A stretch of 64,000 bases of DNA, taken from assembly GCA_964639945.1 (NCBI GenBank), contig CAZXHY010000002.1, forward strand, positions 183-64,182, read 5' to 3'. Every line of letters starts with the position of its first letter. The first letter of the stretch is position 1. The notes beneath the pieces were generated by a model. It was not told where the DNA came from and searched no databases. It was given only the letters and a program-made list of their open reading frames with translations. This document shows positions 1 through 64,000 of this stretch, piece after piece. The DNA comes from an uncultured Gammaproteobacteria bacterium. GTDB lineage: Bacteria; Patescibacteriota; Microgenomatia; UBA10105; UBA927. The position numbers and the translations under genes were made by a program.

Positions 1-2
1 CA

Positions 3-518
3 GAAGAGCTTGCGGATACTTGCACTCTTTCTGAAGCCAGCGCCAACACGGGTACAATTGCCCTCACAACGGCTGGAACCACGGTCATGACCGTATTATC
101 TGGGTCTGGTGGTACAGGAGTCACAGTGGTCGATGCAAAAACTATCACACTTGCAGCAAATACCTCCATAAGCACGAGCTGCACCAATTGCCAGATCACC
201 GTAACCGGAAAACAAATATGGATAGATGACAGCGAGGCAGATGGGTATTCTGGTATTGCACAATCATCGTGGCCTACATATTTAGCAGACAATACGGGCA
301 CATTTCGTAGTGCAACAGCCGCCGGATATCGTCGCCGTTGTCTTATGCGCGGTACTACTGTAGATTGTAACGACGCTGCATACTCAACAGCAAACTCATG
401 TTACGGGGCATTTTACCCAGCATTTTACCCAGCATTTTACCCAGCATTTTATCCAACCTTTAGTCCATATGGCGGATTTGGTCCATACGGGACATTTTAC
501 CCTGTGTTTAACCCGTAA
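3..518 (+). CDS. 5'-truncated CDS; Thr/Ala-rich hypothetical protein ending in an (AFYP)x4 tandem peptide repeat
   Basis: The frame of ORF 87..518 is open back to position 3 of the window, so the gene starts upstream. The C-terminus reads AFYPAFYPAFYPAFYPTFSPYGGFGPYGTFYPVFNP. Confidence 0.5.
   Translation, partial: EELADTCTLSEASANTGTIALTTAGTTVMTVLSGSGGTGVTVVDAKTITLAANTSISTSCTNCQITVTGKQIWIDDSEADGYSGIAQSSWPTYLADNTGTFRSATAAGYRRRCLMRGTTVDCNDAAYSTANSCYGAFYPAFYPAFYPAFYPTFSPYGGFGPYGTFYPVFNP
408..455 (+). repeat. Perfect tandem repeat, 4 copies of the 12-nt unit gcattttaccca (last copy has one substitution), encoding AFYP
   Basis: Read directly: gcattttaccca gcattttaccca gcattttaccca gcattttatcca. 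Confidence 0.9.
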
Positions 519-645
519 AGTCTATAGCTAAATCCACGTGATTTTACACATATTTTACAGAGCTTGTAAGGATCACCACAAAAAAATCCACACAGTAGCG
601 CGGTATATAAACACACAATAAACAAGAGCAAAACGCCACGTTGTC

Positions 646-1038
646 TTACGGAGTCACTGTAACTGCGCCGATTATATACGGAGCCAAATGATCATGGACA
701 CCCCATGTTCCAGACTTGGTGAGTGTTACTTCCCACGTAGTGCCGGGTTTTATAGGCTGTTTAGGATCTAACTCAGAATAAAATGTGTGAGAAGGGTGCG
801 GATCAGATGCCGGCCAGTGCCAATACGTATCGCTATTCACAAATTTTATGGTAGAACCTACTGCCACCGTTATAGACTCTGGAGTGAACCCATCTTCCGT
901 GATAACTATCGTTTTACCATCAAGCTTCACTTGAGGCATCTTTTGTGCTTTATTTCTCTGTGATAGGCCAAAAACTACGCCGCTTCCCACAAGGCACACA
1001 AGCACTACTCCCCCAATAGCTACTATAGATTTTTTCAT
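646..1038 (-). CDS. Small membrane-anchored His-rich protein, cupredoxin-like fold suspected; probable start at MKKSIV
   Basis: N-terminal TM segment (IVAIGGVVLVCLVGSGVVFGL). The pattern TIVITEDGFTPESITVAVGSTIKFVN...WHWPASDPHPSH...WGVHDHLAPYIIGAVTV resembles single-domain cupredoxin-like proteins. Its ATG overlaps the upstream stop (ATGA) with gene 1035..2327. Confidence 0.55.
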   Translation of the reverse strand: MKKSIVAIGGVVLVCLVGSGVVFGLSQRNKAQKMPQVKLDGKTIVITEDGFTPESITVAVGSTIKFVNSDTYWHWPASDPHPSHTFYSELDPKQPIKPGTTWEVTLTKSGTWGVHDHLAPYIIGAVTVTP

Positions 1039-2327
1039 TCTTCTCCTTTCTTGTCCCCGCTTGTCGCTGGATTTATATGAACACATGCATCGTAGTACCC
1101 AAATTCAGATTGCTCACAATACGATTTGAGAATGTCAAAAGATTTATAATTCTCATAATTTGCAAACCCAATCAGCGCATAACAGGCAGGCTTTGCTGAA
1201 ATCGGTGCAAGCTTGCACACCTCAAATGGAATGGGGTTATTTAGAAGAGGGTCACGTAAACCAGCATATCTAGCTGCCCCACCGAAACAGTATCCATAGT
1301 ATCGTGGAGTTGAGCTTTTTATACACTGATCTGCCACACCACGTGCCGTATACTGCCCATTGATAAGGAGGTTATTCCCTATAGATTCATAACATCCCCG
1401 TACATACATATCCTTCTTCGTAGGATCTGACTCTGGAATATTGTCACAATTATGCATCATAACGGCTACATCACCTGTGTGAGACCTCCCAACTACATGA
1501 CCAAAACAATGCCCGCGAAATCGTTCATCTATCTCTTCACAAGGAAAGTAAACATCCTCAGGATCATATAATCGACGCACATTTTCTAACATGGTCAAAT
1601 CTGTGGTTCCAGGCATAGCTCCTGCATGAAACACACCAGACAAACACAACTGTACCGGATCATCTCCGAAATTCGATGAAACACCCTCACACATAGCCAA
1701 GGTTTGCACGAGTGTTTGATCGGTAAATACAGCCATACCATGACCAAACCAGTGCATGCATTGGTTTACATAATACAATTTTGATGTAACAAGTGGGTTT
1801 TCTAAACATGCCTTTCGAACTACTCTGGCTCGATCTGCTGGTGCAATATGGGACATTCCAATCTCAATCACCCCATGATAACAACCAAACGATCCCCACC
1901 CATCGCAATCCACTATGGTCTTCCCTATTTGAGCAATCAATAACGCTTCGTCTTTTATCGCTCTCCCGCTCCGCATACCAGTTCCAGCGAAAAGTGCATT
2001 ATCACCTATGGTGTGAGACAGATCATGTCCCCAACCTTGTAACGTTGGATGCTTTTGACTAACAGGCTCAATGATATCTAACGCAATTCTTGCACCAAAC
2101 TTACTCGAAACTTCACGCATAACCTGATTGACACAATTAAACAACGCGATCCCATCTTGTTTGGTGAGGCATTGTTCTGTTTTATATGAATAATACTTCA
2201 CAAGCACAATGTCCTTGAGGCTTACCGTAGGTGATAGTGGATTATTCGCATTCGGAACGACTGCAGCCCGAAACATAAGACTAAGCACAAACCCTGTTAT
2301 AAATATTCCAATAATAGTTCGTTTCAT
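1035..2327 (-). CDS. Cys/His-rich paralog family member 1 (430 aa), N-terminal signal anchor
   Basis: N-terminal TM helix. Carries GHDLSHTIGD, GCYHGVIEIG, WFGHGMAV and CLSGVFHA, which are equivalents of the family signature. Confidence 0.8.
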   Translation of the reverse strand: MKRTIIGIFITGFVLSLMFRAAVVPNANNPLSPTVSLKDIVLVKYYSYKTEQCLTKQDGIALFNCVNQVMREVSSKFGARIALDIIEPVSQKHPTLQGWGHDLSHTIGDNALFAGTGMRSGRAIKDEALLIAQIGKTIVDCDGWGSFGCYHGVIEIGMSHIAPADRARVVRKACLENPLVTSKLYYVNQCMHWFGHGMAVFTDQTLVQTLAMCEGVSSNFGDDPVQLCLSGVFHAGAMPGTTDLTMLENVRRLYDPEDVYFPCEEIDERFRGHCFGHVVGRSHTGDVAVMMHNCDNIPESDPTKKDMYVRGCYESIGNNLLINGQYTARGVADQCIKSSTPRYYGYCFGGAARYAGLRDPLLNNPIPFEVCKLAPISAKPACYALIGFANYENYKSFDILKSYCEQSEFGYYDACVHINPATSGDKKGEE

Positions 2328-2387
2328 AAAATGATTATCGCGCTATGTATCTGATGAGTATACCACCGTTTATACACGGAATGGATC

Positions 2388-3302
2388 TCACCGCTGAAAT
2401 TCTTTGACACACAAATCTACATACTCGTTTGGCAACTGTCGACACTGCGACAAATCATGAGTATTTTGTTTTTTAGCGTCGTCAATAATTACATGCATCA
2501 AGGTTTTTATGCAGCTATTCCGAGTCTCATCATGCGTAAAATAAGAACAATATGTAGCTGATGATTTCGTATCATTATTATATTTACGCGCACGAATTGA
2601 AAGCATTTGCTCACGCACACAAGCTGGCTGATATAATAACGGAATCGAATCACAGGGATAATACACATTGTCGTTTGCCCAAGGAACCTCATGTAATCCA
2701 TGCAATATATCCCCCACTCTATTCACATTCTCGTGAGTCACCCCTATCCAACATTGATAGCGCTCATTTGTAGCACCAAATACCGCATCACAAAATTGTA
2801 GTGATTCTATATACCAATACTTGTTTAAAAGCATTATGGTATATCCAACTCCTTGTAAACATCGATCTTGAGAGCTGACCTGTGAGCTTTGCATACACTC
2901 ACTGGAGATCACGCGCATCGTGTCACTGGAGTATCCATGCACCTGCACAGCGCCCAACATGACTCCGTAATAACACGGAAGCGGATGGGTCAATGTATCG
3001 CAAAAACTATACGCCGCAGATCCAACGTGCTTGTAAGCACTCTCCCCTATGACAGGGATCAAATCGTGCAGAACTCCAATATCCTCTGAGCCCACGAGCC
3101 TACCCAATACTTCGTACGCGACACGTGGCGACATCTTCATCGAAATAAAATGAATTATTTGCCCTTTCACGGGTAAACGCATATCTAAAAAAACAGATGG
3201 TAATCGAAGCACATACAACGCTCCTATAAATCCTGCGGCAAATACACAAATCAACAGAATGACAATATATGGATATCGAGTTTTGTGTATATTTTTTTTC
3301 AT
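2388..3302 (-). CDS. Cys/His-rich paralog family member 2 (304 aa, short form)
   Basis: TM anchor. Carries IGESAYKHVG, CYYGVMLGAV, CLQGVGYTIM, CWIGVTHENV. Closest paralog is 5385..6431 (NVYYPCDSIPLLYQPACVREQ vs NVYAPCDTLPLAYQPACVREH). Confidence 0.8.
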   Translation of the reverse strand: MKKNIHKTRYPYIVILLICVFAAGFIGALYVLRLPSVFLDMRLPVKGQIIHFISMKMSPRVAYEVLGRLVGSEDIGVLHDLIPVIGESAYKHVGSAAYSFCDTLTHPLPCYYGVMLGAVQVHGYSSDTMRVISSECMQSSQVSSQDRCLQGVGYTIMLLNKYWYIESLQFCDAVFGATNERYQCWIGVTHENVNRVGDILHGLHEVPWANDNVYYPCDSIPLLYQPACVREQMLSIRARKYNNDTKSSATYCSYFTHDETRNSCIKTLMHVIIDDAKKQNTHDLSQCRQLPNEYVDLCVKEFQR

Positions 3303-3323
3303 AAAATAGTACGAACTATATGC

Positions 3324-4376
3324 TCATTTGGCATTAAAATCTGCTTTCATATTCTGCACTTCTTGCTCACATTGCACACGAAATTTCTCTTCTGTGACAC
3401 CGCATATGGCTAACGCTAATTTCCCACTTGGATCAATCACCAATGGCTGCACTATAGACCCAAGTAGACATGGCAGCTCTTGCTCGGTCACCATATGACA
3501 CACTGCAACGACTTGTTGTGGATCTGCTTGTACCTCTGCATACACCGCTCCACCCACCGCTTTTTCGCACTGTAGCTTCTCAAAATCAGGTAATGCCTGA
3601 CACACACGCATTCCTTTCTGAATAGATTTATGAAATGTATATGTCACCATCGCGCCATCATATATACATTTAAATCTAAACTGACTTGGGATCTTATTGC
3701 AGTAATCTATCACATCGTCTGGCAAAGAATTGGGTGTATGGGACATAGTCGGAGGACGAAATATCTCCATAAATACCCCACTTGCACAGTCACTCCGTGC
3801 GTCGTTTCCCGACAATTTTGTACAACGCAACAACGCATCCTCAACTCGATACCCAGCAAGTTCTGCAAATACATGTCCCAAGCCATGATGACATGCTATT
3901 TGCTGTATATGTGTTAATGTTTGGCCACCCGTTACCTCACACAACTCTGATACGTTATCCAATAATGATGGTTTTACCCTCACCCTACCAGCGATAACTC
4001 CATGTACGCATCCAAACTCACAACTTCGACCACACGCATTTACAAGGGTTGCCATCGAAGCATCTGTACGACTGGCAACTTCTCCGATTATATGTCCCAT
4101 ATCATGACACCCTAGAGAAAGTGGCATCGCAGAATCCTGATGATTTATATTTGTTGTTTCTATAACTCGCATGAGTCCCTGTACTACCATAGGCGATCGA
4201 ACATACGGGGAAAAAGAAAACTCTAAGCAAATTATACGTCGGCGCCCACTATGCTGGGCACACTGCGCGTACAAGGTTTCAATTCGCAAAACCGTCAGCG
4301 TTCTAGTATGTACCCCCCAAAATAAACCACAAAAAAATACAGCGCTGACAAAAAATGTCCCATATAATTGCCTCAT
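3324..4376 (-). CDS. Cys/His-rich paralog family member 3 (350 aa)
   Basis: TM anchor. Carries CHDMGHIIGE, FGCVHGVIAG, CHHGLGHVFAE, CASGVFMEIF. Overlaps the stop of 4373..5383 (ATGA). Confidence 0.85.
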   Translation of the reverse strand: MRQLYGTFFVSAVFFCGLFWGVHTRTLTVLRIETLYAQCAQHSGRRRIICLEFSFSPYVRSPMVVQGLMRVIETTNINHQDSAMPLSLGCHDMGHIIGEVASRTDASMATLVNACGRSCEFGCVHGVIAGRVRVKPSLLDNVSELCEVTGGQTLTHIQQIACHHGLGHVFAELAGYRVEDALLRCTKLSGNDARSDCASGVFMEIFRPPTMSHTPNSLPDDVIDYCNKIPSQFRFKCIYDGAMVTYTFHKSIQKGMRVCQALPDFEKLQCEKAVGGAVYAEVQADPQQVVAVCHMVTEQELPCLLGSIVQPLVIDPSGKLALAICGVTEEKFRVQCEQEVQNMKADFNAK

Positions 4377-5383
4377 AGATTCCGTGATGACTCGTCTAAA
4401 ATAATTTCACACGTCTTTTTAGAATCTTTTTCTTTTAACATAGAACACAGCGGTGCAACGCGCCAAGACTGATCAACGCTTTGATACGTTCTAAGTATTC
4501 CGATCATACATGAATCAGAGTAGTCTACGATTCCCGTGCACACAGGCACGGGATCTACACCATTGGATAGATACTGCTTTGCAGCAATTGCCCCAACTCC
4601 ATACAAACATCTCTCTAGCACAGTTGACTCGTTAAAATTTCTACAATACGCAACAAGCTCTGACATGGAAAAGGCATACTCATCTGTTATATATGTGAGA
4701 ACAAGCTCCACACACCCTGTTTTATAAATCGTAGGATACGAATCACACATTCGAATCAATGCACTATCATTACGCTCCGCGGGAAACAGAGAGGATCGAT
4801 AGGTATTGAAATATTCCATAAACACCCCAAGGCCACAATGCATTTGCTCGTTTGGTATGGGAAAAAATTTATCACACAACTTGAGAGCCTTTGGTATATC
4901 AAAATCTGCTAATGTTGCGCTGGCGTGCCCCAGTGGATCACTACAATTTGCACTACTTCGTGTCTGATGTATGCACGCATCGTATAATTTTTCTAAAAAT
5001 ACTGGATCTGGCCCATGAAGACGGGCCACATACTGAACAACTCCATGATAACAACCAAAATTATACTTCGTATCGCACATACCAATCGCCGAAAGTCCAT
5101 GTCTACGATAGGTTTCCTCGCCAATGTAGTGACCTATGATGTGCATCCATGGTAACTCCTGAGGAAACGCCTGTTTAAGTTCGATATTAACCAAAAACAT
5201 CGGCTGAGAGCGTACCATGGTATAAATAACTTCTTGCAATTCCTTTCCCTGCAACGAGCTCAAGACACTTGGAGTGATATGCGTTCGATAGAATGATACC
5301 CACCTATACATACCCACACCAACCCCTATGATCAGCACTATACAAAGGATGCGAATTGCCAGTGGTAATCGAATATGTTTCAT
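4373..5383 (-). CDS. Cys/His-rich paralog family member 4 (336 aa)
   Basis: TM anchor. Carries IGHYIGEETYRRHG, FGCYHGVVQY, GHASAT, CGLGVFMEYF. Closest paralog is 6507..7502. Confidence 0.85.
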   Translation of the reverse strand: MKHIRLPLAIRILCIVLIIGVGVGMYRWVSFYRTHITPSVLSSLQGKELQEVIYTMVRSQPMFLVNIELKQAFPQELPWMHIIGHYIGEETYRRHGLSAIGMCDTKYNFGCYHGVVQYVARLHGPDPVFLEKLYDACIHQTRSSANCSDPLGHASATLADFDIPKALKLCDKFFPIPNEQMHCGLGVFMEYFNTYRSSLFPAERNDSALIRMCDSYPTIYKTGCVELVLTYITDEYAFSMSELVAYCRNFNESTVLERCLYGVGAIAAKQYLSNGVDPVPVCTGIVDYSDSCMIGILRTYQSVDQSWRVAPLCSMLKEKDSKKTCEIILDESSRNL

Positions 5384-5384
5384 A

Positions 5385-6431
5385 TTATGGAACTCGCTGA
5401 TCCCCTATTGTATATAAACTATCCTTCGCTTCTTTAGCTCCTTTTTCACATGCACTCTGGTGTGCAGACGGGAGTACAGAACACAACTTATTGGCCATAT
5501 CAACACGACCAGAAAAAGCGTATTGGCGAGACGCCACTCCTATGCAATACGTGAAATACTGAGCAGGTACTTTCCCGCATTCTATAATTATTCTGTCGGG
5601 AGTCTGTGGATCATCTTGATACAGAGCCCCTCCAATAGCACCAAAACACTGCATTCGAATATCCTGATCATTGAAGTGCATACAATGCCCACTTGTTCGC
5701 ACGGTATCCCGATCATACAAAACGAGCCGTGCAAGAAACACATGTTCCCGCACGCAGGCCGGTTGATACGCGAGTGGCAGCGTGTCACAGGGAGCATACA
5801 CGTTTTTAGGATCTATAGGATTGGTTGCCAAGCCTGCTGGCAAATCCCCGCGACGAACGACGTTCTCCATAGAAACACCATCCCAACAAAAAAAACGCAA
5901 TTCGCGATCTTTCTCAAACACGCCGTCACATGCTTGATATGACTCAAGCAAATTATAATTTCGAACCCACATCAGGCCATGCCCAATTCCATGAGCACAA
6001 GAAATATCTGCTGTCCTATTTTTCCCTGCGTTCTCACACCCTTGTGCCAACTCTAGCAACACAGACTGTTGATATCCACGAGCACGTATTGCAGCAAGTA
6101 TCACTCCGTGATAACACGCAAACGTAAAAACAGAGTCACAATCACGAAAACCAGCAGTTCCGTAACGGGCGTATGCGGTCTCTCCAATCAAATGTGCAAG
6201 CTCATGCTCTTCGGCGGGTTGATCTGGATACGCTGCCAACAAAACATTTCGCAGACGCACAGGAGACACCTGCATTCCAATAGTGCGAAACATAGCCAAA
6301 CGTTTTTCTTTCGGCATCTCGCGGATTTGTCTCCCAAACAGACCGCTCATGTACCAATGCTGAGAGAAACCCACGCCTACCCCTAAGAAAAAAAATAATA
6401 CAATCAAAATAAATCGTTGCATATATCGCAC
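5385..6431 (-). CDS. Cys/His-rich paralog family member 5 (348 aa)
   Basis: TM anchor. Carries AHLIGETAYARYG, FACYHGVILAA, CAHGIGHGLMW, CWDGVSMENV. Confidence 0.85.
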   Translation of the reverse strand: MRYMQRFILIVLFFFLGVGVGFSQHWYMSGLFGRQIREMPKEKRLAMFRTIGMQVSPVRLRNVLLAAYPDQPAEEHELAHLIGETAYARYGTAGFRDCDSVFTFACYHGVILAAIRARGYQQSVLLELAQGCENAGKNRTADISCAHGIGHGLMWVRNYNLLESYQACDGVFEKDRELRFFCWDGVSMENVVRRGDLPAGLATNPIDPKNVYAPCDTLPLAYQPACVREHVFLARLVLYDRDTVRTSGHCMHFNDQDIRMQCFGAIGGALYQDDPQTPDRIIIECGKVPAQYFTYCIGVASRQYAFSGRVDMANKLCSVLPSAHQSACEKGAKEAKDSLYTIGDQRVP

Positions 6432-6506
6432 CTCTAGCCTATTCTACCTTCTTTGATCAATCCGTACGAAGTCCCACATCCCCTAGCCGCCCACTCGGAT
6501 CAATTA

Positions 6507-7502
6507 TTAATTCAGCTGGTCTGAAACCCGCGCTATCTTGATCTGGCACAACTCTTTATCTGCAAGAAGGGTTAATGCATCACAAACTATACGCGCATCG
6601 TGCAATTTATGTGCGGCAAGATATGGAACATTCACGCCAAAAGCACACCATGCAAAATCATTCCCTGCACCTTTACACACGGCAACTGCTTGCGCTGGAT
6701 CAGTAAAATACTTTTGCCCTATGATAGAGCCAGTCGCATCTACACAGTGTGTTCTGGTATCAAAACGATCGAACGTTTGACAATACCGTAAAACGCGGCC
6801 AAAATCTTCATTCCATATCGCCTTTAAATAAGAAATGTGCATACTCACGCATGAGCTTTCGTATTTACTAGGAAACGTATTACATGGAAAATACGGATTT
6901 TGAGTATTTCCATAATCAGTCCTTGGCGCGTTGGGGGCAGAACGATTTATATACTCCATCATGGCACCATTCCAACAAGAAAACGCTACCTTTGTGTCTG
7001 GATACATTTGGTCGCATAATTCAAACGCTTTGACGACATCATAAGAGGTGACGATCGCACTCGCGTGCCCTAATGGATGAATACAGGGGCTTGCATCAGC
7101 AAGGGTATCATCACAAGATTTTTTTAAATCAAACACCAATGTTTCATTCGGTCCAGCTATGCGTATTGCCATGTCCACCACGCCATGGTAACACCCATAA
7201 TTAAATAGTGGATCGCATAGACCAAATGCCTTGCTTCCATACCGCCTGTATACTTCTTCACCATATAAGTGTCCCACCCCATGCGAAATAGGCTCCTGCG
7301 CAGGATATACAACATCCAAAAAAGACCGCACTTCTGCAAGTGGCCTATTTGTGATTAACCATCCAAGGGTTGTGCGCATTTTGGCCCCATCCAACGCGCG
7401 AAATACATCAGGATTTGTATACTGTTGAAAACGTACGACAAAACTAGCAAAACCAACCAACAAGCCAAAACAGTAGGCTATCAAAATAACGTACCGATGC
7501 AT
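6507..7502 (-). CDS. Cys/His-rich paralog family member 6 (331 aa)
   Basis: TM anchor. Carries VGHLYGEEVYRRYG, YGCYHGVVDM, GHASAI, CWNGAMMEYI. Confidence 0.85.
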   Translation of the reverse strand: MHRYVILIAYCFGLLVGFASFVVRFQQYTNPDVFRALDGAKMRTTLGWLITNRPLAEVRSFLDVVYPAQEPISHGVGHLYGEEVYRRYGSKAFGLCDPLFNYGCYHGVVDMAIRIAGPNETLVFDLKKSCDDTLADASPCIHPLGHASAIVTSYDVVKAFELCDQMYPDTKVAFSCWNGAMMEYINRSAPNAPRTDYGNTQNPYFPCNTFPSKYESSCVSMHISYLKAIWNEDFGRVLRYCQTFDRFDTRTHCVDATGSIIGQKYFTDPAQAVAVCKGAGNDFAWCAFGVNVPYLAAHKLHDARIVCDALTLLADKELCQIKIARVSDQLN

Positions 7503-7505
7503 AAT

Positions 7506-8582
7506 CTACTTTACTCCTTTAATCTCACGAAGCCTTGCGAGAGCATACTTCATGCATGAGGGCTCTATATCTTGCCCTGTTTTTTTACATAATTGGACGG
7601 CCTGTACACCATCCCCATGGATAGATAACGATGACAAAACTGCTCCCTCAATGCATTTTTTTACGAACGGCCCAGCTAACAAACACTCATGTATGATGGC
7701 AGTGATATTCTCATGCTCCACAAAATACACATCTGACCCGATAGTTGAGATGCATTTGTCTTGGTCATCAGATAAATATGTACGACACAGGTCAAAGGCT
7801 GCCATTATATTATGTGTCCATCTATACTGTGTCGTGATCATCATTCGCATACAAAATGCGCGAGGTATATCTTCTAGCCCACCACAGTGTATAAAAAGAT
7901 CCTCTGGAATTGGCATTGGGTCATGCCCAAAATCAACCGGTGAATACACTTCCATAAATACACCCGTCCAACATTCTTGTTGCGCATCTACGGTACCCAG
8001 CCTATTACAATAGTCCATAGCATCACGAACTGAGTATCTTGCGTATTCTGCAAGACCGTGCCCAAGGCCATGGTAACAGGCAATTTTATCTGTTAAGTTT
8101 CTAGAATTCTTATTTGTTTCTTTACAAAAATTTTCAAGATTGTTTAACCCGTCATAATTCCGTTTTAATGCTCCCATTAGCACTCCATGTGTACATCCAT
8201 ATCCACACCTTGCACCACACGAGGAAATCAACTGGGAGGGATTTGCCTTTTCTGACGAACCAATCACCTCACCCACAAGATGAGAAAGCGCATGACAGTC
8301 ATATCCACTTTGTGTATCCGATGAACGGATAAGGGTATAATTTTTCTCCTCAAGCTCTTGCATTATGAGATTGAGATTTGACGAACCTACAATATGCCGA
8401 TACTCATCACGAAAACACGCTGAAGCTTCAACGCCAGAAACAGTTGCACATTTTTGTTGAACATGTTTCATTCGAAGCGATAACCCAAACTCAGTTCTAA
8501 ACACATATCCGTATATAAACCCCAGCAAAAAGCTAAAGAAAATAATCACTTCGAATATCCTTTTTGTGCTGATATACTTCAT
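7506..8582 (-). CDS. Cys/His-rich paralog family member 7 (358 aa), the clearest example of the fourfold signature
   Basis: TM anchor. Carries CHALSHLVGE, GCTHGVLMGA, CYHGLGHGLAE, CWTGVFMEVY. Confidence 0.85.
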   Translation of the reverse strand: MKYISTKRIFEVIIFFSFLLGFIYGYVFRTEFGLSLRMKHVQQKCATVSGVEASACFRDEYRHIVGSSNLNLIMQELEEKNYTLIRSSDTQSGYDCHALSHLVGEVIGSSEKANPSQLISSCGARCGYGCTHGVLMGALKRNYDGLNNLENFCKETNKNSRNLTDKIACYHGLGHGLAEYARYSVRDAMDYCNRLGTVDAQQECWTGVFMEVYSPVDFGHDPMPIPEDLFIHCGGLEDIPRAFCMRMMITTQYRWTHNIMAAFDLCRTYLSDDQDKCISTIGSDVYFVEHENITAIIHECLLAGPFVKKCIEGAVLSSLSIHGDGVQAVQLCKKTGQDIEPSCMKYALARLREIKGVK

Positions 8583-8585
8583 AAA

Positions 8586-9785
8586 CTACTGTGCAATACT
8601 CGTCATACAAGCATGCTTACTGGCAACACCAGAAACAGTTTGACACGCTTGTTTTCTGACAAAATCACCAAATCGCAAAAACAAAAACTCACCTGTCACC
8701 CTATAACAATGTTCTTGAAGAGACGAGGTGAGCATGGAGCATGCTGCTAAAGCGCGTTTTCCATACGTATCGTTTACGTTATCGATAATTGTACGTATAA
8801 AACCAGTGGTGCATTCTGGTGCATGAATATCCGGCAATTGATCACACTGCGAAATATCTTCAATCTTGTGGTGCCTGTTGTATATCGCCTCACCGACTCG
8901 ACTACGACACTTAGTACGTGCATCGAGCGGTGATGCATCGCAAATATCAAAAGCATGTATCGCTTGATTCGTAAGTCCGTACTGAGTAAATCCTATAAAC
9001 TCAAAACAAGAAAGCTCCACCTTCCCAGAAAGTGACGCGCAATACGCTAATAATTTTTCAGGCGTGATAGATATCTCACTGTTTTGCATGGGTTCCATAA
9101 AGATTGCGTGTGCACACTGATACCGAGCCTCATCATTTGGCATAACCAAACACTCTGATACAGCACGCTGAAAATCATTTCCATTCTTCTCACGCAAGCC
9201 ATGACCAATGCCATGATAGCAGCCCATACGCGCAGGTTCTGGTATAGAAGGAGTAGAACATTTAGCTGACGCCTCAGTAACATTTTGTGACATAAGCACC
9301 CATGTGTGACCCGCACCATTCATGCATCCCAAATCTATACCATCGATTGGTTCTCTCCCGTCTCCAAAGTCACACAATCCAATACACTGAGTCATAAGAA
9401 CATCTGAGGGTGTACCAAACCTTGCTGCTGCATTTCCTATTTCATGTGCGAGCGCATGACATCGCATACCCTGTAAGTAAGAACCATTTGATGTTCTCAT
9501 GTAGGAACGGAGCGCTGAAATCGTAGAGGCAATCCCATAAGATCTCACCATACCCACAACTTCCTTAAAATAACATCGCTGTCTTGGTGTTCCCTCAAAA
9601 AAATCGGCGCCTGCATACCTTTCACACGAAACAAACCGCGATCGAAGCACTGAAGCAAGCGAAGCGTGTCGCAGCACTGGAACGGAAATAAACCATCCAA
9701 GTCCCGACATCAATCCAAAAGAAAACATTACGGCCATAGCTAGCCTTCGCAACCGATGTATTTGTTGTGTTCTATTTTTTTGCAT
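8586..9785 (-). CDS. Cys/His-rich paralog family member 8 (399 aa)
   Basis: TM anchor. Carries CHALAHEIGN, GCMNGAGHTW, CYHGIGHGLRE, CAHAIFMEPM. Confidence 0.85.
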   Translation of the reverse strand: MQKNRTQQIHRLRRLAMAVMFSFGLMSGLGWFISVPVLRHASLASVLRSRFVSCERYAGADFFEGTPRQRCYFKEVVGMVRSYGIASTISALRSYMRTSNGSYLQGMRCHALAHEIGNAAARFGTPSDVLMTQCIGLCDFGDGREPIDGIDLGCMNGAGHTWVLMSQNVTEASAKCSTPSIPEPARMGCYHGIGHGLREKNGNDFQRAVSECLVMPNDEARYQCAHAIFMEPMQNSEISITPEKLLAYCASLSGKVELSCFEFIGFTQYGLTNQAIHAFDICDASPLDARTKCRSRVGEAIYNRHHKIEDISQCDQLPDIHAPECTTGFIRTIIDNVNDTYGKRALAACSMLTSSLQEHCYRVTGEFLFLRFGDFVRKQACQTVSGVASKHACMTSIAQ

Positions 9786-11424
9786 ATATCATTTGGTAAA
9801 CATTGTATCGCACGGTACTATCTACCAACTTGGCTTCTTTAGGCAAATCTCGCGACCCAACATACCTCTTGTCTACTACAAACATCTTTTGGCTCGCCTT
9901 TCTGCCCATGAGCGACTCGCCAGTACTTCCCCAAGTAGTGACGCCATTAAATGTTTCAGGCATCCTCGCAGGATATAATTCTATAAAATAAAGCATTTCA
10001 TACGTGTACGGGCTTTCATACGTTCCTTCGTGGTATTTATATACAACGAGATCATATGGGTCTTCCTTGGCATGGTGAGCGATCATCCACGACACCGTTT
10101 TTAAGTCTTTATACGCCCAGTCAACTTCGCTATGTTTCCATAAATAATCTCGTATCACCACCATGTTGAGAAAGGTAAATATATATATACACACGACCAC
10201 AACTACTCTCCATACAAATGTTCGCTGCTGCAGCGCTCGCACACAAAAATACGCAAAACAAAGCAAAAACATGGGCAACGCAAATACCATATTATTCATT
10301 CGTGAAAAATCATTAATCACCTGATCCACGTACAAGTACTCCACAAACATAGCTACCGGTAAACACATAAGCCACCATGAAATCACAAGCGGCCAGTATT
10401 TCCCATTCGCGACATGCTCAAGCTCCATCTTCTTTCTATTTAGAAAACGAGTGTTGAGCACATAGACTCCAGTGCCTACCCACGTAGTAAAAAGTGCTAA
10501 CGGCCATATGCGAGACCCCACATATTCCAATATCGCTTTTATATACAGTTCAGAAAGGATCGAAACACCTAGGGCAGATTTTACAAATCCCCACATACCA
10601 TCACCAATCGAGGATATAGTCGGGAGTGACGTGTATGCCACATGAGACAACGCCTTCACCATGCGAAAATTCTCAAACACTTCAGTAAGCACAGTTGGCG
10701 CGATTGGAACGAAAGCAAATATAGCAAGCAGCGCTAGCTGAAACCACCCACGTGGCAAACTAGGCTTATAAAAAAACAGTGCAGCTCCAAAAAATACTAA
10801 GGGCACAAATCCAGAGTCATGCACCTGTGAACCGAGAGACATCGATAAAATAAGCGGATACCACCAAATCACTTTTCCGCCAATAACTCGTAAAAAACTT
10901 ACGAGCGACAATAAAGAAAAAAATGGCACCATACTCGGCGTCCATATCCACCTACTGTACGCTGACAACCAAAACGATATTGCCCCAAAAAAAGCAGCGA
11001 CCACACCTACCGCCCTACTTCCAAACAGCAAAACTCCTGCATCATAGAGCATGTAGACAACACACAGACCCAAAAGTATCAAAAATAACACCACGCCATA
11101 CGGCTCAAACTGTGCAATCACAGCAGCTGGTAACAGTAAGTAATAGTACGCGATTCCGTGATAGATGGGATTAGACTCTTCAGGGGCTAAATATGAAGAT
11201 CTATACGTCCCCATTTGTCCTTTTATGGGTAAATTTTGTAGATTTCCTGACGACATATCTCTCCAGATTGTACGAACGGAAAGCATATCGTCGACCTGCT
11301 CTTTCCAAAACGGTATGTACACATTGGATTGATATAGTCGTATGAACGCAGATAGCAATAAAACACCTATCAATATCCACTGATATATCTGTATACCCCT
11401 CATTCGCCACATGTATTTGCGCAT
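9772..11424 (-). CDS. Polytopic membrane glycosyltransferase, GT-C fold (ArnT/PMT-like, lipid-carrier dependent), embedded in the Cys/His-rich array
   Basis: 550 aa with more than 10 predicted TM helices. The acidic DD motif (KEQVDDML) sits in the first extracytoplasmic loop after TM1, as in GT-C enzymes. The soluble C-terminal domain overlaps the downstream gene by 14 nt. Confidence 0.65.
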   Translation of the reverse strand: MRKYMWRMRGIQIYQWILIGVLLLSAFIRLYQSNVYIPFWKEQVDDMLSVRTIWRDMSSGNLQNLPIKGQMGTYRSSYLAPEESNPIYHGIAYYYLLLPAAVIAQFEPYGVVLFLILLGLCVVYMLYDAGVLLFGSRAVGVVAAFFGAISFWLSAYSRWIWTPSMVPFFSLLSLVSFLRVIGGKVIWWYPLILSMSLGSQVHDSGFVPLVFFGAALFFYKPSLPRGWFQLALLAIFAFVPIAPTVLTEVFENFRMVKALSHVAYTSLPTISSIGDGMWGFVKSALGVSILSELYIKAILEYVGSRIWPLALFTTWVGTGVYVLNTRFLNRKKMELEHVANGKYWPLVISWWLMCLPVAMFVEYLYVDQVINDFSRMNNMVFALPMFLLCFAYFCVRALQQRTFVWRVVVVVCIYIFTFLNMVVIRDYLWKHSEVDWAYKDLKTVSWMIAHHAKEDPYDLVVYKYHEGTYESPYTYEMLYFIELYPARMPETFNGVTTWGSTGESLMGRKASQKMFVVDKRYVGSRDLPKEAKLVDSTVRYNVYQMIYAKK

Positions 11425-11428
11425 AATG

Positions 11429-12697
11429 TTAGTATTTCAACGTTTTCCCATCCAAACAAGCATTTCTATATAGTACCGATACCTGCTCACAAATTTGATT
11501 CTTTTCATTTTTTGTTTTTCGCTCTTCCAAAACGCCTCCTATAATCGAAAAGCATCGAAGCTGCTCAGATACATCAAGGCTTTGACATAACTGTATACCT
11601 GTTTTTACGTTTGGCTCGACAAACACTGATGATCGTATAAGTCCAGCGATACAAGCGAAATACATATCTGGCTCTGCCAGCTTACAAAATGCTTGAATTT
11701 CTTGTAAATATTCTTCTTTATGTTGATACACATAAAATATATTCTGCCCTATACCACTTACACATGTCTCTCTATACAACTCGGGGACTTGTCTACAGAC
11801 GCTAAACGATTTTTGGTTATCTTGTGCCCTACTGTACTCATACGAACCCGCACGATCATAACAATATGCATCGTATGGAGACCATAACGCGCCACACCAC
11901 ATTGGATTGTTATTAGGAATTTGTTGCGGAGCTTGCGCAAACGTCGCCGCTTCATACATTTCCATAAAAACCCCAGCTGCACATCCAATACGCCCTTCTG
12001 GAATGATCTGATCACAAAGCTTAAGTGATTCAACCAAATTGTATGCTGACACGTCCGCAACTGCATGCCCCACCTCATGGAAACACCCTCCTTGTGCTTC
12101 ACGATTTCCTGCCCAATCGACACCATCTATGCATAGCGTTGTTATTGTGCTTTTTAAATCATTTCCCATTCCATACCATGCAGAAACCGCTCCGTGCTGA
12201 CAACCGGACACGCACGCATTGGTACACTGAGGTAAAGTTATTTGCACACGACGACTTGTCATAGTACCCGCCCAGCCAATCGCATGAGCAAGATCATGAC
12301 ATTGCGTAAAATTTCTACCTGTTGTTTGTGCGTCTAACCGACGCGTAAGCGCTTGCATAAACGTCCTCGTCCCCCACTTAGGCATATCTGCCAGAAGTTT
12401 TTTTTGTGCACAAATCATAAATTTTGTTCGGTCCGCATCATTACCCCTAAAGCACTGCTCTATCGCGTGTTGCAATGCTAGATCTGCTCCGATTACTCGC
12501 CACTCAATAGGGCGTGGTCCAAATCGATATGAGAAGTTATTAAATGCTACAAACCCACTCACAATTGAAAAAAGGCATACTACACCTATTAAAAATTTCG
12601 ATGGAAAAAAATTCATTCGTTTCATTATACTCGAGTGCCACGAGGGAATATGTATGCTACTGAATAAAATCCGTCTGCACTTCATACACACAAGCAT
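11429..12697 (-). CDS. Cys/His-rich paralog family member 9 (422 aa; true start possibly at internal MKRMNFF, nt 12625)
   Basis: Carries CHDLAHAIGW, SGCQHGAVSA, CFHEVGHAVAD, CAAGVFMEMY. The TM anchor FLIGVVCLFSIVSGFVAF follows the internal Met. Confidence 0.8.
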   Translation of the reverse strand: MLVCMKCRRILFSSIHIPSWHSSIMKRMNFFPSKFLIGVVCLFSIVSGFVAFNNFSYRFGPRPIEWRVIGADLALQHAIEQCFRGNDADRTKFMICAQKKLLADMPKWGTRTFMQALTRRLDAQTTGRNFTQCHDLAHAIGWAGTMTSRRVQITLPQCTNACVSGCQHGAVSAWYGMGNDLKSTITTLCIDGVDWAGNREAQGGCFHEVGHAVADVSAYNLVESLKLCDQIIPEGRIGCAAGVFMEMYEAATFAQAPQQIPNNNPMWCGALWSPYDAYCYDRAGSYEYSRAQDNQKSFSVCRQVPELYRETCVSGIGQNIFYVYQHKEEYLQEIQAFCKLAEPDMYFACIAGLIRSSVFVEPNVKTGIQLCQSLDVSEQLRCFSIIGGVLEERKTKNEKNQICEQVSVLYRNACLDGKTLKY

Positions 12698-13667
12698 CGT
12701 AACGCTCTGGAAGCACCTGACGACAATAATCTTGAATATTCACTCTTTGTGCTTGAGTGAGCGGGTACACAAAATATAGTCCGCGACCGATAAATGTTAA
12801 ACAATCAAATTGATATTCTTGTGGTTCCTTTCTGCATATAGCGATAGCAGCATCGAGATTTTGTGTTCGGGTATATTCAAAAAATCCTGACGCAGCATAA
12901 CAAACCTCATCATACGGCGCCTCAAACCGTGCGCACCAATTTGGTCTATCCTGTGGTAGCTCTCGAAGCACGCCGTTACTATACTCTGTCCCATCGTATA
13001 CCTCCATAAATACACCAGAACCGCAATTAGACCTATCCTTCATATCATATATATTGCAATACTCAAGCGAGCGCAGTACGTCATATGATCCCATGGGGGT
13101 AATAGCGTGCCCAATTCCATGAATGCAAGAATATTTCTTCTCTCCGGAAATACCAGGGGTCAAACAAATCGAAGTAAAATTCTTGCCTAATGATTCACCC
13201 TTGGTGACCCACCCTACCGAAGCACCATGGAAGCATCCTGACTGACAAAGATCAGTGCACGCCGTAAGTATCTCTTTCATACCGACACCCAACAACACCG
13301 CATTCTTTCCAAGTTGATGTGTGACATCATGACACCGAGTTACCGCTAGATCAGTCTTGGGCTGTGTAGCTCGCCTTTCCGTAGTAGCAATAACAAGGGG
13401 CTCCAATCCCCAACGAGGAATTTCCTTTGATATCTCATTGCTGAGGCATCGAACGATGGCAGATCTATGCTTAGGCAAATCACACACCGTAACGATTCGA
13501 GCCATTGCAGCGTTTGCTCCTGCTTGGCGTACGCGTGCGCTATGTGGTCCGATTCGAATAGAAAATGACCAAAATATCAGAAATCCTAACGAAAAAACAA
13601 TAATAGTAGCCACCACAAAAAATCCTACGCGCCGAACGTGCATTCGGCTATCCATGAAGTTGTGCAT
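12657..13667 (-). CDS. Cys/His-rich paralog family member 10 (336 aa)
   Basis: TM anchor. Carries CHDVTHQLGK, SGCFHGASVG, CIHGIGHAIT, CGSGVFMEVY. Sister of 11429..12697. Confidence 0.85.
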   Translation of the reverse strand: MHNFMDSRMHVRRVGFFVVATIIVFSLGFLIFWSFSIRIGPHSARVRQAGANAAMARIVTVCDLPKHRSAIVRCLSNEISKEIPRWGLEPLVIATTERRATQPKTDLAVTRCHDVTHQLGKNAVLLGVGMKEILTACTDLCQSGCFHGASVGWVTKGESLGKNFTSICLTPGISGEKKYSCIHGIGHAITPMGSYDVLRSLEYCNIYDMKDRSNCGSGVFMEVYDGTEYSNGVLRELPQDRPNWCARFEAPYDEVCYAASGFFEYTRTQNLDAAIAICRKEPQEYQFDCLTFIGRGLYFVYPLTQAQRVNIQDYCRQVLPERYDACVYEVQTDFIQ

Positions 13668-13693
13668 ATGGGAAGAAAAAAACAGAAACTACT

Positions 13694-14407
13694 TCAATAA
13701 ACACGATAAAATCCAACAATCGTTCCATCACAGGATATCGCATATGCACCCTGATTTTGGGAAAGTAGCACAGAAACCATTTGCTTTGGCGTCAGCGTTT
13801 TGGATACCTGATCAAACATAACCGTGTGTTCTCCTGTTGCAGTGCTTACGACAGACAAATTCTGTCCCTGCTTTACTCGAATAAACGGAGGGTTTATTTC
13901 ACAGGTATCGGCTACTGTGATACTTTTTACATTTACTGCCAACGTGTTGATTGCTTCAACAAATACTTTTTTTTCTTCATCTGTGGCTCCCTGCAACGGC
14001 ATACTTATGAAACTTCCTCGCACAACAACAAGCTTCGTGTTTGCTGCTGGGGCAACTGTTGTGTTCTTTTCATTGGTAAATGTTGGCCATTTCCAAACCA
14101 TGGACACTTTTGGCAATGCAATTGTCGGCATCAGGCTTCTTATTTTATCAGTGTTAATGGATATACGAGGCAAGGATGGTAAAATTGGCATATGGGCAGC
14201 GACATATTCACCGCTCAAATTCCCTAAATAAAATACAAATACATATACTATTCCCCATCCCAACCATTTTAAAATTCTGCGCCACATTGGAATACGGGTG
14301 GACACATCAGAAACATTTTTTGATAGAGCGCCTAACCGAGAAATATTATTCTTTCCTACAGCGAGATTAGAACGATTACGCATTTGTTTTTTTATCATAC
14401 ATTTCAC
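13694..14407 (-). CDS. Hypothetical membrane-anchored protein (237 aa)
   Basis: Long ORF with a single TM segment (WLGWGIVYVFVFYLGNL) and a C-terminal extracytoplasmic domain. No recognisable motifs. Confidence 0.6.
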   Translation of the reverse strand: MKCMIKKQMRNRSNLAVGKNNISRLGALSKNVSDVSTRIPMWRRILKWLGWGIVYVFVFYLGNLSGEYVAAHMPILPSLPRISINTDKIRSLMPTIALPKVSMVWKWPTFTNEKNTTVAPAANTKLVVVRGSFISMPLQGATDEEKKVFVEAINTLAVNVKSITVADTCEINPPFIRVKQGQNLSVVSTATGEHTVMFDQVSKTLTPKQMVSVLLSQNQGAYAISCDGTIVGFYRVY

Positions 14408-14442
14408 TCATTTACCACAACTTAATCCATAGTATATCACGA

Positions 14443-15057
14443 CTATTGTATAGTCAATTTTGTAATAATCGAGTGACCAAAATAATCACTTGCTAAAGCA
14501 TCTTTGGGACTATCGAGGCTAGTAATATTTAACTGCCCGTCTCCATTGTCATGGTACAGCGCCACATATAAAGAAGACCCACTGCGAAATGTTGACACAT
14601 CTTTGTATACCATGTGCGCATTGTCGGCTTTCAACTGAATATTGGTGTACACACCCGGAAGCAGCAAACCAGATGCTGCGACAGGGTCTCGCATACCAGA
14701 ATCATACTCTACACCCAAAAATAAAACGAGGTATCCTGACTTCTGTAACATAGCCTTCCCCACCACATACTGATTTCGGTCAAATTCCTTACTTGAGTAT
14801 GTGATATATTCTGACCGAAAAATATGTCTACTTATAAGCTGTCGCCAAGCAAACCATGTGTCGTTTGAGAGAAATAAGAAAAAAAGAAACACTGTTACGA
14901 GCGAAATGGTGCTAGAAATCAAAAAAATGACGAGCCATGACTTGGGCCCATCAGCCTTTAGCTGACTTACACGCTGCTTCTCAGGGGCGACTCCCCCACT
15001 CATGGCTGTTTGAGTGACGGGTGTTATCGGTGATACAACCGGTACAGGTTCAGGCAT
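14443..15057 (-). CDS. Membrane-anchored protein with a Pro/Val-rich N-terminal tail (204 aa); paralog of 15064..15675
   Basis: N-terminus MPEPVPVVSPITPVTQ, one TM helix, and a ~130-aa C-terminal domain. Architecture is shared with the adjacent gene. Confidence 0.6.
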   Translation of the reverse strand: MPEPVPVVSPITPVTQTAMSGGVAPEKQRVSQLKADGPKSWLVIFLISSTISLVTVFLFFLFLSNDTWFAWRQLISRHIFRSEYITYSSKEFDRNQYVVGKAMLQKSGYLVLFLGVEYDSGMRDPVAASGLLLPGVYTNIQLKADNAHMVYKDVSTFRSGSSLYVALYHDNGDGQLNITSLDSPKDALASDYFGHSIITKLTIQ

Positions 15058-15063
15058 ATAGCA

Positions 15064-15675
15064 TTATTTAGTAACTCCAATTACAGTTTTTGCAAAAATT
15101 CTATCTCCATTCTTATCGGTAACAAAAATTGGATTTTTAAATTCACCAGATCCATCAGTATCATATGCGATGGTAACTATGACCTGTGTTTTGGGAGGTA
15201 ACGCTGGTTGATCCGTCGTACCGTCAAGGTTAGTCATCGTAATGTTAGGTATCCGGATAGTTGCGTTTGACACAGTACCTTGGGGTAAATAATCAGAAAC
15301 ACCAAAAACCTCATTGCAGTTTTTATCATTGGGGAAATACACCGCAGAGACGACGATCCATCCAGGCTTTCGAAGTCGTGCTTTGTGCACGATAATATCA
15401 AAATAATCATCTCCCATCACCCCCGCATCAGCCACGATATATTCACGCCCCGTTATATATTGGGCCACAACGCCTTTCCACCAATACCACGGTTCCAAAG
15501 GCATAATGACCAAAATAGTCAAAAGCAAGATAATATTCACTAATCCAGAAACAATCCATGGCGTCAACCATCTCACAGTCACAGGGGGAGTATTTTTTGA
15601 AACAGCGCTAACTGCCGGTGAAGCATTTACCAAAGAAGAAGCAACTGGAACCACAGGAGTAGCGGGCGCGTCCAT
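15064..15675 (-). CDS. Membrane-anchored protein with a Pro/Ala/Val-rich N-terminal tail (203 aa); paralog of 14443..15057
   Basis: N-terminus MDAPATPVVPVASS...PPVTVRW, one TM helix, and a C-terminal beta-rich-looking domain. Confidence 0.6.
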   Translation of the reverse strand: MDAPATPVVPVASSLVNASPAVSAVSKNTPPVTVRWLTPWIVSGLVNIILLLTILVIMPLEPWYWWKGVVAQYITGREYIVADAGVMGDDYFDIIVHKARLRKPGWIVVSAVYFPNDKNCNEVFGVSDYLPQGTVSNATIRIPNITMTNLDGTTDQPALPPKTQVIVTIAYDTDGSGEFKNPIFVTDKNGDRIFAKTVIGVTK

Positions 15676-15758
15676 AGTGGATTCAATCGTACCTTGGTAA
15701 TCGTCGTATTGTCAATTTAGCCATCTACGATTTACACTCGAATTGGCTACGCTTTCCC
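15676..15758. promoter_or_regulatory. Divergent intergenic region. Likely holds promoters for the long minus-strand operon (15675 down to 646) and the plus-strand GT-C gene
   Basis: This is the only non-coding gap of more than 80 nt between divergently oriented gene starts in this part of the window. It contains ttgtca...tacact-like elements, and no hexamers were confidently assigned. Confidence 0.25.
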
Positions 15759-17354
15759 TTGCTCAACGACAACTCTATGAAACAACAAAAAAATACCACC
15801 CTTGTTCATTGGATTTTTTTTATACTTCTTATCTTTAGTATCGGATTTCACTTCTCATTTCTCTCTTCTCTGTACAGATTGGATGATGGAGACACCGCAC
15901 GAGATTATATGGTAGCCAGACATATAGCGCTGTATCAGCAATACCCCACAATAGGACCCAACAATGCTATATACGATTCTGCGCGAGCCAGCCCGCTCTA
16001 CTACTATCTCCTCTCAATCCCAATCCTTATAAATGACAGCATCTACAGTATAGGAGTGCTTAACATTTTATTACAGGCGCTCAGCATCCTCTTTCTTTAT
16101 GCATTAGCGTATATACTTTTTGGACCCACGACAGCGATCCTTACTGCCCTACTACTCTTGTTGAACCAAGAACTTTTCTCTCAATCATTCTATATGATAC
16201 AAGCCCATTTTGGTCATGTTTTTTTTAATGGAAGCTATGCATTTTTAGCATATAGTTACATACGAAAATCACGCATATCGCTCTATATATCTGCGATATT
16301 TTTTTCTTTAGGTTGCATTGTTTCCTTTCATGGTTTTCCGGCGCTGCTCGGATACCTCATTATCATTTATCTTATTTTACGATCACAAAAAGCATCATTA
16401 CAGCGCATCCTTTCTGTGTATGGAACCATGGCATTACTTGTATTATTCTTTTATACACCAACGCTCATAAATATAATCACCTCACGCAACGCATTGTTTC
16501 TAGTGAAAGAACCAGTATATATACAAACACTCAATGACTTCCCAATTCGCGTGATCAGTAATATACGTCTTGCCTTAAACGACTGGATGACATCACTCTG
16601 GCTTCTTCCTCAAATAAAAAATGCGTTGCTTGGGATACTCTGTGTCAGCCTCATACGATTCATGATCTGGGAAAAGACAAAATTAACCCGCATAATCACC
16701 ATTGTTATATTGGCGTATCTTTCCCAAGTTGGATTTTTTGCCGCGCTACTACGCACAGAAACCAACTCTTATCAATACGACGCAATAACGGGACTTGCCG
16801 TGATACTACTCGCATTCTCCGCAGGCTCTACTTGGCCAAAAAATCTTTTTGGTCGCATAGCAAGCATGCTATCAATCATCGGCCTCATGTTCTTGGTCAT
16901 ACCTACACATGGATATATACAATGGCAACAGTTACAAATGTCTCAACCTCAAAAATTAGAATCAAAGCTCGAACCATTGTTTCGCTATATAGATGAACAA
17001 AAAGTCATTCACCCAACCGACTGGAGCAAACGATTTCAAATTGCCATGTATAATGGTCGCGCGAACATGTATCACTGGAAAGAGTCGGTTATTTGGAATG
17101 CACTAGAACATCGATATACCACGCCGTTCGTTCGAGTAGTCAACACTGGCTACAATTACACGCCGCTTGCCACCAGTGAGACTCGGTATATTCTCATATG
17201 TGAAGAATATACATCTCTCCAAGACGCAACAAATCGATGTATCTCTTCATTCATGCAAAAGCGTGAGGATTCAACATACGTAATTCGCGTGATTTCTGAT
17301 AATAGCCCTCATGGATATATCATATATACAGCACAGCACGATCCCGCTAAATGA
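15759..17354 (+). CDS. Polytopic membrane glycosyltransferase, GT-C fold; paralog of 18597..20279
   Basis: 531 aa with about 12 TM helices. The DDGD motif (YRLDDGDTARDYMVARH) follows TM1. Confidence 0.65.
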   Translation: MLNDNSMKQQKNTTLVHWIFFILLIFSIGFHFSFLSSLYRLDDGDTARDYMVARHIALYQQYPTIGPNNAIYDSARASPLYYYLLSIPILINDSIYSIGVLNILLQALSILFLYALAYILFGPTTAILTALLLLLNQELFSQSFYMIQAHFGHVFFNGSYAFLAYSYIRKSRISLYISAIFFSLGCIVSFHGFPALLGYLIIIYLILRSQKASLQRILSVYGTMALLVLFFYTPTLINIITSRNALFLVKEPVYIQTLNDFPIRVISNIRLALNDWMTSLWLLPQIKNALLGILCVSLIRFMIWEKTKLTRIITIVILAYLSQVGFFAALLRTETNSYQYDAITGLAVILLAFSAGSTWPKNLFGRIASMLSIIGLMFLVIPTHGYIQWQQLQMSQPQKLESKLEPLFRYIDEQKVIHPTDWSKRFQIAMYNGRANMYHWKESVIWNALEHRYTTPFVRVVNTGYNYTPLATSETRYILICEEYTSLQDATNRCISSFMQKREDSTYVIRVISDNSPHGYIIYTAQHDPAK

Positions 17355-18588
17355 TTTCTTTTCTCAAAAAGAGAGACTTCCAAAGATATATAAGGCTTCC
17401 TAACGAAATAATCCCTGCCAACACTACTGTGCTATCTATCCCCTGTCTATGTTCTCCAAAAAACGGAATACCGGTAAATCCATAAAACACAACAAGATTT
17501 AAAATATTTATTGAATCTACAACACGAAGAATAAGATAATTTTTTCGCGTTGGATGGAAAAGGTATAGGAGCAACGCGACAATACTTCCAAGTATGAAGT
17601 GATTTTCATGAACACCAAAACTGAATAAGTAATACACGAGTGCCCCAAGCAGACAACTATGTAATAAATCCTCCTCTCGAGTTTTTTTGTGTGCATGTCT
17701 AAACACTTGCCAGCAGACCAACGCATAGCTCATCGAAAAAATGGTTAACTGCACCCAAGCCCAACTTTGTGTCGGTAACGCGTCGGTAGTGGCAACAACT
17801 CGAACAAAAGGTAAATTTTGTATTACCCACGAGATGTTTAACGCGTACGTTGCAGTATGCAACAGCACGTTTCTCAATGAGAGCAATAATCCCGCTCCCA
17901 CATCTTGGGTGAACGGATACAGCGACAAAACTGAGACCACTAATCCACTTATAAACTCAGCCACTCTCATAATTCGACCCTTTGGGTTTGGCCCAGAAAA
18001 CACATATGTCAACATGATCGGAAGCAATATGATAGGCTGCCACTTTACAAGACAGCTTAAGCCAAACAAATATCCGCTCCAAAAAAGTCTTTTTTTCACC
18101 AAAAACAAAACGCTTAATACCAAAAAAGGAAAAGCTAAAATATCAGTATATGCCAGCCCTTGCGTGCTCAAAACCAGAGAAAACATACTCAAATACAAAA
18201 CAGTATTCTGCCAAATTGTTCGCTTTGCATCCCCCACAGAACGACTAAACCATGAAACAGCAATCAACGTAATGATATAAAACAACAAAATCAAAAGCTT
18301 CATGGAAATGAGAGTTCCAATGACTTGTACAGGAAATACTAATGAAAAAAGATAAAAAATAAGCGCATGTCCAAGAGGAAACTTGGTAAGAATCATGTTG
18401 CTTGGACAAAGATAATTGAGGCAATCAGGAATAAACGAATTCCCACGAATCAAAATGTCTTGAAAAATTACTTCCCAATTTCTCGCATCTACGGTTCCAC
18501 GAGAGGAAAAGAGAGCTATATGTATAGCAATCACCACAAGCACAATCGCCCACATTCCAAATCTCTGTATTGTTGTGTGTAATCTCAT
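17347..18588 (-). CDS. Polytopic integral membrane protein (413 aa), GT-C/DUF2029-like mannosyltransferase suspected
   Basis: About 10 TM helices and an acidic motif after TM1 (VDARNWEV). Overlaps the 3' end of 15759..17354 by 8 nt in convergent orientation. Confidence 0.5.
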   Translation of the reverse strand: MRLHTTIQRFGMWAIVLVVIAIHIALFSSRGTVDARNWEVIFQDILIRGNSFIPDCLNYLCPSNMILTKFPLGHALIFYLFSLVFPVQVIGTLISMKLLILLFYIITLIAVSWFSRSVGDAKRTIWQNTVLYLSMFSLVLSTQGLAYTDILAFPFLVLSVLFLVKKRLFWSGYLFGLSCLVKWQPIILLPIMLTYVFSGPNPKGRIMRVAEFISGLVVSVLSLYPFTQDVGAGLLLSLRNVLLHTATYALNISWVIQNLPFVRVVATTDALPTQSWAWVQLTIFSMSYALVCWQVFRHAHKKTREEDLLHSCLLGALVYYLFSFGVHENHFILGSIVALLLYLFHPTRKNYLILRVVDSINILNLVVFYGFTGIPFFGEHRQGIDSTVVLAGIISLGSLIYLWKSLFLRKEII

Positions 18589-18596
18589 ATACCTGA

Positions 18597-20279
18597 TTGT
18601 TTCCTAGCATTAGAATACTTCCTATCTACCACAAAAAGAAGCTGATACAATACAATATTCATACCTTGATCTGTTGTATGCATTCTTCTCCCAAAAAAAC
18701 ACTTCAAATTTGGCACCACCCGTATTTTTTCCATGGAGTATTTATATTTTTTCTCTTCTTAGGATTTGTGATTCGATATGCTTTATTCTATCAAAACTTT
18801 AATATTGAAGACGGTGATATAACAAGCGTATACCATATTGCCAATCACATCATTACCTACCATGAACTTCCGATAATTGGTGAACCAAATAGTATATACA
18901 CACTTCTCCCACATAGTCCGCTCTACTTTTACCTCACTGCGCTAGGACTTTTGATTCACAATAGTATTTTTACACTTGGTGTTATGGGCATGCTACTTCA
19001 ATTTGTGTATATCGTATTACTATATGCATTGGCTTTCGTGCTGTTTAATAAATCTGTCGCGCTACTTACTGGTCTTATACTCGTAGGAAATCAGCAATTT
19101 ATTGCGCAAACACATGTCATGTATCAACGATGGTTTGAACAACCCTTTTTTGCTGCGAGCTATCTATTTCTCGCACTTGCATACACCAAAAAAAATTACG
19201 CATACACGCTCTATGCCGCGATATGCTTTACCATCGCATTGGGAATAGGCCTACATGGATATGCTGCGCTTCCGGTTTTTCTTTTTCTTATAGGTATTAC
19301 CCTACACAAAACACAAGCTTCACTGCGTAAATATATAACCGTTGGGATTATTATGATTGGAATTTGGTCATTATGCTATGCAACTGTGCTTGGATATTTA
19401 ACCAAAAACAATCATTTATTTTTTGCGTTTCAAGAATCTGTATACACCACCTCTATCACAGGCTATCTACGAGAGTTTATTTTAAACATTGGGCGCCTGT
19501 TTTACGGCACACTATATAGCGATCTGCTTCCTCCCATCATTCAAGGAGGGAGCATACTTCTTTTTTTGAGCATTGTTGGTATCGCTGCACTTAGAAAGAA
19601 ACTGCACTACTCACCATACCTTCTTAGTATCATTACCTACATTTTTTCGATCATTCTCATTGCATCATTTCTTCAAAAAGACACCAGAGACTATCACTTT
19701 GTCGCGGCCTTTGGTCCGTTTATCATTCTCCTCTCTGCACTCACACAATCATTTGTACAAAAAGCAAAATCAGATAAAATAAACACTATCATTTGCACAA
19801 TGCTTCTTTTGATCATTGGCGCACCTTCCACAAGATTTTTGCAACAAAATCAACAAAAACAAGATATATATATCGCGCAACTAAACGCAGCGAAATCAAC
19901 AACCCCATACATACAACAACTTCGACAAGAAAACGCGTCTTGGCCAAACCAAACAAGTATTGAGTTATATGGGAATACAATTATCGGTCCATACGACCCA
20001 ACAGATAACATATTTTGGCCCATTTTTGAGAAAATAGCGTACACCAAACTTTCACAAACAACCTCGGGAATAACCACCCCACTCACCCGTACTCCAGACA
20101 ATATTTTTGTCATATGTTCGGACTATAAATCAGTACAGCACGCTGAAGAACGCTGCAATAAAGCCTTTCTCACACGGCATCCAAACTTTGAATCAACTCT
20201 GATTTATACAGGAGACTCAGATGGGAAATATATCCTCTACATAGGGAAACGAAAAAAAGCTCCGACATCGACACAATAG
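18597..20279 (+). CDS. Polytopic membrane glycosyltransferase, GT-C fold (probable true start at MHSSPKK, nt 18678)
   Basis: The EDGD motif (FNIEDGDITSVYHIANH) aligns with the DDGD of 15759..17354. Both also share a C-terminal soluble domain ending in CxxxF..R. Confidence 0.65.
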   Translation: MFPSIRILPIYHKKKLIQYNIHTLICCMHSSPKKTLQIWHHPYFFHGVFIFFLFLGFVIRYALFYQNFNIEDGDITSVYHIANHIITYHELPIIGEPNSIYTLLPHSPLYFYLTALGLLIHNSIFTLGVMGMLLQFVYIVLLYALAFVLFNKSVALLTGLILVGNQQFIAQTHVMYQRWFEQPFFAASYLFLALAYTKKNYAYTLYAAICFTIALGIGLHGYAALPVFLFLIGITLHKTQASLRKYITVGIIMIGIWSLCYATVLGYLTKNNHLFFAFQESVYTTSITGYLREFILNIGRLFYGTLYSDLLPPIIQGGSILLFLSIVGIAALRKKLHYSPYLLSIITYIFSIILIASFLQKDTRDYHFVAAFGPFIILLSALTQSFVQKAKSDKINTIICTMLLLIIGAPSTRFLQQNQQKQDIYIAQLNAAKSTTPYIQQLRQENASWPNQTSIELYGNTIIGPYDPTDNIFWPIFEKIAYTKLSQTTSGITTPLTRTPDNIFVICSDYKSVQHAEERCNKAFLTRHPNFESTLIYTGDSDGKYILYIGKRKKAPTSTQ

Positions 20280-20303
20280 GTTTTACAAAAGGAAGGCGCC
20301 GAC

Positions 20304-21761
20304 CTAGCGAAGCTGAAACAAAACCATCTCCCCTTCTCTATCAAATTCTTGTAATTTTCCACGTACCCCCATGTTCATAATGGCACTTGCATATGCATCA
20401 AATGGGACTTGGTCATGAAACGATCGATTAGATGGCCACCGCACAAATAAAAATTGTGCATGTTCTCCAGTATCTAGCCACCAACAAGGAGTGTTGCACT
20501 GCGGAATATCAGTACGCGAAATCAATTCAGCGACATATATATATTTTCTATGAGAAATATGAGGTACCAAATTAGGCTGTGCGCTAAGTCGCATCTCGGA
20601 AGGTATTCGCTTGATAAAAATATCAGCATCTCTCATCCACTGCTCTTGTATCCAATATCGCTGAGTAAAAACTTCGTACAGAGGAAATCTATATCCAATA
20701 ATTATTCCAACATTAAGGAGTATCAACAGCCCAATAATCACGTCAATTCGTATCTGTATTTTTTTAAACCATTCAAGAGTTTGGAATAATCCAAGCAATA
20801 ATAATGGCGCAAGTACAATACGATGATGAGTAAACGGCTTATCTTTAAAATACGCAGCTGGCCCAGTATTGAAATACTGGGCCATATCCACAACCACCGC
20901 CATAACTGATCCCAAAGAAAATAATGGCAAAAATCCAAATGATATATAGCTATACCACCACGATGACAGTTTATCGTGATTATCAAACAACAATCGAATA
21001 TTTTCCACAGGACTCAATGAGATAACTGGAGTGTATTCATATCCAATAGGCGAAAATCTACCGACGATATACATGGATATGCCGGTAGCAAACACCCCAA
21101 ACGGAATAAACCACCATGCTCTTGCTCGGAATCGATTATCAAAAACATACACGAGTCCCAAACAGGAAAGAGCGATACCCATGTTTTCTTGTGTACCCAA
21201 CAACAAAATCAGGGAAATAACGAAGAAGACTGTCCTTTTAGCCTCAAAAAAATATGCAGTCCACAATAAAAATACCACGCCAATCACTACAGGATGAAAA
21301 TCAGAAAATATCGATTGTTGTATACCAAAAAATACACTGTATATCATCGCAACGCCTAAGGATTGCCAAGAAGAAAGCATTCGTAACCTTGCAAGCTTAT
21401 ACACTGGAATAATCGAAACGCAAATAACCACCGCCTGAAATATAAGTAATGCCCGAACATCATTCCAAATCCAATACAGGGGTGATAAAAGCGGCAATGT
21501 AAGGGTCAAGTGATCACCGAATATATGCCTGCGATACACGGTATTATACATGCCATAAAATCGAGAGTATAACCAAATTGCCTGATCGTATTGGCCCAGA
21601 TCCATTCCTCTTGGAGCGAATCGTCTATATTCACCTAGCGAAATACATGTATAAACCACAGAGAGAATTACTCCCCAAATACCCAATATTTTTAAAGCGA
21701 TATTCTCAGATATATTCGCTCTTGTTTTTTTCACCGACGAGTCGTATTTTTTACTAAACAT
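20304..21761 (-). CDS. Polytopic membrane protein (485 aa), GT-C-like (DUF2079-type) glycosyltransferase suspected
   Basis: About 12 TM helices. First-loop motif MDLGQYDQAIWLYSRF. Lies immediately downstream of a DegT-GT2 pair. Confidence 0.5.
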   Translation of the reverse strand: MFSKKYDSSVKKTRANISENIALKILGIWGVILSVVYTCISLGEYRRFAPRGMDLGQYDQAIWLYSRFYGMYNTVYRRHIFGDHLTLTLPLLSPLYWIWNDVRALLIFQAVVICVSIIPVYKLARLRMLSSWQSLGVAMIYSVFFGIQQSIFSDFHPVVIGVVFLLWTAYFFEAKRTVFFVISLILLLGTQENMGIALSCLGLVYVFDNRFRARAWWFIPFGVFATGISMYIVGRFSPIGYEYTPVISLSPVENIRLLFDNHDKLSSWWYSYISFGFLPLFSLGSVMAVVVDMAQYFNTGPAAYFKDKPFTHHRIVLAPLLLLGLFQTLEWFKKIQIRIDVIIGLLILLNVGIIIGYRFPLYEVFTQRYWIQEQWMRDADIFIKRIPSEMRLSAQPNLVPHISHRKYIYVAELISRTDIPQCNTPCWWLDTGEHAQFLFVRWPSNRSFHDQVPFDAYASAIMNMGVRGKLQEFDREGEMVLFQLR

Positions 21762-21766
21762 ATTTG

Positions 21767-22948
21767 CTAATCACGCTTTGACAGTATGCGTACTATTTTC
21801 ATAATTTCACCGTGCGTTAATATACCTGAAGAAGGTAAATACAATCCCTCACGCATCAACATATCCGATACGGGATACGATTCATTCGTCGTATACATCG
21901 CATACGCGGGCTGAAGATGTATGGGGATAAAAAATCCTCGTGTTTCTATACCATGCTTTGCCAAACGCAATCGCACCTGATCCCTCGTCATTCCATATGT
22001 GGACGCATCAACACGAAATCCAAACACCCAATGAGCATGCATGCTCTCAGGCGGAGTAATTGAAAATATAAACCCTCGTACTTCTTTAAGATATGTCTTA
22101 TACATAGCTGCTAATTTTTTGCGTTTCATAAAAAGCTCTCGAAATCGCTCTGTCTGACCCAGCCCTACAGCGGCCTGCAAGTTTGTCATGTTGTAACTAA
22201 ACCCAACATCGTTATGCCAAAAATGCGTTCTTTTACTAAATGCGTGGTCACGCAAATACGCTACTTTTTCAGCTAACGCCCGATCATTTGTCGTTACCAT
22301 GCCTCCCTCACCTGTCGTGATAATTTTATTGGCATACAAAGAAAATCCCGCAATATCACCAATTGAACCCACTCGTTTTCCTTTATATAAAGCACCATGT
22401 GCCTCAGCAGCATCCTCAATAACTCGAAGTCCGTGCTTCTTTGCTAACAAAAGCACAGGATCCATATCCACAGGGAGTCCATACACATGTACTACCATAA
22501 TAGCTTTTGTTTTCTTGGTTATTTTAGACTCGATCTTGGTCACATCCATATTCCATGTAAATGGATCTGCATCAATAAAGATTGGCTTGGCGCCACAATA
22601 CGTCACTGCATTTGCCGTAGCAATCATCGTGAATGTCGGGACAATAACCTCGTCGCCCTCCCCTATGTCACATGATAAAAGTGCCAAGTGAAGCGCTGAT
22701 GTGCCACTATTCACCGCTACTGCGTATCGGGTCTTTGACACAAGTTTTGCAAACGCCTTTTCAAACCGAGAAATATATGGCCCAGCCGACGATACCCATG
22801 TTGAACGGTATGCATCCAAAAGATAGACTTCTTCCAGTTTTGACAAGTCTGGCGCTGCTACTGAAATTTTATGGATACCTGCGAGTATAGGTTCTGGCAT
22901 CAGCGCAAATGAGTGCGCGTGAGCTACTGTATCAGTTCTATGTTTCAT
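21767..22948 (-). CDS. DegT/DnrJ/EryC1/StrS (ArnB-type) PLP-dependent sugar aminotransferase
   Basis: Has the Lys-containing motif FSLYANKIITTGEGGMVTTND, plus ...DAAEAHGA... and an N-terminal ...SGTSALHLAL... Confidence 0.85.
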   Translation of the reverse strand: MKHRTDTVAHAHSFALMPEPILAGIHKISVAAPDLSKLEEVYLLDAYRSTWVSSAGPYISRFEKAFAKLVSKTRYAVAVNSGTSALHLALLSCDIGEGDEVIVPTFTMIATANAVTYCGAKPIFIDADPFTWNMDVTKIESKITKKTKAIMVVHVYGLPVDMDPVLLLAKKHGLRVIEDAAEAHGALYKGKRVGSIGDIAGFSLYANKIITTGEGGMVTTNDRALAEKVAYLRDHAFSKRTHFWHNDVGFSYNMTNLQAAVGLGQTERFRELFMKRKKLAAMYKTYLKEVRGFIFSITPPESMHAHWVFGFRVDASTYGMTRDQVRLRLAKHGIETRGFFIPIHLQPAYAMYTTNESYPVSDMLMREGLYLPSSGILTHGEIMKIVRILSKRD

Positions 22949-23652
22949 ATCCGTTTCTTTGAAATACTATACGCTTCTTTTATATACGATATACACATCG
23001 ACAGTACACGCGACTTACTCTTTCCATACATTCGTCTTTTATAGTACACGGGCAACTCACATATATAAAATCCGCGTCGATGCGCATAATACACCAGACG
23101 AATATGGTAATCACCGTACCCAAAATATATCTGAGATAACCCAAAGTGAATAACTTCTTTTTTGAATATTGCGTAATATCCACTCGTACAATCTTTTACC
23201 GTAACACGAAGTATGTGGCGTAATACATAATTGATAAGCATGCTGAAATAGTACCTATATCTATCGTGCATACCACCACCCGCTACGAATCGTGAGGCTA
23301 TAACAAGAACGTGTGGTGCACTATACTCTATAAGACTTGGTAATAACAAAGGGTCATGATTTCCGTCGGCATCCATCCCAATGATCAATGTACCTCGCGC
23401 CCTTTCTATGCCAAATCCTATGGCTGTTCCCAGACCTTTTTTATCCACTCGCTCATATACATGAAGTTGTTCATATTTTTTTTGCAATGTAACAAATGTA
23501 TCACGAGAACCATCAGTGCTCATGTCATCGACCACGATGATTTCAAAACTACTATTTTTTAGGATAGTACATATTTGTGGGATCAGAATCTCCAAATTTC
23601 CTCGTTCATTAAACGTCGGCAAAATAATGGAGACGTATGGTTGCCGTTTCAT
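22945..23652 (-). CDS. GT2-family polyprenyl-phosphate sugar transferase (DPM1/GtrB/ArnC-like); start taken at MKRQPYV
   Basis: SIILPTFNERGNLE...VVDDMSTDGSRD...GMDADGNHDP. The ATG overlaps the stop of the upstream methyltransferase (ATGA at 23649-23652). Confidence 0.8.
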   Translation of the reverse strand: MKRQPYVSIILPTFNERGNLEILIPQICTILKNSSFEIIVVDDMSTDGSRDTFVTLQKKYEQLHVYERVDKKGLGTAIGFGIERARGTLIIGMDADGNHDPLLLPSLIEYSAPHVLVIASRFVAGGGMHDRYRYYFSMLINYVLRHILRVTVKDCTSGYYAIFKKEVIHFGLSQIYFGYGDYHIRLVYYAHRRGFYICELPVYYKRRMYGKSKSRVLSMCISYIKEAYSISKKRI

Positions 23653-24380
23653 TTTTTTGCAATCAAAAGAAGTGATGATCCCCAAGGAAATGACACGTAC
23701 GGTAAAAAGCGTGCTTCCAAACTGCACACAGCGTGCAGTATCGTATTTATCATCGGTGATATATGCTGTACGTCACTCACATGCTCCCTCTTATAAAAGA
23801 ATCGGTCATACAAACGTTTACCTATAAAAAATGGGAATGTAAAAAAGAACATATATCGTGAAAATAGCGGGGTCATATGTCCATTGTGTACTAGTGTTGC
23901 AAGTTTTGTAATAGTATATCGTTCACGTGCATGAAACAACCTGTCATGCGGTCCGTAAAGAAATGGCATAGCGCAATCCGTTATGACTAAAAATCCACCT
24001 TTTTTCAACACACGCCTCGCTTCTTTCAAAGCATTGGCGACATGTATATCTTTATGATAAAGCACATCGAAAAAACACACGATATCACATGATCCAGTGG
24101 CCAACCCGGTTCGCACCGCTGTGCCATATCGCAGAGTAATATGCCGCTTCTTAGCCAGCGTTCGACCAACAACATTTGGCTCTATTCCCGTGACCCTGCC
24201 GTATTGGCTCAAAAAATGCTCCATTCCACCCGTTCCAGCTCCAATATCAGCAATAATTGCACCATGCTTCTTCTTGATACCCATGATACAAAAGACAGCA
24301 CCTAAAAATTCTCTTCGCGCCAGAAACCACCAATGAGAAAATTCTACCGTAGACATAGTTACATATTCTTGCTTTTTCAT
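23649..24380 (-). CDS. Class I SAM-dependent methyltransferase (paralog of 25389..26120 and 40620..41387)
   Basis: Gly-rich SAM motif IADIGAGTGGM. Shared N-terminus HWWFLARREF and C-terminus FPWGSSLLLIAKK. Confidence 0.8.
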   Translation of the reverse strand: MKKQEYVTMSTVEFSHWWFLARREFLGAVFCIMGIKKKHGAIIADIGAGTGGMEHFLSQYGRVTGIEPNVVGRTLAKKRHITLRYGTAVRTGLATGSCDIVCFFDVLYHKDIHVANALKEARRVLKKGGFLVITDCAMPFLYGPHDRLFHARERYTITKLATLVHNGHMTPLFSRYMFFFTFPFFIGKRLYDRFFYKREHVSDVQHISPMINTILHAVCSLEARFLPYVSFPWGSSLLLIAKK

Positions 24381-24402
24381 ATAGGGAAAAACTATTCAAT
24401 CA

Positions 24403-25392
24403 CTAGTTATCATGTCTATTCTCTAAAATGATCTTCGCCTGATCATAGCAAATACCTTGATTTATTTGAGATAATGATTTGCATGCGACAGATGCTAGCC
24501 TTCCCACTCCATCTTCCGCAATTACCCCCTGTATAAACCCATACAAACAGCCTGTTGTCGCACGAACGTCTTCTCTCTGACAGGAAAGAATAGCATGTTG
24601 AAAGTCGACAGTACCAGCCAGATATATAGATTCTCCTATATGCGTATAACAACGAAACCGTAAGGACACGTCAGGAAGAGCAGAACACCCCATAAACTCT
24701 TGATCTAGTGTTCCGTATGACATATGCGAATCAAGTGTAGGAACAAAAAACTCCATAAAAACTCCGTCTAGACACTGAGCCTTATATTCCTCGGTGTAAA
24801 TTTTATCGCACAATTGCAGCGCATCAACCATAGATGGTGCTCCAACCTGCGCATACACATGTCCGAAAGCATGATAACAATTTATTGTTTCCATAGTGGA
24901 AGCAGATACGTCTGAAATCCCACATATTTGCTCAATCATAGAAATGGCAGACGGATTTGCCTTAATCTTTTCTAGGATAACTCCATGGACACACCCATCC
25001 CCACACGTTCGCCCTGTGCCGCACGACCTAATCAACGTTGGAATCGATGTCTCACTGCGAGCTACTATTTCGCCGATAATGTGACCTATCGTGTGACAGG
25101 TCGAGATACTACCATTTCTTGAAAAGAACTCTGGTGATTTTGCATGAGTCTCAAGATATTGCATAACAAACGGTAGTGTATGTGGCGATACAATAGGCCA
25201 AAGTCTTTGTCGCAAACAGCCTATGTATGCTTGATTTTGTATATTTTTTGCACACACAGCGAGTGTTTGTTGCAACGATCGAACGAGCACTTTCTCGCTG
25301 AATACATTTCCAAAAAATCCGATCCCTAACCCGATACAGAACACGCAAAGCGTCGTTCCCAACTTCCGAATATTTATTATATTTCTCATCAT
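24403..25392 (-). CDS. Cys/His-rich paralog family member 11 (start taken at MMRNIINI)
   Basis: TM anchor. Carries CHTIGHIIGE, DGCVHGVILE, CYHAFGHVYAQ, CLDGVFMEFF. The ATGATGA overlap with the stop of the upstream methyltransferase was checked in sequence at 25387-25392. Confidence 0.85.
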   Translation of the reverse strand: MMRNIINIRKLGTTLCVFCIGLGIGFFGNVFSEKVLVRSLQQTLAVCAKNIQNQAYIGCLRQRLWPIVSPHTLPFVMQYLETHAKSPEFFSRNGSISTCHTIGHIIGEIVARSETSIPTLIRSCGTGRTCGDGCVHGVILEKIKANPSAISMIEQICGISDVSASTMETINCYHAFGHVYAQVGAPSMVDALQLCDKIYTEEYKAQCLDGVFMEFFVPTLDSHMSYGTLDQEFMGCSALPDVSLRFRCYTHIGESIYLAGTVDFQHAILSCQREDVRATTGCLYGFIQGVIAEDGVGRLASVACKSLSQINQGICYDQAKIILENRHDN

Positions 25393-26120
25393 TTTTGTCC
25401 AATCAAAATAAGTGATGATCCCCATGGGAACCGCACAAACCGGAGTATAAACGCTTCCACAATACACACATATATAAGGACAACGTTTATCAACGAGTGA
25501 ACCATGCGTACATCAGACCGTTCTCGGTTACGCACGACGAGCTTACCACTGAGTCTTTTTGCAACAAATATCGGAAACAATAGGAAAAACAAATAACTAC
25601 TAAAGCGTATCGAAAAACCAGCTTTTTTTACTCGCGCTTCAAGCATGGAAATAGTGTATCGCTCACGACCACCAACAGCGTGGTCATTTGGTCCATACAA
25701 AAACGGCATGGCGCAATCAGTAATGACAACATGTCCTCCCTTTTTTACAACTCTATATGCTTCCCGAAGTGCCATATCATTATCAACCCCCTTATGGTAT
25801 AGCACATCAAATAGACAAACCACATCACACGATGCTGTGCGTAAACCCGTTTTTTCTGCGTTACCATTTCTCAACGTCACACCACGAGATTTTGCTAAAG
25901 AGCGCCCCACTATACTCGGCTCTACACCGATAACCGCTCCATATCGTTGCAAAAAAGCAATCATGCCACCGGTTCCCGCACCAATATCTGCGATTACTGA
26001 GGTACTTTTTGTGAATACACCCATCCTGTCAAAAGCTTGCGCAATAAAATTCCGTCTCGACACAAACCACCAATGAACATCCTCCACTTCAAACATAGCA
26101 ATATACTCATATTTTTTCAT
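25389..26120 (-). CDS. Class I SAM-dependent methyltransferase (tandem paralog of 23649..24380)
   Basis: IADIGAGTGGMIAF; HWWFVSRRNF; ends FPWGSSLILIGQK. About 60-65% identical to 23649..24380 by eye. Confidence 0.8.
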   Translation of the reverse strand: MKKYEYIAMFEVEDVHWWFVSRRNFIAQAFDRMGVFTKSTSVIADIGAGTGGMIAFLQRYGAVIGVEPSIVGRSLAKSRGVTLRNGNAEKTGLRTASCDVVCLFDVLYHKGVDNDMALREAYRVVKKGGHVVITDCAMPFLYGPNDHAVGGRERYTISMLEARVKKAGFSIRFSSYLFFLLFPIFVAKRLSGKLVVRNRERSDVRMVHSLINVVLIYVCIVEAFILRFVRFPWGSSLILIGQK

Positions 26121-26144
26121 ATCTAATTTATTAGCTGTGACTAA

Positions 26145-26870
26145 CTATCGATCTTTTGGCCCTGATTGAGCAATGTGAATCATAGCGAGCATATGTCGCC
26201 AAGCTATACTGGGTAAACGAGCCATAGCATACACTTTGGTGACACCATCACGACGGGCACGATGTCTAACCACGCATTCAGTTACCGTAAATCCATATTG
26301 TTTCACTCGAGCCATAAATTCCCACCAAAACCCTTCGTTGGTGAGTCCTAATATGGGTGTCAATTTCTCGGGTACGCGAGATCGCATAAGTATAAACGAA
26401 CAACTTGGATCATGGACACCCTTAGTAAATAGTGAATAAAAACTCAAATAAAATAGTCGAGAGAGAAATATACGAAGCGCTGAATCCACACGACGCTTCC
26501 TGTTCCCTATCACAACACTGCTTTGTGTACGCCTATTCCATAATTTCCAAAAATCTTTAGGATTGTATTGACCATCAGAATCTATACATAGCACATATGG
26601 AGCAGTAGTCTTTTTTAGAGCTTGTATCATCGCCTGAGAGTATCCCATGCGTCTAGCACCAGTAAGCAACTCTATCGGAAGTTTATGTCGTAAATCATAC
26701 AGTATGGCCTTCGTACGATCAGTGCTACCATCCTCACTTATGATAAATCGCATGGGTACTTTCGGTTGAATTTCGCGGTATAACTCCCATAGGACAATCT
26801 CCAGACATTTTTCTTCGTTATACACTGGAAGGACCACATCGAGCGCAACTACGTTATTCATAATTTTCAA
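26145..26870 (-). CDS. GT2-family glycosyltransferase (DPM1/ArnC-like)
   Basis: LDVVLPVYNEEKCLE...ISEDGSTDRT...IDSDGQYNP. Confidence 0.75.
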   Translation of the reverse strand: MKIMNNVVALDVVLPVYNEEKCLEIVLWELYREIQPKVPMRFIISEDGSTDRTKAILYDLRHKLPIELLTGARRMGYSQAMIQALKKTTAPYVLCIDSDGQYNPKDFWKLWNRRTQSSVVIGNRKRRVDSALRIFLSRLFYLSFYSLFTKGVHDPSCSFILMRSRVPEKLTPILGLTNEGFWWEFMARVKQYGFTVTECVVRHRARRDGVTKVYAMARLPSIAWRHMLAMIHIAQSGPKDR

Positions 26871-26942
26871 TATGGTACAAAACCAACAGCCCTGATTCCA
26901 TCACCCTCATGAGCGAGAACCACCAATGGGTATTTTCTATAT

Positions 26943-27989
26943 TTGCCATGGAGCTATATTCATCAACATTCATTGATTCTTGATATTGAAAAACAGTCAT
27001 ATCGATCTTACAATACGGTCATGATCAGTCTATCAAAATCATCGTTACCCCTACATCTTCTGGCGATACTTATGTTTCTGATAGGAATATACCACGGCAC
27101 CCGCGCAACAGAACAGACGCCATTGAATATATATAAAGCTGAAACAAAAATCATAACAAAATTAATAAAACAAAACGAAATAGAAAAAGCACTTTTCTAC
27201 ATCAATGAGGCAAGCAAAAAATACCCACTATCTATGACTTTGGCCTTGTCATCAAATGCCGGAAAACAAATATATCAAAAAGAAGGTGTACGGGGACTTT
27301 TGCATTGCATAAAAAATGACACACCATCAACGTTTGGTTGTGTGCGCAGTATACTTTTAACAGAAAACTCATCACATCTAGAAGCTCATAGAGAAATACA
27401 TGACATTTGCACCAACAGCATAATTGACCAAGAAAAATCTGGTATGTGTCTTCATATAAGTGGACACGCATTACTAGGATCAAAGGGGTACAAAAAAACC
27501 GATGTCATTCACGCAAGAAATGAGTGTCAAAAAATTATTCCCACTAGTCCAAAAGAAGAGTCTGCGTGCACATTTGGTGTCCTGATGGAATACTTTGTCG
27601 CACGACTTGGGCCCAACGGACTTGGATTACAAAATAACCTAACCAAAATTCCACCTCAGGGATATTCTGAAAATAATCCATACGATATATGTACAGGAGA
27701 ACTTGAAAACGAGGCTTGCTTTAGCATGATACCCTCATGGTGGATATTAACTATCAAGCTTACTCCTGAAAAAGCAATCCAACACTGTCTCCAAATCCCA
27801 TCAAATGATTTAATCCAAACATGCCTCTCCTCATTGACACGAAAATTATTCGAAATAACAAGGAAAGAACAAGGCGCCACACCCGCTACATTAGACGATT
27901 TTTTAAAAATTTGCCTTCTCTATCCGGCAGAACACCGACAACACACATGTACTGAATTTATGGCATCACTTTTACTCAATGAGTATTAG
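26943..27989 (+). CDS. Divergent, more distant member 12 of the Cys/His-rich family (start possibly at MISLSKSS, nt 27021)
   Basis: TM anchor LHLLAILMFLIGIY. Carries FGCVRSILL, CLHISGHALLG, CTFGVLMEYF. Lacks the first H..GE unit. Confidence 0.65.
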   Translation: MPWSYIHQHSLILDIEKQSYRSYNTVMISLSKSSLPLHLLAILMFLIGIYHGTRATEQTPLNIYKAETKIITKLIKQNEIEKALFYINEASKKYPLSMTLALSSNAGKQIYQKEGVRGLLHCIKNDTPSTFGCVRSILLTENSSHLEAHREIHDICTNSIIDQEKSGMCLHISGHALLGSKGYKKTDVIHARNECQKIIPTSPKEESACTFGVLMEYFVARLGPNGLGLQNNLTKIPPQGYSENNPYDICTGELENEACFSMIPSWWILTIKLTPEKAIQHCLQIPSNDLIQTCLSSLTRKLFEITRKEQGATPATLDDFLKICLLYPAEHRQHTCTEFMASLLLNEY

Positions 27990-28009
27990 TGATATATGCT
28001 TGTACACGA

Positions 28010-29059
28010 TTAATTCTTAAAACGAGAAAATACTCGCCCCCAAAGAGCACCAGTAAAGATAAAACAATATAACACTAATCCTACGCCAAACCCTTTTATA
28101 GCAAATAGAAGACCTTTTTCGTGATAAATAAATAGAAGAAATGTCCGCATGAGCACGCCATGAACAAATAATGTAATTGCTAATAATCCGAACACTCTCA
28201 ACACTGGTACAGTGAGCACGCCCATAGTAGCGATAACACTTACAAGGCTCATGGCCGCACTCACAACCACCGCTACTGCTGAAAGAGTCACAATCGCCTC
28301 CTGAAGTGTTGTAGCCACTGGATCGAATTTCTTACGCTTGGCATACAGCTTCGTCCAATAATACGCACGTAAAAAATATTTCCTAGCGATCGGCCAAAAA
28401 TGCTCAAACTCATGCCTCACGCGAACTTGTGGAGCAAAAATAATTGCGTATCGACGAGCTATTCTATACGTAAGCTCTATATCTTCAACCAGTGGTGCTG
28501 GGTACGTTTCGTCAAATCCACCAAGACGCAAGAATACACTTCGCTTTATAGACGCTATCCGCGTAGAAAAAAGGAAATAATATCCACTCTTATCTCGCTC
28601 ATTTATCCAATAACTCCAGTCTCGAAGCGCTTTAAAATTAGGAAAAAAATCTTTGCTTTTTTGTTCTTTCACCCATACTCCTGTAAGCGCTAATACATCA
28701 GGGTCATCACGAAATATTTTAGCAATCTGTGCAAAGGTATCGGGAAACACTTCCACATCACCATCCAAAAACACCACAAAGGTTCCTTTTGCCCTCTCTA
28801 CCCCTCGATTTCTAGCTATCGCTGGCCCCCTATTCGTCTGAAGACGAACAGTTCGTAGCTGAAAGTTTTTCGTTTGTAATTTATTTTTCTGATCCATAAA
28901 CCACAAACCATCAACCGCAAATTCTTTTTTGCTTCCATCATCTACAATCACCACCTCATACGATGGGGCGTTTACACTTTTTTTTATGGAACCCAACAGT
29001 CGCACCAAATGACTTGGACTATTGTAGTAAGGAATAATAATGGAAAGATATGGTTTCAT
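28010..29059 (-). CDS. GT2 polyprenyl-phosphate sugar transferase with a C-terminal double-TM tail (GtrB/ArnC-like)
   Basis: SIIIPYYNSPSHL...VIVDDGS...FLDGDV, then two C-terminal TM helices. There is a 4-nt overlap with the upstream DegT gene. Confidence 0.8.
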   Translation of the reverse strand: MKPYLSIIIPYYNSPSHLVRLLGSIKKSVNAPSYEVVIVDDGSKKEFAVDGLWFMDQKNKLQTKNFQLRTVRLQTNRGPAIARNRGVERAKGTFVVFLDGDVEVFPDTFAQIAKIFRDDPDVLALTGVWVKEQKSKDFFPNFKALRDWSYWINERDKSGYYFLFSTRIASIKRSVFLRLGGFDETYPAPLVEDIELTYRIARRYAIIFAPQVRVRHEFEHFWPIARKYFLRAYYWTKLYAKRKKFDPVATTLQEAIVTLSAVAVVVSAAMSLVSVIATMGVLTVPVLRVFGLLAITLFVHGVLMRTFLLFIYHEKGLLFAIKGFGVGLVLYCFIFTGALWGRVFSRFKN

Positions 29060-30213
29060 GGGTGTTTCAGTGATCGCAATATCTGCTCTGTTGTGCCTAC
29101 CACATAATGAATCTCGCGAGGCTTCATACCTGCGTATATAGGCATCCGCACAAGCGTATTTGCTACATCCTCAGTAACAGGAAGCGATTGACGTGTCGTA
29201 GAAATTTTTCTCCCCATCGGAGAGGTATGAAGCGGAACATAATGCGTAGACACCTCAATACCCTTGCTGCGCATTTTTGACACGAACGCTTTTCGCACTT
29301 CCATAGAATGAAACTTCAGGGCATATATATGCCAATTTGGTTTAGTCATACCTTTTGGCACCACAGGCAACTGAACAATATCTGAAAATTGTTTAAACTT
29401 TTTTGTATACGTCGACGCAATACCTTGCCTTGCTTTTGTAATCTTGTCTATTTGGGCCAATTGCACATTGGTCAGAGATGCAAGTAGGTCTGACAAAAAA
29501 TAACTACTTCCCTCGCCTACCCATTGATATATAGAGACTTTTCCAGCCAGATATGCTGCACGATCCGTACCGATCGCACGAAAAATTTCCATCTTCGCTG
29601 CAAGCCCAGCGAGATTAGTAACAACCGCTCCACCCTCTCCACATGCCACATTTTTCGTACCGTGAAACGAAAAGGCGCCGGCATGACCGTAGGTACCCAG
29701 ACTCTTACCCTTATACTCACTTCCAATACAATGTGCTGCATCCTCGACAAGCCAGAGCTTGTGTTTTTTGGCTATACGCATCAACGCATCAAACCCATCG
29801 CCTGCCATACCAGCGAAATGCACAGTCATAATACCGACTGTTTTTTTTGTTATTCTTCGCTCGACATCTACAGGATCTAAACAGTACGTCTGGCTATCTA
29901 TATCTGCAAACACAGGTATGCCACCACTTCGCAATACGGCAGTTGCAGTAGATGCAAGCGTAAAACTTGGGACTATTACTTCATCCCCTGCGCTTACCTC
30001 AAGGCATGCCACGGCTATTTCCATCGCATGTGTACAATTTGTGACAGGTAACGCATATCGAGCTCCTGTTATTTTCTGTAGCCTTTTTCTCATTTGTGCA
30101 CTCTGTGGTCCATCGGCCGTTCCGCTACCCTGCCGCATGGCAGTAATCACCGCGCGCTCAGCTTTTGGTCCCCACAATGGCTTGTGCAATGGAATTTTCA
30201 TTTTGCCTATCAT
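29056..30213 (-). CDS. DegT/DnrJ/EryC1/StrS (ArnB-type) sugar aminotransferase
   Basis: FSFHGTKNVACGEGGAVVTN; EDAAHCIGS; N-terminal TAMEIAVACL. Confidence 0.85.
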   Translation of the reverse strand: MIGKMKIPLHKPLWGPKAERAVITAMRQGSGTADGPQSAQMRKRLQKITGARYALPVTNCTHAMEIAVACLEVSAGDEVIVPSFTLASTATAVLRSGGIPVFADIDSQTYCLDPVDVERRITKKTVGIMTVHFAGMAGDGFDALMRIAKKHKLWLVEDAAHCIGSEYKGKSLGTYGHAGAFSFHGTKNVACGEGGAVVTNLAGLAAKMEIFRAIGTDRAAYLAGKVSIYQWVGEGSSYFLSDLLASLTNVQLAQIDKITKARQGIASTYTKKFKQFSDIVQLPVVPKGMTKPNWHIYALKFHSMEVRKAFVSKMRSKGIEVSTHYVPLHTSPMGRKISTTRQSLPVTEDVANTLVRMPIYAGMKPREIHYVVGTTEQILRSLKHP

Positions 30214-30362
30214 ACTCGAAGCATAAATGTATTTACAAGATAACTTCTATGGCCATACATAGGCACTCTCTATATCGTTGTATTTTCGTCCAGCGAGATG
30301 CACAACATTTGTGGATACAAACAGAACAAAAAAACTCATCATGTGAAAAACGATATGCCGTA

Positions 30363-30896
30363 TCAAATAGACTTCACGACTTTTGCAGGAACCCCCACAG
30401 ACACTACTCTCTCAGGAATATTTTTTGTGACGACAGCACCTGCGCCGATCACACTTTCACGACCTATCGTCACCCCAGCAAGGATTATTGCGGCAGTTCC
30501 AACGTATACTCCTTTTTGAATCACCACCTTGGATTCTTTCGTAGGAAAATATCGTTGCAATGGATGTTCGGGGTACCCAACATTGATATGCGAAACGACA
30601 CATACTCGATTTGAAAGCGTTACATCATCTTCAAGAAACACACCACCTCGAACATCAATCATGACACCATCCCCTATGTAGCATCGTTTACCAATGCGTA
30701 CTTTACTAAATCCATAGTGATATGCATTTATAAAAACAACATCAAGGATGATTGTGTCATAACCAATCTTCGCTCCAGCTAACCGCAAAAAAAATACTCG
30801 CAGTGGTGGAAGTGACACATGTAAAACCCATGAAAATAATGAGTACCAAAGAAATCGAAACGCGCGACCCAAACCAATAGTTTCAATTATTTTCAT
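30363..30896 (-). CDS. Left-handed beta-helix (hexapeptide-repeat) sugar N-acetyltransferase (PglD/WbpD/NeuD-like)
   Basis: Tandem [LIV]GxxxxI hexapeptides, ending ...IGAGAVVTKNIPERVVSVGVPAKVVKSI. Confidence 0.75.
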   Translation of the reverse strand: MKIIETIGLGRAFRFLWYSLFSWVLHVSLPPLRVFFLRLAGAKIGYDTIILDVVFINAYHYGFSKVRIGKRCYIGDGVMIDVRGGVFLEDDVTLSNRVCVVSHINVGYPEHPLQRYFPTKESKVVIQKGVYVGTAAIILAGVTIGRESVIGAGAVVTKNIPERVVSVGVPAKVVKSI

Positions 30897-30899
30897 ATA

Positions 30900-31622
30900 C
30901 TACCTCTCTTTCGCAAGCAGTGCACGAAAGCTCCATAAGTTTAGCAGATAGTCAGCAGTATCACGAATAATATTCACCGATGACTGTTTGTCAAAACGTC
31001 GCAAAAATAACACCGGCACTTCGCAAATCGTCAACCCTGCTCGTTTGGCGCGGATCATAATCTCCGTATCCCAAAACCATCCAGTATGTACGGTTTTTGC
31101 AAGCAGCGGCAGGATGCTACTGCGTCGGAAAAACTTATACCCCGTCTCAGTGTCCAACCCTCCCGTCCCGACAAGAATGTCGGATAACCATTGATATCCA
31201 CGACTTAATATTTCCCGAATCAATGATCCTGTACTGGAGCGATATATACGCTTCCCTATTGCTACATCTGCCTTTCGCTCAAGTATGAGAGAAACCAACT
31301 GCGGAATATATTCGGGACCAACTTCACAATCTATGTCGATAAACCCTATCACCTCTCCCTTGGCTCTCATAAACCCATCGGCTACCGTCTTCCCTCGACC
31401 ACAATTCGTACGATGAAATACTGCAGAAGTGTGAGGGTATTTTTTACATGCCTTTGCAATTAAATCACGAGTTGCATCGCGACTTTTATCGTCTACAAAT
31501 ATGATCTCATACGAACGCTTACTGTGACGCAAAGTTTCTACAATTCTTTCCACGCTAGAAGCAAAAACATCAACTTCATTAAAACATGCAAGTATGAGAG
31601 AAAAATCAAGACGCTTTGTCAT
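30900..31622 (-). CDS. GT2-family glycosyltransferase (DPM1/ArnC-like)
   Basis: SLILACFNEVD...FVDDKSRDATRD...IDIDCE. Confidence 0.75.
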   Translation of the reverse strand: MTKRLDFSLILACFNEVDVFASSVERIVETLRHSKRSYEIIFVDDKSRDATRDLIAKACKKYPHTSAVFHRTNCGRGKTVADGFMRAKGEVIGFIDIDCEVGPEYIPQLVSLILERKADVAIGKRIYRSSTGSLIREILSRGYQWLSDILVGTGGLDTETGYKFFRRSSILPLLAKTVHTGWFWDTEIMIRAKRAGLTICEVPVLFLRRFDKQSSVNIIRDTADYLLNLWSFRALLAKER

Positions 31623-31693
31623 TTGGAGTATAGTACGATGTTTACATCTTTTTCACAATTGTGGTTTCGCTTAGTGCGAAATAGAATACAACA

Positions 31694-32947
31694 ATGCAAG
31701 ATCATGTCACATCGCATACACAATGCATTCTTTGTGGAAGTACACATACAACTCCATACCTGTCACTTGGTAGAATGGCCCCTGCCAATAATTTTGTGAA
31801 ATTCAGTCGAGTCATAAAACCGCAAAAACGGTATCCATTAGGCCTCATGTATTGTCACGTATGCCACAGCTCCCAACTCACTCACACAATCTCACCCAAA
31901 ATTCTATTCGCACACTATGCGTATTTTTCTTCTACGTCACCCATGTTGGTTTCTCACTTTGCAAAATACGCAAAAACAATTAAAAAACGATTCCCCACCC
32001 TTTCCCAACACCTTGTTGTGGATATAGGAAGCAATGATGGTGTGCTTCTCAAACCATTACAACGTCTTGGTGCGCATGTGCTTGGTGTCGATCCTGCAAA
32101 AGAATGTAGCAACCTTGCAATACAATCTGGTATTCCTACTCTACAAACATACTTCACCCCAAAGGTAGCCAAACAAATACAAAAGCGATACGGCAACGCC
32201 TCAATCATCACAGCAAACAATGTATTAGCCCATACTCCCTATATTCACGAATTTATTCGAGGCGTGCACATGTTATTACAGCAGGATGGGATATTTGTAT
32301 TTGAAGTGAAGTATATGGGCGACATACTAGAAAAAAACGAGTTTGACATCATTTATCATGAGCATGTATTTTCCTATCTCCTACATCCATTAGTCAGTCT
32401 GCTTCTCACTCATAAACTCAAAGTTTTTGATGTACAACACGTAGACATTCATGGAGGATCTCTCAGAGTGTATGCTGCGCACAGTCATGCTTCCATGCCT
32501 ATACAGCAGTCTGTGAAGAAACTGCTCAAAGAAGAAAAGGTCAAAGGGTACACACAGATTTCGACATATAAAGCGTTTGCCAAAAAACCTGCACATGTTA
32601 AAAAAGCACTTCAAACATTGCTTCGCACACTTGTGAAAAAAGGAAAACGCATAGCAGGCTATGGAGCATCAGCAAAAGGAACAACCATGCTACAGTACTG
32701 CAACCTCAACACTCATACTATCGACTACATCGTGGATAGTGCTACATCAAAAATAGGAACATATACCCCCGCCACCCACATCCCAATCTTGGATCCCAAA
32801 GAATTAACAACGCGCACACCCGACTACATACTTCTACTTGCGTGGGATCACAAAGATTCAATCCTAAAAAAGGAACGGTGGTTTGCTGCCCGTGGTGGCA
32901 CATACATACTCCCTATCCCCACTCCCACACTCATCAAGCCATCCTAG
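31694..32947 (+). CDS. NDP-hexose C-methyltransferase-like enzyme (TylC3/NovU-type: Zn-ribbon, SAM MTase, C-methyltransferase C-terminal domain)
   Basis: N-terminal CxxC...CxxC (CILCGS...CHVCHS); SAM motif VVDIGSNDGVLL; C-terminal GYGASAKGTTMLQY...DYIVD...PDYILLLAWDHKDSI, typical of sugar C-methyltransferases. Confidence 0.7.
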   Translation: MQDHVTSHTQCILCGSTHTTPYLSLGRMAPANNFVKFSRVIKPQKRYPLGLMYCHVCHSSQLTHTISPKILFAHYAYFSSTSPMLVSHFAKYAKTIKKRFPTLSQHLVVDIGSNDGVLLKPLQRLGAHVLGVDPAKECSNLAIQSGIPTLQTYFTPKVAKQIQKRYGNASIITANNVLAHTPYIHEFIRGVHMLLQQDGIFVFEVKYMGDILEKNEFDIIYHEHVFSYLLHPLVSLLLTHKLKVFDVQHVDIHGGSLRVYAAHSHASMPIQQSVKKLLKEEKVKGYTQISTYKAFAKKPAHVKKALQTLLRTLVKKGKRIAGYGASAKGTTMLQYCNLNTHTIDYIVDSATSKIGTYTPATHIPILDPKELTTRTPDYILLLAWDHKDSILKKERWFAARGGTYILPIPTPTLIKPS

Positions 32948-33716
32948 GGATAAAACGCGCAAACGTTCGAACTCCCCATCTACTCAACACATATTCATAT
33001 AAAACAACAAATGTTTCTAACGCAAACACAGTCGAATGTCGCAAGCTTATAGATGTATGTTCTTTTCTATAATCGCACCGAACGGGAATTTGACCTATGC
33101 GTAAATTAAAATACTTTGCCTGAGCAATACTCTCAAAACTAAACAAGTGACTTTTTGAAGCAGTTGAAAGATTGACTATCTCTATAAACTGACGACTATA
33201 TATACGAAACCCAGAATGAAACTCAGAGACGGGAATACCCAGCACGATACGCTCGATAAAACTTAGCGCTATGTTTGCGACATACCTCACCCTAGGCATC
33301 CCAAGACGTAGCGGTTCAAAAATCGTATTAAATCGAGTACCCAATAGTAAATCATACGATCCAGCGACACTTTTTTTATAGGCTTCAGGAATTATCGTGG
33401 GATCATATTGCCCATCTCCGTGAATTTCAACAACGTATGATGCTCCCATAGCATGCGCCTGAGACAGTCCAAACGTCATATTTCCCCCGTACCCTAGATG
33501 AGCATGAGTAAAAAAAGGGACTCCCAGCTGCTTTGCCACATCTTTTATGTTATCGCGTGAACCATCATCAACTATGATAAGGACGTCGAGTGCGCCTTTA
33601 GGGATTCGAGATACGATATCTGCTACTAGTCGTGCACAATTATAGGTGAGAATAACGCCAATAACTTTACCCTTCTTCTTTTGGTTCATGATTTGTATTT
33701 TTTTGACTCGCTTCAT
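32934..33716 (-). CDS. GT2-family glycosyltransferase (start taken at MKRVKK)
   Basis: GVILTYNCARLV...IVDDGSRDNIKD...EIHGDGQYDP. Confidence 0.75.
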   Translation of the reverse strand: MKRVKKIQIMNQKKKGKVIGVILTYNCARLVADIVSRIPKGALDVLIIVDDGSRDNIKDVAKQLGVPFFTHAHLGYGGNMTFGLSQAHAMGASYVVEIHGDGQYDPTIIPEAYKKSVAGSYDLLLGTRFNTIFEPLRLGMPRVRYVANIALSFIERIVLGIPVSEFHSGFRIYSRQFIEIVNLSTASKSHLFSFESIAQAKYFNLRIGQIPVRCDYRKEHTSISLRHSTVFALETFVVLYEYVLSRWGVRTFARFIPRMA

Positions 33717-33735
33717 GATTGACTCATCTACATAT

Positions 33736-35349
33736 CTACTTTCGTATAAACCACGTCTTATCATTCGTAAGCGGCTGATAATACTCGTCTATGTATTGAC
33801 GATCAAGCGAAGATATATCATTGAGCCGATATAGCCTTCCCTGATAGATATATACCGGATGTTTGCGTCTCAATCCATCAGACAATGTATTCACTGGTCT
33901 TGAAAGAAACGGAGAATATTGCCCCAGCGGCAGACAGCACCCATATGCTGGATCTCGAAAATATATAGTTGCCCCAACTAGGTCTAACACATACGAATCT
34001 TTCGGTATGGTTTGCAGTGCAAACGCAAGCGTGCGCACATCTTCTGCATTCGTCCATAGTCGTTTGGGATTATTTACCCCTTCTGAAATCTGCCACAAGA
34101 AAACAATGCATACTGCATAGACTAAAACAAAAACACTTCTCCATATTCGAGTGCCTATCACAGTCCAAATCGACCAAATCACGTCTCCAACATACAGCGC
34201 GACAAATACCGCGATAGGAATCAAATATTGCGCATGTCGCAACGGATATCCATACATAAATGTCACAATATAGGCAAGAAACGATCCTCCCACAAGAAGC
34301 TCTACCCATGCACCTGTTTTATTCTTCCCACCAATCAACGGAGTTACTAATCTCCATACTCCAACCAACAATCCAACCATCCACACGGCATGATTAGCCA
34401 TCAATTCTCTACTCCACCCGCCGACTCCATAATAATTATTATTTGGATAAAAAAATAAATCTGGTTGCATAGGAAAAAGTTGCCCAATTTTATTTACCTC
34501 CAATGGAAGCTTCGTCAACGAATACATCACCAACTCCACATCACCGATACTCCGACTTGTGGCAAGGATCCATGCGCCAAATATACATAATGGCAATCCA
34601 ATTCCTAACATAAATACGACCAATCTAGAATATTTTTTGGACATGCCAAATGTAGCAAACACCCCGACAATTACCGCTATCGCTATTTGTGGCAAAGATT
34701 TCGGTAACAATAACAATGACGCCCCATACGCCAAACCAGACCACCATGCAAACGCCATTCGTTGGCTTTCGAGCCATCGAATCTGCAAATACAATCCAAC
34801 AAATGCGATAAGAGTTGCTATATTATCAGGACGTATCTCAAGCATTTTATCTGCAGGTAATGGCAAAAATGTGAGCACAGAAGCAGGAAGGAATAATATC
34901 CACCACGATTCCATCACGCCTGTTGGTTTACGGATTTGCTTCAAAACCAAGCCTGTCACTGCTCCAAGAAAAACAAACACCACAAAGGCAATTACTCGGC
35001 TGATCGATAAAATGGTCGTATCGTTGGTAAACAAAAACACTGGCGCCAAAAACCACAAAAATCCGGGAGGCACATAGAAGAAAAAATCAATATATGGTAA
35101 TTTTCCCGTAAACACATTATGTGCCCAATGCAGATACGCTAGTTCATCTGCATCAAAATATCGCACAAGACCCAATTCAAGACGTGTTGATAGTAACAGA
35201 AAGAGAAAAATTACTGTTACAATAATGAGTATGAATATGGGCGCTTTATAGAAAGAATGTTTCATTATTGTACTTATTATGCCAGTAACGGTTGCGATTA
35301 TCATAGCCCTGATTACCATCTCAAACTCATGGCACGTACTCACCGGCAT
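33736..35349 (-). CDS. Polytopic membrane glycosyltransferase, GT-C fold (ArnT/PMT-like); true start possibly at MKHSFYK (nt 35265)
   Basis: More than 12 TM helices. First-loop DADE motif (RYFDADELAYLHWAHN). Confidence 0.65.
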   Translation of the reverse strand: MPVSTCHEFEMVIRAMIIATVTGIISTIMKHSFYKAPIFILIIVTVIFLFLLLSTRLELGLVRYFDADELAYLHWAHNVFTGKLPYIDFFFYVPPGFLWFLAPVFLFTNDTTILSISRVIAFVVFVFLGAVTGLVLKQIRKPTGVMESWWILFLPASVLTFLPLPADKMLEIRPDNIATLIAFVGLYLQIRWLESQRMAFAWWSGLAYGASLLLLPKSLPQIAIAVIVGVFATFGMSKKYSRLVVFMLGIGLPLCIFGAWILATSRSIGDVELVMYSLTKLPLEVNKIGQLFPMQPDLFFYPNNNYYGVGGWSRELMANHAVWMVGLLVGVWRLVTPLIGGKNKTGAWVELLVGGSFLAYIVTFMYGYPLRHAQYLIPIAVFVALYVGDVIWSIWTVIGTRIWRSVFVLVYAVCIVFLWQISEGVNNPKRLWTNAEDVRTLAFALQTIPKDSYVLDLVGATIYFRDPAYGCCLPLGQYSPFLSRPVNTLSDGLRRKHPVYIYQGRLYRLNDISSLDRQYIDEYYQPLTNDKTWFIRK

Positions 35350-36871
35350 GATACAAAATCCACCTGAACACCTATTTACAGGAATAGCTCATTATTTCGC
35401 TGACTATTTCCTCTACGTATCAGCGATAGCACAAGCACAGAACTCTCCAAGCCTTTTTGTGGAACATCTATTCACCAATGAACCACTTATTCCTACATGG
35501 ATATACTGGTTTAATGCACTACTAGGAAAAATTCCTATTAGTCCATTTTTGTCATACAACATATCGCTTATATTGCTTGTTGCAGGTCTCCTCCTCCTTC
35601 TTTGGCACATCACCAAACGATCACTCAGCGATTCTACAACAATGTATGTAACATTCATCATAGCCGTTACCGCTTCAAATTTTTTTGATTTCACCACATT
35701 TTTTCGCTTCGGAACATTTAAACTGCTTGGAGATTTTTGGTTCTCTCCCACTCCAGCGCTCAATCGTTTAGGCGGAGTGCCACATCAAGTGCTCCAGACC
35801 ATATTGAGCTTATTGGTCATACTTTTATACACAAAGCTATCTGAATCTTCCAAAAAAAACCCATCACAATACGTGCTCCTCGGTGTAGTCTCGTTTCTTG
35901 CGGCCACGGCAAACCCCATACAAATGCTTCTGGTAGCACTTTCTATTCTTGCAATATTTATGTGGAAAAACTACAAACAAATCCCAAAATCCGCAGACAT
36001 TATCGTGGCTAGCATAGCACTCCTGCCCGCGCTACTGGGTGCTATGGTTACTAATTTTGAATTCTCCCATCAGCCTATACTCACTGCGGCAAAAACTTGG
36101 GAAAATAATCAACAATTTTCGCTATCTATTTTCCAATTTATTTGGGCGCTAGGGCCCATCGGGTTCTTTATCCCATTTGGGATCTTTGCGTTCATAAAAA
36201 AGCATACTCATCTCTACGCTTCCCTCGTGGTGTATACACTCCTTAGTCTTATATTCTTTTTTTCACCTCTACCGACATATCTAGGAACCTCTGCTGTTCG
36301 ATGGCTTTCTCCAGCATCCTACATAGGGCTAGCACTTCTTGCTGGATCTGGATATATGTGGTGTATTGCGATCATTGGCAAAAAACTAAAACACCCCCAA
36401 CTCACCATAGGTGTCGCACTTTCGCTCTACCTATTACTCACGATCCCCTCAATACTTACACAAATACAAACACGCACCACACCACTTACCACAGACGCAA
36501 AACTCATATCGCTAAACCATATTCCATTCGACGTGGTAGACGGACTTATACATATCCAAAACGCGAGAGAGGAAGGCGTGGTGCTGACCGACCCCACACT
36601 ATTTTATGATGTGGTAATCCCTGTAATGACGGGGAAAAAAAGCTTCACAGGCCACCCCATCCACACTCTATATCCAGAGACAAAAAAAGCGCTCCGCCAA
36701 GAAATATTTTCAGGAACTATGAACGATCAAGTAGCGGAAGTATTTATGAAAAATCATGCAATAACCTATATCATTTCTTCTCCACGTCATTCAAGAATCT
36801 TTAATGGTTATCCATTTTTGACCGTTCTTTTCTCAAACACATCAGTCGTCATTTACCAAAGGACACCATGA
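35279..36871 (+). CDS. Polytopic membrane protein (530 aa), GT-C-like; paralog of 47786..49408
   Basis: The shared N-terminal region HYFADYFLYVSAIAQAQ matches HHPSDYFYYVSQFAQGA in the paralog. Has more than 12 TM helices. Overlaps the downstream gene by 4 nt. Confidence 0.6.
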   Translation: MPVTVAIIIALITISNSWHVLTGMIQNPPEHLFTGIAHYFADYFLYVSAIAQAQNSPSLFVEHLFTNEPLIPTWIYWFNALLGKIPISPFLSYNISLILLVAGLLLLLWHITKRSLSDSTTMYVTFIIAVTASNFFDFTTFFRFGTFKLLGDFWFSPTPALNRLGGVPHQVLQTILSLLVILLYTKLSESSKKNPSQYVLLGVVSFLAATANPIQMLLVALSILAIFMWKNYKQIPKSADIIVASIALLPALLGAMVTNFEFSHQPILTAAKTWENNQQFSLSIFQFIWALGPIGFFIPFGIFAFIKKHTHLYASLVVYTLLSLIFFFSPLPTYLGTSAVRWLSPASYIGLALLAGSGYMWCIAIIGKKLKHPQLTIGVALSLYLLLTIPSILTQIQTRTTPLTTDAKLISLNHIPFDVVDGLIHIQNAREEGVVLTDPTLFYDVVIPVMTGKKSFTGHPIHTLYPETKKALRQEIFSGTMNDQVAEVFMKNHAITYIISSPRHSRIFNGYPFLTVLFSNTSVVIYQRTP

Positions 36872-38493
36872 AGTTTATAAAAAAACATGTCGCAACATTG
36901 CTCATTTCTGGATTCCTTGTACTTCATCTGGTCATCATGCCTTCCTATGGCTTTACGTGGGATTTTCACTTTCACTTCTTCGGAGGCGGACATCTTTTGG
37001 GGTATAGTTGGCAGCAACTAGAATCTCGCGACTTACCCTATACCGAACCAGACCCGAGGCTTGCGTGGAGCTTGCCGTATGGGCCTATTATGTCTATCCC
37101 ACCCATTGCATCATTTCTCGCCCTCCACAAATTATGGAACATTCTTCCTGCAGATAACGCGTATCACCTTCCAATCGTGCTATGGGGAGTACTCGGAATT
37201 GTTATCGTTTACTTGTTCCTTAAGGAGGCAGTAGGTCGCAATGTAGCAATCATCGCAGCAATATCTCTCGCGCTTACCCCTCGATACTTTGGCGACATGC
37301 ACAATAATATGAAAGATATCCCCTCTGCGGTAATATTTGCGCTGAACATGTGGCTCGTGTGGCGACTTGCGACCAAAAAACGCCCCATCGACCTTATACT
37401 GGCTGCGAGTGCCTTTGCTATGGCTTTCAGTGTCAAAATTAATAGCATTTTTGTACCAATTGTCTTTGCTACATGGTTTCTCCTCACTCAATTACCAATT
37501 CAGGCAATCACTAAGTTTTTCACTCGAAATACACTCATACTCTTGTATTGGTTGGTTGCGCCTATTTTTGCACTCTTGTTGTGGTGGGCGTTCTGGCCAA
37601 ACCCTCTCCTACAACTAGATCACGCATACCGAACATTCGGCATAGGAACAAATAATATAGAAGTTTTGCTCAATGGAACATGGTATTGCTCTGGAAGTAC
37701 TGTGCCGCGGTATTATCCTTACTGGTATTTGGCTATAACAACCCCACTTCCTATCTTGTTCTTTTGCATCATAAGCCTTATTCGCATTCTAAAATCCATA
37801 GTACAAAAAAGAGTAAAACACTTCGAACTACTCCTTGTTTGCTGGTTGTTTATACCACTCGCTCGTTATCTCCTTCCCCAAATTGGCGTCATAGATGGCG
37901 TTAGACATTTCGAGGAGACACTAATCCCTATAGCGATACTTGCAGCGCTTTCATTTTCCGACCTTGTGAGGGTGCTGGCGCAACAACAGAAATCTATGAG
38001 CGTAGCACTTATCGTAGCAATCACCTGCTGGCTCTCGTGGAACATTGTATCGTATCACCCTTACCAAATAACGTATTTCAATGAGCTTGTAGGCGGCATA
38101 CGAGGTGCGTACGGAAAATACGACCTCGATTATTGGGGCACATCACAAAAAGCAGCAGTCGAGTGGGTAAACAAAAACGCCCCACAAAACGCTAAAGTCC
38201 ACATTGTCATGGCTGCAAACGTAGCAGGCACGTATTTACGATCGGATCTACTTACCAATTTGAACAAGTTTGGATATGATGAATCTGATTTTGTTATATT
38301 TTTAAATCGTCAGTCATTCTTCTACCGATTCTTCTACGCATATGAATACCTACTTGCCCATACGCCTACTTACACGATAACCTCTCAAGGTGTTCCTCTC
38401 ACATGGATTTTTGATAACCGAACCAACAATCAAATCCCCCGTCAATCACCTTGGTGGCAAAAAGAAGATCCATGTATCCTCAAGTACTGGTAA
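36868..38493 (+). CDS. Polytopic membrane glycosyltransferase, GT-C fold (PMT/ArnT-like); paralog of 41359..42924
   Basis: About 12 TM helices. Shares a C-terminal YDLDYWGTSQKAAVEWVNKN motif with the paralog (FDFDYWGFSVGELVTKVNN). Confidence 0.65.
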   Translation: MKFIKKHVATLLISGFLVLHLVIMPSYGFTWDFHFHFFGGGHLLGYSWQQLESRDLPYTEPDPRLAWSLPYGPIMSIPPIASFLALHKLWNILPADNAYHLPIVLWGVLGIVIVYLFLKEAVGRNVAIIAAISLALTPRYFGDMHNNMKDIPSAVIFALNMWLVWRLATKKRPIDLILAASAFAMAFSVKINSIFVPIVFATWFLLTQLPIQAITKFFTRNTLILLYWLVAPIFALLLWWAFWPNPLLQLDHAYRTFGIGTNNIEVLLNGTWYCSGSTVPRYYPYWYLAITTPLPILFFCIISLIRILKSIVQKRVKHFELLLVCWLFIPLARYLLPQIGVIDGVRHFEETLIPIAILAALSFSDLVRVLAQQQKSMSVALIVAITCWLSWNIVSYHPYQITYFNELVGGIRGAYGKYDLDYWGTSQKAAVEWVNKNAPQNAKVHIVMAANVAGTYLRSDLLTNLNKFGYDESDFVIFLNRQSFFYRFFYAYEYLLAHTPTYTITSQGVPLTWIFDNRTNNQIPRQSPWWQKEDPCILKYW

Positions 38494-38505
38494 GTTACCA
38501 AAAAA

Positions 38506-40623
38506 TCAAAATTTCTTTGTTATCCAAAACAAAATTCCACAACTTAACAGTGAAATGATCCCTCCTATAAGGAATATAGTCGGTCGATACTCATAGACAA
38601 TCTCATGTTTTCCGCTAGGTACAAAAATTGTTCGAAATGCTATGTTTGATTCATATATATCGGTCTCTTTTCCGTCGATAGTTGCGCTCCATGAAGGGTA
38701 ATAAACCTCAGAACTAGACAAATACGCGTCACACGGTGTATCGACTAAAAGTGTCACTTTATTTGGGGTATACGATATCACCCTAACTGCACCAACCCCC
38801 TTCTCACATGGCAATTGCACTAATCCTTCGGGATGATTTAGATCGCGCAATAATACGATAGTAGAAAGGTCTACATCTTGTCGTAATCTTTCAAGTATTT
38901 GCTCTCTTGTTTTATAAAAGTACGCGTTAGAGACAAAGAAAAAACGCTCCGCAACCTTTGTATTTGTATATAATTCATATCCAGCCTCATTATCAGTGCG
39001 AGCCAAATCCCACATGCCACTTCCCCGCCCCGTATTTGGATTGTAAGCTCCATACGGAAGCATAAGATGCTTTATCCCTAAGAAAGAAATATACGGCGAG
39101 GTCACGTCCATATACGGAACCTGTACGTCATGATCTACTAAACTCGACCTCGTACTTTTATTTAATGCTTCCACAAAATCATAATAACTTTTTAAAATAG
39201 AAGGATCATACCCAGTCGCAGACTGTAGGTCATAGGCCATGACACCATCAAAATCCAACACATCTCGCTGTGGGAGCCAAACGCCAAAATTTTGAAGCAA
39301 ACGGTATGGAGCGACATCTTGTTTTAAATACGATACGAGCGTCGCATCATGCCTACGTTCTGGAATCTTCTGTAACGAGACAAATCCACGTCCAAACAAA
39401 AGCAATTCTATGGTCACAGCAACACCTGTGATATACAACAAGCGAGAATTTTTTATCATTCGAAGCCCAATCCCAGCTAGTCCAGACAGCCCAAATATCA
39501 CGAGAACCAAATGGCGGGGGGGTATACGTAGGTGGTGATACATAGGGACAAATTGCCAAAGTATTTTTTGCAAATCTATCGGAGCATTTGGACCCAACGA
39601 AACCCACAACCCAAAAAACACAAGCGCCACAAACACTATTCCCAAAACTCGCGCTTTCGCCTCAATATTTTTTCGAAATAACATGATTATTCCGATAAAA
39701 CTGAGTACTAATCCGAATAGTCCGATAAATGCACTATGCTCAACAAAATTTGGTGGCGGTCCACTGTAGGTGTATTGATTACCAAACTGAAAAGGGTTAA
39801 GAAACTGCAACAAGCTTCGAATTTCATATGACCCATACGCATGCCACGTATAGGGAAAAGAAAACAATCGTATACTACGACTGAAAAATTCCTGCTCGGG
39901 CAATATTTGAATTGCAGCAAGACAAAGGCCAGCAACTCCCGAAAGCACTGCATATATAATCGGTGTATATTTTCGTACGCTCAACGCATACACCACACTA
40001 AGCAACCCAATCACCAACACAGTAAAAAATGCCATTGTTTGATAGCCTGCAAACAATTGCATAGCAAAACAAAAACTCGCAAGTACCACATATCTACCTG
40101 TACCTTGGCGTTTTTCGGAGACGACGCGCATCAACTTCCAAAATGCGCCGACAACCCAAGGTATCCAACTTGCTGCTGCAATCACATCTACGTGACCCGC
40201 AAACGTGCGCGCCATAAAAAACCCAGACATCCCAAATATTACCCCACTAATCCAAGCGGCTATATCAAATTGCTGTTTGGTCCGCATGAGTAAATACATA
40301 CCTACCATGGCCCAAAGTATGTGAAGCGCTATATGCCAACTGTACATGAGGTTTAGGGGCAATATAAAAAATAACCAATTTGGCGGATACCAAATATTCA
40401 CGACAGGGTCTGCGATGAACGGCTGTCCACCAAATATACTGGGATTCCACCATGGAAACACACCTCGACTCATCCACTGATTAAAAAATTCACGAAAAAA
40501 GTAATATGCCCGATGAATGTCATCACCATACAACAACATCCCACTATCTGGCCACAGTGCCCATCCAAACAGCAAAACTATAAGAATGCTATACAGTAAA
40601 ATCGGCAAAACCAATCGTTTCAT
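38506..40623 (-). CDS. YfhO-family polytopic membrane protein (705 aa)
   Basis: The N-terminus HRAYYFFREFFNQWMSRGVFPWWNPSIFGGQPFIADP is typical of YfhO. It has a large extracytoplasmic C-terminal domain and a final TM helix. The C-terminal motif YYPSWSATIDGKETDIY is shared with 52092..54440. Confidence 0.7.
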   Translation of the reverse strand: MKRLVLPILLYSILIVLLFGWALWPDSGMLLYGDDIHRAYYFFREFFNQWMSRGVFPWWNPSIFGGQPFIADPVVNIWYPPNWLFFILPLNLMYSWHIALHILWAMVGMYLLMRTKQQFDIAAWISGVIFGMSGFFMARTFAGHVDVIAAASWIPWVVGAFWKLMRVVSEKRQGTGRYVVLASFCFAMQLFAGYQTMAFFTVLVIGLLSVVYALSVRKYTPIIYAVLSGVAGLCLAAIQILPEQEFFSRSIRLFSFPYTWHAYGSYEIRSLLQFLNPFQFGNQYTYSGPPPNFVEHSAFIGLFGLVLSFIGIIMLFRKNIEAKARVLGIVFVALVFFGLWVSLGPNAPIDLQKILWQFVPMYHHLRIPPRHLVLVIFGLSGLAGIGLRMIKNSRLLYITGVAVTIELLLFGRGFVSLQKIPERRHDATLVSYLKQDVAPYRLLQNFGVWLPQRDVLDFDGVMAYDLQSATGYDPSILKSYYDFVEALNKSTRSSLVDHDVQVPYMDVTSPYISFLGIKHLMLPYGAYNPNTGRGSGMWDLARTDNEAGYELYTNTKVAERFFFVSNAYFYKTREQILERLRQDVDLSTIVLLRDLNHPEGLVQLPCEKGVGAVRVISYTPNKVTLLVDTPCDAYLSSSEVYYPSWSATIDGKETDIYESNIAFRTIFVPSGKHEIVYEYRPTIFLIGGIISLLSCGILFWITKKF

Positions 40624-41387
40624 ATTTTTTTTGCGACTACTACGAGTGTGGCACCAAACGGAAGTCTATACCCCATAACATGCTCTAGCCTTAGTATAAA
40701 AAGAAGCATGGTATTTATCCAAGGCTTAGGCATAACCAGATATCTCTGCACAACATCTTCACCACCCCTCCCCACCAACACTCTCCACAACGAATACATA
40801 GGAAGTAATAAAGAATTCCAATATCCCATATGAACTATACGAAATCCTGAGTCTTTTAAGAGTTTCGTCATGCTCTGCTTGGTGTATCGGCGCTTATGAC
40901 CAGATGCAGTATCGACAGAGGACCAAAGATGAGTACCTGCCGGTACAGTCAAAAATACATATCCCCCGCGATGCACAAGTGCATAGCATTTTTTTATAAA
41001 CCGCATGTCATCATGTATGTGTTCCATCACATCAAACGCTCCCACTGCATCAAATATTTTCTTGGGACTAAATTGAAATATTGATGATCGCACAAGCATA
41101 CTTGTCGTTTGACGTTTCGCATACATGAGTGCGCGAGCGTTGACATCTAGCCCCGTCGTACTAAATCCTAGGCGCTGTAGCTCTGACAACATAACACCCG
41201 TACCACACCCTATATCTAGAAAAGTGCGACCTTTACTATTTGGGACAAAACGAGCGATCATCGTCCGAATCAGCTCACGTCTCCCCAGAAACCAAAAATG
41301 CTTTCTTTCTACCAAATGGACATGAGAGTAATGCTCCGCGTTATATGTTTTGCTCATATTATTTTTTTGTGGCAAAAAGGTACCCAA
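40620..41387 (-). CDS. Class I SAM-dependent methyltransferase (third paralog)
   Basis: FLDIGCGTGVMLSEL; HFWFLGRREL; ends TLVVVAKKI. Overlaps the downstream YfhO gene by 4 nt. Confidence 0.8.
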   Translation of the reverse strand: MGTFLPQKNNMSKTYNAEHYSHVHLVERKHFWFLGRRELIRTMIARFVPNSKGRTFLDIGCGTGVMLSELQRLGFSTTGLDVNARALMYAKRQTTSMLVRSSIFQFSPKKIFDAVGAFDVMEHIHDDMRFIKKCYALVHRGGYVFLTVPAGTHLWSSVDTASGHKRRYTKQSMTKLLKDSGFRIVHMGYWNSLLLPMYSLWRVLVGRGGEDVVQRYLVMPKPWINTMLLFILRLEHVMGYRLPFGATLVVVAKKI

Positions 41388-42924
41388 TTACCACATCATT
41401 TCGTGCCACCGTGGAGACCACTTTACCATGTGTGTTCCAATAGGCAATAGCCCCCTCAAAAAAATTCTGAGAGTTAGGTATGATGATGAAATCAGCACCT
41501 TCTGTTTCTGACTGCACAAATGCAAGTGTATTATCTGGAAAATACGCACTCGGAAAATTAAGCCACGCCACATATACAGTGGCATCAGTGCCTCTTGCTA
41601 CATTGTTTACTTTGGTCACCAACTCCCCAACGGAGAATCCCCAATAATCAAAATCAAACGTCTCAGATACTTTCTTGCTCTCTCCTGCAAATATATTGAA
41701 ATACATAGATTCATATGGGTGCATTCGCATAGCCACATACCCTAGTGCTACCACAAGAACTACCAGACATAGTGTTTTGACTGTCTGTATTGACACCCAG
41801 CGTGCACCAGTCTTTACCAACCATTCAACCCCAAACATAGCAAGCAGCGCAAGTGCTGGCAACACTTCCATCACGTGCCTTGCGCCGTTATATATGATCA
41901 TGTGAGGAACCATATACCGACCAAATACGACGCCAATCCAAATAAAAACTATAATTCGCTTGCGCGCAACACCAGCCTGCATTCCTAAAGCGCTAGCTAT
42001 AATACCCACAAATATAAACAAGAGAACGACTGGTGGAGTCTGTAATGCGATTACACTCGGTGCATACCACCATGGCACATCCACGCCAGCAATATAGAGA
42101 ATGCCATCAAACAACACGGGTAATCCACGCCCTACTTCACCGACGTACTGTACAATCATTCGAATGTTCCGAACTGGATCTGTCACAATCCATGGCCAAA
42201 AAACACACAACACCACCATCCCCACTATTCCATAGTGGGTAAAATATCCTATTTGTCTTACCGAAAGCCGATTCTTCTTTTGTACGATAAACCAAATACC
42301 TAAAATTATAGGAACAAACACTGCATTGAATTTGGTCGCCATTGCAAGTCCCCACACCACACCCGCAACTAAATATAAATGAAGTGTATTTGCTCGTATT
42401 GCACGCATACCTAACCATACAGAAAGCGTAAATAACGCGGCTTGTGGCACGTCTTTTATGTTTACCTGACTGTGCCCCAAAAATATGGGTGATAGTGCCA
42501 AAATAAGCGCGGCAATACCTCCCAAAAACACTGAACCAGTAAGCTCTAGTCCCATCGCGTATGTGGCATACACCGCTAGCGCCGAAAACAACACTACAAC
42601 CATGTGATGAGCAGAAACAGGATCAGTGAGATGAAGCCACTCAGACCAAACCAGAGATGAAAAGGAGGCAAGTGTGATAGCAAGCGGCGGATATCGTTCC
42701 CAATGTGTATCAGCCCGAAATGGCAACGCTTGAGGTATACGGAGGCTGGTTGGATTACGAAGTGGACCTAGTGACTGTGTCCAAAGGATATTCAAATATA
42801 TGCGCCCCACAAAATAATTTTCTGGTTCATCCCACGTTATAATGCCACGTGACATGGTAAACAAACCAAACAAAAACACAACAAAAAATATAATAATCCC
42901 TACTCGTCTTTGATGCATGCGCAA
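41359..42924 (-). CDS. Polytopic membrane glycosyltransferase, GT-C fold; paralog of 36868..38493
   Basis: First-loop acidic motif ITWDEPENYF. Carries the shared DYWG C-terminal motif. Confidence 0.65.
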   Translation of the reverse strand: MRMHQRRVGIIIFFVVFLFGLFTMSRGIITWDEPENYFVGRIYLNILWTQSLGPLRNPTSLRIPQALPFRADTHWERYPPLAITLASFSSLVWSEWLHLTDPVSAHHMVVVLFSALAVYATYAMGLELTGSVFLGGIAALILALSPIFLGHSQVNIKDVPQAALFTLSVWLGMRAIRANTLHLYLVAGVVWGLAMATKFNAVFVPIILGIWFIVQKKNRLSVRQIGYFTHYGIVGMVVLCVFWPWIVTDPVRNIRMIVQYVGEVGRGLPVLFDGILYIAGVDVPWWYAPSVIALQTPPVVLLFIFVGIIASALGMQAGVARKRIIVFIWIGVVFGRYMVPHMIIYNGARHVMEVLPALALLAMFGVEWLVKTGARWVSIQTVKTLCLVVLVVALGYVAMRMHPYESMYFNIFAGESKKVSETFDFDYWGFSVGELVTKVNNVARGTDATVYVAWLNFPSAYFPDNTLAFVQSETEGADFIIIPNSQNFFEGAIAYWNTHGKVVSTVARNDVVIGYLFATKK

Positions 42925-42940
42925 AAAAATGTTGTGGATC

Positions 42941-44617
42941 TTACAATATGCTATATATGGTCACATATGCATTGTGATATATAGACCGCAAAAATGGGTA
43001 TATGTGCGAAAGATCTGCGACCGCCCCATCTTCCCTCTCTTGAGGACCAAAAAATACATACGATGCTCCTGTCCCACGAACAAATTCACGTGCCACATTT
43101 GGTGGCATTTCTCCTGAAAAAAATTGTGATACATCAACTCGTTTTTGCTCGGCATTTACTGTATTGTCATGCCCCACAAATACACGATTACCGCTATACA
43201 CTGGGATATAATTTCCTGCGGTAGTCTCAGAAAGAACTATTTCATTCCTACCTGCGTTATTTTGTATGTATGATATTGCTGCGATAAAGTCACGCAACGG
43301 ATACATCACATAACTCCCCGTAGGCACCAATGGCACAGAAGCTCTAATTTTGTGATCCACGAAATCCTTTTGCCACATATAGGAAGAAAACATGTGAAAT
43401 AATCCCAGTAAAATCAGGCTCATGGCGACAAACAACGATAAAAACTGACCTATCCCTCGCAAATAACGGGTCTTGATAGATAAGGCAAACATGCTAAAAA
43501 AGACATATGCGGCGAGTATTCCAAGGCCAACATGGGGCACCATTTCTGAAAATCGCAGTGGACTCTGCGATGGGATAAATCGAAAAACACCGAGGAGTAT
43601 CATCCATGCTCCAACCCAAGAAACAACGGGAATAAAATAACGATCCCGCCTCCACAACACGATCCCTGCCCCCAGAAGCCCCAACGGAAGCATTGGGCCC
43701 AATGCTTGGATATACTCTATGTAGTCAAATGGTAATGGATGCAAAATATCAAGCTCGGCCAATCGTTTCCATGGATAAAACGAGGTCATGAGAAAGAGAT
43801 ACACGAGCGAAGGTGCGCTCACGCATATAAATCCAAACACGGGAATAAACCACTCCTTCATCCCCTGCAACATGCTCTTTTTCTCAAACCAAGTCTCCAA
43901 AAACACCATCACAACCAATGTTGTATAGACAAAAATAAGCCCCGGAGGAAACACCATCCCAAGCACAAATCCCAAAATCCCCAAAAATATATTGTTTACT
44001 TTACGCTTCATTCCAACTGATGCCGCGAAAATCAACACGATACTCAACATAAGCGCTTGACCTGCCAGAAGATGAGGGATAAACGTAATCCTTTGCAAAC
44101 TATCCATGACAGACCACCACGCCATATACCCACCCAATCTTGGAGCATCGGCAACTGTCACAAATTTGGGCCAAGAAGAAGCGGTCACAATCAGCAAAAA
44201 ACCCAGAATCGCCCATGTGGTTCTATTTGCTACATGTGCAAAGCTTCGCCTACACCACGAAGCTATAGCAAAAAGCAGCGCAAAAGCGAGCACGATACGA
44301 GCCACATGGTAGACATCTGCTGGTCTGTAGTCTGGCACTCTCGCCCAAGCTCCAACTTTTCCAAGAAGCAAATAAAATTCATGGATAAACGATCCTGCAT
44401 GCGTCTCAGTCGTATAAACCTCACGAACAGTCCATTTACCCTCCAGCCCCATGCGAATTCGCGAAAGATAAAAATTATAATCAGTTGGGAAATTGTGCAC
44501 GAGTTCAAATTGTCGATTAGACTGCAAATCTCCCGCACGAGACAACTCATACATAGAAGGTGCAAGAGAAAATAGAACAAATCCCAAAATAATATATGTC
44601 AGTATCCACTTTTTCAT
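42941..44617 (-). CDS. Polytopic integral membrane protein (558 aa), GT-C-like
   Basis: Has more than 12 TM helices and a C-terminal soluble domain. No diagnostic motif beyond topology. Confidence 0.5.
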   Translation of the reverse strand: MKKWILTYIILGFVLFSLAPSMYELSRAGDLQSNRQFELVHNFPTDYNFYLSRIRMGLEGKWTVREVYTTETHAGSFIHEFYLLLGKVGAWARVPDYRPADVYHVARIVLAFALLFAIASWCRRSFAHVANRTTWAILGFLLIVTASSWPKFVTVADAPRLGGYMAWWSVMDSLQRITFIPHLLAGQALMLSIVLIFAASVGMKRKVNNIFLGILGFVLGMVFPPGLIFVYTTLVVMVFLETWFEKKSMLQGMKEWFIPVFGFICVSAPSLVYLFLMTSFYPWKRLAELDILHPLPFDYIEYIQALGPMLPLGLLGAGIVLWRRDRYFIPVVSWVGAWMILLGVFRFIPSQSPLRFSEMVPHVGLGILAAYVFFSMFALSIKTRYLRGIGQFLSLFVAMSLILLGLFHMFSSYMWQKDFVDHKIRASVPLVPTGSYVMYPLRDFIAAISYIQNNAGRNEIVLSETTAGNYIPVYSGNRVFVGHDNTVNAEQKRVDVSQFFSGEMPPNVAREFVRGTGASYVFFGPQEREDGAVADLSHIYPFLRSIYHNAYVTIYSIL

Positions 44618-44670
44618 AGTCTTTCAAGAGTATAGCATCGCTTGACTTCGCCAGTATATTCCACAATAAT

Positions 44671-45231
44671 GTGCCTATGGCTACACCACTCTCCCTGACG
44701 GATATAGACGAAAAAACAAGTGCAAAAATCTATGTTCAAGACTACAAGTCTAAACCTACTATCGATGGCGTTACGATAATAACGCTCAAAAATATGTCTG
44801 GTGAAGACAGTGATTTTTCTGAACTTCTTCGCATCAATCCACAGGGTGAAGTAGAACAATTCCCAGGATTTCATATAGCACAAATAAACCGCAGCACCCA
44901 AATTCCGGGGTCTGTCAAAGCATGGCATATACATTTTGCACAGGATGAATTATGGTATGTCGCCGATGAGTCTCGACTCATGACGGGACTTTGGGATGTA
45001 CGAAAAAATTCTCCTACGTATGGCGCAACCATGCGTATACCCATGGGCGGAAGTACGCATCGCATGGTGTATATTCCTCGAGGCGTAGCTCACGGAGCAG
45101 TAAATTTTTCCACAAATATTGCCACCATAACGTACTTTATGAACGGTCAATTCAACATAAACGACCCTGACGAACGCAGAATCCCATGGGACACTCTCGG
45201 GAAAGAATTTTGGCAACCCCAACGCGACTAA
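44671..45231 (+). CDS. Cupin-fold NDP-sugar epimerase/isomerase (RmlC/FdtA-like). The annotated GTG start may really be the ATG at 44677
   Basis: 186 aa. KAWHIHFAQDELWYV and the beta-rich composition fit RmlC-like cupins. Immediately precedes a DegT aminotransferase. Confidence 0.55.
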   Translation: MPMATPLSLTDIDEKTSAKIYVQDYKSKPTIDGVTIITLKNMSGEDSDFSELLRINPQGEVEQFPGFHIAQINRSTQIPGSVKAWHIHFAQDELWYVADESRLMTGLWDVRKNSPTYGATMRIPMGGSTHRMVYIPRGVAHGAVNFSTNIATITYFMNGQFNINDPDERRIPWDTLGKEFWQPQRD

Positions 45232-45262
45232 GACATATTCCCTGCCTACACAAGTTTTTTCT

Positions 45263-46381
45263 ATGAGTCGGCCTACCTTTAACGCTCTGGCTATCACGAG
45301 CCCAAAACTCCAAAAGCAATATATCCAAGCATTTACCCATGTATTAAAACGTGGAATATTCCTCCATGGTCCCCAAAACAAAAAACTTACCAAACTACTA
45401 TCCCAAAAAATCGGCACACACGTTACTCTTGTGGCTTCTGGTCATGATGCGCTTCTTTTATCGATACAGTCGCTTCATCTAAAAAATACCGATGAAATCA
45501 TAGTTCCAGCAAACGCGTACCCCACTGCGTTTGCTGCAGCGCTTAGTGGGACCAAACTAGTACTGGCAGATGTAGATCAAAACGGACAATTATCCGTGCA
45601 TACTGTCGCTGCTGCCATAACCAAAAATACAAAAGCTGTCATCATGGTGCATTTATATGGCGCGACAGGAGACATAGATGCCGTGCGCCACTTCTGCAAG
45701 AAAAAACACATCACACTTATAGAAGATTGTGCGCAAGCATTTGGTACCACATACAAACATAAAAACGTCGGTACATTTGGAGCACTGGGATGTTTTTCGT
45801 TTTATCCGACCAAAAACATAGGAAGTTTTGGTGATGGAGGCGCTATTTGCTCACCATACGCATCTAAAATTACAGAACTGCGCATACGATCGTTTTATGG
45901 AGAAAAAACTCGATATAAAAGCACGTTTATAGCAGGTCACAGCAATTTACCCGAACTGCAGGCTGCAGGAGTACAAGTTGCACTAAAAAACTCCCAAAAA
46001 AACTTTGCAAACAGAAAACAAATTGCCATATGGTACAAAAATTCACTCAAACACCTCTTGGAATTTTTACAACCACTAGCATCAGATCCGTCGAGCGATG
46101 CTGTCCCACACCTTTTTGTAATTCTCGCCAAACACCGTCGGCAACTGCAACAATTCCTCACAAAACGAGGTATTCCTACGCATGTCCACTACCCTACCCC
46201 CATCCACCGTGTTCGTGCATTTTCATATCTTGGGTATACATCTGGATCATTCCCTATTGCAGAGTCGTTAGCCAAAAAAATTCTCAGTTTGCCATTTCAT
46301 CCATCTATGACAAAATCTGATGTTCAGAGCGTGGCACGCGCCATAACGAACTTCTATACTCAGTCTGATACCATGAGGTAA
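45263..46381 (+). CDS. DegT/DnrJ/EryC1/StrS (ArnB-type) sugar aminotransferase
   Basis: FSFYPTKNIGSFGDGGAICS; EDCAQAFGT. Confidence 0.85.
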   Translation: MSRPTFNALAITSPKLQKQYIQAFTHVLKRGIFLHGPQNKKLTKLLSQKIGTHVTLVASGHDALLLSIQSLHLKNTDEIIVPANAYPTAFAAALSGTKLVLADVDQNGQLSVHTVAAAITKNTKAVIMVHLYGATGDIDAVRHFCKKKHITLIEDCAQAFGTTYKHKNVGTFGALGCFSFYPTKNIGSFGDGGAICSPYASKITELRIRSFYGEKTRYKSTFIAGHSNLPELQAAGVQVALKNSQKNFANRKQIAIWYKNSLKHLLEFLQPLASDPSSDAVPHLFVILAKHRRQLQQFLTKRGIPTHVHYPTPIHRVRAFSYLGYTSGSFPIAESLAKKILSLPFHPSMTKSDVQSVARAITNFYTQSDTMR

Positions 46382-46385
46382 TCGC

Positions 46386-47075
46386 ATGAAAAAACTGCCG
46401 GAACTTTCTTTATTTTTCCCTTGCCTCAATGACGCGCAATCATTAGCACGCCTTATCTCAAGGGCAGATCAAATTGCAAAACAGGTTGCCATACGGTATG
46501 AAATATTGGTCATAAATGATGGCTCGACGGACAACACAAGTCGCGTACTTGCACGACTCCAAAAACGATACATCCACCTGCACACAATCACTCACCCCAA
46601 AAATATGGGGTACGGTGCAGCATTACAATCAGGATTTTCTAACGCTAGATATGACTGGGTTTTTTATACAGACGGAGACGGACAATATGACCCTTCTGAG
46701 CTAAAGAAACTAGTGGAACGTGTTACGCCATCTGTTGATGTGGTAAATGGGTACAAAATACACCGCGCAGATCATTGGACTCGCACAGTGCTAGGCGTGC
46801 TTTATAATCGTGTAGCTCATGTCATAACTCGGCTACCCATTCGTGATATAGATTGTGATTTTCGCCTTATTCGGCGTTTGGCACTACGCGATATCACCTT
46901 GCACAACGACTCTGGAGCCATCTGTATAGAACTTATTTCCAAACTACACACACATGGCGCAAAATTTGCAGAGGTCCCAGTTCATCATTATCCACGCCGT
47001 TTTGGTCGATCTGAATTTTTTCGCATCTCGCATCTTTCTACTATGCTACACTCACTAACGCGCCGTAGATTCTGA
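46386..47075 (+). CDS. GT2-family polyprenyl-phosphate sugar transferase (ArnC/DPM1-like)
   Basis: LSLFFPCLNDAQSL...VINDGSTDNTSRV...TDGDGQYDP. There is a GAGGT Shine-Dalgarno-like motif 7 nt upstream. Confidence 0.8.
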   Translation: MKKLPELSLFFPCLNDAQSLARLISRADQIAKQVAIRYEILVINDGSTDNTSRVLARLQKRYIHLHTITHPKNMGYGAALQSGFSNARYDWVFYTDGDGQYDPSELKKLVERVTPSVDVVNGYKIHRADHWTRTVLGVLYNRVAHVITRLPIRDIDCDFRLIRRLALRDITLHNDSGAICIELISKLHTHGAKFAEVPVHHYPRRFGRSEFFRISHLSTMLHSLTRRRF

Positions 47076-47100
47076 CACGCATATTCTTTATACTTTACCT

Positions 47101-47778
47101 ATGGAATCTGACAGTCAATCTGATATCAAAACACTACTTCCAGCCGTTGGTATCAGTATTTTTTTGATACTCATCATAGGGCTTGCTGTAACACGTGCCA
47201 AATCACAAAAAGGCACAATTGTCCTTCCGGGGGGTGTTACCTATTTAGGCCCCACGCCTACTCCAACACCTGCAAATGGTGCAAAATTTGACTCAGTCAT
47301 GGGTGGCCAAATCCCCATACCAGACAGTGCCCAATGGGTAGAACAAAAAGGGAAACTATTCCCATACAGTTTCGCATATCCCAACACCATCTCGCTCGGA
47401 GTATTCCCGAATGATCCATATGACTCCGTAACGGTTTTTTATAATGGCACTGATGCGCAAGGAAATCTTTTCTTTCGCATAGAAGATCTCACGCAATTAC
47501 AAAAAGTGTCGTTCATTACAAAGCCAAAAATCGAATATGTCAACCAATGGTGGAAAGACTATTCATGGAGTGGAGTCTCTAGTGTGACACCGTTTACCAA
47601 TAGCAAAGGGCTCAAAGGATACCGTGCAAAATACATAGACAGCAAAGGTCAAACTCCATATGACCATGTATTTTTTGAAGTACCAAATAATAAAAATCTG
47701 CTCATATGGATCAGTGGTAAATTATTTTCTCAAACCGTTTTCGACAAACTCGTTGACTCAGTGAGCTGGAGCAAATAA
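47101..47778 (+). CDS. Hypothetical membrane-anchored extracytoplasmic protein (225 aa)
   Basis: One TM segment (LLPAVGISIFLILIIGLAV), a TPTPTP linker and a beta-rich C-terminus. Confidence 0.55.
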   Translation: MESDSQSDIKTLLPAVGISIFLILIIGLAVTRAKSQKGTIVLPGGVTYLGPTPTPTPANGAKFDSVMGGQIPIPDSAQWVEQKGKLFPYSFAYPNTISLGVFPNDPYDSVTVFYNGTDAQGNLFFRIEDLTQLQKVSFITKPKIEYVNQWWKDYSWSGVSSVTPFTNSKGLKGYRAKYIDSKGQTPYDHVFFEVPNNKNLLIWISGKLFSQTVFDKLVDSVSWSK

Positions 47779-47785
47779 ACCGTCT

Positions 47786-49408
47786 ATGCCATTTATCGCA
47801 TGGATCATTACAATGGTTTTCACTGCAGAAAACCTTTACCCCTATTTCGTAGGTCTCTGGCAAACACCAAGCGGTGCAGTATTTTTGGGAACCGTGCATC
47901 ACCCAAGTGATTACTTTTACTATGTATCACAATTTGCCCAAGGCGCTACGAGATGGATTACTACACTTGATCTGTATACAGCAGAATCTATAGGACCAAC
48001 GTTTGTGGGCTGGAGCAATGTGTTTCTGGGGCACATTCTAGCACTTTTTGGCACAAATCCATTCCAAAGCTACCACATCTCAATAGCACTATTATGCATC
48101 GCGTTATTTTTTGCGGCATTTCACCTTTCCAAAGAAGTGCTTGGTAGCAACAGACTAGCGGTAATCAGCCTATTCCTATTCGGCATATATCATGCGTTCC
48201 CTATACTGCGCGATGGACTACCCTCATATGGTGACTATTTCAACAACTTCGCCGTCCCTCGTGTCCGATTTGGAGCTGTTCCACATCAGCTACTTCTTGC
48301 CGTAGCGTCTATCTCTCTATCTTTTATCATGCTTCGGTGGCACAGGCAGAAAAATCGCTCGATACGACTCCTTATGGGGATCGTCATATCCAGCATAATT
48401 CTTGCAAGCTTACAACCCGCTCTATGGATAGTAATCATAGGAATTTTTGGTGTTACATCAACTATGTATGCATTGTCAAAAAAGGATAAAAGCGAAATAT
48501 TGAACACATTTATTTTCCCTATATTTATCGCGGGATTAGCTGGTATTTTACCTATTCTTTATCTCTCAAATCTCTTTGACTCACTTCCGTTTATACAACT
48601 CAGAACTTGGGAGGCCTCTCAGCAAACACGTTTCACTATCGGACATTTTATAAGCGCGACGGGACCAATATTTATTGGCGCCATAGCATCAATACCGTGG
48701 TTTCTGGTACAACGCTCGTACACTCAAGTATATGTGGTGTTATTTACGATGATTTCGTATGTATTATTTCTCTCCCCTATCCCAGCTATGCTCAATCTTT
48801 CTCACGTACGATTTATGTCTACACTGGCGATTTTATATCTATGCATCATCACAACCGTTGGGATAGAAAAATTATCGGAAATATTGGCATACTACCTACA
48901 TAAAGCATTCCCTCAAACGCGCCGTTTTCAGGCTCGTCATGTGACGCTATTTACGGTAATTTTACTTACGATATACCTTATCCCAAATCACCTACTCACG
49001 ATAAAATTAGCTAGTGAATTTAGTCCAACCAACGCGTATCACTACCTCGCACGAAACGAATATGAATTTCTTCTCAAAACCTCTAACACAAGCGATCCTG
49101 CCGATATATTTCTTGTCATTTGGCCATACAACTCGGTATTCCCAGCTATCACCGGTAGAAAAAGTTTTCATGGACACTCACTTCTGACCATAAACACAAT
49201 TCAAAAAGATGCGCAGGCAATACAATTTTTTGATAACAAAATGAACGACGAACAAGCACGGGCTTTCTTGCGGGACAATCGTATAACACAAGTCATAGCC
49301 TACTCATGGACCACTCTACCAAAAGGCCTTATGATACATACGGCGACAGGTGGCTCACTTTCGCTTTTTGCCGTAAATCAAGAGCACTTGAAACCCTATA
49401 GTAAATAG
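47786..49408 (+). CDS. Polytopic membrane protein (540 aa), GT-C-like; paralog of 35279..36871
   Basis: See 35279..36871. More than 12 TM helices. Confidence 0.6.
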   Translation: MPFIAWIITMVFTAENLYPYFVGLWQTPSGAVFLGTVHHPSDYFYYVSQFAQGATRWITTLDLYTAESIGPTFVGWSNVFLGHILALFGTNPFQSYHISIALLCIALFFAAFHLSKEVLGSNRLAVISLFLFGIYHAFPILRDGLPSYGDYFNNFAVPRVRFGAVPHQLLLAVASISLSFIMLRWHRQKNRSIRLLMGIVISSIILASLQPALWIVIIGIFGVTSTMYALSKKDKSEILNTFIFPIFIAGLAGILPILYLSNLFDSLPFIQLRTWEASQQTRFTIGHFISATGPIFIGAIASIPWFLVQRSYTQVYVVLFTMISYVLFLSPIPAMLNLSHVRFMSTLAILYLCIITTVGIEKLSEILAYYLHKAFPQTRRFQARHVTLFTVILLTIYLIPNHLLTIKLASEFSPTNAYHYLARNEYEFLLKTSNTSDPADIFLVIWPYNSVFPAITGRKSFHGHSLLTINTIQKDAQAIQFFDNKMNDEQARAFLRDNRITQVIAYSWTTLPKGLMIHTATGGSLSLFAVNQEHLKPYSK

Positions 49409-49428
49409 TATATACTCATTTTATACGT

Positions 49429-50205
49429 ATGGCATCCGAACAAAGGCCACAAATTCCAAATCCATACAAAGAAGTCAATTACAATGTTCGTATTGGCGCG
49501 CTCACCACTTCGGAAAAAATGGATCTTCTGGCCAATCTCTTTCTCAAACTTGAACATAAGCATCTTCGCGAGCCTCACCGAGTACCACAGGCCAAACCTG
49601 AAGCGAAAATCATGTTTTTGATCGGTGGACCAAAAAACGATGTAACCGAGGCTCGAGACTTTGACGGCAACTTGATTCACACCCGACATTTAAATCACCC
49701 ACGACCAATGTTTGCAGAAATTCCTGAAGCGCTCAACTCTATCTCTCACTGGTTTGATATGTTGGCAATAAGCAAAGAACCAGAAGGTAAACTCCCCTCA
49801 CCCGTCGCACCCATTAGCGAAGTGTCGGATGTTGTCTACAATATATCTCATTTACTCACACTTGACCCTAATTTTTATGACAACTACACGGTGTATCTCG
49901 ATCGCATCGCAGACTCATTAGGATTTAGCCTCGACCAACTCCTAACCGTCGCACTCTACAAATACAACTTTAGACTGGGACAGGGCAAGTCACAAAAAAA
50001 TATCATTGTCGAAAACTCTATGATAGAAAACCTCATGAGACAAACTCAACCAGATGGAAAACCATTTGTCCCAACCCCAAATGAGACACAATTTCAACAG
50101 ACATTTCACACGCTGTCTGAGGTGCAATCCATGTTAAAGACTAGGCTAGATCAACTCAGGCAAGCTGATGAATGGCGAAAAAACGCCCTCAAATCCACAG
50201 ACTAA
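49429..50205 (+). CDS. Hypothetical soluble protein (258 aa)
   Basis: Long ORF with no TM segment and no recognisable motifs. Confidence 0.5.
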   Translation: MASEQRPQIPNPYKEVNYNVRIGALTTSEKMDLLANLFLKLEHKHLREPHRVPQAKPEAKIMFLIGGPKNDVTEARDFDGNLIHTRHLNHPRPMFAEIPEALNSISHWFDMLAISKEPEGKLPSPVAPISEVSDVVYNISHLLTLDPNFYDNYTVYLDRIADSLGFSLDQLLTVALYKYNFRLGQGKSQKNIIVENSMIENLMRQTQPDGKPFVPTPNETQFQQTFHTLSEVQSMLKTRLDQLRQADEWRKNALKSTD

Positions 50206-50253
50206 CTCGAAGATCCCCTCGCATCAAAATCAAAATTTCCGTATGATACACGC

Positions 50254-52119
50254 ATGCGGAAAAATTCACTGCTTTACTGGTGTTTTGGCATAGCGATAGT
50301 ACTTCGCTTACTGCTTATTCTAAATCCGGGATTTGAGGCAGATATATCATTTTGGAAATCATGGGGACTGGCTACATACGACAAAGGGATAGTCGAGGGA
50401 ATGAAGGTGACAAACAACAATTACCCCACCCCATTTGCTTACATTTTAGGCTTCATGGTCACGGTATATAGCAAATTTGCCGATCCTCATAATTTTAATG
50501 AGTTTTGGAACAACACCAACTTACTATTTCTCACCATCAGCAAACTCGTGCCTATACTTGCTGACTTCGGTATAGCAACTTTACTACTTTTTATAGGAAA
50601 AAATACGAAAAAATTAGGCTTTCCTGACATTTCTTTCAAAATTTTTACGCTAACATTCTATGAGTTGGCTGCGATAGTGTATCTACTCTCGCCTCTCGCA
50701 CTGATCGATGGCGCATGGTGGGGACAAGTGGATGCGCTAGGGGTATGTATTTTCCTTACTGCGCTAATCCTCGCTCTCAAGCGTCAACCATTTTGGGCAG
50801 GAGCCATATTCATGCTGGCCATGATGACGAAGCTACAAAACATGATTTATGGACCAGTGTTTTTTCTATTTATATGGCAAAGTCTAGGCTTTTCTGGACT
50901 TGTACGTGCCATTGGCGGTGCATTAGTCAGTTTTTTGGGATTAAATATAGAGTTTCTCTTGGCACGAAATGCAGACCGTGTATTTGCTAGCCTCACCGAA
51001 AATTATGACTATTTCCCATGGATGAGTCTAAACGCATACAACCTCTGGTGGATCACAACTGCCGGACGCGGCATGATAACTTCCGACAAATTGTCGATAA
51101 TTGGCATAGTCAATGCGAAAACAGTCGGACTACTTGTCTTCTCGTCTCTTTATCTCTTTGCGGCACTTCGACAGTTCATCGTAGGCCTCCAAAACCCCCC
51201 TTCGCAAAACACTTCGGCCGGACGAGTCAGTACGATAAACCTTCGCAACCTCATCGAGTCACTCATCATCGTAAACGCTGCTTTCTTTCTCTTCCAAACA
51301 CAATCTCACGATCGCTATGCATTCCCATTATCGGTATTTCTGCTTCTATGGGCACCATTTTATATAGCAAAACACAATAATCACATCCAACACAGGCTGA
51401 GAATTTTCTCTTGGATGTATGCGATATTTACCTTTTTTTATTTCTATAACTTACATACGGCACTCGTAGCCAACTACCCAAACAATGGTATACCTATCCT
51501 TTCTGGACTCGCTCAGCCCATGTTTACCATCCCAACGTCATTTGTGCTATTGGGGTTATTTGGAGTATTCGTCTTGCATCTCGTACGCGACTCGCATATA
51601 TCAAAATATGTAGCTGCACTTTCCTGTATATTTGTCATATCGGCTCTGAGTATGCTCAATCGTCCACTGATTAGCCGTCAACCCGTAAGCCTTACCAAGA
51701 TAGCACCATTTGTGTATGAGCAAGGATACGGACGCCGACAAGTAAACAAATCAGTAAATAGCTACCTCGGTGGGCCAAACAAATGGAACAGGTTATCTGT
51801 GCAATACGTATTTTATCCCACTGGAATAGGTACTCATGCCAATTCACGCGACGTCTATGACATAAATAAAAAATTTACAAAATTTACCACAGACTTTGGC
51901 ATAGACACGGAAGCAGGCGCCAAAGCATCGGCTATATTTGAAATTTATGGTGACGACAAACTCCTCTTTCGTTCAGAAAAAATGGGCAGATATACTATGC
52001 CCGCTCACGCTGAGGTAACAGTAAAAGGAGTGCGACATCTGAAATTAGTTACAACCGATGCGGGTGACGGTATTTTCGACGACCACACTGATTGGCTAAA
52101 TCCAACACTGTGGCCATAA
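50254..52119 (+). CDS. Polytopic GT-C-like membrane protein with a C-terminal NPCBM-like putative carbohydrate-binding domain
   Basis: N-terminus: about 12 TM helices with the acidic motif PGFEADISFW. C-terminus: GIDTEAGAKASAIFEIYGDDKLLFRS...VTTDAGDGIFDDHTDWLNPTL, matching the D-H-x-D-W ending of NPCBM/NEW2 domains. Confidence 0.6.
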   Translation: MRKNSLLYWCFGIAIVLRLLLILNPGFEADISFWKSWGLATYDKGIVEGMKVTNNNYPTPFAYILGFMVTVYSKFADPHNFNEFWNNTNLLFLTISKLVPILADFGIATLLLFIGKNTKKLGFPDISFKIFTLTFYELAAIVYLLSPLALIDGAWWGQVDALGVCIFLTALILALKRQPFWAGAIFMLAMMTKLQNMIYGPVFFLFIWQSLGFSGLVRAIGGALVSFLGLNIEFLLARNADRVFASLTENYDYFPWMSLNAYNLWWITTAGRGMITSDKLSIIGIVNAKTVGLLVFSSLYLFAALRQFIVGLQNPPSQNTSAGRVSTINLRNLIESLIIVNAAFFLFQTQSHDRYAFPLSVFLLLWAPFYIAKHNNHIQHRLRIFSWMYAIFTFFYFYNLHTALVANYPNNGIPILSGLAQPMFTIPTSFVLLGLFGVFVLHLVRDSHISKYVAALSCIFVISALSMLNRPLISRQPVSLTKIAPFVYEQGYGRRQVNKSVNSYLGGPNKWNRLSVQYVFYPTGIGTHANSRDVYDINKKFTKFTTDFGIDTEAGAKASAIFEIYGDDKLLFRSEKMGRYTMPAHAEVTVKGVRHLKLVTTDAGDGIFDDHTDWLNPTLWP

Positions 52120-54440
52120 TGCATATGAAACATATAGAAAAATATCTTGGTATTGCGCTCCTTATATTTGCGTTAGGGTTTAACTTCTGGACGTATCGAT
52201 CCGAGCCTTCTGCGAGGTTAGATCCCAACGACAACACCTTCCAATTTGCCCTCGTCGACCGAACCAACCAAATTTGGGACTATGCAAACACGCATTGCAA
52301 AAGCATTTTTCCAACAAACCTCTTCTGCAAAATTTCTCTGCTAACCGATCATTGGGTACCCAACTGGGCAGAGGGATATAACCTTCCCTATTACTACTCT
52401 CATATTCCACAAATTGCCATCGTCGCCTCATACAGACTTTTCCAAACTATTTTTCAAACACAACTATTACTATTTAGTTTCTATCACCTCAGCATATTTA
52501 CGCTGCTGTGCATATTTCCATTATCGCTATTTCTAGCATTACGAATTATTGGATTATCTTGGATAGCAAGTGGCATAGGGGCCACAATCGCCTCTCATCT
52601 TTCTACCGATGGTTTGTATGGACTAGATCCTGCGTCATTTTTATGGCGAGGATTCGGCCTCTCCAGCCAGCTTTTTGCCATGATATGGTTTCCACTGGCT
52701 ATCGCTACAGCTTGGAGATGCTTAAAAACACCTTCTGGTGATGTAAATGCCAAAGCTGTACTCGTGCCAATTTTGTTTCTAGCCGCAACAACAGCGGGTC
52801 ATTTGGGTATAGGCATCATCGCATTTATAACGATTGGCATGCTTTATCTGAGTCCACTACTGTTATCTTTCCTCACCCACTCCATCGACAAGACTATTCT
52901 AGATACCCTAAAAACCAACATGGTAAAACTGATCATAATGTTTACCGGAGTCGGATTACTTCTGGGGTACTGGATTGTTCCCATACTCAAGGACAGCAAC
53001 TATCACAACATATCTGTATGGGATCCAATATGGAAATTCGATTCATATGGATACCGCGAGGTGTTAAAAAACCTCTTTAATGGTGACATATTTGATTTTG
53101 GGCGCTTCCCAACGCTCTCCATACTCGTAGTAGTTGGAATATTTGTCGCCCTCCATAGTCCGCTATCAGGATTCTATCCATTCGCCTTTCTTTTGATCTT
53201 CTGGGTATTACTCTACTTTGGACGAACTACATGGGGTGGACTCATAGATATCATCCCAGGCATGAAAGAATTTCATATCTCTCGTTTCATCGTAGGAGTA
53301 CATATGAGTGGATTATTCCTCATTCCCCTTGTAGCAGAGTGGATAATCACAAAAACGCACAAAACAACCCGAGTCGCTGTCGGAATACTATGTAGCGTGA
53401 TCATCGTATTGGCGGTATACCCACAAACCCTCCGATACGCCAAACATAATGATTTTCTCATCGACCGAGCCAACACCAACTACAAACCCATAGCGTCAGA
53501 CAGTGACAATTTGATCCAGACACTCAAAAATAAACTCGTCACAAACTCTGGGCGTGTCTATTTTGGACGGGGTGGAAACTGGGGCAAGAACTTCCGAGTC
53601 GCAGAAACCCCCTACTATCTCTACGCATCGACTTTTGGCATCCCTACTGTACTTTGGCTACCTCAAACATGGTCACCAAACTCTGATACAGAACAATTTT
53701 TTAGCGATAACCGTGAGAGCGACTACACCCTCTACAACGTGCGATATGTCGTAACACCACCAGATCTAGGCAAAGCCGAAATCCAACCCTTCTGGAAGCC
53801 TCTGGCGGCAGGACATACATGGAAATTATATGAGGTGGAGACAGATGGATATATCACTAGTGGCATTCGTCCGGTAATCGTCAGCGTTGACAAAGAAACA
53901 TATATAAATCTAGTCCATCTTTGGATAACCTCTGACGCTCCTAAAATAGGATTATACCCTGAGCTTACTTTTGACAAAAACTATCCTAAAAAAACTGGTT
54001 TTCCTAATTTTCGAATGATCGACAACGTAACCTATACAACTCCTTCTGGAGGAACACAAAATCTTTTTGCAGATCAACCAATCTACGGAGCTTCACAAAA
54101 GTGCAACAAGATAGATAATGTAATCATACTTTCTCAAAAATCTACATCTGACATGATATTTGAGGCAAAAGTAAAGGCGGAACGAGATTGTCCAGATTCG
54201 CTTGTTGTATTACGTCAGACGTATCACCCATCATGGCATGCGACTATTGATGGAAAACCTGCAAAAACAATAAGTGTATTCCCTTTTTACACAGCTGTTG
54301 TTGTAGAAACTGCAGGAAATCACACCATTCAATTCGCCTATAAACCTTCAGTGATCAAACAGACACTGCTCATTCTCGCTTTTATATCTATAGGACTTCT
54401 TTTTGGATACCTCTTTTATAAAAAAGACTCGTCACAATAG
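52092..54440 (+). CDS. YfhO-family polytopic membrane protein (782 aa; start possibly at nt 52119, overlapping the upstream stop as TAATG)
   Basis: The C-terminal motif YHPSWHATIDGKPAKTISVF...FAYKP, followed by a final TM helix, matches the YfhO C-terminus. The same motif occurs in 38506..40623. Confidence 0.65.
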   Translation: MAKSNTVAIMHMKHIEKYLGIALLIFALGFNFWTYRSEPSARLDPNDNTFQFALVDRTNQIWDYANTHCKSIFPTNLFCKISLLTDHWVPNWAEGYNLPYYYSHIPQIAIVASYRLFQTIFQTQLLLFSFYHLSIFTLLCIFPLSLFLALRIIGLSWIASGIGATIASHLSTDGLYGLDPASFLWRGFGLSSQLFAMIWFPLAIATAWRCLKTPSGDVNAKAVLVPILFLAATTAGHLGIGIIAFITIGMLYLSPLLLSFLTHSIDKTILDTLKTNMVKLIIMFTGVGLLLGYWIVPILKDSNYHNISVWDPIWKFDSYGYREVLKNLFNGDIFDFGRFPTLSILVVVGIFVALHSPLSGFYPFAFLLIFWVLLYFGRTTWGGLIDIIPGMKEFHISRFIVGVHMSGLFLIPLVAEWIITKTHKTTRVAVGILCSVIIVLAVYPQTLRYAKHNDFLIDRANTNYKPIASDSDNLIQTLKNKLVTNSGRVYFGRGGNWGKNFRVAETPYYLYASTFGIPTVLWLPQTWSPNSDTEQFFSDNRESDYTLYNVRYVVTPPDLGKAEIQPFWKPLAAGHTWKLYEVETDGYITSGIRPVIVSVDKETYINLVHLWITSDAPKIGLYPELTFDKNYPKKTGFPNFRMIDNVTYTTPSGGTQNLFADQPIYGASQKCNKIDNVIILSQKSTSDMIFEAKVKAERDCPDSLVVLRQTYHPSWHATIDGKPAKTISVFPFYTAVVVETAGNHTIQFAYKPSVIKQTLLILAFISIGLLFGYLFYKKDSSQ

Positions 54441-54447
54441 CCCAAAA

Positions 54448-57400
54448 CTAATGAATCAAGACGAAATACTTCTCTTGATCTACGTATTTAAAAATACCTT
54501 CCCATGTCTCGTAATCAAGTGGCTGAGATGATGTTTGAAACGCATTTAACCCGTTTAGGTTCGCCATCCAATCATTTATTGGGTCTTTTATACCAATTTC
54601 AGAATCGATCCCTTGTGTAATCAATTGATCTTCTAATTGATCTTTCAAACTCACAGACCACAACATCTCAGGTGGAATGAGAATTTGCACCGCTTGACCA
54701 GTCTCGTTAGCACCCACAAGCCCCATATACATAAGCTTATTTGTTCCACCATATTGATTTGACCTCATAAAGTTTTTTGCCATAGACTCAGTGAGATTTG
54801 TATTTCCTTTATAGGAATACCCCACAAACGACGTGGTGTAATCGAACGGCCACAAGATACGCATAGCGTTCTCGTATTCACTTATTCCCTGATTTGGCGT
54901 TGTCATAAACCGCACCTCACCATTTTCTTCAACTAGCCACGGTGTTACCACTTGGCTATGTATCTGAGTTAGGAAATCAGGTTGCGCAACTCCATTTAGT
55001 TTGTTTAATTGGGCATCAGGAATATTGGTAGCGAGATATTGTATATACACAGGGTCATTTAATGATTTCCCCATTCGCGCGTAGGCAGCTAGTACTGCAT
55101 CCCAATCAGAAAAATCAACAATTGCGCCCTGTTCGATAGGATCTATAATTATCGCAGGAAGAATCTCTCCATCTTTCTCCAAATGAAGAAATGCAATTAA
55201 CTCTGGATCAGACGTAAAATACAGCAATCGTCCGTCCTCATCTTTACGAATTTCCCACTCAACATCACCTACTACAAACGAATAATGCATATTGTAATCC
55301 CATTTTCCTTGTAGCTGTTTACATGCTTCATCTCCTTGCATCAAGGCAGTGAGCGCTTCTTTGGCCATTTGTGGATTCACATCACCGCGATCTATATCAT
55401 GAAATGCAGCATATATTACTGGTTTACATGCCTCAGAGACATATTCATTCATAAGCTCTTTACCTAACACCGCAATCCATCGAGTATTCCAGTCACCCAA
55501 TACTAATTGAGATATCGCCACGTACAACAATGCCCTATCGACCCGAATACATTTTGGAAATTTACACCCTTCAGGACCCGCCCCCTTCTTCGACATCACA
55601 AACCGAACACCCGTGCGACGCGTTATTTCCTTTTGTATTCCTTCTCGAAAACTCACGTTATCTCGAATCTCCCTAGCAAGCGCATTGCGCGACATAAAAA
55701 TAGGTGCGCATGTAGGATCCCCACCCATTGCGTAGACCTTTTTAACAAATGGATTGAAAGAAAAACATCCATCATTTTTTATACTTTGAATTACAATCTG
55801 TATACCTGTGTGATTAGCCTCATTTTTTGTAGCTGAGGAAATAACTGGACGATTTCTTTGTAAGAGAATCTCAAATATATTCTCATCCGACGCATATCGA
55901 CTCGTCCACAAGTCTACCACCTCGTGGTATACGCTTTTCCAGATAAAAGAACTTAAGGTTTGTGCAAATTGACAGATACCACTCACACGATTTTGACCAC
56001 TAAGACTTTGGGCGTAAACTTTGGTAACAAAACCAACACTTCCTCCATCACACACTGCGCCTGTAACCCTATCTATAACCGATTTCGCCACTTCCTCTAA
56101 TTTATTTTCGGGTATTTCCTGCTCTCCTAGAGACTGTAGCAAGCTGTGTTCTTCTACATCCTGTGGTTTAAAAAACTCTGGATGACTCACGCGAATATCA
56201 GAAAGCTTACCCACAACGTGGACTCCCAATTGATCATTAGGAGTCAGATCCACAACGGTTGCATCAGAAAATCCATGCACACTCATGTAATACATAAGCA
56301 TCTGTATCCCCTGAGTTGTACCTCCGACGGTCCATATATTGTTTGTTCCATGAATAATTTTAGCGCTCGTCATAGGCTCAACGAGCCCAGATTTTTGCAG
56401 AAGCACGTTATGCGCATTGGTTTCTTTAGTCCAGAGCAACCTGCCGTCGTTCGTAATAATTCCAATAAATTGTTGACCTGAAACCCCTGCATACCGAACC
56501 TCAGTCACAGCAGCGTTCATGTAGGATAACTTTTGTTTTAGATCTAACGTCGTGTATGAAATTTCAGGTGTGGGTAAACCAAAACTATAGACCCCAGCTT
56601 TCAAATCGTCATTAAGGGTTTTACGATCAATAACAAACCGTGTTCCTTCATTTCTAACAAACACTAAACGACTTGCTGATACGGCACCTACTAACAAATC
56701 CTCGTCACCAATATCTAAATGTTGGATAAAAGTATCACCTACCAAATAGACAAAATCGTCCGAAGTTCCTGCTAGTTCGCCGAGCGTTGTGTTGGTTATC
56801 TTTTGGTTTGATCCTATACCCAATTCCAGCCGGACAATGGTTCCTGCTTCAAATTCCAAACGTATGAGCCGAGTAGCCAACTCTTGGGTATTCGTAAACG
56901 ATTCATCAGGAATGCTAACAGTGAGGCCTTCTCGAGAATTAAACAGATAAATATTCCCACGTATTTCATGCTGAGGTTGAGTAGATGTAAATTTTATTGG
57001 GTAGGAGAGGAATACCTGTGGAATTTGGGCGTACGGATTGACAATATCGTCTAACTTCCCCGCTGCTACATCAGCAAGTGTCAAATTTTCTTGTCGTTCA
57101 CGATCTCGGAAAGAGAATCTCCAATTAGGATAAGCTCCCTCTTGGAGAAGCACGCGAACAGCATAATCTGCCAGCGTGCGTCGCATTTTTGGTGTCATCC
57201 GCCCGTTATCCACTCTATCAATACCAAGCTCGCCCCTATCCACTATAACGGCTATATAATCACTCTCATTACCTCCTATAGAATTCACGATCGTTTGATG
57301 AGCCGTATTGAATGTCCTACCCAAAATAACGCCTTGGGTAGAATCATGCATATTGATTACTGCTCGAAATGTAGAAATAGGATCCTGCAGGAAATCTCGA

Positions 57401-60400
57401 GACGCAGCTCCCAGAATCACCCGCAGCAACTCACCCTGTGTCGTTCCATCTGCATTGATAAGATGATAGAGTGTCACAAATGCTTCCGCATTATCAGCAA
57501 AAATTCTATTTGACAGAGCTCTGGAGATTTCAGGTCTTTGTGCAACAAGATCAGTAATTTTTGGGTGATTTAACAAAGCAAATACATTTTCTGTTAAGTC
57601 TTCATGCTGAAGCATGAAGGATATAAGCGCCTGTTTATTATCATCATTCAACCACTCTGGTTTGTCTGTTTTTGCAATGTAGCTTTTTAAAATACTAACA
57701 ACTCTACCTCTGTTGATAAGTCCGGATTTAATAACTTGTGCAATTTGAGTACGGGCCATAACTGGTATATCAGAGTGGAAGATAACGGAAACAAGATCAG
57801 TTCCGAGATATGAGCCCAAAACCTCTTCAATAAGCGAAGGTTTTTGATGGTGTGTTCTGATAACCCTCTCTGCTACGGTTTGTCTTTTTTCCGATTCGAC
57901 CGTTTCGTCAAGTAAAAATGCGCGCACAGAACGAACAGGTTTAGACGAAATGGAAAAACTTTTAAAGTCGCTCTGGCTCATATCCTGCCAAAGGACAATA
58001 GCTGCACCCATACGGTTATCAGCATTATTGGTCGCATCAGACACAAAGGAACCTAAAATGTCATAAATGATAAGATAAAATTTTGGAATATATTTTCGGG
58101 ATAACACATTAATCATTTCATGCTCCAACTCCTCACTTTTTATACGTATGAAAATTTCATTAAGGAGCTCTCGCATGCCCTGCTGGCTAATATTATGAAC
58201 CCCAACAGATTCAAAATATTTCATCGTTTCAACAGGAAACTGACGAATATGTTGCTTCATTAGTTCAATAACTCGTACATCTGGATTCTTTATATTTGAC
58301 CAAAGTGATTGCACCAATGAACCATTTTCTACGTTAGTGATCCTAAGGGACGCAATTTTTTGAATAAATTGAAACGAAGCATCGTTTGGATTTTTGTAAA
58401 AATCTAAAAGCAAAATAAGCGCGTTGGTTCTAACTTCGACATCCACCTGATCATTAAACACAAGATCTGTATAGAGCTCTACAACATCATTATTAAGATG
58501 CTTTTCCCAAGAATTCATAAGTCGTAGTCGTATCGTTTCATTTACTTTTTTATTTTCTAAAATTTGTCGAGCGATAGTAACGGCTTGAGGATCACTCGGA
58601 TCCATAGACCAAACTTGTTCATAAAAAGCTGTCGTAGGACCCAAGGTTTCAAAAAAATCATCAGGTATAGTCTCTTCTCCTGCCAGTGGTTTTACTTCTG
58701 ATCTATTTTTAAGCAATAAGGGCCAAAGTGCTATCGGTTGATCTTTCAAAAAAGCATAAAATACACGGTCAATTTCTGGCCATTGTGCACTGTAGGCATC
58801 AAAGTATGAACGTGCATATTGCTTTGCATCGGGAAGATTATTTATTGCAAGGACAAAAGGTACAAACTCCGGCTGGAAATTTATATAATTCTCAAAATCT
58901 AATCGCAACACTGTGTCAGTAAAACGGCTCAGTGTGTGTATTGGCGGCAAAAAATCTGGCCTCAGAGACAGGAGGAATAGCTCTTGCTGATCGTCAGCTT
59001 GGTTCAGTATCATATTCCAAAACGCCTTTTCTCCTTCTGGAACGAGACCTGATGTAACAAACGCAGGGTCATGAAGCACTTCGTAATATATTGATTTTTT
59101 CCATTCATCCGGATGTTGCGCGTAATACACAAAAGTCGGATTCTTCTCATTAAACATTGGGAAAAATAACGTCGCAAAAAACGCAGAAGTGAAGTTCTGA
59201 CCGTTGTACGTGGGGTGAGCATTTATGTCTTTAAAAACTTGCGTTACGTTTAAAATAGTTTGTATACGAACCCCACCTACTAACGCGTCGCTTACGAATT
59301 GATTCAACCCTTTATCCTCTGACGATGCTGCCTTTAATAACTCATGAATCCTGTACAAATCAAATTTTGTTATACGTTCACCACCTCTAACTCGTTGAAG
59401 TATTTGTTCCCAAGGAAGAAGCTTGAAATGTTCTTCTTCTATACTGAATTGAAAATGCTCTAAGTTGACTTCCTCTTGCCTATACAAAAATCCCTCCTCA
59501 TGCGATTCGTCTGTGAGAAGCATATACACTTCTGCCTCAACTGGATAAATTTTGTAGAATTCCCAAAGCTTTTGTATATCCCCAACAGGAGAAGATGTGT
59601 CACGAATAAACCCTTGTCGTGCGGCCACTTTTTTAGCAAAAGGCCCCACTAATGCCATAAATGCATCAAGATCTTTTTTTAATTCGGGATTCTGGATAAA
59701 AATTTCATTATAAAATGAAGCGGTTATGCTAACTTGCGGTCGACCCTCACGAATATTTCTAAAAAATTGCTCAATCACATATTCTCGTTCGATCTGACTT
59801 CCGTTATATAATGCGCCGTAGTCAAATGCTTGATCGTAGACTTTATCTGGTACTCCATATCCTGGGGTTCCATCAGGTCGATCATAAAATTCTGGAGTTA
59901 TACTGAATGTCTTTGGAGCTAATGCGAAAACTTTCGCATTCTTCTCTAAAGGTTTCGTCGAACCATAGACAACATAGTGCTGGGCTTTATCTAGCAACCC
60001 TAAATACTCATAAAAATTATTGTATGCTCGCAACGATCCCCCAGTTATATATACCTCACTCAAAACCGAAATTGATTCACTATTTTCTAAATCAGCTAAA
60101 ACCTCGGGATAATAATATTGCATCAATGCCTTTCGGAGCGCCCCATCTACCACAGGTTCGGATGGTGCCAGAAGTCGCTGTAAATTCAACAGATCTTGAT
60201 TTGTAGGATCAGTTTCCAGCTTAAGCGCCACCTGATCTCTTGTTGTGTCTATCCATATTTCTGGTATCCCTTTGTATGCAATGGTGTTTGGTCCGATAAT
60301 ACCTTTTGGACCCTTTGTTGGCATAAGAACAAATTTTGGCATATTTGCCTCAGAAATACCAAGAATTTTACCAATGATTATTATCACTGCTTTCTGACGC

Positions 60401-63400
60401 ACACCACTATCCCCCGTCAAAATAATCGTCTGTGGACGCGACTGCAAAATGGCAGTAACTGCGCGTAAAAATGGCTCACCAGTCTCTGTTAATTGCGGCG
60501 TTATCGATACCTTGGTTTGATCTATAACTACACCACTCGACTCTTCTGAAGAATTCGCAGGATTCAATGAAAAATCAGTCGGCACTATCCCCAATCCCCC
60601 TTTATTCATCAAGAAATTCAAAATCCGATCTTGTAGAGATTTAGGCAACCAATCAAAGAATCTTCGCCATGCTACCTGCCACCAAGACGACCCGCCTATA
60701 GTTGATGGGGCTATAGTTGCATTTCTTGACGGCAACCATGCCCCAATTTGTGGCAAGATGTTAGGGTCGCTCATACCTCTATATAATAAAGACTGAATTG
60801 CTTGTAACTGAGCCACGGTCATTATCGTTTTCACATCTGGCAACACACCCAACGCCCAAGATTGTGCCTCAAGCTGAGAGAGAGCTCCAGTGGTATGCGT
60901 ATTTTCATCTAATATTTTTTGAATTTCTTCTACCATCCATGGATTTCGACGCAGTACCTCAGTAAGCCGAGATGAGTCTTGTATGTGTTCCGTGAATGAT
61001 TTGTTCGCTTGCTTTTGAGCATAGTAATCATTAAAAACTTGCGACCACGCATCAACTAACTGCTGTCTACGTGTGGATTGCTCCGCTGTCCGCTGCGCAA
61101 CCTCTGCTTGAAACCAATTATCGTTGGCACCTAAGGTGGTGCCAATTGTGTTTACAAAACGTTCAGTAAGTAGGGATAAATCCACTGCGTTCCCTTGCAC
61201 GCGGTTCATCAACAATGTAGCCAACAATCGCTCTACAAATTCCTCTGACTCCTTGCTCTCATATTCGTTTACAATCTCCTGCGCCATCTTTGTAACATCG
61301 GTATTTGGCTTGAGATAACTACGTAAAACTCCTGCAACATCAGTAACCGTCGGAGCACTTGCTTGATGAAGCGCCATAAGAATGTGTATAGCAATTATCT
61401 CTTCTATCCCAGTTTTGGTGCCCGTAGCATCGTTGGTGAGAGCACCATCCCCACCCAAGTCTGTTCGATATCGAAACTCAGCATCAACCGTCAAATCCTG
61501 TGATATTGCATAATTACCAAGTGACACAAGTGTTTTTGCTAACGCAAAATCCTCGTTTCGAGCAAAATGAGGTACGCCTCCTGCCAACCTCATACCAGCA
61601 ACTGTCGTAACAATTTGTGGCGACCCAATAGTAAGATTTCCCCCTGCGCGATTCGTAAAAATATTTTGTAGCATGTCATACACGGGATACAAATTTCGAT
61701 GAATAAGAAAATCATGAAAATTTGATGCAATAGCTTTAGAGCTTTCCGCAAAATGTTCGCTCATACCTAGGATAAGCGTCTGAAGTGAGGGTGAAGCATC
61801 ATATTGTGAAATAATGCCACTGATATACGATGTTGGAACCAACACGTCTGCATCCATCTGCGCAACTATACCTCTGTCCCCCCTTCCATTTTGAGCAAAT
61901 CTTCTCGCTGCCTCTCGAGATCCCACATCCCGCAACATTCCAAGATTTACACGCCTTTTACCATCTCTGCCATCCACATCATCAGGAACCCCTCGATAAT
62001 CTATCGTGTGTATGACTAATCCTTTGGCAAAAACCTTCTCGAGCACACTTCGTTGATATGACGTAAGACCTCTACCAGTTTGGGCAACTATACGTTTTTC
62101 AAAATCGTCAAACGCTATATGCCCCGCAAGATATTCAGCAAGTACCATGGTTTGTGCATTATCTTTTTCTATATCTGTACCTTTTGCCGACTCACCATGA
62201 TTGAGCAATAGCAACAATTCAAACCGAGAAGCATCAGCGCTTTGATTGGCAAAGCTTTCGAGGAACCGATAAATAGCATTGGTATCATATTCCTTCGCCA
62301 CAGGCACGACTACAGATATGCGAGCTTCTGGAGCCATAGGTTTTGAAATAATGCGCCTATTTGATAACGTATACGTCGTAATACGGTCTTTGATTCGCAT
62401 ACGAATTGATGGCCCTTTCTGAAGAGTTCCTGTGCTTTGATTCGAAGTGCCATTGTCAGAAAAGTTGAGTGGTACTATCCCCAACCCACCCCTATTCATC
62501 AAGAAGTTCAAAATCCTATCTTGCAAAGATTTAGGCAACCAATCAAAAAATCCTCGCCATACCCGCTGCCACCATGATGGCGCGGTATTAGTTTTTTGAT
62601 TGTCAGCAAGCAATTCAATTTTATGCCGTATCACCTCTGCTTTGTATCGATTCCCATCAGGAGTCACAAAATCCACAGTCCCGTCTGAAAGAAAATCTAA
62701 ACCTCCAGGAACTTTAAACTGATTCGGAACTTGATCTAGAAGCAATTCGTCTGCAGCAGAATCATCAACTTCGATAAGATCCTTAACTTCTTTTGGAAGT
62801 CGTATTTCTAACAATACTGGTGTTTTATCAAAGCCATTACTATCTGCGACACTTCTTACTGAATTTAACTCTACTGCATATCGCCCTGCAGATACTTCGG
62901 GCTCCTGCGAAAGATACATATACTCATCACCATCGGTTCGACCCCCAACAGTGTTTGCCTTTACAACACCTTCTACTGTTCCATGCCACAATGACAATGT
63001 CTTCGCCTGATCGAGCGCAATCTGCTCAGCCTCTTGAGAAATCTCTGCATTCTTTTTCCCTTTAATATCAACTTTACGTACTATATTTGGTTTACTCACG
63101 CCAACCACACGCCACCCATTTCCTTGTATACTTTGCACAGTTGTTTGAGGCTGAGAAATGGCAGGATCCAACACCCCAACAAGACTTTTGACCGTTTCTG
63201 TCCTATACGCAACACCTTCTATATCGATCAAATATATTTGATCTCCATCATCAGCCCAGTTGTCATATTTCATTCCGTCTTTTGTTATGAGACTTCCCCA
63301 TATCGCTTGGTCTGCAAAATCAGGATCTGCCTGTTTAGCATTTATATTAAACGTCGGAAAAAGCCTGCGCATCGGCTCATTTAATGCCTCAAGAGAAATA

Positions 63401-63924
63401 CGAGAATCAGGTTTTTTCAGTGATGCTGTTTGTTGTAAGAATGGCATTATTGCACCTATACTGTACTCCCCATTATCCATTTCGTAGTAAAACCATGTGG
63501 TATCGGGATGAAAAAATCCTTTTTGAGTGAGAAGCACCATAAGCCTCAACTGATTGATAGCTTCCTCCTCTAATTTAAAGTGGAAGGTGTTTGTTTTTTC
63601 TTGGTACACACGATCGCCTGACAATCTAAACACACGCCCTCGATCAGAATGTATTTCTATACCACTCTGCGCATACGCATCTCGCTCTGCCTTAGTTAGC
63701 TTTGGAATAGATACGCCGTATAATACCAGAGCATTTTCCTCTAAATTGCTCGACTGACCTCCATTATTGTTTAGATTCATCAATCTCGCCAAATTTGGGT
63801 CGACAATACGAGAAACCTGCTGATCTCCCCACCATTTTTTAGCTATACTCCAAGCTTTTTGTATAGGTGCAATCTGAATAAAACTCGTACTGGCTATCAT
63901 TCCAACAATAAACAAGGCTAGCAA
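54448..63924 (-). CDS. Giant (3158 aa) N-terminally membrane-anchored protein with an internal duplicated segment and an embedded GT-A-like motif pair
   Basis: A single 9.5-kb ORF with no stop and an N-terminal TM (MLALFIVGMIASTSFI). The duplicated block reads SWWQ(R/V)(V/A)WR(G/R)FFDWLPKSLQDRILNFLMN(R/K)GGLGIVP. It also carries RISVVVPVAKEYD ... QMDADVLVP. Confidence 0.8.
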   Translation of the reverse strand: MLALFIVGMIASTSFIQIAPIQKAWSIAKKWWGDQQVSRIVDPNLARLMNLNNNGGQSSNLEENALVLYGVSIPKLTKAERDAYAQSGIEIHSDRGRVFRLSGDRVYQEKTNTFHFKLEEEAINQLRLMVLLTQKGFFHPDTTWFYYEMDNGEYSIGAIMPFLQQTASLKKPDSRISLEALNEPMRRLFPTFNINAKQADPDFADQAIWGSLITKDGMKYDNWADDGDQIYLIDIEGVAYRTETVKSLVGVLDPAISQPQTTVQSIQGNGWRVVGVSKPNIVRKVDIKGKKNAEISQEAEQIALDQAKTLSLWHGTVEGVVKANTVGGRTDGDEYMYLSQEPEVSAGRYAVELNSVRSVADSNGFDKTPVLLEIRLPKEVKDLIEVDDSAADELLLDQVPNQFKVPGGLDFLSDGTVDFVTPDGNRYKAEVIRHKIELLADNQKTNTAPSWWQRVWRGFFDWLPKSLQDRILNFLMNRGGLGIVPLNFSDNGTSNQSTGTLQKGPSIRMRIKDRITTYTLSNRRIISKPMAPEARISVVVPVAKEYDTNAIYRFLESFANQSADASRFELLLLLNHGESAKGTDIEKDNAQTMVLAEYLAGHIAFDDFEKRIVAQTGRGLTSYQRSVLEKVFAKGLVIHTIDYRGVPDDVDGRDGKRRVNLGMLRDVGSREAARRFAQNGRGDRGIVAQMDADVLVPTSYISGIISQYDASPSLQTLILGMSEHFAESSKAIASNFHDFLIHRNLYPVYDMLQNIFTNRAGGNLTIGSPQIVTTVAGMRLAGGVPHFARNEDFALAKTLVSLGNYAISQDLTVDAEFRYRTDLGGDGALTNDATGTKTGIEEIIAIHILMALHQASAPTVTDVAGVLRSYLKPNTDVTKMAQEIVNEYESKESEEFVERLLATLLMNRVQGNAVDLSLLTERFVNTIGTTLGANDNWFQAEVAQRTAEQSTRRQQLVDAWSQVFNDYYAQKQANKSFTEHIQDSSRLTEVLRRNPWMVEEIQKILDENTHTTGALSQLEAQSWALGVLPDVKTIMTVAQLQAIQSLLYRGMSDPNILPQIGAWLPSRNATIAPSTIGGSSWWQVAWRRFFDWLPKSLQDRILNFLMNKGGLGIVPTDFSLNPANSSEESSGVVIDQTKVSITPQLTETGEPFLRAVTAILQSRPQTIILTGDSGVRQKAVIIIIGKILGISEANMPKFVLMPTKGPKGIIGPNTIAYKGIPEIWIDTTRDQVALKLETDPTNQDLLNLQRLLAPSEPVVDGALRKALMQYYYPEVLADLENSESISVLSEVYITGGSLRAYNNFYEYLGLLDKAQHYVVYGSTKPLEKNAKVFALAPKTFSITPEFYDRPDGTPGYGVPDKVYDQAFDYGALYNGSQIEREYVIEQFFRNIREGRPQVSITASFYNEIFIQNPELKKDLDAFMALVGPFAKKVAARQGFIRDTSSPVGDIQKLWEFYKIYPVEAEVYMLLTDESHEEGFLYRQEEVNLEHFQFSIEEEHFKLLPWEQILQRVRGGERITKFDLYRIHELLKAASSEDKGLNQFVSDALVGGVRIQTILNVTQVFKDINAHPTYNGQNFTSAFFATLFFPMFNEKNPTFVYYAQHPDEWKKSIYYEVLHDPAFVTSGLVPEGEKAFWNMILNQADDQQELFLLSLRPDFLPPIHTLSRFTDTVLRLDFENYINFQPEFVPFVLAINNLPDAKQYARSYFDAYSAQWPEIDRVFYAFLKDQPIALWPLLLKNRSEVKPLAGEETIPDDFFETLGPTTAFYEQVWSMDPSDPQAVTIARQILENKKVNETIRLRLMNSWEKHLNNDVVELYTDLVFNDQVDVEVRTNALILLLDFYKNPNDASFQFIQKIASLRITNVENGSLVQSLWSNIKNPDVRVIELMKQHIRQFPVETMKYFESVGVHNISQQGMRELLNEIFIRIKSEELEHEMINVLSRKYIPKFYLIIYDILGSFVSDATNNADNRMGAAIVLWQDMSQSDFKSFSISSKPVRSVRAFLLDETVESEKRQTVAERVIRTHHQKPSLIEEVLGSYLGTDLVSVIFHSDIPVMARTQIAQVIKSGLINRGRVVSILKSYIAKTDKPEWLNDDNKQALISFMLQHEDLTENVFALLNHPKITDLVAQRPEISRALSNRIFADNAEAFVTLYHLINADGTTQGELLRVILGAASRDFLQDPISTFRAVINMHDSTQGVILGRTFNTAHQTIVNSIGGNESDYIAVIVDRGELGIDRVDNGRMTPKMRRTLADYAVRVLLQEGAYPNWRFSFRDRERQENLTLADVAAGKLDDIVNPYAQIPQVFLSYPIKFTSTQPQHEIRGNIYLFNSREGLTVSIPDESFTNTQELATRLIRLEFEAGTIVRLELGIGSNQKITNTTLGELAGTSDDFVYLVGDTFIQHLDIGDEDLLVGAVSASRLVFVRNEGTRFVIDRKTLNDDLKAGVYSFGLPTPEISYTTLDLKQKLSYMNAAVTEVRYAGVSGQQFIGIITNDGRLLWTKETNAHNVLLQKSGLVEPMTSAKIIHGTNNIWTVGGTTQGIQMLMYYMSVHGFSDATVVDLTPNDQLGVHVVGKLSDIRVSHPEFFKPQDVEEHSLLQSLGEQEIPENKLEEVAKSVIDRVTGAVCDGGSVGFVTKVYAQSLSGQNRVSGICQFAQTLSSFIWKSVYHEVVDLWTSRYASDENIFEILLQRNRPVISSATKNEANHTGIQIVIQSIKNDGCFSFNPFVKKVYAMGGDPTCAPIFMSRNALAREIRDNVSFREGIQKEITRRTGVRFVMSKKGAGPEGCKFPKCIRVDRALLYVAISQLVLGDWNTRWIAVLGKELMNEYVSEACKPVIYAAFHDIDRGDVNPQMAKEALTALMQGDEACKQLQGKWDYNMHYSFVVGDVEWEIRKDEDGRLLYFTSDPELIAFLHLEKDGEILPAIIIDPIEQGAIVDFSDWDAVLAAYARMGKSLNDPVYIQYLATNIPDAQLNKLNGVAQPDFLTQIHSQVVTPWLVEENGEVRFMTTPNQGISEYENAMRILWPFDYTTSFVGYSYKGNTNLTESMAKNFMRSNQYGGTNKLMYMGLVGANETGQAVQILIPPEMLWSVSLKDQLEDQLITQGIDSEIGIKDPINDWMANLNGLNAFQTSSQPLDYETWEGIFKYVDQEKYFVLIH
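60581..60690. repeat. Copy A of a ~110-nt intragenic direct repeat (about 85% identical to copy B)
   Basis: ggcactatccccaatccccc...ttcatcaagaaattcaaaatccgatcttgtagagatttaggcaaccaatcaaagaatcttcgccat, compared with 62471..62580. Confidence 0.85.
62471..62580. repeat. Copy B of the intragenic direct repeat
   Basis: ggtactatccccaacccacc...ttcatcaagaagttcaaaatcctatcttgcaaagatttaggcaaccaatcaaaaaatcctcgccat. Confidence 0.85.
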
Positions 63925-64000
63925 TCCTGTTTTTAAACCCTTTCCTAATTGCGTTAACCATCGCCATAGCGCTTCAAATGACCAACCACGAGATTTTAAT

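Follow-up and report, generated by a model that had tools for sequence, protein, structure and literature searches.

A paired tryptophan-rich peptide motif brackets a divergent glycosyltransferase cassette in a giant gene of a Woesebacteria-like bacterium

The window, meaning the whole 64,000-nucleotide stretch of DNA that was analysed (contig CAZXHY010000002.1, positions 183 to 64,182), was a glycosylation island of about 50 kb, rich in short GT2 and membrane GT-C enzymes (the latter PMT_2, GT87, YfhO and DUF2079). A giant open reading frame lay on the minus strand at its right end. The sequence-only reading had placed this gene at 54448-63924; both copies of the repeat described below were indeed inside the giant ORF, but the gene is larger, since the frame was still open at the window edge at 64000. 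The host of the giant gene is a Woesebacteria-like (CPR/Patescibacteria) bacterium. The following features were located:

54448-64000, minus strand: giant ORF, of which at least 3183 codons are visible and the 5' end lies outside the window
63862-64000, minus strand: TM-like hydrophobic segment LLALFIVGMIASTSFIQIA, with a W-rich amphipathic stretch ahead of it
63769-63861, minus strand: short conserved island QKAWSIAKKWWGDQQVSRIVDPNLARLMNLN, aa 22-52, common to the relative (its aa 3321-3351)
62578-63768, minus strand: "domain X", aa 53-449, preceding copy A
62470-62577, minus strand: motif copy A, aa 450-485 (ORF numbered from 63924)
62359-62469, minus strand: S/N/T-rich linker after copy A, aa 486-522
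61465-62358, minus strand: divergent GT-A (GT2-like) glycosyltransferase domain, aa ~523-820, between the copies
60814-61464, minus strand: helical extension of the glycosyltransferase module, aa ~821-1037
60580-60687, minus strand: motif copy B, aa 1080-1115, identical to copy A at 32 of 36 residues
60526-60579, minus strand: S/N-rich linker after copy B, TDFSLNPANSSEESSGVV, aa 1116-1133
59740-60526, minus strand: conserved block 2, aa 1134-1396

The whole giant protein matched no Pfam family at E ≤ 1, and NCBIfam gave a single chance match located off the motif. No significant Pfam-A or NCBIfam profile match was obtained over aa 450-485 or aa 1080-1115, and a PDB sequence search with four other segments of the protein returned nothing at E ≤ 1. 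Exact-sequence look-up of the protein from two candidate starts found neither on record. The hydrophobic segment LLALFIVGMIASTSFIQIA had the top Kyte-Doolittle score in the protein. No homologue was found for domain X.

Modelling indicated that the domain between the two copies has a GT-A fold and is GT2-like. Its first strand, ISVVVPV, was found at aa 536 (ISVVVPVAKE, an N-terminal strand followed by an acidic residue), and its DxD motif (D691-A-D693, 61846-61854) varied little or not at all across the aligned family. An AF2 model built from a 19-sequence alignment reached a pLDDT of 74 and a pTM of 0.73, and its top Foldseek matches in the PDB were all GT-A/GT2 enzymes (AvpGT, K4CP, TarS/TarP, BcsA and HAS; E from 3e-9, probability 1.00). 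GtrB (5EKP) was a weak profile match. The window protein itself had no match to Pfam PF00535; only its homologues reached PF00535, and weakly. The helical extension was assigned to the same family module because the best homologue (P0001) aligns through it. The motif was absent from the best 150 of the 176 matches to this module.

The core repeat (copy A, 62470-62577; copy B, 60580-60687) was identical at 91 of 108 nt, with a longest exact run of 21 nt. A direct repeat of about 110 nt with about 85% DNA identity and a separation of about 1.9 kb had been claimed, and this was borne out: 92 of 110 nt (84%) were identical between 60581-60690 and 62471-62580, and the start-to-start distance was 1890 nt. 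This is exactly 630 codons, so both copies are read in one frame of the minus-strand ORF. The peptides of copy A (SWWQRVWRGFFDWLPKSLQDRILNFLMNRGGLGIVP) and copy B (SWWQVAWRRFFDWLPKSLQDRILNFLMNKGGLGIVP) sat in Ser/Asn/Thr-rich linkers, one on either side of the glycosyltransferase cassette. Such a linker came after each copy, as the claim of a Ser/Asn-rich low-complexity stretch there had it. Past the 36 residues, a weaker likeness ran for six residues more (P-x-x-F-S-x-N); the first six residues of the copy A linker, LNFSDN, weakly prolong the repeat.

The likeness of the two copies was far above chance. Among approximately 5000 random in-frame pairs of 108 nt from the same gene, identity averaged 27% (sd 4.4%) with a maximum of 43.5%. 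A degenerate back-translated pattern matched these two sites alone (0 expected), and protein self-BLAST recovered the repeat at E = 3e-22, with no other significant internal repeat in the giant protein. No further motif copy was found in the 64-kb window, and no further DNA copy in the window or the fetched loci. In Smith-Waterman alignment the best candidate for a third copy scored 34 where shuffled sequences averaged 31 (P ~0.2), and searching the two giant proteins (window and relative) with HMMs and jackhmmer added nothing to the known copies. Lookalikes picked out by eye at aa ~2658-2697 (FIWKSVYHEVVDLW...) and at L010 aa 5477 (FWWQTVRRF...PSLVD) fell below threshold. The island QKAWSIAKKWWGDQQVSRIVDPNLARLMNLN weakly resembles the motif; the resemblance was marginal and seen for copy A only (P ~0.05 when the whole relative was the target and 0.007 when it was just the block), and homology is not claimed.

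The sequence-only reading had attributed the DNA-level conservation to recent intragenic duplication or gene conversion. Duplication stood; recency and conversion were poorly supported. Synonymous sites had diverged heavily (pS 0.54, dS ~0.96, from 22 synonymous sites only), dN was 0.06 and dN/dS ~0.06. By comparison, conserved block 2 gave a dN/dS of 0.17 between the window protein and its relative. The flanks of the copies were 13-47% identical per 30-nt window, with a mean of about the 27% of the random background. A recent duplication or conversion would leave near-identity at synonymous sites and likeness reaching into the flanks, and copies A and B had neither. Given 32 of 36 shared residues and the codon usage of this gene, the expected nucleotide identity was about 75%; protein-level constraint is the source of most of the DNA identity. 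Identical codons were found at 18 of 27 degenerate positions versus 10.8 expected (P ~0.001), a modest surplus of the kind that residual ancestry, or a short conversion tract of old date, would leave. Because synonymous divergence is so heavy (dS ~1) at a dN of 0.06, the copies are an old intragenic duplicate whose peptide is held under strong purifying selection.

The sole relative found was a 6907-aa gene of Candidatus Woesebacteria. It shared three blocks with the window gene at 77-84% nucleotide identity, with abrupt boundaries; block 2 was 84% identical (dS 0.57, dN 0.097). The region aa 53-1133, comprising domain X, copy A, the glycosyltransferase cassette and copy B, was swapped in the relative for an unrelated 668 aa, and homology picked up again 18 residues past copy B, directly after the linker TDFSLNPANSSEESSGVV. 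Neither the cassette nor domain X was present in the relative, and the motif was missing both at the shared junction and elsewhere in it. The relative had a 40-aa internal repeat of its own, bracketing a GNAT-bearing segment. The window gene is a mosaic. It had been suggested that the repeat is a potential site of recombinational length variation. No direct evidence for this was obtained, and what the one relative showed was wholesale replacement of the region with the motif gone; this difference is not a simple deletion between copies A and B, because such a deletion leaves a hybrid motif.

A search for the motif in metagenomes and other genomes, proposed in the sequence-only reading, gave no homologue in any protein or contig collection searched (GTDB genomes, JGI metagenome contigs, protein clusters and viral contigs). 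Among 5.8 billion protein clusters, no candidate had three 5-mers in common with the motif, and a word-index search with the whole protein yielded no motif homologue. Three pattern-driven matches in the JGI contigs were rejected as chance; one was to a polytopic membrane protein, one to an integrase-like ORF and the third to an unrelated fragment. No Rfam match was found, and fold z-scores were unremarkable (+0.87 and -1.6), with no palindromic or RNA structure signal. An internal translation start after the motif was considered and dropped: inspection showed an SD-like AAAGGGGGA ahead of an in-frame GTG in copy B, but GTA in place of that GTG in copy A. On present evidence the motif is a single-lineage orphan, real but modestly unusual, with a predicted role.

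In copy A, a W/F-rich amphipathic helix (SWWQRVWRGFFDWL) leads through a proline kink (PKS) into another amphipathic helix (LQDRILNFLMNR), after which comes a Gly-rich hydrophobic tail (GGLGIVP). Helix-break-helix was predicted for both copies, with low model confidence. When all 14-residue windows of the protein were scored for Wimley-White interfacial energy, the first helix of copy A came top and that of copy B second (-6.6 and -6.4 kcal/mol, protein mean +2.9). The hydrophobic moment lay in the 99.5th-99.9th percentile and the HeliQuest-type D factor was 1.2-1.46; the second helix was computed to be amphipathic like the first. The substitutions R454V and G458R shift one arginine between the copies and leave the net charge at +3 in both. 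Single-sequence AF2 gave a pLDDT of about 30-40 over the motif; such a model of aa 434-1133 was poor (pLDDT 35) and was discarded. The earlier suggestion of an amphipathic, membrane-interacting module was thus backed by computed properties (hydrophobic moment, Wimley-White energy, +3 charge), membrane binding itself being a prediction.

As the best explanation, to which we assign a probability of about 0.35, the paired copies would be in-plane membrane anchors. Each copy would be a small autonomous peptide module (W/F amphipathic helix, proline kink, second amphipathic helix and Gly-rich tail) set in flexible Ser/Asn/Thr-rich linkers beside the divergent GT-A cassette. An old intragenic duplication produced the two copies, and purifying selection on the peptide, rather than recent DNA exchange, keeps them alike. 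Lying flat in the membrane interface, the pair may hold the glycosyltransferase cassette at both its ends against the membrane surface, the site of the lipid-linked glycan intermediates that the neighbouring envelope-glycosylation genes handle. It is from physicochemical prediction that we infer both membrane binding and the purpose of the pair.

In-plane amphipathic anchors include the Trp-rich N-terminal helix of HCV NS5A, the membrane-targeting sequence of MinD and the amphipathic interface (juxtamembrane) helices that GT2 enzymes associated with the membrane, GtrB among them, employ. Compared with these (GtrB as 5EKP), the motif was similar in its cationic amphipathic helix, its Trp/Phe face of about 180 degrees, its strongly favourable predicted interfacial energy and its attachment to a GT-A domain; the amphipathicity, the aromatic/hydrophobic face, the positive charge of the polar face and the favourable energy were all found by computation. 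Unlike them, it is internal rather than terminal, occurs as a near-identical pair bracketing a domain, and continues into a second helix and then a Gly-rich tail. The polar face, too, is unusually conserved, the motif has no sequence homology to the NS5A, MinD or GtrB examples, and its membrane binding is a prediction. The TM-like segment near the visible protein start was counted in favour of anchoring. Counted against it were the lack of a motif homologue in all collections searched, which leaves no function to transfer, the lack of the motif among the 150 best glycosyltransferase-module homologues, and a Woesebacteria relative with neither motif nor cassette.

Residues of the polar face were conserved as much as the hydrophobic ones. 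A conserved polar face exceeds what generic lipid binding usually needs, which points towards a specific partner. Alternatively, the helix-kink-helix units may be docking or self-pairing modules that bind one common partner or pack as a four-helix bundle; in the self-pairing variant the bundle would join the cassette ends, so that the glycosyltransferase cassette acts like a loop domain inserted between them. Strong and equal conservation of polar and hydrophobic positions (32 of 36 residues at dS ~1) is what one specific site of binding, common to both copies, would demand, and the amphipathicity of both helices, the isolation of the module within flexible linkers and the symmetrical placement of the copies around one cassette are consistent with it. 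However, a cationic face with so much Trp is more often a mark of lipid binding at the interface, AF2 confidence over the motif was unusably low, and there are no homologues for covariation analysis. We regard docking or self-pairing as possible but doubtful.

The abrupt block edges of the mosaic gene and the resumption of homology just past copy B bear on a different proposal, in which a short peptide or DNA segment marks the boundaries of swappable cassettes and serves as a handle for homologous recombination, the duplication being a by-product of cassette insertion or accumulation. The relative's own 40-aa repeat around its GNAT-bearing segment agrees with this, as does the left boundary of the replaced region, which is another short conserved island, weakly motif-like. 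The proposal also has parallels in polymorphic proteins (VENN of CdiA, PxxxxDPxGL of Rhs, inter-effector linkers of MARTX): a short conserved peptide stands beside a conserved/variable boundary, and the protein is very large and modular, with enzyme cassettes that differ between relatives. Such demarcation motifs are conserved in relatives exactly at the conserved/variable junction. The present motif was missing from the relative's shared junction, which rules it out as a common handle in that exchange. It also lies on both sides of the cassette, not only upstream of a C-terminal toxin, and neither an immunity gene nor an autoprotease or secretion system came to light here. Further, a dN/dS of ~0.06 reflects selection on the peptide rather than the DNA, the longest exact run was just 21 nt, and the comparison rests on one relative. 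We consider a junction role unlikely.

Near-identical sequences in exposed linkers on both sides of a catalytic cassette could instead be processing sites, at which a giant polyprotein is cleaved (e.g., at N-[RK]-G-G / L-G-I-V-P) and the cassette freed. A preprint proposes that other giant bacterial proteins are cut by peptidase domains of their own (bioRxiv 10.1101/2023.11.21.568195), which speaks for this reading. Against it, scans of the protein and of neighbouring genes detected no peptidase domain, and 36 conserved residues far exceed the length of a cleavage site. Of the positions that are hydrophobic in the double-glycine (C39) leader consensus (-4, -7, -12 and -15 ahead of GG), -4 (N) and -12 (D) were off consensus by inspection, and no peptidase family occurred among the window ORFs scanned. 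Processing is quite improbable.

A recent duplication or conversion, or a functionless selfish in-frame repeat like the Rickettsia palindromic elements (also ~110 nt, in frame and encoding a helical surface-type peptide inside a coding gene), would account for the identical-codon surplus and the 21-nt exact run but is very improbable and largely refuted by the synonymous divergence, by the occurrence within 64 kb of two copies only, both in one gene and one frame, where selfish repeats have many dispersed copies, by conservation at the protein rather than the DNA level, and by the absence of palindromic ends, RNA structure and viral contig matches.

Giant multidomain proteins of ultra-small bacteria have been described in Omnitrophota (bioRxiv 10.1101/2023.11.21.568195) and Vampirococcus (PMC8080830). 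The window ORF resembles them in its CPR-type host, great length, highly divergent or unannotatable domains, carbohydrate-active modules and TM-like anchor; it is smaller (at least 3.2k aa, the relative 6.9k aa) and had no detected SecA-like or peptidase domain. A paired orphan motif around a GT-A cassette was not among the matched passages of the Omnitrophota preprint.

On a broader reading, for which the odds are poor, Woesebacteria-like CPR giant genes would be built like polymorphic effector arrays, in which lineages exchange enzyme cassettes and short conserved orphan peptides delimit them and double as membrane or partner docking units. The cassettes would be the GT-A domain here and the GNAT and alpha/beta-hydrolase-like domain in the relative; the delimiters would be the W-rich helix-kink-helix pair, the KKWWGDQQV...NLARL island and the relative's GCFSFNP repeat. 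If this were true, the repeat would be the visible footprint of a cassette-shuffling grammar new for CPR bacteria.

The paired motif would offer a testable handle on the organisation of one unannotatable giant CPR protein, in which a divergent glycosyltransferase cassette would be held between two near-identical short anchor or docking peptides and cassettes differ wholesale between relatives. At 36 residues, the motif is a cheap experimental target for membrane or partner binding. Should further relatives show the same junction logic, this would suggest that giant genes of CPR bacteria exchange cassettes in a modular fashion.

The near-identical direct repeat described in the sequence-only reading was present in the giant ORF (minus strand, listed at 54448-63924): the intervals 60581-60690 and 62471-62580 matched at 92 of 110 nt and encoded the peptides reported, SWWQRVWRGFFDWLPKSLQDRILNFLMNRGGLGIVP in copy A and SWWQVAWRRFFDWLPKSLQDRILNFLMNKGGLGIVP in copy B. 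The Ser/Asn-rich stretch said to follow each copy was likewise found, as a weakly similar P-x-x-F-S-x-N and then a Ser/Asn/Thr-rich linker. The repeat-bearing part of the protein was laid out as follows.

Layout of the giant ORF around the repeat (residues numbered from 63924)
aa 53-449: domain X, upstream of copy A
62470-62577, minus strand, aa 450-485: copy A, then a linker
about aa 523-820: GT-A glycosyltransferase domain, DxD at 691-693
to about aa 1037: family-specific helical extension
60580-60687, minus strand, aa 1080-1115: copy B, then a linker and the remaining protein

The core was identical at 91/108 nt and 32/36 residues, with both copies in the same frame and exactly 1890 nt (630 codons) apart. 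In-frame random pairs of 108 nt from this gene had a mean identity of 27% (maximum 43.5%), a degenerate back-translated pattern gave two matches against none expected, and the A/B pair (E = 3e-22) was the only significant one in a protein self-comparison of the ORF; the similarity cannot have arisen by chance. No third motif copy was found in any frame of the window, and no further DNA copy in the window or any fetched locus. Immediately upstream of copy B (60688-60717), TIAPS-TIGGS (ACTATAGCCCCATCA / ACTATAGGCGGGTCG) resembled a diverged 15-nt tandem micro-duplication; the equivalent at copy A was only ...TAPS.

The DNA-level conservation had been attributed to recent duplication or gene conversion, a view that the substitution pattern did not uphold. 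Nei-Gojobori estimates between the copies were pS 0.54, dS about 0.96 (over 22 synonymous sites only) and dN 0.06, and the in-register flanks on both sides showed 13-47% identity per 30-nt window, on average close to the 27% background. The best conserved block of orthologous sequence shared by this genome and its Woesebacteria relative had a dS of only 0.57 (dN 0.097); at silent sites the copies are therefore at least as old as the split of the two genomes. Only four residues differed, and the R454V and G458R pair just moved one arginine. This pattern is one of strong purifying selection acting at the peptide level; it is not that of a recent event in the DNA. Within the 32 shared residues, 86 of 96 nt were identical against 75.6 expected from the gene's codon usage (protein constraint alone predicts ~75% identity over 108 nt; 84% was observed), and 18 of 27 codons were identical against 10.8 expected (P about 0.001), a residual excess compatible with either shared ancestry that has not reached saturation or an old conversion of a short tract. 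Neither an RNA family nor an unusual RNA structure was found overlapping the repeats.

No Pfam or NCBIfam model matched the giant protein, and PDB sequence searches with its segments gave no match. Exhaustive phmmer with aa 434-1133 recovered 176 representative proteins (clusters, E<=1e-3); in the best 150 of these the best-matched stretch lay between the motifs (query residues 50-604), and none of the 150 carried the motif. Several homologues matched Glycos_transf_2 weakly, and the family profile matched GT2 structures weakly through the first strand and DxD motif. The AF2 model of the GT domain (19-sequence alignment; pLDDT 74, pTM 0.73) matched GT-A/GT2 enzymes including AvpGT, K4CP, TarS/TarP, BcsA, and hyaluronan and chitin synthases, with E from 3e-9. 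The GT and helical-extension module (60814-62358) belonged to a sizeable family barely detected by Pfam, and also occurred inside other very large proteins (e.g., 4267, 3049, 2878 and 2216 aa), some of which had signal peptides and more than one transmembrane segment.

The remaining window was an envelope-glycosylation island, in which numerous short GT2 enzymes were accompanied by membrane transferases of the GT-C type (PMT_2, GT87, YfhO, DUF2079), DegT aminotransferases, a sugar C-methyltransferase and an NPCBM domain. At 1035-13667 (minus strand), some ten ORFs in a row, each 304-430 aa long, were mutually diverged paralogues (20-32% identity, E values as low as 1e-60); all had an N-terminal hydrophobic anchor, and none matched a Pfam family. 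The giant ORF ran without an in-frame stop to the edge of the window (63862-64000), and its listed TTG start at 63924 fell within a hydrophobic, transmembrane-like segment preceded by the W-rich stretch GWSFEALWRWLTQL; the true start of the gene probably lies outside the window. A near-identical contig (L008, ERZ27247828 k141_932464; 1 mismatch in 4641 nt) diverged at 54596, 149 nt inside the gene's 3' end, into 115 nt of unrelated sequence with stop codons (L008 4642-4756), reflecting either a strain in which most of the giant gene is missing or replaced, or a contig-end assembly artefact.

The aromatic-rich motif had been proposed as an amphipathic membrane-interacting or interaction module; its computed properties were those of an amphipathic, interface-prone peptide, membrane binding itself being a prediction. 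Helix 1 had a nonpolar face of ~180 degrees (four Trp, two Phe, Val/Ala, Leu) opposite Arg, Gln, Ser and Asp, and its hydrophobic moment lay in the 99.5th-99.9th percentile within the protein. Its Wimley-White interfacial energies per 14 residues, -6.6 (A) and -6.4 kcal/mol (B), were the two best in the whole protein; both copies had a net charge of +3, with a HeliQuest-type D factor of 1.2-1.46. A Pro kink, a second moderately amphipathic helix and GGLGIVP followed, and AF2 predicted helix-break-helix for both copies at low confidence. Since low-complexity linkers flanked both copies on both sides, an embedding typical of small autonomous modules, the motif is probably such a module, not part of a globular domain. 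No homologue of the motif was detected in the protein clusters, GTDB genomes, metagenome contigs or viral contigs searched, and so it belongs to no known family. An exact WRGFFDWLP in an unrelated polytopic membrane protein (L001 9200-10534, Ga0335072_10000581), directly after a hydrophobic helix and with WW eight residues upstream, probably reflects chance or convergence, the search pattern having selected for it; its position is nevertheless compatible with such a sequence acting at the interface.

The analysis establishes that a helix-kink-helix module, embedded in linkers and under strong selection, is present in duplicate, with one copy on each side of a GT-A cassette. Membrane-associated GT2 enzymes use amphipathic interface helices. 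Given this habit, the physicochemical prediction and the membrane-centred glycosylation context, the most economical mechanism, to which we give a probability of about 0.35, is that copies A and B would bind the membrane interface and pin the GT cassette to the membrane surface. Somewhat less probable is a specific interaction, with a common partner or between A and B, for which the equally strong conservation of the polar residues argues.

When GTDB was scanned with the entire protein, a single relative was recovered, a 6907-aa ORF in Candidatus Woesebacteria bacterium Gw_Eff_bin_148 (L010, JAGOLU010000003.1; ORF 41..20764), which assigns the window to the CPR/Patescibacteria. Homology was limited to three blocks with abrupt edges and 77-84% nt identity.

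Blocks shared by the giant ORF and L010
Block 1: window aa 29-52, nt 63770-63840; L010 aa 3328-3351, nt 10022-10092; 79% nt identity
Block 2: window aa 1134-1396, nt 59740-60526; L010 aa 4020-4282, nt 12097-12883; 84% nt identity
Block 3: window aa 2719-3069, nt 54721-55770; L010 aa 6557-6907, nt 19709-20760; 77.5% nt identity

Between blocks 1 and 2, 1081 aa in the window faced an unrelated 668 aa in L010, and between blocks 2 and 3 about 1320 aa faced about 2270 aa, mutually unrelated. Domain X, copy A, the GT cassette and copy B were all replaced in L010, whose enzyme domains differed (GNAT and alpha/beta-hydrolase-like), and homology restarted 18 residues past copy B. L010 had its own internal repeat (aa 5205-5244 vs 6544-6582; 40 aa, 55% identity, E 1e-9; consensus G-x-x-AL-x-NTGCFS-x-N...VYA), the second copy starting the conserved C-terminal block; analogous to the A/B pair, it brackets a ~1300-aa GNAT-bearing segment. 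An island of 24-31 aa at 63769-63861 and L010 aa 3318-3351 (KKWWGDQQV-x-RI-x-DPNLARL-x-NLN), marking the left boundary of the replaced region, was conserved in both genomes while its flanks on both sides were unrelated; in L010 it reads SRWQRVWNAVKKWWGDQQV... and has SRWQRVW as its first residues, close to the opening of motif A, and shuffling tests gave only marginal support for homology with the motif. Two W-rich amphipathic segments, SSFIWKSVYHEVVDLWTSRYASDENIFEILLQRN (55834-55953, aa about 2658-2697, just upstream of block 3) and FWWQTVRRFQLYGPSLVDWRRWFLGF (L010 aa about 5477-5512), were sub-threshold as motif copies, neither being significant by shuffle or HMM tests.

This mosaic comparison leaves room for a cassette-junction role for the motif, which is nevertheless doubtful, as the relative lacks the motif at the shared junction and anywhere else in its giant protein. 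That the motifs are processing sites is more improbable still, no peptidase having been detected in the giant protein or in the nearby ORFs scanned. Both dN/dS and the number of copies contradict a functionless recent duplication or a selfish repeat, which is very improbable.

In kind, the motif is a variant of known themes, a short amphipathic peptide for anchoring or docking that is doubled on either side of an enzyme domain within a giant modular protein, and for specialists in CPR giant proteins it is a useful detail, not a surprise. Cassette-level mosaicism, seen in the single comparison of the window with L010, is the more interesting lead.
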